Below are positions 1 through 22,586 of a DNA stretch of 22,586 bases, piece by piece (positions within the stretch are counted from its first letter, which is position 1; each line of letters opens with the position of its first letter). The notes below the pieces were generated by a model. It did no database searches, was not told where the DNA came from, and worked only from the letters and a program-made list of their open reading frames with translations. Source of the DNA: Bdellovibrionota bacterium. Lineage in GTDB: Bacteria; Bdellovibrionota_C; UBA2361; JBIKWN01. The DNA is taken from the NCBI GenBank assembly GCA_044356295.1, contig JBIKWN010000037.1:1-22586 (forward strand), given 5' to 3'. The position numbers and the translations under genes are program-made.

Positions 1-1
1 A

Positions 2-172
2 AGAGCTACGTCGATAACTCCAGCTATGAAACGTGCGGCTGCGTATGCGATTGCTGAGAGTATTCCTGATAAGGAGCTTCGTGAGGATAATATTATTCCT
101 AGTGTGTTCAATCCTAATGTACCAGTTTTGGTTGCTGAGCGGGTTAAGAAGGCTGCGTTGGATGGGATGTGA
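2..172 (+). CDS. NAD(P)-dependent malic enzyme, C-terminal fragment (gene starts before the window)
   Basis: Frame 2 reads RATSITPAMKRAAAYAIAESIPDKELREDNIIPSVFNPNVPVLVAERVKKAALDGM* (TGA 170-172). This matches the malic enzyme C-terminal pattern 'I.d.Mk.AAA.AIA......L..d.IIPs.fd..V...VA.aV'. Confidence 0.85.
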   Translation, partial: RATSITPAMKRAAAYAIAESIPDKELREDNIIPSVFNPNVPVLVAERVKKAALDGM

Positions 173-240
173 GGTTTAGAGGGTGTTTTTACTTCACTAG
201 TTTTTAAGTTCTCATCATCTAAATAGTTGCACTGAACTTA

Positions 241-339
241 CTATGTCTATGCCTAAGTCTATGTCTTCGTCTTAGTCTAAAAAAGCACAAGAAAAAGAAA
301 GAGGCTAAGACCAAGACTAAGACATAGGCATAGACATAG
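241..339. repeat. Long imperfect inverted repeat built from hexamer (NNGTCT / AGACNN) units
   Basis: Left arm 241-278 (ctatgtctatgcctaagtctatgtcttcgtcttagtct) matches the reverse complement of the right arm 302-339 at 33/38 positions, with a 23-nt A-rich loop. It ends 50 nt upstream of the four-helix-bundle gene. Confidence 0.9.
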
Positions 340-389
340 AATCTCATCAAAGATCGACAACTTTTACGCCATTTCGTCGATTCTATCTT

Positions 390-740
390 ATGTTCCCACA
401 CGAAAAGTTTAGTCCTTACCAATTCAGCATTCAGTTCATCGCACTCACAAACCAACTAATCCCAACACTACCCCGCGGAAACGGCGAACTAGTCGATCAG
501 CTACGTCGCGCAGCCACATCAATCAGTCTTAACATCGCAGAAGGCACAGGACGAACCTCCATAGCCGACCTTAAGCGTTTCTATTCTATCGCACGCGGTT
601 CAGCACTAGAGTGCGCAGCAATTCTCGACGTACTATTTCACCTAAAATTAATCGAACGTGAAAACCACAATAAAGGACGAGAGCTATTGAAGAATGTTGT
701 CGCGATACTTACGGCCATATGTAGAGAAAATAAATCTTAG
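390..740 (+). CDS. Four helix bundle protein (23S rRNA IVP / TIGR02436-like, Avd-related fold)
   Basis: 116 aa with the family signature 'LVDQLRRAATSISLNIAEGTGR....KRFYSIARGSALEC'. Confidence 0.93.
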   Translation: MFPHEKFSPYQFSIQFIALTNQLIPTLPRGNGELVDQLRRAATSISLNIAEGTGRTSIADLKRFYSIARGSALECAAILDVLFHLKLIERENHNKGRELLKNVVAILTAICRENKS

Positions 741-790
741 TAAGAGATGTAATAATATCAGGTATTTACTCCATTTATATTCTTTTTTGA

Positions 791-825
791 TTGAATTCAA
801 ATACTTTTTGATATAAAATCAACAT
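791..825 (+). promoter_or_regulatory. Putative sigma70 promoter giving a leaderless transcript, with a small operator-like palindrome
   Basis: TTGAAT (791-796), 17-nt spacer, TAAAAT (814-819), then 6 nt to the ATG at 826 with no Shine-Dalgarno. TCAAA-N5-TTTGA (797-811) lies in the spacer. Confidence 0.55.
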
Positions 826-1797
826 ATGACCACCAAAACACTAGCAGAACAAATAAGGCACTACCGAGAGCAAATCCTCCAGCTCTCACAAATGCATTTT
901 GCTGCACTAACCGGTATGGGCGTCGCCTCCATTAACAGACTCGAAAAAGGAGCCGATATCACCCCTGCCCACCAACTACTACTCGAAGGAATCCAAGAAC
1001 CGAACAACCTACTACGAGCCCTCGAAGGCAAAGAAGACTCCCTAGGTCAGCAAAACATAGAAAGACTAAAATCAATAGCAAGCCAGATGCTAATTCAGCA
1101 ATCATTAAACGATGTAATTAATTATCAAAACTTACATTACTCAAAAGAAACATCCGGCAACAAAACTTTCGACGTAAAAAAATTAACGGAAATGATTAAG
1201 TTCTTCTCCCTAGAAGGAGAATACAAAACAAAACTTAACAAACTATTATTCTACGCAGATTTTTATAACTTCAAAGAATCAGGAAAATCAATTTCTGGAA
1301 CACGCTATGCAATCGGCGAATTCGGACCAATCCCAGACAAACAAGAACCCCTATTCGCATCCTTGATCCAATCCAAAATTATCAAGCCACGCGAAATGTA
1401 CAATTCGCAGGGCGCCCCATATGAAAAACTTTACACCGTAGGTGACGTAGACAGAAAGGCATTTACAAAAAAAGAATTCTCTATTCTTGAATTGATAAAA
1501 CAATTATTTAGCAAAATGACAGCAAAACAAATTGCGGACTATTCACATGAAGAGGAGTTTTATATTCAAGGAACACTTGGCGAGCCTGTCTTGTATGAAA
1601 AAGCTTTCACCCTAAAAAAATTCCAAACATTCCCCTGTCAAATTAGCGAAGAAGATGAATCTGTTAATCTATCAATCGCAGATTTAGCTAAAAAGTTTAG
1701 CTCACAAGCTTCCGATGAATCTTGGGAAAAAGTACCAATTGATGGTGCTAGCAATATAGATACATACCTATACGGAGCCGATAAGAAAAGTGAGTAG
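826..1797 (+). CDS. XRE-HTH + Panacea (DUF4065/SocA-like) antitoxin with a C-terminal VapB-like tail
   Basis: N-terminal HTH 'IRHYREQILQLSQMHFAALTGMGVASINRLEKG'; Panacea motifs 'KTKLNKLLFYADF...G.SISG..Y....FGPIP' and 'TAKQIADYSHEE'; C-terminal tail 'WEKVPIDGASNIDTYLYG'. Confidence 0.85.
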   Translation: MTTKTLAEQIRHYREQILQLSQMHFAALTGMGVASINRLEKGADITPAHQLLLEGIQEPNNLLRALEGKEDSLGQQNIERLKSIASQMLIQQSLNDVINYQNLHYSKETSGNKTFDVKKLTEMIKFFSLEGEYKTKLNKLLFYADFYNFKESGKSISGTRYAIGEFGPIPDKQEPLFASLIQSKIIKPREMYNSQGAPYEKLYTVGDVDRKAFTKKEFSILELIKQLFSKMTAKQIADYSHEEEFYIQGTLGEPVLYEKAFTLKKFQTFPCQISEEDESVNLSIADLAKKFSSQASDESWEKVPIDGASNIDTYLYGADKKSE

Positions 1798-2206
1798 TGA
1801 AGTTTTCTGCGATACTAGTTTTTTTGTTGCCCTACTCGATCCAAAAGACAACCTTCATCTTAAGGCTGTAAAATTGAGCGAAGTATTAGAGCAAATTCCA
1901 TTGTGCACGACCTATGAAGTTCTAACTGAAACGTTAAATTATTTCTCAAGATTTGGTGCTGACATTAGAAAAGCGGCTGCCGGCTTTACTAATGCCATTA
2001 CAGATCACACCCAATATATTGTGATTCAATTAAATTCAACATACTATCAAAGCGCAATTTGTTTATACGAGGGTCGAACTAATAAAACTTATTCCTGCAC
2101 TGACTGCATTTCAATGATAGTCATGAGAGAGCGCGGTATTAGAAAAGTTGCTACCTCTGATAGACACTTTGAGCAGGAAGGATTTGAGATATTGATGGTT
2201 GCGTAG
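1790..2206 (+). CDS. vapC: PIN-domain (VapC family) toxin
   Basis: PIN motifs 'VFCDTSFFVAL...D..H..A', 'VLTETLN', 'YSCTDCISM..M...GI..VATSDRHFEQEGF'. The GTG start overlaps the upstream gene by 8 nt. Confidence 0.93.
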   Translation: MSSEVFCDTSFFVALLDPKDNLHLKAVKLSEVLEQIPLCTTYEVLTETLNYFSRFGADIRKAAAGFTNAITDHTQYIVIQLNSTYYQSAICLYEGRTNKTYSCTDCISMIVMRERGIRKVATSDRHFEQEGFEILMVA

Positions 2207-2293
2207 CTCCTGATTTTTTTGCTTGTTGATATGTGAAATCTTTACCAAAAGCGCCTAAGGAAGTATTTGAGTCGTTTATATAATACGACACAT

Positions 2294-2410
2294 TCATAAA
2301 CCAATAAGTTGGTTCAAGCTGTTCGCTATATCTACCCACTCTGCGCCCAGATCAATCGTTCTAAAGGAAATCTTATCACCACTAGGCATGTCATATGATA
2401 CTTCAATCAA
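2294..2410 (-). pseudogene. mcrC: Probable 3' remnant of mcrC (McrBC nuclease subunit)
   Basis: The minus strand reads LIEVSYDMPSGDKISFRTIDLGAEWVDIANSLNQLIGL*, resembling the McrC C-terminal 'Y.m.G..i.vrTiDL...w..I...L..l' motif. An in-frame stop lies 7 codons upstream, so the rest of the gene is missing. Confidence 0.5.
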
Positions 2411-2435
2411 CAAGTGCGCCAAGCAGGCTCACTTG
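2411..2435 (-). terminator. Hairpin just downstream of the 984-aa gene, possible terminator
   Basis: caagtgcgcc-aagca-ggctcacttg, a 9/10 bp stem 22 nt after the stop at 2458, followed by only a weak U-tract (ttgattg). Confidence 0.4.
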
Positions 2436-2457
2436 CAAAGGCAGAACAAGCATTAAG

Positions 2458-5412
2458 CTAGGACTTTAGCCACTCATCCCCGAATGGATATAAGGCATAG
2501 GGGTCAATCTTGTTGTCTTTCAAGTAAACTTCGAGATTTGCCAGGCCTTTCGTACATAGACGATGAAAAAACTCTACTGGGAAAACTAGTTGCCAGTTAA
2601 TTTGATCGGCTTCACCCAACTCAGACATTGAGTGATAGTAAGGCGTTGCCCCATCGTTGCTCATTTCCATTCCGTATCCAGGTTCTCGAAAGTTATGTAC
2701 TAGATGGTTTCGATAACTATAGAATAACTCGGAGTATACCTTTTCTTCGAGAAATTTCTTTTCTCCCTCTACAGCAATGGCACCTAATTCGCTCAGAGTT
2801 GGATCTCTTTCTGGGCGTATTATGTGACCCTTTTCCCATGAATCTACAATTGAGGAGAGATGGGCGTAAAGCTTTCCTTTTTCCTGGTTTTTTCGCTTCA
2901 GTGCCAATAGTAGTTGCGGGGCGCTAACTCTATCGGCGTCTGTCCAATCACAACATTCCTTCAGGAACTGAATAAACTTAACTCTGTTGCGGCTATCGGA
3001 GAATCGAGCATGTGCAATAGTATCAAGAAGGCATGAGTAAAGAATCTTTCTATTCTGCCTTGTAGGAACAGATTCGATTCCCTTCAATTGCTTATCGAAA
3101 TAAGAGATGAATTTTAACGTTGAAACAGGTTCCTCGCCATCTTGAAGATGCAAAAGTGACGAGTTGTACACGAATCCTTCTGGATCCCAAGCGTGCCGTA
3201 GATCTTCACGACGTCGAAAAGTCTTTGGCTCAGAATAGCAATCGAGCCGTTCGAGCTCAGGCTGCGAGAGAATTATAAGTCGATCAAATGCTCTTTTTGC
3301 CTCTTTCAACACGCTTCTTTCGACTAGTGTGAATGTACCCGTCTTGGCTACACACACATATGTTGAAATTCCAACAGATTCTTCGACCTTTTGAGCGACC
3401 GAGATCAAATTATTGAGATCTTGTTGCTCGATTTCGCCACCTTGATCCTTAGCTTCCCCGATTATCAGAGATGGAACTCCTTCTCTATCGCTGTACAAAC
3501 AACAAAAATCGATTTCACACTTACCAACCTCGGATGATAAATGAATTCCCACCGAGTAAGGCAGAATGCCCATCGAACCTTCGAGATTAATATTCAAAGC
3601 TTGGAGCGCCAAACCTACCGGAATTCCCCCTTCTTGGTTATCATCACGGGACAACAACCCTGATTTTCTGAACTTCCAGTCGTTCCCACCTTTCAAGTAT
3701 CGTCCAACACGGAACTCCTTTGCACAAAACTTACATTTTGTGTTGGTTTTCAGTTCGTCTAGTGAAATCCAAGCATCGAGATTGCAATTAGGACACTCAA
3801 TTGAGATGCCTGGCATTAGCAGATCTAAGTCGACTAGCCATTCAAAGATTGAGTGAGGGGTGGGATTTTTACCTTTAATGCCGAAGTCATCATACTCAAT
3901 TAGCGGTTTAGCTTTCAGCTCATGATTTGGATGATTGCCAAATATAATTTTTGTAGCTTCACTACGAGTAACTGAATCACCAATTCTTAACTTTGAAATT
4001 AATTTTCTTACTCCTTCAATCTTGAGTGCTCGAAAGCCCTCAATCCCACCCAAGCGTTGGATGAGTTGCAGAACTACGTGCGAGGACTTACGAACTGCTG
4101 CTTGGAATCCAGCCTGTTCAAAAAGAGCGAGAAAAAATGAGTTAGGATCGTATGGTCGAAGAGAAACAACCTCATCGGTTGCATGACTCAAGACTGAAAG
4201 ACCAAAGGGAGCAGGACGGGCACGATCATACGCCGTAAAGTAAATTTGCTGCCTTCCAAAGAATTCGTTCAGCTCTGGTATAAATGGAGTTGAATAACAC
4301 TTGAACTCATCATGGTTCCGATACTGAATATCAACAGCAAAGTGCTGTCTATAAGAACAGTTTGCTCCATCAAATGGTTTGTCGGATATAGCAAAAGAAA
4401 TTGAGGCTTTTCCATCTGATTCGTTTGCAAATCCCAACGTGTCTCTGGGTCGAGTGCTGTATCGATTGTCAAACTGATCATCTATTTGTTCGATTCTAAG
4501 AAGTGAAAGCTGAATTTTTCCTTTCGCAAATGCTGCCTCTACCTCAGTCTTAAGTTTTTCTTCAACTCCTTGTTCAACCGACTCACAACTCAAATACCCA
4601 ATTTCACCACGAAACTGTTTCCCTCGGAGCTTTTCACAAATATTTTGAATGAAGAATGTAACGGATGGCTCAAAACGACCCCATGAGTCAACATCGATAA
4701 ATATTGTCTTTGCTCCAGTGGCTCGCACGTTCCAGAACAGGGTCATATCTTTCACTTTGGAGACAGACCCGAATATGAAGAGTAGCCGACCGTTGCTGTG
4801 TTTAAATCCTCTGTTTGTGAGTAAACAATTAGTTAGAGATAGGTAAGACGGCGCTAGCCAAAATTCTTTTGGTAGCTTGCCGCCGTTCTCCATGTGGTAG
4901 TCCTGCACATCAAAAAACTCGGCAGTTACACTTTTATAGTCAACAGCGGAATTATCAGTGGCAGGGAAACATCCCTTAGTCATAATCAACGTGCCAAGCG
5001 AATCACGCTGGTCAAACTTGAAGCGACTAAGTTTTGTAATAGGGTGATTGGCGTCTTTCTTTACCTCTTCACTCAAACCTGGGAAAAAATGAACTGCCTC
5101 GATTACACTCGGCTCAAGTCTTCCGTGGTGATTTTTATCGAGAAGACACCATTTATGTTCATATTCAAGAATATTTCTAGGAGGTGAACCCTCTTTCGGA
5201 TTATTTAGGTAAGAGACAGCATCTACAGCGTACTTTTTTGCTAAAACCACAGGTGACGGTAAATCATCCACCTGAAAAATGTAGTTCCTAACTCCGCCCC
5301 AAATACAAGTGTTCCAAGTAATGGCCTCTCTCAATTGATTAGCATCACCGTTATCAATAGCCCAGGCTATACGAAGAGGTCTGTACGCTATTTCGGCTAC
5401 GGTATTCGCCAT
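2458..5412 (-). CDS. Uncharacterised 984-aa protein: unknown N-terminal region + Zn ribbon + PD-(D/E)xK nuclease + C-terminal HEPN-like domain; putative defence effector
   Basis: C540PNC..C560KFC zinc ribbon; 'EID635F...IIGE653AK655D' nuclease motif; 'LFYSYR901NHLVH906' RxxxxH motif preceded by the helical 'LYSCLLDTIAH..RVKFIQFL' segment. Starts 9 nt after the hsdR stop. Confidence 0.75.
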   Translation of the reverse strand: MANTVAEIAYRPLRIAWAIDNGDANQLREAITWNTCIWGGVRNYIFQVDDLPSPVVLAKKYAVDAVSYLNNPKEGSPPRNILEYEHKWCLLDKNHHGRLEPSVIEAVHFFPGLSEEVKKDANHPITKLSRFKFDQRDSLGTLIMTKGCFPATDNSAVDYKSVTAEFFDVQDYHMENGGKLPKEFWLAPSYLSLTNCLLTNRGFKHSNGRLLFIFGSVSKVKDMTLFWNVRATGAKTIFIDVDSWGRFEPSVTFFIQNICEKLRGKQFRGEIGYLSCESVEQGVEEKLKTEVEAAFAKGKIQLSLLRIEQIDDQFDNRYSTRPRDTLGFANESDGKASISFAISDKPFDGANCSYRQHFAVDIQYRNHDEFKCYSTPFIPELNEFFGRQQIYFTAYDRARPAPFGLSVLSHATDEVVSLRPYDPNSFFLALFEQAGFQAAVRKSSHVVLQLIQRLGGIEGFRALKIEGVRKLISKLRIGDSVTRSEATKIIFGNHPNHELKAKPLIEYDDFGIKGKNPTPHSIFEWLVDLDLLMPGISIECPNCNLDAWISLDELKTNTKCKFCAKEFRVGRYLKGGNDWKFRKSGLLSRDDNQEGGIPVGLALQALNINLEGSMGILPYSVGIHLSSEVGKCEIDFCCLYSDREGVPSLIIGEAKDQGGEIEQQDLNNLISVAQKVEESVGISTYVCVAKTGTFTLVERSVLKEAKRAFDRLIILSQPELERLDCYSEPKTFRRREDLRHAWDPEGFVYNSSLLHLQDGEEPVSTLKFISYFDKQLKGIESVPTRQNRKILYSCLLDTIAHARFSDSRNRVKFIQFLKECCDWTDADRVSAPQLLLALKRKNQEKGKLYAHLSSIVDSWEKGHIIRPERDPTLSELGAIAVEGEKKFLEEKVYSELFYSYRNHLVHNFREPGYGMEMSNDGATPYYHSMSELGEADQINWQLVFPVEFFHRLCTKGLANLEVYLKDNKIDPYALYPFGDEWLKS

Positions 5413-5421
5413 GCTTATAAC

Positions 5422-8400
5422 CTATGCAGCTTCCGCCCTCCGATTAACATCATCAATCACAGCAAGTATTCGTTCTGCATCATTGGGGAACACACCTGCC
5501 AGACCTTCAGCGTGAAAATCTGTAAAAGGTTGCTCAAATAACCTATCAGGGTTCATCACCCCGTTCTTCACAAGATGCTCAACGATCTGATTGATGAAGG
5601 TAATCTGATCTGCTGAAAGATTTTTGCCTACAAGGAACTCACCGAATACTTCTTTGGCAGCGTCTCGATCTAGACCAACGATTGATCGAATGAACTTTCC
5701 TAACGATTGCTTGCCGAAGGTCTTTTCAAATTGTCCCCTGTCGCCTATGCCTTGATCTGAGAAAAGAATTTCTTCAAGCCCTTGGATATCGCCTAATGTT
5801 ATTGGTTTATTGCGCATCAACCGTCTGATGGTGATGTGGTCTTGATGCTCTCTTACGAACCGCTCAACCTTGAGTCGATAGTTTTCACGATCTCTATGGC
5901 CTGGAATGAACTCTCGAACCTCAACCGCTTCACCGAACTTATCTTCAAAGTTAGTGTAGACACTACTTATACCGCTATCGTGATCTATAAATTTTATGAG
6001 TTCTCTTAGTTCCTTTCTAAGTCGCTCAACTGCTGGAACAGTTAGATTCTCCCAGTAGTCTTCGCTCTGAATGGTCTTTATGTAATCAAGCTTTGAAGCA
6101 ACAGCAGGAATATTTTTCTTTTTCTCAAGCCCACGAGCAAGATCAACTACGCTCTCTTTATAGCCTTCTTGACGCTTGGTTACTTCGATAAAGGAAACAG
6201 CAAGATTCAAGCAGAGAAGGTCAAACCGTCTTGCGAACTCATCGTCAGTATCTGGATAAGGTAAGCCACTTAGGTGCTTTGAAATGTCGTGATAGTCATT
6301 GGGCTTTAGGTTATCCCACGTTTCCCGTTCAATATATTTTTCAACATATCGCCTGTGAGGTCTAACAACGAAGCTCTCTATATTGGCGGTTGCAACTTGA
6401 GTATGAAGTTGGTCGAGAAGTTCATTATGTAGTGCTTTTAGGTCATCATTTTTATTGGCATCAACATCTAATAATCGAGCAATCTGCAATCTTCGCTTGA
6501 ATATTTTTTCTTTGATTGACTCCTGTGTTTGAGCTTCAATTCCTTTAGGATTTTTTCCAAAAAACTCGAAGTTTTCACAGTAATCAAATATGTAAAAGCA
6601 CTGTTTGTCTTGACCTTGACCGAAAAGGTCTTCGCATAGACGAGTACCGCGACCAATCATCTGCCAGAATTTCGTTCTTGATTTTACACGCTTGAAGAAG
6701 ACAAGATTCACTATCTCTTCAATATCGATACCTGTATCAAGCATATCGACTGAGACAGCGATGAATGGGTCTTTGGTTGAAACATCAAATACATCAATCA
6801 AGGTATCTGCATACTTGACCTGATTATCAATCACTCGAAGAAACTTTCCAGCAAGGTGTGGATAGTTGACGTTAAATCTCTCTTCTATAAAAACAGCGTG
6901 GTTGTGGTTCTTAGCAAAGATGATCGATTTACCGAGTTTGTCGCCACCTTCGATCTTGATTCCGTTCTGCATCAGGTGGGCTAGAACTTTATCAACCGTA
7001 TCTTTGTTGAATAGCCAGCTATTTAATGCTGCTGGCTCAATTTCTTTAGGCATTGTGCCTGTTTCGTCATCGAAGAAAGTTTCTTCGTATTCGTCCTGCT
7101 CCTCTGGCGATAGCTCATCGTATTTTATTCCATCTCTATGAAACTTAGTAGGAACTACTATCGGTCTTGGTTCAACAAGATATTTGTCTGCAATCGCTTG
7201 ATCTAGTTCGTACCAGTGAGTTGGAACATTATTTTCGCAGTTAAAGAGCCCATAGGTGTCTTTACCAACTTCTGAACGTGGGGTAGCGGTAAGACCAATC
7301 AACAAACTATCAAAGTATTCAAAGATGGCTTTGAACTTGTGATAAACGGAGCGGTGGGCTTCATCGATTATTATGAGATCAAAATAGTTGGTGCCGAATC
7401 GCTTTTTTCCATCAGTCTTTGATTCATCAATCAGATTCATCATTGAGTGATAGGTTGAGAAAACCAAGCGTGTATTCTCTTCCTCTGTTTCACTTACGAT
7501 ATTAATTGCCCCAACATTCGGCAGGTGTTCTGCAAAACGTTTTTTTGCCTGTTTAACAAGTGCAGTTCTATCAGCTAGGAATAAAACTCTCTTAATCCAA
7601 TTCTGCCGCATTAGTATTTCTACCAAGGCGATGCTCATTCTGGTTTTACCTGTGCCTGTCGCCATTACCAGAAGTGATCGTCTTTGGCGTTCAATCTCAA
7701 GACGCTCTACAACTCTGGCGGCAGCTTCAATTTGGTATGGGCGATTAATGATGTCTCTATTAGGCTCTATGTCTCGGAGGGAACCTTTCGTTTTGCGCCT
7801 GTTGATCAGCAGTTGCAGTTCGTCTTTGGTTGCATACCCCTGAACAGGTCTTGGTGGATAAACTCGGTCATCCCAAACCCAGATATCGTATCCATTGGTG
7901 TAGTAAATAATAGGTCGCTGACCAGTTTCCTTCTCAAGGCAGTCTGCATAAAGCTCTGCCTGTCTTTGTCCTTCGATTGGGTCTTTGCTTGTTCGTTTAG
8001 CTTCGACAATACCAAGAGGCAGACCATCATCACCCCAAAGTACATAATCAACGAAACCCTCACCTTTGGAGTTTGGCATTCCCTTAACTGGATATTCAAC
8101 ATCACGAGCATCTACAAACTTATCCCAACCTGATTCACGAAGCATGACATCGATAATCCATTTACGAGTATCAGCTTCGGTGATGATTTGTGGAGTTTCT
8201 TTTACTCTCTGAATGTTTCGAGCTTTTAGCTCCTCAACTTCCTTTTGAAGTCTTGCGATCTCTTCTTCGTTTTTCTGGAGTTCTTTGCGCCCACATTCAA
8301 AGCGATCATCTTCTGATTGTAGACGAGCTTGAAGCTCTTCAATGGTGCGTTTCGATTCTTTGATTACAGCTGATGCATCAATCGAAGGAACTAAGGAAGA

Positions 8401-8805
8401 GTTGAAACTCGGTGAGTCTTGTACTTTCGTATAGAGTCTGACTGCCCAAGTCAGTACACCATGCAGAGATTTAACGATCTCAATTCCGTCATACTGACGA
8501 ATCTGAACATCACTGTGTGCTGCTTGGTTTCCGATTTTGTGAATCAGTCTTATGTATTGAAAGAGACCAGAGGGAGAGACGAGCTTTTGAAATGTTGGTT
8601 CGTGAATCAGGGCTGAAAGATTGTCTTGATATGGTCTCTTTAAGGAACTGTCATAGTCATAAAGCCATTTGACAATCTTTTCTAATGCACGTCTGGCGTA
8701 GAATGCGGATGTTCTTGGTTGAGTTAAAGCGTACTGCTCTGCATGGGAGGCATCTTCCTTTAACTTTGACCATTGAAGGGGGATGAAGTCGAAGTTAGAG
8801 GGCAT
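5422..8805 (-). CDS. hsdR: Type I restriction enzyme R subunit (EcoAI/EcoEI-like), about 1127 aa
   Basis: Nuclease motif 'FVDYVLW...IVEAKR'; helicase motifs MATGTGKT, DEAH, GLTATP and QMIGRGTR; EcoEI-type C-terminus. The start is placed at the ATG at 8805 (MPSNFDF) behind AGGAGG, rather than at the ORF-track start 8883. Confidence 0.96.
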   Translation of the reverse strand: MPSNFDFIPLQWSKLKEDASHAEQYALTQPRTSAFYARRALEKIVKWLYDYDSSLKRPYQDNLSALIHEPTFQKLVSPSGLFQYIRLIHKIGNQAAHSDVQIRQYDGIEIVKSLHGVLTWAVRLYTKVQDSPSFNSSLVPSIDASAVIKESKRTIEELQARLQSEDDRFECGRKELQKNEEEIARLQKEVEELKARNIQRVKETPQIITEADTRKWIIDVMLRESGWDKFVDARDVEYPVKGMPNSKGEGFVDYVLWGDDGLPLGIVEAKRTSKDPIEGQRQAELYADCLEKETGQRPIIYYTNGYDIWVWDDRVYPPRPVQGYATKDELQLLINRRKTKGSLRDIEPNRDIINRPYQIEAAARVVERLEIERQRRSLLVMATGTGKTRMSIALVEILMRQNWIKRVLFLADRTALVKQAKKRFAEHLPNVGAINIVSETEEENTRLVFSTYHSMMNLIDESKTDGKKRFGTNYFDLIIIDEAHRSVYHKFKAIFEYFDSLLIGLTATPRSEVGKDTYGLFNCENNVPTHWYELDQAIADKYLVEPRPIVVPTKFHRDGIKYDELSPEEQDEYEETFFDDETGTMPKEIEPAALNSWLFNKDTVDKVLAHLMQNGIKIEGGDKLGKSIIFAKNHNHAVFIEERFNVNYPHLAGKFLRVIDNQVKYADTLIDVFDVSTKDPFIAVSVDMLDTGIDIEEIVNLVFFKRVKSRTKFWQMIGRGTRLCEDLFGQGQDKQCFYIFDYCENFEFFGKNPKGIEAQTQESIKEKIFKRRLQIARLLDVDANKNDDLKALHNELLDQLHTQVATANIESFVVRPHRRYVEKYIERETWDNLKPNDYHDISKHLSGLPYPDTDDEFARRFDLLCLNLAVSFIEVTKRQEGYKESVVDLARGLEKKKNIPAVASKLDYIKTIQSEDYWENLTVPAVERLRKELRELIKFIDHDSGISSVYTNFEDKFGEAVEVREFIPGHRDRENYRLKVERFVREHQDHITIRRLMRNKPITLGDIQGLEEILFSDQGIGDRGQFEKTFGKQSLGKFIRSIVGLDRDAAKEVFGEFLVGKNLSADQITFINQIVEHLVKNGVMNPDRLFEQPFTDFHAEGLAGVFPNDAERILAVIDDVNRRAEAA

Positions 8806-9997
8806 GAACCTCCTGACGTGTTCGTCTTCCCTGAGATGACAGACACGTATGTATGCCCTTCTCAGAAAAAAGAACTTTGCCAAGGTTGGCGATAAGCCTA
8901 TCGTTCCACTGCAAGCTCTGACTCATTCTCGAATCTGCCTCCTGTAATTTGCAGGCTAGATTCACAAACCTTTCTTGTATCTCTAATGGAGGTAGCATTA
9001 TCGGAAGCTGCTTGAGCTTAATCCCCGTTAGATGTGCAATTGTGGCACTGCTAGTATGCTCAATGAGTCCTCCTCGTTCAGCCAACACACGCATGAAGTA
9101 AGAAAGGTATTCAGGCAGGAGATACCGAATATTGGGACGAACTCTGTGAAGTGCCTTCTGGAAATACATTTCTTGTTTTTCCTCTCTCCATACCGCACAC
9201 CTTCCAACTTCTCCACCTTCACAAATCATTACATCACCTTCACGAAGAGCGAACTCTTGTCTATCTGACTCATCGAAATCCATCTGATAAATCGCGCTCA
9301 AATCAAAGTAGCCCCACTTAACATTAGTGTTGCGAAGATAGGGTCTAGGATTGAGCCCAGTCTGCTTCTTGCCATCAAGCATCTTACCGAGCCTGGTTTC
9401 AGCTACATCGACTAAAGCCTTTTGATTCCAATTCATGGAGTTCTGACTTGGATCTCCAAACATTTCCAAAAACACTGATCGCAAAAAGGAATCAGTTAGC
9501 TCAATCGCCTTCTCACGCTTTTGGCGAATGGCATCTGCTTTTTCGAGGATTGCAGCGATGCGTTTTTGTTCGGGGAGAGGAGGGAGAGGAACTAATGTTT
9601 CAAGAAACTCTCTCCGATTGATGTGCTTCATGGTCGAGCCATGGGTATGTTTCATCATTGATCGAATTGAAGACTTCAAAACTATCTTCAAATAAGGCAG
9701 ATGCACCTTGTCTTTGAATGGAACAACTTTGAAGATGTGTTGGTTCAACACTGCTGTGTCAGCTTCAGTCCATTCAAATACGTCAAGCGTGGCAGACCAC
9801 GAAACCAGTATTGTTCCAGGGGCAACAAGATACTTTGGGTCAACAACTTTGTTGGTTCGATTATATGGCTTTGTTGGATCGCTAAGATTTTGAATCCTGA
9901 TGATTCTTCGCCCTTCAGATTGCCAGTCTGATGGTTTGAATGCCATCCCGTTTATAAAATCTGCGATTTCACCGAGGGGGACTTGATGAGACTTCAT
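8795..9997 (-). CDS. hsdS: Type I R-M specificity subunit
   Basis: Two TRDs separated by the conserved region 'PLPPLPEQKRIAAILEKADAIRQKR...LRSVFLEMFGDP', with a second 'LPPLEIQERF' repeat. Overlaps the hsdM stop and the hsdR start. Confidence 0.95.
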   Translation of the reverse strand: MKSHQVPLGEIADFINGMAFKPSDWQSEGRRIIRIQNLSDPTKPYNRTNKVVDPKYLVAPGTILVSWSATLDVFEWTEADTAVLNQHIFKVVPFKDKVHLPYLKIVLKSSIRSMMKHTHGSTMKHINRREFLETLVPLPPLPEQKRIAAILEKADAIRQKREKAIELTDSFLRSVFLEMFGDPSQNSMNWNQKALVDVAETRLGKMLDGKKQTGLNPRPYLRNTNVKWGYFDLSAIYQMDFDESDRQEFALREGDVMICEGGEVGRCAVWREEKQEMYFQKALHRVRPNIRYLLPEYLSYFMRVLAERGGLIEHTSSATIAHLTGIKLKQLPIMLPPLEIQERFVNLACKLQEADSRMSQSLQWNDRLIANLGKVLFSEKGIHTCLSSQGRRTRQEVHAL

Positions 9998-11478
9998 GCC
10001 AACATTCCCCTTAAATCATTAAGGTCTTTTCTAATCTCTTCCTCAATTTGATCGAGTTGGTCCAGAATCAAAGCAGGTGCCACATATTCAACCTCTTCAT
10101 GCTCGTGATGCCTGTACTTGTTTATAGACAAATCATAATGGTTCTCAACAATCTCACTCTTAGGCACAAAGAACGCCTTCCCATTCCTCTCCGTATCTTT
10201 CTTCGGATCTCTTTTCGCCCACTCCTCAAGAATGTCTGAAATATCATTCTTAGCAATCGGATCACGCTTATCATCCAAGCTGAACCCATCTGCTTCCATG
10301 TCATAAAACCAAACATGATCGGTTCCACCTGAGTTGGTTTTAGTAAAGATCATGATTGCAGTTGAAACGCCTGCATAAGGCTTAAAAACACCTGAAGGCA
10401 TAGAGATGATGCCGTCTAGCTTGTGACCTTCTACAAGGCTTTGACGAATCTGAGCATGGGCGTTTGATGAACCGAAGAGAACGCCATCAGGCACAATGCA
10501 GGCGCATCTTCCACCTGGCTTTAGCTGCTGCAAAAAAAGTGAAAGAAAAAGAAGCTCGGTCTTTTTGGTTTTACTTAACGCCAAAAGATCGCTTGATACT
10601 TCATCGTAGTTAAGTGAACCCGTAAATGGAGGGTTAGCTAAGATCAAGGTATATGCATTACGCATTCCCTTGCCTGTCTCAGAGAGTGCATCAACTCTAT
10701 CAATATGCGGATTTTCAACACCATGAAGCACCATGTTCATTGCGCCAATACGGAGCATTGAAGCGTCAAAGTCAGTTCCGCAAAACAGCTTGTTATTGAA
10801 ATGAGCCTTCTTCTTCTCATCGTGAAAGATATCGGGATGAACTCTGCGAAGGTATTCCCCTATCTCAACTAGGAAACCACATGTTCCACAGGCAGGATCG
10901 TTCACGATGTCATCTGGCTTCGGCTGCATTAAGTCAACCATCAACTTGATGATGTGCCTTGGAGTTCGGAACTGACCGTTAGTACCAGCAGAGGCAATCT
11001 TTGAAAGTAGATATTCGTAGAGATCGCCTTTGGTATCTCTATCTTCCATCGGAATATCGTTGAGCAGGTCAACGACACGAGCAAAGAGTGATGGGGTTGG
11101 AATTACGAAGACCGCATCTTTCATGAACCTAGCGTATGCGCTTTCGTTGCCACTTGATTGGCGATTGGGAAGGGTCTCTTTAATAAATGGAAATACTTTA
11201 TCTCTGAAAAGTTCATACATCTTTTCAGGTGAGCCAAGGTCTTTGAAACGAGACCAACGAAGGCTCTGCTCTTGATCGTTCTCTAAAAAGATTGGTTCTT
11301 CGATAGGTTTCTTTAGGAGATTAGCTTTCTTTTCACGGGCAGTATGTAGTTCGTCTAGTCTACGTACAAAAAGTAAGTAAGTAATTTGCTCTATAACTGT
11401 GAGGCCATTAGAAATTCCACCTGACCAAAAAGCATCCCAAACCTTGTCTACTTTTGATTTTAATTCACCGGTGATCAT
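9994..11478 (-). CDS. hsdM: Type I R-M N6-adenine methyltransferase subunit
   Basis: 'GQFRTPRHII', motif I 'DPACGTCGFL', motif IV 'NPPF', and an HsdM N-terminus 'MITGELKSKVDKVWDAFWSGG'. Confidence 0.97.
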   Translation of the reverse strand: MITGELKSKVDKVWDAFWSGGISNGLTVIEQITYLLFVRRLDELHTAREKKANLLKKPIEEPIFLENDQEQSLRWSRFKDLGSPEKMYELFRDKVFPFIKETLPNRQSSGNESAYARFMKDAVFVIPTPSLFARVVDLLNDIPMEDRDTKGDLYEYLLSKIASAGTNGQFRTPRHIIKLMVDLMQPKPDDIVNDPACGTCGFLVEIGEYLRRVHPDIFHDEKKKAHFNNKLFCGTDFDASMLRIGAMNMVLHGVENPHIDRVDALSETGKGMRNAYTLILANPPFTGSLNYDEVSSDLLALSKTKKTELLFLSLFLQQLKPGGRCACIVPDGVLFGSSNAHAQIRQSLVEGHKLDGIISMPSGVFKPYAGVSTAIMIFTKTNSGGTDHVWFYDMEADGFSLDDKRDPIAKNDISDILEEWAKRDPKKDTERNGKAFFVPKSEIVENHYDLSINKYRHHEHEEVEYVAPALILDQLDQIEEEIRKDLNDLRGMLA

Positions 11479-11618
11479 ACTATTTATACCTAATTTAAGC
11501 GTCTAATATCGCATAAAGTTGTTTTACATTACAGCTATTTATATCGTTTTTTCGAGAGACCTTCATTGTGAAAAGATCTTGTTTATCGCGTGATGAAAAC
11601 CACATATAGTATCAAAAT

Positions 11619-11647
11619 TGAACTTGTAAGCCTTATTTACAAGTTCA
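11619..11647. promoter_or_regulatory. Perfect 11-bp inverted repeat between mrr and hsdM (operator, terminator or recombination site)
   Basis: tgaacttgtaa-gccttat-ttacaagttca. Confidence 0.55.
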
Positions 11648-11697
11648 CCAGAGAATACAAAAAAATTAGTATTTAAAATAAAACAGCTGCGAAAATG

Positions 11698-12699
11698 TTA
11701 AGCCGGCCAATAAATCCGCTTTAAAGGCACCATCGCCCGAATCTCAGGGTCTAAATTATCATAATGCTCAATAACACTCTCAACCAAGTAATCTAAATTC
11801 ATCAGTGTCAACGGAATTGTCGCCCTATCAGCTTCATACTGTGCATCTTTAGTAAACCCACCAGTACTAACATAAAGCCCTTTATCATCCTTATGCCGCC
11901 CACCAAGAAAACTTCTAATCTCCTGCGACCCCATTGATGCTTGACGGTGCTTAACTTCAACTATTATCCGAGGCTGCTCAAATCCAAACCCATCTGGTGA
12001 AGCAACAATATCCCGCCCTCTATCACTTCCAGCTGGCGAAATTTTGGTTTTATAGCCCATCGCACGAAGCATTCCTGCCACAAGTTCCTGCATTTGCTCC
12101 CAATTAAGCCTGATAAGCATGTCTTTGATAAATTCACGGGATTGCCCTTGAACATCTTCGAGTAGTTCAGATTTTTCAGTATCAAGTTCGTCAGGCTCGG
12201 ACGTGATACCTTTAGACTGCGTACTAGTTCCTTTATTTGAGGAAAGCATTTCATCAAGTACTTCTTTTGAAACTAAAAAGAGCGTCGCGATTGAGCCAAG
12301 CTTATTTTTAGCCTGAATGCTTAAGGTGTCTCTACTTACAGAATCTGTCCATGTAATAGGCCTTGTATGCTTTTGTTCTGCCCGAGTTGAATCGAACTTG
12401 TAGGAGCCAGTTACTTTTCCTATCCAGTACATTCGAGTATCAGAATTATAGGTTACAACGAAATCATCATTTTGGATGTCCTTTGAAAATCGGTAGAGCA
12501 TGCCTGCTGTAAGTATTGATTTTCCTTTGGAATATTCCGGGTAAGAATTAATGACTGCTTCTAAAATACTTTCTCTTGAATTAAAGCGAGATAAATCACC
12601 TACGTTATCCCAGCCAAGTGTAACTGTGCTGGTGAATAAAAATTGATCAATATTTTCAGCAGCTCTACCTGCTCGAATCATCCAATTGCTCTTATTCAT
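11698..12699 (-). CDS. mrr: Mrr-family (type IV) restriction endonuclease with an N-terminal putative modified-base reader domain
   Basis: Mrr_cat motifs 'MQELVAGMLRAMGY...GSDRGRDIVA...IIVEVKH...IRSFLG...GLYVSTGGFTKDA', plus an N-terminal 'WMIRAG...GW...' domain typical of this subfamily. Confidence 0.9.
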   Translation of the reverse strand: MNKSNWMIRAGRAAENIDQFLFTSTVTLGWDNVGDLSRFNSRESILEAVINSYPEYSKGKSILTAGMLYRFSKDIQNDDFVVTYNSDTRMYWIGKVTGSYKFDSTRAEQKHTRPITWTDSVSRDTLSIQAKNKLGSIATLFLVSKEVLDEMLSSNKGTSTQSKGITSEPDELDTEKSELLEDVQGQSREFIKDMLIRLNWEQMQELVAGMLRAMGYKTKISPAGSDRGRDIVASPDGFGFEQPRIIVEVKHRQASMGSQEIRSFLGGRHKDDKGLYVSTGGFTKDAQYEADRATIPLTLMNLDYLVESVIEHYDNLDPEIRAMVPLKRIYWPA

Positions 12700-12766
12700 A
12701 GTGTTTCTATCTCACTTCGTCATGGTCTAAACAAGACCTACTATATTCTAAGTTGATGGTGATTTC

Positions 12767-13387
12767 TTATCTTTTATCAACCAGTTCCCACAAAATAATC
12801 CTTGCAATCCATGCAGGTGCTTTTGGTGCATCAAGCTTAAGCCGCTTTTTGTCCTCGATAACTAGTTTGCGTTTAATCTTAAGAATTAATTGTGGGGTAA
12901 TATTATTTGCACCTACATGTTTTAATGCTTGAATGATAGTTCCCGATATTGTCCCAGCCACTTTCATATTCTTGGGAGTTGTATTCTTGAATGTAATTTC
13001 ACCGCCGTTTATTTTGACTTTTCTGCTTAAGCCGTCCGTCAGAAAGACGAGTTTACTAGGAACTTGCTCAGTTAGTCCTAGCAGATTTGCAGCGTACGCA
13101 CCTGATGGCTGTATTCGTATTTGATATTTACGTGCTAGTGCTTCTGCGACTTTCGATAGCCGTGGCGGCAGTACCCCTAGTAATTTATGCCTTTCAGGGT
13201 AGTCATATATGCCATGTCCAATTCTGCGGAGGACTCCTGCATCAACTAGGCGGGAAAGGGATTTCCGAATGCTTGCGGAATTTTCCAAATCAAGAAAGTC
13301 ATTCTGAGTAAACACCCAACCCCTCTTCTTGCCATAAATCCGACTTAGTATAGTAATTTTAGCTGGTTGCAGGGATTTTATGAGCAT
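12767..13387 (-). CDS. DUF6088 / AbiEi-like (type IV TA antitoxin-type) wHTH regulator, with no adjacent toxin
   Basis: 'VFTQNDFLDL...SIRKSLSRLVDAGVLRRIGHGIYDYP...PSGAYAANLLGLTEQVP....FLTDG.SR...IIQALKHVG....APAWI'. Confidence 0.88.
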   Translation of the reverse strand: MLIKSLQPAKITILSRIYGKKRGWVFTQNDFLDLENSASIRKSLSRLVDAGVLRRIGHGIYDYPERHKLLGVLPPRLSKVAEALARKYQIRIQPSGAYAANLLGLTEQVPSKLVFLTDGLSRKVKINGGEITFKNTTPKNMKVAGTISGTIIQALKHVGANNITPQLILKIKRKLVIEDKKRLKLDAPKAPAWIARIILWELVDKR

Positions 13388-13392
13388 AGATT

Positions 13393-13420
13393 GTCACATA
13401 TATTAGTAAATATTTGTGAC
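13393..13420. promoter_or_regulatory. Inverted repeat directly upstream of the AbiEi-like gene; likely autoregulatory operator
   Basis: gtcacatatatt-agta-aatatttgtgac (11/12 match), 5 nt from the start codon. AbiEi proteins are known to repress their own promoters via inverted repeats. Confidence 0.65.
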
Positions 13421-13510
13421 GCTTGAAATAGTTTTTCGAGGGTTAAAATCCTGGCTTATAAAACCCTAGCCTAACTATGCAATCATCACAGGCCAAATAA
13501 ATAATCCCTA

Positions 13511-13960
13511 CTAAGCAACAAGCTTCATAGTATCAACAAAAATACCGCCACCCTGATCCTTAGGAACCACTTCAAGCAAAGAGTAAACTTCTGTAAAGAC
13601 CTTTGGTTTTGTTGATATACGACTTTGAATAAACAGCCGAATATCCTTTTCAATTCCCCAAGCCATGTCTGTAGATTTATGAAGCTTTTTCTCCCACTTC
13701 ATTACTGCAACATGAGAAACACAAAACCTTTGTGCAAATGCACTTAAGGTCATTTCAAAATGTCTTCTAATAAACCTAACGTGTGCACCTGTTAGGCGAC
13801 CTTGGAGGGATACTAGTTGTCTCAGTATCTCACGATCCAGTGACTTATAATTGATCTTTGGCATCCACTCACCACGAACATATACAAATTCTACGTTACT
13901 TAGAACCACAGGAAAACCGACTAGATTATCAACATAACGTTTTACGATTTTTGTTTTCAT
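13511..13960 (-). CDS. MqsA-like HTH antitoxin (lacks the zinc-binding cysteines)
   Basis: 'RLTGAHVRFIRRHFEMTLSAFAQRFCVSHVAVMKWEK' XRE HTH. Begins 4 nt after the DUF4258 gene. Confidence 0.75.
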   Translation of the reverse strand: MKTKIVKRYVDNLVGFPVVLSNVEFVYVRGEWMPKINYKSLDREILRQLVSLQGRLTGAHVRFIRRHFEMTLSAFAQRFCVSHVAVMKWEKKLHKSTDMAWGIEKDIRLFIQSRISTKPKVFTEVYSLLEVVPKDQGGGIFVDTMKLVA

Positions 13961-13964
13961 ATTC

Positions 13965-14267
13965 TTACTCTATATCAATGACAGTAATAATCAGCAGACC
14001 GAAATCATCGAAACTTACTATTACTCGGATATCTTTAATTTCATCAACCTTGCCTCTTAATGCATACTTCCAACAGCGATAATGAAAATCAAAAGCATCT
14101 TTCGATTTCTCGTGGTAACCATTGAGCAATACTTCAGTTACATCATTACGACTAACATCACGCTGTGTCATTCGAATTCTAGCGTGCTCCGTATAGAGAT
14201 AATCGCCCGACTCAATGCATTTTCGTACCTTCAGAAGCAAATGCTTTTCTTTTACCGCTTTTTTCAT
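13965..14267 (-). CDS. DUF4258-family putative RelE-fold toxin
   Basis: 'YLYTEHARIRMTQRDVSRNDVTEVLLNG...KYALRG....DIRVIVSF....LLIITVI'. Confidence 0.85.
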   Translation of the reverse strand: MKKAVKEKHLLLKVRKCIESGDYLYTEHARIRMTQRDVSRNDVTEVLLNGYHEKSKDAFDFHYRCWKYALRGKVDEIKDIRVIVSFDDFGLLIITVIDIE

Positions 14268-14269
14268 AT

Positions 14270-14284
14270 TGTAACCTAGTTACA
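14270..14284. promoter_or_regulatory. Palindromic operator upstream of the DUF4258-HTH TA operon
   Basis: TGTAAC-CTA-GTTACA, a perfect 6-bp inverted repeat 2 nt from the annotated ATG and overlapping a TACAAT hexamer on the minus strand. Confidence 0.6.
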
Positions 14285-14554
14285 TTTTCTTGCATAGCTC
14301 TATTTAGAACCAATATCCCACTGCGGGATTGAAGTTTTCATTATTTAATTTCGACAATAATTTCAGAAAGTTTCCTAGATTATCGTTGGTACTTGTGGAA
14401 TTTATTGCGAATGTATTCGTATAACGAAGAGCCAACTTTATTAGTTTTACTTTTATATTCGAAGTCTGTAGGGGGTTTATGGGTCTAGACTGATTTTAAT
14501 TAAAAACGCGTCCTCTTAGAGTAAGAACCCCATTCTTGGTACAATTCCCAATAA

Positions 14555-15589
14555 ATGCCCTCACAATCACAACCACCACATTGGCAAACCCCATGGCAAA
14601 ACGCCCTCCAGATCGACGGTCTCTTCGAATCATCTAACGGCATATCAGGTCGACAAATCCTCGCACAAAACATCTGCGATGAACTTACTGATATTCTAAA
14701 ACTCGATCGCATACCAAGCCATCTCATTCCACAGGTTCACATCGACTCCGAGTTTGGCTGTAGTTATAGATCGTTCTGGGCTACTAAAGGAGGCTTTTGC
14801 GATAAATTTCAAGCGCCATCAATCTTCATAGAAAAAGATTATCCCTTAAGAGCTCTCGTTGAAGAAGTTTCGCACTTTATTTTTGATTATTATCAATCTA
14901 GAAAAAGTTCAGATCCTACTGACACGCTACCTCCAGGTCATCAGTTTCAAAGTATCCGAGCAATCCCTATATACGATGAATCTCTTAATAGGTTTGTTAC
15001 CCAAGAGCATGTTACTGAAAAATTCCAGAATCCAAACGCAAGGCAGATTCTAAATGATGTATTTCTTACATACCAAGAAGCACTTGCTCACACATTAACC
15101 CAACTGTATTTCAAAAATAAAATTGAAAAAGAACCTGCTTTAACTGCTGCTGGTCTACAAATTGGAAATGCGTTTGCAGTCATGATTTCGGATTCATCAC
15201 TTCCAATTGCTCATATAAGTCATCAAGATCTAATCTACATTCCTCAATTTCCTGAAAATATCATAGAGCAAATCAAAGACAGAGGTATTATTGATGTACT
15301 TGCTGAGTGCGAGTACGAGCTTAGACAGCTTGCAAAAAGTGCAGAAGATTACTACTCACAACTTCCATCCCAGACTGGTAGACCTTTGTTAATGGATTTT
15401 GTTAAAGCAATTCCACATCTAAAGGGACTAGTAACTCACGGCTTTGGTTATACAATTGGTGATAGATGTGCTGATAGGATTTGTAAAAATCCAGAATCAC
15501 TTTCAGAATTTCTTAAACTTGCTACTAATCCTTCCTATTCTTTTTCTGAAGCATTAGAGGACCTAATTACATTTAGCGAAGCCTCTTAA
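14555..15589 (+). CDS. Hypothetical protein, possibly a zincin-like fold (EExxH variant)
   Basis: 344-aa open frame containing 'ALVEEVSHF', a later 'YQEALAH' and 'HGFGYTIG'. No family recognised with confidence. Confidence 0.6.
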   Translation: MPSQSQPPHWQTPWQNALQIDGLFESSNGISGRQILAQNICDELTDILKLDRIPSHLIPQVHIDSEFGCSYRSFWATKGGFCDKFQAPSIFIEKDYPLRALVEEVSHFIFDYYQSRKSSDPTDTLPPGHQFQSIRAIPIYDESLNRFVTQEHVTEKFQNPNARQILNDVFLTYQEALAHTLTQLYFKNKIEKEPALTAAGLQIGNAFAVMISDSSLPIAHISHQDLIYIPQFPENIIEQIKDRGIIDVLAECEYELRQLAKSAEDYYSQLPSQTGRPLLMDFVKAIPHLKGLVTHGFGYTIGDRCADRICKNPESLSEFLKLATNPSYSFSEALEDLITFSEAS

Positions 15590-15612
15590 ACTAGACTTTA
15601 TTAACTGTACCG

Positions 15613-16242
15613 CTACAAATCCACAACCACTGCTAAATTAACAATCTGATACTGCAATGAACAAAGTGAAGCATTCACATACCTAACTCCGTTTTCCACT
15701 TCCTCCCCATAAGCCTCATGAATATGTCCAAACACATGAAGCTTAATATTAGGTCTCTCAACAATAGCTTTATGAAGCTCTTCGCACCCAACATTTCCAC
15801 CTTTCGCTACTGAATCTAAGATCCCATATGGAGGTCCATGTGTAATAAGAACATCAGTATCAATCGGAATTTTGCTCCAAATTTTCTTTAATGGCATGCC
15901 GCGTTTTTCATTAAAAGCCCAATCAAAAAACCATGGCTGCCACGGGCTTCCGTAAAATTTCAATCCTTCAAGTTCAACTGATGAATCTTCTAAGTAAATT
16001 GCATTTGTAATTTCTTGTCTGGCCAATTCGGGAGTTTTTTGAAAACAAAAATCACAGTTTCCAGCTATAATAATCTTATGTTTATGTGGAAGAGTTTTTA
16101 GCCATTTATTAAAGAGTACGACTTCTTTTAAATCACCTTTATTGGAAAGGTCGCCTGCATGAATAAGTATGTCACCATCTGGTATAGACTTTATTTTATC
16201 GTGCAGTCCATGAGTATCACTAATAAGAACCAATCGAGGCAT
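15613..16242 (-). CDS. Calcineurin-like metallophosphoesterase (MPPED/239FB-like)
   Basis: Motifs SDTHG, HAGD, GNCD (normally GNHD/E), LITHGPP and VFGHIHE. Confidence 0.93.
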   Translation of the reverse strand: MPRLVLISDTHGLHDKIKSIPDGDILIHAGDLSNKGDLKEVVLFNKWLKTLPHKHKIIIAGNCDFCFQKTPELARQEITNAIYLEDSSVELEGLKFYGSPWQPWFFDWAFNEKRGMPLKKIWSKIPIDTDVLITHGPPYGILDSVAKGGNVGCEELHKAIVERPNIKLHVFGHIHEAYGEEVENGVRYVNASLCSLQYQIVNLAVVVDL

Positions 16243-16277
16243 ATAAAAAACTTCAACTTAAAAAATTACAGATAAAT

Positions 16278-16314
16278 TTTAGAAACAATACCATAGATTT
16301 TTATTGTTTCTAAA
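16278..16314. promoter_or_regulatory. Perfect 13-bp inverted repeat in the divergent metallophosphoesterase/radC promoter region
   Basis: tttagaaacaata-N11-tattgtttctaaa. Confidence 0.6.
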
Positions 16315-16357
16315 TTAAATAAGAAACTTCAAAAATTATTTCATCGATTACAATAAA

Positions 16358-17017
16358 ATGTCGTCAATAAAGAACCTTCAGGTACACGAACGCCCACGAG
16401 AGAGAATGCTGTTAAATGGAGCTAAACATTTAACTGACCAGGAACTTCTTCAAACAATTATTGGTTCAGGTACAAAAGGTTTTGATGTTACCTATTTAGC
16501 CAAACAGGTACTAAAAGTTATCAACGATAATAATGACTCAGTTAGCATTGAATCATTATGTAAAATTGCAGGAATTGGTGCTGCAAAAGCTTCGCTTATT
16601 TGTGCCTGTCTAGAATTTACGAGGCGGCGTATTCGTCCTGAGGGGGTAAAAATCACCAATGCAAAAGACGCTTACTCACTGATTCAACATCTTGCAGATC
16701 AAAAACAAGAACATTTCATCTGTATCTCTTTAAACGGAGCACATGAGGTCATTAAAACAAGAGTTGTAACAATTGGCTTAGTAAACGCAACACAGATTCA
16801 TCCAAGAGAAGTTTTTGCAGATCCCATCACCGATAGGGCTACTGCAATTATCGTTGCTCACAATCATCCGTCTGGGAATCTTGAGCCAAGCAATGAAGAT
16901 TTAAAGGCGACAAAGATCCTGATGGATGCAGGGTGCTTGTTAGGGATTAAGGTTTTAGACCACATTATTTTCGGAAGACTTGGATACGTTAGTTTACAGG
17001 AAAAGCGACTGATGTAG
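16358..17017 (+). CDS. radC: RadC / UPF0758 JAB-domain protein
   Basis: 'ERPRERM', HhH 'IAGIGAAKA', 'IHPREVF', JAB motif 'AHNHPSG.LEPSNED' and 'LDHII'. Confidence 0.95.
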   Translation: MSSIKNLQVHERPRERMLLNGAKHLTDQELLQTIIGSGTKGFDVTYLAKQVLKVINDNNDSVSIESLCKIAGIGAAKASLICACLEFTRRRIRPEGVKITNAKDAYSLIQHLADQKQEHFICISLNGAHEVIKTRVVTIGLVNATQIHPREVFADPITDRATAIIVAHNHPSGNLEPSNEDLKATKILMDAGCLLGIKVLDHIIFGRLGYVSLQEKRLM

Positions 17018-17114
17018 ATTCGGGCATTGGCAAACCCAAGAAACCTGAAAGATAATCAGCCCTAACGTCGTGAGTATAGAAAAGCTCCCTCGTTAGTTAG
17101 GAATAAATACAAAC

Positions 17115-18983
17115 ATGAAGAACTTTACAAATTCAGTCACACGCCTTATCGGACAAAATATTATATTTACCACTCTGCTACTTTTTCTAGCCACCCTCAC
17201 GACTGTCAGAGCGTACGGCGACAATATTGTCGCTAGAACATTAAATAATAATCAATCATTATCAATTTATTCACATCGCTGCACTCTTTCACTCAAAACA
17301 AGCACCGCTTCACGCATAACTGTAAGCTGTTCAAAGTTCAACAAAACTCGTTTTCAGCTCAGACCTGCAAAGCATTCATATCTAACACCAAATCAGAGTG
17401 CCGTGATTAAGGCTCGAGCATGTAGCCTCGTTGTTAACAAAAATTCTGCTGGGCTCATTAGAATACGGTGCACTTCACCATCAACGCCTACAGTTACTGC
17501 TACTCCAACATCAACACCTACTCTTACTGCTACATCAACGCCTACACCAACAACGACTCCTACAAGTACACAAACGCCCATCCCACTTATTACACTAGGT
17601 GGTACAATTAGCGGGCTTTCAGGCAGTGTTGTTCTGCAGAACAATGGTGGTGATAATCTTACTAGTACAAGTAATGGAAGTTTCACATTTCCAACAGGTC
17701 TTCCTACAGGAAGCCCTTACAGTGTTACTGTTTTAACTCAACCCGCTACGCAGACCTGTATAGTTACCAACGGCTCAGGAACCGCGGGCTTTTCAAACAT
17801 CACTAACGTTAACGTAACTTGCGTCGATAATTCGACAACTCTTTCTGCAAGCCTCAGTCTGCTTGCCTTAAGCGTTACTGGAATTACAGAATCTGGTGTT
17901 AGTGGAACACCAAGCTCTGGATTGCCAAGGGTGATTACGATTACTAATGTCGGATCCAACACTGCGCAAAATCTTAGCGTGAGTTTCCCTACTTTCCCAT
18001 CCGGTACGACTTCTTCTACTACATGCGGAGCAACCCTTGCCGCTTCCAGTAGCTGCACAATCACAATTACGCCGGGTGCTAACGCAACTTCGAATGGTAC
18101 TGCTGCGTGTACAAATGGAACTGCTCCAGTTCCCGGTATTGTATCCGTCGGCGGTGATAATTCTAATACTGTAACTACAAACGTTGTAGTTCTTGGATAC
18201 GGTTGTATCTTTCAAGGAGGTCATGTCTATGCATTTGATGATACTAATCCAAGCTCAAATAGTGTTGGTGGTAAAGTGATCACAGTAGTAGACCAGGCAG
18301 CACCTTTTCCTAGTGGTCTTGCATGGTCGTCTAATGGTGTTTCGAGTACTGACGATAGCTCCGACATTCTTCCTGGAATCTCAGAAACCTCTACTACTGC
18401 AACCGCGTCACCTACATACAGCCTGGCTCAAACTACTTTTAACTCTACTTATTCTAATACTGGAACTTTTCCATTTCCTTCATCGGGATCATTTCCTAGC
18501 TGTAACGGTGGTACAGATGGTTCATGCAATAGTTCAAATATTCTGACACTCTACAATACGTATGTAACTAATTTCGGTGTTGGAGGATCTCCGTATTCTC
18601 TTTCAGCTGGACCAACAAACGTGAACTTTTATGCAGCAGGATTATGCACACAGACAATCAACGGATTTAGCGACTGGTATCTTCCTGCTGTTTGCGAAAT
18701 GGGTCCTGCAGCTAATGGATCTGGCTGTTCGGTTAATCAAAACGTTGTTGGTAGCTTGTCGATGCTTCTTGGAGATCCAAGTGCAGGGACTCCGAGTACT
18801 AGTTGCGCAGCTGGTGCGAACTGCTTGGTCGGTTTCTATTGGAGCTCTACTCAGCTTTCATCTAATCCCCAGTCACAAGCATGGTATCAGTATTTTAGTT
18901 CGGCCGGCGGCTCGGTTCATAGTGGCGCTTTGAAGTTTAGCCCTATGGGAGTTCGATGCTCGCGGACTATTTCTTATTCATAG
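17115..18983 (+). CDS. Secreted/surface protein: signal peptide, duplicated Cys module, Thr/Pro linker, Ig-like repeats, C-terminal DUF1566 (C-type-lectin-like) domain
   Basis: Hydrophobic N-terminus; PT/ST-rich linker at about aa 120-157; 'GGTISGLSGSVVLQNNGGDNL....NGSFTF....Y.VTV.TQP..QTC.VTNGSG' Ig-like repeat; 'GFSDWYLPAVCEM...YWSSTQ...AW...GVRCSR' C-terminus. Confidence 0.8.
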   Translation: MKNFTNSVTRLIGQNIIFTTLLLFLATLTTVRAYGDNIVARTLNNNQSLSIYSHRCTLSLKTSTASRITVSCSKFNKTRFQLRPAKHSYLTPNQSAVIKARACSLVVNKNSAGLIRIRCTSPSTPTVTATPTSTPTLTATSTPTPTTTPTSTQTPIPLITLGGTISGLSGSVVLQNNGGDNLTSTSNGSFTFPTGLPTGSPYSVTVLTQPATQTCIVTNGSGTAGFSNITNVNVTCVDNSTTLSASLSLLALSVTGITESGVSGTPSSGLPRVITITNVGSNTAQNLSVSFPTFPSGTTSSTTCGATLAASSSCTITITPGANATSNGTAACTNGTAPVPGIVSVGGDNSNTVTTNVVVLGYGCIFQGGHVYAFDDTNPSSNSVGGKVITVVDQAAPFPSGLAWSSNGVSSTDDSSDILPGISETSTTATASPTYSLAQTTFNSTYSNTGTFPFPSSGSFPSCNGGTDGSCNSSNILTLYNTYVTNFGVGGSPYSLSAGPTNVNFYAAGLCTQTINGFSDWYLPAVCEMGPAANGSGCSVNQNVVGSLSMLLGDPSAGTPSTSCAAGANCLVGFYWSSTQLSSNPQSQAWYQYFSSAGGSVHSGALKFSPMGVRCSRTISYS

Positions 18984-19058
18984 GGGTTGGTTGGCTGAGT
19001 AGCTTGGCGTTGCTTCATTGTGCGAACTTGTAGAGTTCACCTATGTGGTGTATTTTAC

Positions 19059-19109
19059 ATGAAGAGACGCAACGTTACTGTTAAAGAGATTTACAAGCAT
19101 GGCTACTAA
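19059..19109 (+). pseudogene. 16-codon remnant of a RelE/HigB-type toxin gene
   Basis: ATG 19059 to TAA 19109 reads MKRRNVTVKEIYKHGY*, resembling the 'v.v.Ev.KHeY*' C-terminus of toxins that precede this HTH family. It overlaps the HTH start by 11 nt. Confidence 0.5.
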
Positions 19110-19427
19110 GAAAAAACGCAAAAGATCGGAAGGCGTTCCTGCGATTCCATTGTTAGAGAAAATGTTTGGCCCTCTTACCTTTGCTCGAGTAATTCACTCC
19201 ATCCGCCTATGCCAAGAAAAATCTGCTACAGAATTTGCAAAGATTCTTGGGATATCAAAATCTCATTATGCGACATCGAAAAAGGTCGAAAGGCAGTCAG
19301 TATAGAACGAGCTGTGATGTTTGCCGAAATCCTTGGCGATTCTCCAGATCTATTTGTCGAGCTTGCACTTCAAACTCAGATTGAAAAAGCTGGGCTGGAT
19401 TATAAAGTTACTATTGAAGCTGCTTAG
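19099..19427 (+). pseudogene. Frameshifted XRE-HTH (HigA-like) antitoxin
   Basis: ORFs 19099-19305 and 19209-19427 join into a normal HTH protein (..EFAKILGISKSH-L-CDIEKGRKAVSIERA..) if one T is added at 19266-19267 (cat tat gcg becomes cat tta tgc gac). Confidence 0.85.
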
Positions 19428-20044
19428 ATACTATCAATATACTTTTGCGTCTCATCCAACAGCCCATTCATATCCTCAAGCAAGCTTGCTAACTTCTTCT
19501 CAAGCTCCTTCACCGTAGGATCTAGCTGTTTAATAGTCTCAGCATTCAATAAATGTTTTATAAAAAGAATATGATCATTTAAAGATTGTGCAGTCGGAAT
19601 TAAGTTAGCTTCTGCTTCATCTAACCTTTTTTCATACTTTGCATAATCCTCCTGTGCGGTTTTTAGATTATCAAGCGATATATTTCTAAGGTTTAGATCG
19701 TGAATTCCATCCGCCTCTTTTTTCCACTCAGCAAAAAGCGCTGTGCAGGATCCTTTGAAATCCTTCACTCTAGATGAAAGCTCCTCAGTATCAGTAATTA
19801 AAACATCATAACGTGATTTAAAATCGGCATACGTATTTGAAAGTGGCGTCTCTGGAAGTGAGTACTGAGTCCTGATCTTCATGAGGATTTCATCAAGGAC
19901 TACAAAAACGCTTTGCTGGCTACTTCTTACGGCTGCGGCTGATTTCTTTACTTGTAGTCTTAGGGGTTGAGCCTGGCAGGTGGATGTGAATGCTAAGAGA
20001 ACTATGCAAGTTTTAAATATATTTTTAAGGGCAGAATTCATCAT
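19424..20044 (-). CDS. DUF2959-family secreted coiled-coil protein
   Basis: Signal-like N-terminus; 'ALFAEWKKE...I.D.NLR..S...L' and 'LNDHILFIKHLLNAETI' match my recollection of the DUF2959 pattern. Confidence 0.75.
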   Translation of the reverse strand: MMNSALKNIFKTCIVLLAFTSTCQAQPLRLQVKKSAAAVRSSQQSVFVVLDEILMKIRTQYSLPETPLSNTYADFKSRYDVLITDTEELSSRVKDFKGSCTALFAEWKKEADGIHDLNLRNISLDNLKTAQEDYAKYEKRLDEAEANLIPTAQSLNDHILFIKHLLNAETIKQLDPTVKELEKKLASLLEDMNGLLDETQKYIDSI

Positions 20045-20061
20045 ATATCTTCAATAGTAAA

Positions 20062-20613
20062 CTATTCGGTGAGCTGGCAAACCCCACAACTATGAATATT
20101 GGTAGTAAAACTACTGCTCCCTATATCCAAATACAAAACATCTTCATTTACCGATACGTTCCAGATGTTCCGTCGTTCTAAAATCTCTGCAATACCTTTC
20201 ACAAACCCATCATCAAAGCTAAAAATTTTAATTTCTTCACTTTTATAGATTGTTTGATTGTGTAGTTGAGAAGTTAATAGCTCTGGGTTCTTATGTGTAT
20301 AAATAACAACCCTTTCTACTTTCTTACTAGCCTTATGAAGCTTTTCAGCCGAAGGCGCTCCAACCTCCACCCAAAGCTCAACCTGCCCTGTTAGATCTTT
20401 TGCCCAAATCGCAGGCATTTCTGGATCTTGTAGTCCGGTCGTAAATTCCAAATTCTCTTGATACTCAAGACAGTAGGCTAGTACCCGGCAAAGAAGGTAC
20501 TCAAATGTTTCAGATGGATGTTTCCCTACGCGAAGGGATAAGGATTCGTAGGTGTTTCTTGTTGAATCGGCAAGTGCGATTTCGAAATTATAAACGGTTG
20601 AGCCTAATGCCAT
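20062..20613 (-). CDS. yaeQ: YaeQ family protein
   Basis: 'MALGSTVYNFEIALADSTRN.Y....L....HPSET..YLLCRVLAYCL...GL.DPEMPAIWAKDLTG.VELWVEVGAP...KLHKAS'. The start is placed at the ATG at 20613, not at the ORF-track start 20820. Confidence 0.93.
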   Translation of the reverse strand: MALGSTVYNFEIALADSTRNTYESLSLRVGKHPSETFEYLLCRVLAYCLEYQENLEFTTGLQDPEMPAIWAKDLTGQVELWVEVGAPSAEKLHKASKKVERVVIYTHKNPELLTSQLHNQTIYKSEEIKIFSFDDGFVKGIAEILERRNIWNVSVNEDVLYLDIGSSSFTTNIHSCGVCQLTE

Positions 20614-20792
20614 GGGGTTACAATACCCATAGATGTGTTTTATTGATAGATAGGTAGCATCAGTTTTTCTTGCTCCGCGAGGAAACTTTAGCCATCCAAT
20701 CCACGACATATCCTTATCAATCAGTATGTTACAAAGAAAGGGAGGATGTATGTCTATACAATCAATTAAAATCAATAGCATAGTAACTAAAG

Positions 20793-20813
20793 CTATAGTA
20801 ATATTTACTATAG
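20793..20813. promoter_or_regulatory. Palindromic operator upstream of the RelE-HTH TA operon
   Basis: ctatagtaa-tat-ttactatag, a perfect 9-bp inverted repeat 19 nt before the toxin ATG. Confidence 0.65.
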
Positions 20814-20832
20814 TTACCAAAGGTTACCGCCG

Positions 20833-21207
20833 ATGGTAGTGTTTAAGCTTAAGGATTTCTCCAAATGGGCTTCAAAGGTTCATCTATTTGATTGGCACCT
20901 CAGTAAAGCCGTTGAAGAGATGAATAGAGGTTTGCTAGGAGACAGACTTGGCTCGCATATCTATAAAAAGAGGATAGGCATAAGTGGTCGAGGTAAAAGA
21001 GGTAGTGTTCGAACTATTCTTTGCTATAAAAAAGATCAGAGAGTCGTGTTTCTTTATGGATACTCAAAAAATGAGTCTGATAACATCGAAGAGTACGAAC
21101 TTGATGCCCTTCGTGAGTTCTCAAAGGAGCTTATCTCCATTTCGAACGATGAATTTGATAAGAAGGTAGCATCCGGTAAAATTTTAAAAGTTCAGGAGAC
21201 AAACTAA
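20833..21207 (+). CDS. RelE/ParE-family (HigB-type, toxin-first) toxin
   Basis: 'VFKLKDFSKWA...L.KAVEEM.RGL....LG..IYKKRI...GRGKRGSVRTI......VFLYGYSKNE.DNI'. Confidence 0.9.
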   Translation: MVVFKLKDFSKWASKVHLFDWHLSKAVEEMNRGLLGDRLGSHIYKKRIGISGRGKRGSVRTILCYKKDQRVVFLYGYSKNESDNIEEYELDALREFSKELISISNDEFDKKVASGKILKVQETN

Positions 21208-21506
21208 TGAAACGTAAATCTCTCACACAAACTCTTGTAGACTCCGCAAAAACTTTAGGATTTAAAAAGGCAACTATCGATAAGTTAGAAGCTCTTAACA
21301 TTCCGACGGTGACCGAATTGAGTCCCTCTGCTATTAAGAAGCTTCGAAAGGATATCAAAGCAAGTCAGTCAGTATTTGCCGCTCTTCTTAATGTTAATCC
21401 ATCTACAATACACAAGTGGGAGCAAGGTAGTGTAAGGCCACAAAATGCAGCACTTAAATTATTACATGTTCTAAAGATTCATGGGGTTAGTGCGCTTCGA
21501 GACTAG
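21207..21506 (+). CDS. XRE-HTH (HigA-type) antitoxin
   Basis: 'LSPSAIKKLRKDIKASQSVFAALLNVNPSTIHKWEQGSVRPQNAALKLL'. TAATG stop/start overlap with the toxin gene. Confidence 0.92.
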   Translation: MKRKSLTQTLVDSAKTLGFKKATIDKLEALNIPTVTELSPSAIKKLRKDIKASQSVFAALLNVNPSTIHKWEQGSVRPQNAALKLLHVLKIHGVSALRD

Positions 21507-21534
21507 AGAAATTTCATGTGTAGACAGACAGAGC

Positions 21535-21792
21535 TTAACCCACATCCATCACATGATACCCATTAGTATACTCCAACAACCACTGCTCATACCCCCCTTC
21601 TCCATTACCAGCTTCAAACGCAGCTTTAAGGGTGTTTTCAGTAAATAAAAGTGGAAGGTTTTTTATTTTAACTAAGCAAACTTCACCGTCTTGTGAATGC
21701 TCCCCTGTATCCATATCAATAAATGAAGTTTTATCGTCTGTGACTATCATTATCGCTTTGCTCATATCTGTATCTTTAGTAAATTCACTCAA
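21535..21792 (-). CDS. Small acidic hypothetical protein
   Basis: 85-aa ORF filling the gap between flanking genes. The start is uncertain (TTG 21792 or ATG 21765). No recognised family. Confidence 0.5.
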   Translation of the reverse strand: MSEFTKDTDMSKAIMIVTDDKTSFIDMDTGEHSQDGEVCLVKIKNLPLLFTENTLKAAFEAGNGEGGYEQWLLEYTNGYHVMDVG

Positions 21793-21861
21793 ACATCTAT
21801 AACTTTATTAATTTTCACTAATATACCATTCTTAAAGATTGCTTTCATCCCGTAAACTCGT

Positions 21862-22524
21862 ATGACAAATTCTCATAATCAAACTGAAGGTAAACTAATC
21901 GAATACATCGAGTCGCTCTTTGCTCCCCAAGACGATGCATTGCAATTTATATTTTCTGAGATGGAACGTTCAAACATTCCAAAGATGAATATATCTGCTA
22001 CGGAAGGAAAACTTCTCTATATGATTGCTCTTATGATTGCTGCTAAGCGAATATTAGAGATTGGAACTCTTCGTGGATATAGCGGCATTCATTTAGCTCG
22101 GGCTCTTCCAGAAGATGGCACACTGATAACAATCGAGCCAAATAAAGAGCATGTCGAGGCAGCTAGGCGAAATTTCGATTATGCTGGTCTCTCAAAGAAG
22201 GTTTCAGTACATCAAGGATTTGCTCAAGATATACTTCCGGAAATTATCGAAAAAGAAGCATTGATTTTCGATCTTATCTTTATTGATGCAAGAAAAGATG
22301 ATTATCCGCTTTACCTAGAGCTCACATTACCGCTTCTTAGAAAAGGTGGCGTGCTTATAGCTGATAATACATTTCGAAAAGTACTCGAAGAAACAGATGG
22401 AGGGCTTCATAAGTATAACCTTGCAGTTGCAGAATCGAAAATTCTTACATCTGTACTGGTTCCTACGATTCGAAGTAATGGTGTTGATGGGTTAACAATT
22501 TCGGTAAAGACGGGGTTGGAATAA
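21862..22524 (+). CDS. SAM-dependent O-methyltransferase (COMT/CCoAOMT-like, Methyltransf_3)
   Basis: 'GKLL......AKRILEIGTLRGYSGIHLARALPEDG.LITIE', 'FDLIFIDARKDDY' and 'GGVLIADN'. Confidence 0.93.
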   Translation: MTNSHNQTEGKLIEYIESLFAPQDDALQFIFSEMERSNIPKMNISATEGKLLYMIALMIAAKRILEIGTLRGYSGIHLARALPEDGTLITIEPNKEHVEAARRNFDYAGLSKKVSVHQGFAQDILPEIIEKEALIFDLIFIDARKDDYPLYLELTLPLLRKGGVLIADNTFRKVLEETDGGLHKYNLAVAESKILTSVLVPTIRSNGVDGLTISVKTGLE

Positions 22525-22534
22525 TATTATTATA

Positions 22535-22586
22535 ACGCGAAGGTCGCGAAGTACGCGAAGGAATAAATCAAATCCTTCGCGTACTT
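22535..22586. repeat. 9-nt-periodic CGCGAAG repeats forming a hairpin (REP-like), truncated by the window end
   Basis: cgcgaag at 22536, 22545 and 22554; perfect 14-bp stem aagtacgcgaagga (22549-22562) / tccttcgcgtactt (22573-22586) with a 10-nt loop. Confidence 0.85.

Follow-up and report, generated by a model that had tools for sequence, protein, structure and literature searches.

A recent fusion of a restriction-endonuclease-like protein and a HEPN-like module, encoded directly behind hsdR: a candidate second-line defence nuclease

The stretch of DNA analysed here (the window) comprises 22,586 nucleotides of contig JBIKWN010000037.1 of a Bdellovibrionota bacterium and carries a type I restriction-modification (R-M) operon, followed by a gene for a 984-residue protein. 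The initial annotation described this protein as one coherent architecture, joining a zinc-ribbon/PD-(D/E)xK nuclease to a HEPN-like RNase, and proposed that it guards the Hsd complex. The locus thus raises the question whether the protein is a dedicated part of the type I system or a defence nuclease in its own right, and from which components it was assembled.

The locus and the domain map of the chimeric protein

The window contains an hsdM-hsdS-hsdR operon with an EcoEI-type HsdR, upstream of which lies a gene for an Mrr-type restriction endonuclease (Table 1). The gap of 9 nt between hsdR and the chimeric gene, on the same strand, is as initially described, with TAG-GTTATAAGC-ATG as the junction. 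The originally annotated span of 2458..5421 corresponds to a real gene, but its ORF ends at 5412 and the extra 9 nt are spacer. No terminator-like or promoter-like site is found in this 9-nt junction, and the short gap and the lack of such sites suggest that the gene is co-transcribed with hsdRMS. Rfam and tRNA scans of the window give no matches.

All motifs listed in the initial annotation, i.e., C540xxC543, C560xxC563, D635, E653-x-K655 and R901NHLVH906, are present in the ORF. The absence of an ATPase is upheld as well, with neither a Walker A motif (G....GK[ST]) nor an ATPase family of Pfam or PADLOC being found. The protein is indeed unassigned: the whole sequence has no match in Pfam (E up to 10), in NCBIfam, among PDB sequences or in PADLOC (PADLOC-DB v2.0.0, 5027 models, E≤0.01, 0 families).

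Table 1. Positions of the genes, domains and motifs in the window
Feature	Position (nt)	Strand	Basis or remark
Chimeric 984-aa ORF	2458..5412	-	ATG start, stop codon 2458-2460; intact in genome search
HEPN-like module, aa 767-984	2461..3114	-	Free-standing homologues, AF2 model
R901NHLVH906	2695-2712	-	
Fusion linker between the two families, aa 757-766	3115..3144	-	
Restriction-endonuclease-like core, aa 575-730	3223..3690	-	Invariant motif and structural neighbours
E653-x-K655	3448-3456	-	
E633-x-D635	3508-3516	-	
Zinc ribbon C540xxC543 ... C560xxC563, aa 535-566	3715..3810	-	Four invariant Cys
Conserved block G455 G456 K464 G467 R469 L471 A486 I490 L526, aa ~440-530	3823..4095	-	
Weak profile similarity to uS3 N-terminal domain, aa ~368-425	4138..4311	-	PDB profile search
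N-terminal region of ~760-aa family, aa 1-330	4423..5412	-	Alignment of 113 sequences
hsdR, EcoEI-type C-terminus	5422..8883	-	Pfam and PADLOC
DUF4145 domain, HsdR N-terminus (ORF aa 47-136)	8476-8745	-	
hsdS	8795..9997	-	Pfam and PADLOC
hsdM	9994..11478	-	Pfam and PADLOC
Mrr-type restriction endonuclease (PADLOC PDC-S02), upstream of hsdM	11698..12699	-	

Two protein families that otherwise live apart

The part from residue 1 to ~756 falls into a large family of ~760-residue proteins that occur on their own. A first homologue search yielded 9 matches of 752-775 residues, covering 73-77% of the query, while a wider search with both halves together yielded 1805 cluster representatives at E≤1e-3, including 345 at E≤1e-30. 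Among the best 150 of these 1805, 148 match residues 1 to ~760 alone, one (P0058) matches residues 767-983 alone, and the remaining one is the window's own piece. Residues ~767-984 are a member of a separate family of free-standing proteins of ~222 residues, with 36 free-standing homologues that align with the window's C-part at 36-45% identity. The linker suspected near residue 760 is a true boundary, at which homologues of the N-part stop (~756-760) and from which the other family begins (~767). A C-family gene lies near N-family genes in 0 of 80 metagenome loci. Rather than one coherent architecture, the protein is a singleton fusion, restricted to a single lineage, of two independent families.

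An assembly artefact as the cause of the fusion is ruled out by a contig from an independent metagenome (X2), obtained from another sample and in another study than the likely source run, which covers 3037-3880 with 0 differences and runs across the junction at 3115-3144. The closest relatives of the N-part have no C-part (L016, 66% identity; P0002, 53% identity), the ORF in L016 stopping a few residues beyond the N-part. The C-domain of the window falls within the free-standing forms, and the GC contents of the two gene halves are near-equal (0.426 and 0.420). On these three grounds the fusion is considered to be recent.

Across 113 aligned sequences of the ~760-residue family C540, C543, C560, C563, D635, E653 and K655 do not vary, K655 being missing in one of the ten sequences of a smaller alignment (P0010); in the C-family R901, H906, E910, P911 and G912 are invariant in 37 sequences and the asparagine after the arginine is nearly so. 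Because of this invariance the motifs of both parts are beyond chance. The proposed zinc ribbon is borne out by its four cysteines and by weak Pfam matches to zinc-ribbon models among 61 members (Zn_Ribbon_TF in 11, zf-CHCC in 7).

The assignment of the following segment to the PD-(D/E)xK nucleases is supported by the ExD...ExK motif of that superfamily, with D635, E653 and K655 invariant in the 113 sequences, and by its nearest named structural neighbours, which are domains of the restriction endonuclease (REase) fold. After the family itself, the Atlas neighbours of residues 530-760 are Card1_endonuc (TM 0.48-0.49), Mrr_cat (0.42/0.50) and DUF234 clusters, the underlying Atlas model being of low confidence (whole-protein pLDDT 0.64). 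An hhalign comparison with 26 Mrr_cat domains spans 83 columns (E 0.0033, probability only 9.8%) and places D635 on the aspartate of Mrr and E653xK655 on its QxK. Membership of Mrr_cat (PF04471) is not found by Pfam in the query or in the 61 members. Residues 575-730 are thus likely to form a restriction-endonuclease-like core, predicted to cut DNA.

For residues 1-530 the Atlas structures yield the family itself and then only entries with TM 0.21-0.28, and Pfam and PDB sequence searches recognise no modified-DNA reader of the SRA, EVE/ASCH, YTH or DUF3427 kind. Residues 1-330, without PDB or Pfam match, contain the conserved residues R11, P12, G39, G40, N43, P44, D64, D137, G147, G215, D222, W227 and N228; this region may be separable, as P0153 and P0168 start with a methionine near the equivalent of residue ~315. 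For residues ~368-425, uS3 accounts for 5 of the 7 PDB sequences listed, at E values of 0.018-1.4, which makes the similarity a lead only. The N-terminal domain of ribosomal protein uS3 is of the KH type. Profile searches against PDB sequences with the family alignments and P0058 give nothing significant; they show the weak uS3 similarity and, below significance, a CmcI stretch at E 0.41. The residue pattern of the block at ~440-530 is possibly helix-turn-helix-like.

The HEPN-like character of the C-terminus, as initially claimed, is plausible rather than proven: RNxxxH, the canonical motif, is invariant, whereas the matches at fold level are weak. R901-N-H-L-V-H906 has the Rx4-6H form of the HEPN superfamily, for which the main text of PMC3710099 gives Rx4-6H, usually with N, D or H after the arginine, as consensus. 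The AF2 model of the C-part (pLDDT 90.9) is mostly helical with one β-hairpin. Foldseek searches with this model return nothing at E≤1e-3 against the PDB or BFVD, the top BFVD match being an unnamed phage protein at E 9.4e-3. In a second look the best match is the HEPN RNase AbiV, at 5% sequence identity, a match that lies under the noise level of the tool for helical folds. No HEPN model of Pfam, HEPN_AbiV included, matches any of the 37 members, a PDB profile search with the C-family gives no HEPN match, and hhalign of the family against one AbiV-family sequence gives a probability of 0.2%. A match to the AbiV family occurs in 1 of 400 genomes searched.

The C-domain occurs in two other fusions, behind DUF4209 in L007 and behind a domain bearing the sequence IRNDSIGH in P0058. 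Since in both cases it follows a second Rx4-5H domain, these proteins look like HEPN dyads. The loci of the free-standing forms show no conserved partner or antitoxin-like neighbour gene and no R-M methylase, specificity or HsdR families (0/15), and no consistent tandem repeats resembling Type III TA arrays are present beside 12 of the free-standing genes. Taken together, residues 767-984 plausibly form a HEPN-type RNase module, as judged from the motif and the model.

Genomic neighbourhood and relation to known systems

The neighbourhood of the ~760-residue family was analysed in 80 metagenome loci, 64 after removal of near-identical ones; many contigs are short, so that an upstream neighbour is available in 57 loci and a downstream neighbour in 54, and 150 of the 157 genes within ±2 positions were scanned. 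A known defence gene lies within two genes in 24 of the 64 loci, a raw count without matched control, and an R-M gene in 14, with types I, II, IIB/IIG, ISP and III represented. The initially proposed specific link to type I R-M is therefore not supported: the other 50 loci are R-M-free within two genes and the 14 are of mixed types. The family gene is found ≤60 nt downstream of an R-M gene on the same strand in 7 of the 64 loci and of a short pAgo gene in one, and a Bradyrhizobium plasmid carries it with its start 3 nt behind a YhaV toxin gene and an Abi gene nearby. Neighbours include R-M, pAgo, Lamassu, GmrSD and toxin-antitoxin genes, as well as transposase, integrase or resolvase genes in L019, L028, L054, L059 and L094, but none is a conserved partner, the largest non-family neighbour cluster occurring in 5 of 80 loci. 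The family thus has its place in defence islands, where its gene frequently closes an operon for R-M or another defence system. Its distribution is sporadic: the gene is absent from all 40 searched genomes of relatives and present in 2 of 124 genomes of the phylum, and the N-domain is found in 3 of 400 genomes from a different class. The 50,697 phage records contain no match, and only 2 plasmid records match the N-part.

The closest precedent in concept is provided by Anantharaman et al. (2013), whose main text describes repeated HEPN-REase fusions in R-M loci, proposes the analogy with PrrC (PMC3710099), and already includes an HsdR of the EcoEI type that carries a DUF4145 HEPN domain at its N-terminus, as found here. 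Compared with those passages, the chimera likewise combines a predicted Rx4-6H RNase with a REase-fold DNase in an R-M locus and fits the same logic of a second line of defence, but neither of its halves matches Pfam, NCBIfam or PADLOC and the fusion is confined to a single lineage. As to the claimed novelty, the two families are unnamed in the libraries searched, and the concept has been known since that 2013 publication. Literature searches bring up the general theme and nothing that can be tied to these two families, a text search being blind to an unnamed family; the sources that name either family all say 'hypothetical protein'.

According to passages of PMC3458546, PMC2610378 and PMC3710099, PrrC has its gene inside a type I R-M locus and is silenced by the R-M enzyme. 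The chimera shares with PrrC the location within such a locus, and with PrrC and also RloC the placement of a (here putative) HEPN-type nuclease at the C-terminus. It differs from PrrC in that its gene follows hsdR instead of lying between hsdS and hsdR; unlike both, it has a REase-type DNase domain and no ABC ATPase or Walker A motif, and no sequence similarity to them is detected. AbiV, described in part of bioRxiv 10.1101/2024.05.05.592566 as the HEPN RNase of a lactococcal abortive-infection system, differs in its very low identity to the C-part, in the absence of a HEPN_AbiV match and in that no sign of an RNA antitoxin or a repeat array is seen next to the free-standing homologues.

With the PD-(D/E)xK nucleases of the Mrr/Card1/Can2 type the N-part shares the D...(E/Q)xK residues in the same register and the closest named structural neighbourhood. 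Moreover, these are solitary nucleases without cognate methylase in defence islands, and a true Mrr-type gene is also present in the window. The ~760-residue family shows the corresponding type IV trait, a nuclease without cognate methyltransferase, given the R-M-free loci and the lack of a conserved neighbour. It is not a member of this group by sequence, and it adds a zinc ribbon and an N-terminal region of ~530 residues without a known modified-base reader. PARIS, a restriction-related system that adds an HEPN or other RNase and frequently neighbours type I R-M, is triggered by the appearance of a phage anti-restriction protein. CoCoNuT loci, as presented in passages of PMC11090510, are likewise restriction-related, add HEPN or other RNases and often lie beside type I R-M. 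The locus studied here differs from both in that neither a McrB GTPase nor a coiled coil, helicase, ABC ATPase or Toprim domain is detected.

Possible functions and their implications

Our preferred reading, in which we place middling confidence, is that the intact, recent chimera probably serves as a self-contained nuclease of a second defence line, transcribed together with hsdRMS. On this reading the 984-residue protein would be a DNase that has gained an RNase arm within one polypeptide. The N-terminal and middle regions would recognise and bind invader nucleic acid and hold the enzyme quiet, their role as sensor being a guess, while the ExD...ExK core would cut DNA in the manner of a solitary type IV-like restriction enzyme without its own methylase. 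The appended HEPN-like module, as a dimer, may cut RNA and thus provide an arm for growth arrest or abortive infection. The chimera would be coupled to Hsd through shared transcription and shared mobility, not through an obligatory protein complex.

The alternatives differ from this reading in the partner, in the C-terminal module or in the role of the family. That the C-module is no nuclease and serves instead to tune or target the DNase of the N-part, as a helical domain of a binding, regulatory or metal-dependent (DinB-like) kind, is doubtful. It would agree with the lack of any sequence or profile link to a HEPN family and with the absence of antitoxin-like neighbours and repeat arrays, which is unusual for a free HEPN toxin; yet the invariant R-N-x-L-V-H conforms to the HEPN consensus, in which R is followed by a polar residue and then, four residues on, by H, AbiV is the best second-look match, and the domain recurs in fusion with other HEPN-motif domains. 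A PrrC-like guard, silenced by contact with Hsd and freed as DNase/RNase when a phage anti-restriction protein disables HsdR, HsdM or HsdS, appears unlikely. The position of the gene immediately behind hsdR, the family members directly behind R-M genes in 7 of the 64 loci and the pairing in cis of the C-domain with another HEPN-type domain in its two other fusions all favour such a guard, as does the fact that this logic has been proposed for R-M-linked HEPN domains (PMC3710099, main text), where DUF4145 is also classed as HEPN, so that the DUF4145 domain of this HsdR could in principle pair with the C-domain. On the other side, most family loci are R-M-free, and the R-M neighbours are of unrelated types, which disfavours a conserved protein contact. 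Moreover, the free-standing C-family genes are not found near R-M methylase, specificity or HsdR families in any of 15 loci, the 984-residue protein contains no ATPase or other known switch domain, and the arrangement seen here is a single case.

It is quite improbable that the ~760-residue family has no part in defence, being instead a nuclease that is selfish or belongs to a mobile element, or a factor for DNA repair or recombination, and merely gathering in variable islands. Its sporadic distribution, the transposase, integrase or resolvase neighbours at some loci and the 40 of 64 loci without a known defence neighbour would be explained, but not that the gene repeatedly comes last, at the 3′ end, in operons of R-M, pAgo and toxin-antitoxin genes; in addition, there is no conserved link to transposase or integrase and next to no representation in phage and plasmid records. 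A more elaborate variant, for which we see very little likelihood, would make the family a nuclease that serves generally as a back-up to restriction, carried at the 3′ end of R-M operons whatever their type and firing when the upstream enzyme is blocked, with the HEPN RNase gained here pairing in trans with DUF4145 of its own HsdR. If true, the chimera would offer a counterpart, free of any ATPase, to the latent complex of PrrC and EcoprrI.

The fusion follows the design principle described in 2013 and is not a new principle. Its importance lies in the components, two sizeable families with clear catalytic signatures that are unnamed in Pfam, NCBIfam and PADLOC. The invariant ribbon and core, the lack of a partner and the clustering with defence genes make the ~760-residue family a reasonable candidate for a new single-gene defence nuclease, and the 222-residue family would add one branch to the HEPN superfamily. 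The locus is a convenient testing ground for the hypothesis of 2013 that HEPN RNases linked to R-M form a second defensive line, and the fusion in the window is a natural experiment indicating that the two modules can work in one polypeptide beside a type I system with a HEPN-family domain on its HsdR.

Fusion of two protein families

The window is an entire 22.6-kb contig from a 2.96-Mb genome in 128 contigs. Along its minus strand the genes for an Mrr-type nuclease, hsdM, hsdS and hsdR are followed, in this order, by the gene for the 984-aa protein, and 9 nt separate the TAG of the 1153-aa hsdR from the ATG of the last gene. Terminator-like and promoter-like sites were sought at this junction and none was found, so that the two genes are likely to be co-transcribed. 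The motifs C540xxC, C560xxC, D635, E653xK655 and R901NHLVH906 are each located at the residue given in the initial annotation, a motif check agrees with it that Walker A is absent, and the protein is indeed unassigned: searches of Pfam (E up to 10), NCBIfam, PADLOC-DB and the PDB sequences gave no match.

A word-indexed search yielded nine relatives of 752–775 aa, spanning just 73–77% of the 984-aa query. In an exhaustive search with both halves pooled, 1805 cluster representatives passed E≤1e-3 (345 passed E≤1e-30); among the best 150 of these 1805, 148 match aa 1–~760 alone, the 542-aa protein P0058 matches aa 767–983 alone, and one further is the window's own piece. Comparison of aa 760–984 with shorter proteins revealed 36 full-length free-standing homologues of 215–258 aa, 36–45% identical to the window's C-part (aa 767–984) in an alignment from which four fragments found by the same search were excluded. 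Since the N-part (aa 1–~756) and the C-part match different protein sets, belonging to separate families, the linker suspected near aa 760 is a real boundary and therefore the fusion joint. The C-part is missing from the closest N-part relatives, the database protein P0002 (53% identity, 755 aa) and the product of locus L016 (66% identity over aa 417–756), whose ORF stops 13 residues further on, and at none of 80 metagenome loci is a C-family protein found near an N-family gene. The C-domain tree places the window copy among the free-standing forms, as sister to the P0058 copy (support 100/99). The GC content is equal in both halves (0.426 and 0.420). The fusion is real and not the assembly artefact that the initial annotation had considered: a contig of the metagenome run X2, whose sample and study are not those of the likely source run, covers 3037–3880 with 0 differences and bridges the joint at 3115–3144, and short contigs from two more runs touch this region.

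Predicted nuclease core and HEPN-like module

Across 113 aligned N-part sequences, residues G147, W227, R469, G535, C540, C543, W548, C560, C563, D635, E653 and K655 are invariant, and E633 and D665 nearly so. The cysteine pairs weakly match zinc-ribbon Pfam models (Zn_Ribbon_TF in 11/61 members, zf-CHCC in 7/61), and no match to a Pfam nuclease family was found among the same 61 members. The ESM Atlas model of the protein is of low confidence (pTM 0.48, pLDDT 0.64); the top structural clusters for its aa 530–760 are the own family (TM 0.85–0.88) and a 322-aa short form (0.86), next Card1_endonuc (TM 0.48–0.49) and Mrr_cat (0.42/0.50), and then DUF234-containing ATPases. Comparison by hhalign of A6, an alignment of the nuclease module from 45 loci and the window, with A7, comprising 26 Mrr_cat domains, covers 83 columns (E 0.0033) at a probability of just 9.8%, in a register that places D635 on the Mrr aspartate and E653xK655 on the Mrr QxK. 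We conclude that the N-part contains a predicted restriction-endonuclease (REase)-type active site, outside every named family.

Profile positions ~368–421 weakly match the ribosomal protein uS3 in its N-terminal domain (5 of 7 listed PDB sequences, E 0.018–1.4), which is a lead, and nothing more, to a putative KH-like nucleic-acid-binding segment. Conserved glycines, aspartates and an FWNLRA motif are present in aa 1–330, for which structural (Atlas) and profile (PDB) searches gave no detectable relative. The Met starts of P0153 and P0168 near the equivalent of aa ~315 suggest that the preceding region is separable. A divergent relative, L104, has a 681-aa open frame that retains the N-terminal domain and zinc ribbon; because it ends ~65 residues past the ribbon, most of the nuclease core is missing. 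Two family copies look broken, one split across two adjoining ORFs (L017) and one with one TGA and two TAA within the match (L103/L105, G343:C63).

All 37 C-family sequences share R901, H906, E910, P911 and G912, with N902 almost invariant, in the motif block LFYTYRNxLVHEFREPGYG. The RNxLVH motif is consistent with the Rx4-6H definition of HEPN proteins (PMC3710099). A confident AF2 model of the C-part (pLDDT 90.9, pTM 0.88) consists of helices and one β-hairpin, with RNxLVH at the end of helix 133–147 (numbering of the 224-aa piece); Foldseek found no match for it at E≤1e-3 among PDB and viral models. The C-domain is also the C-terminal part of two other proteins, P0058 and the product of L007. 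The latter (749 aa) contains a DUF4209 domain (E 2.6e-20; motif NLRNDVCH), listed in PMC3710099 as the C6orf70 HEPN family, and the N-part of P0058 contains IRNDSIGH. Both fusions look like HEPN dyads, which supports the HEPN reading of the C-domain.

Genomic context of the two families

A genome scan for the C-family gave 15 loci, comprising 12 intact free-standing ORFs, the L007 fusion and two unclear cases (L013, L015). Across these 15 loci no neighbouring gene is conserved, and R-M methylase, specificity and HsdR families are absent from the vicinity; Fic, PIN, HNH, Schlafen-AlbA and antitoxin genes are scattered around them. Consistent repeats flanking C-family genes were sought and not found.

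For the N-family, 558 pattern matches in metagenome contigs included 405 that encode a relative. Of these, 80 loci were retained, or 64 when 16 are set aside because their family protein shares at least 90% identity with another one. In all-against-all clustering no neighbour proved conserved: outside the family itself, the largest cluster occurs at 5 of 80 loci. Pfam and PADLOC scans of the neighbours at ±1 and ±2 included 150 of 157, the seven omitted being from L090, L093, L094 and L095. R-M genes of types I, II, IIB/IIG, ISP and III lie within two genes at 14/64 loci, and at seven loci the family gene starts −32 to +58 nt from the end of a same-strand R-M gene. With R-M included, 24/64 loci have a defence gene, known or candidate, at most two genes away, an uncontrolled count from contigs of which many are short. 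At L031 the family gene lies 31 nt past the pAgo gene of a TIR-APAZ and short pAgo pair (PADLOC pAgo_I, E 1.6e-133), and on a Bradyrhizobium plasmid it follows a YhaV toxin gene by 3 nt, with an 'abortive infection family protein' nearby.

The distribution of the N-family is sporadic. It was not detected in 40 relatives' genomes and is present in 2/124 genomes of the phylum, the window's genome counted; its N-domain occurs in 3/400 genomes of another class (one flagged unpublished), and the family in 2/72,556 plasmid records, with no match in phage records. L098, the sole other copy found in the phylum, comes not after R-M genes but after a gene in which BLASTP shows UvrD-like helicase motifs.

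Features of the window and of other loci
Feature	Location	Strand	Remarks
Inverted repeat	241–339		38 nt, 87% complementary, arms 23 nt apart; short CTATG/TCTAAG-like units; upstream of gene at 390
'23S rRNA intervening sequence protein' family	390–740	+	near 984-aa locus
HTH + SocA/Panacea antitoxin-type protein	826–1797	+	8-nt overlap with next; likely toxin-antitoxin pair, convergent with 984-aa gene
PIN-domain protein	1790–2206	+
984-aa ORF, chimeric protein	2458–5412	minus
HsdR DUF4145 domain	8476–8745	minus	Pfam E 1.5e-7; hsdR ORF aa 47–136
Mrr-type endonuclease	11698–12699	minus	PADLOC candidate PDC-S02, E 1.2e-93; immediately upstream of hsdM
Small defence/TA-type genes	12767–14267; 20833–21506	minus; +	DUF6088/AbiEi-like; 149-aa ORF without family adjoining DUF4258 protein; RelE-type toxin with HTH/MqsA-like partner
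Imperfect direct repeats	17472–17571		46-nt units at 24–30 nt spacing, in ORF 17115–18983; Thr/Pro-rich stretch of 622-aa protein, weak Lcl_C match
Broken family copy	L017 1122–3392
'23S rRNA intervening sequence protein' family	L020 2–301		two genes from another ~760-aa family member
SPARTA-type operon	L031 4917–10319		family member as tail
Family copy, same phylum	L098 (G108:C55) 2–1483
Divergent relative	L104 (G298:C317) 1420–3462
N-family with R-M genes	L018, L019, L021, L023, L026, L036, L037, L045, L064, L066, L079, L080, L086, L087
N-family with other defence neighbours	L017, L029, L031, L038, L039, L043, L058, L067, L075, L090		GmrSD/HEC-06, PsyrA, short pAgo with TIR-APAZ, NACHT, PDC-S11, PDC-S49, PDC-S02, AbiV, UzuA, defence-type kinase, respectively

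Proposed mode of action

The Mrr and hsd genes together resemble an 'immigration control' cluster. We infer that the 984-aa protein may cleave DNA and RNA and have sensor and defence roles. It would act as a stand-alone nuclease, with the DNase core as the normal effector of the N-family and the N-terminal two thirds providing target recognition and restraint of the enzyme. The whole would resemble a solitary, methylase-less restriction enzyme, a reading that fits the N-family being partner-free and located in defence islands. The added HEPN-like module would cleave RNA upon dimerization, and the final position in the hsdMSR operon would allow co-expression and co-transfer.

The initial annotation envisaged a guard of the Hsd complex, with PrrC as a known parallel. 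A latent complex of the PrrC kind could form through the N-terminal DUF4145 domain of HsdR, a family classed as HEPN and known from fusions to EcoEI-type helicases (PMC3710099). The C-domain already pairs in cis with other HEPN-type domains in L007 and P0058. However, R-M neighbours of the N-family vary in kind and are lacking for most members, and the 984-aa protein contains no switch ATPase, which makes a guard of this kind improbable. By eye, the HsdR domain has H (IHKIGNQAAH) where the conserved arginine of the family is expected, so that the motif may be degenerate.

The predicted design of the 984-aa protein matches that of the HEPN-REase fusions described in 2013: joining a REase-fold DNase to a HEPN RNase within an R-M locus was then proposed as multi-pronged defence, and such fusions are stated to have arisen 'on multiple independent occasions' (PMC3710099). 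The CoCoNuT systems, described as restriction-type loci with HEPN effectors beside type I R-M, are a later case (PMC11090510). The design itself is thus already known, whereas the two unnamed families and their particular join are new. Of most use is the ~760-aa family itself, a candidate defence nuclease encoded by a single gene.
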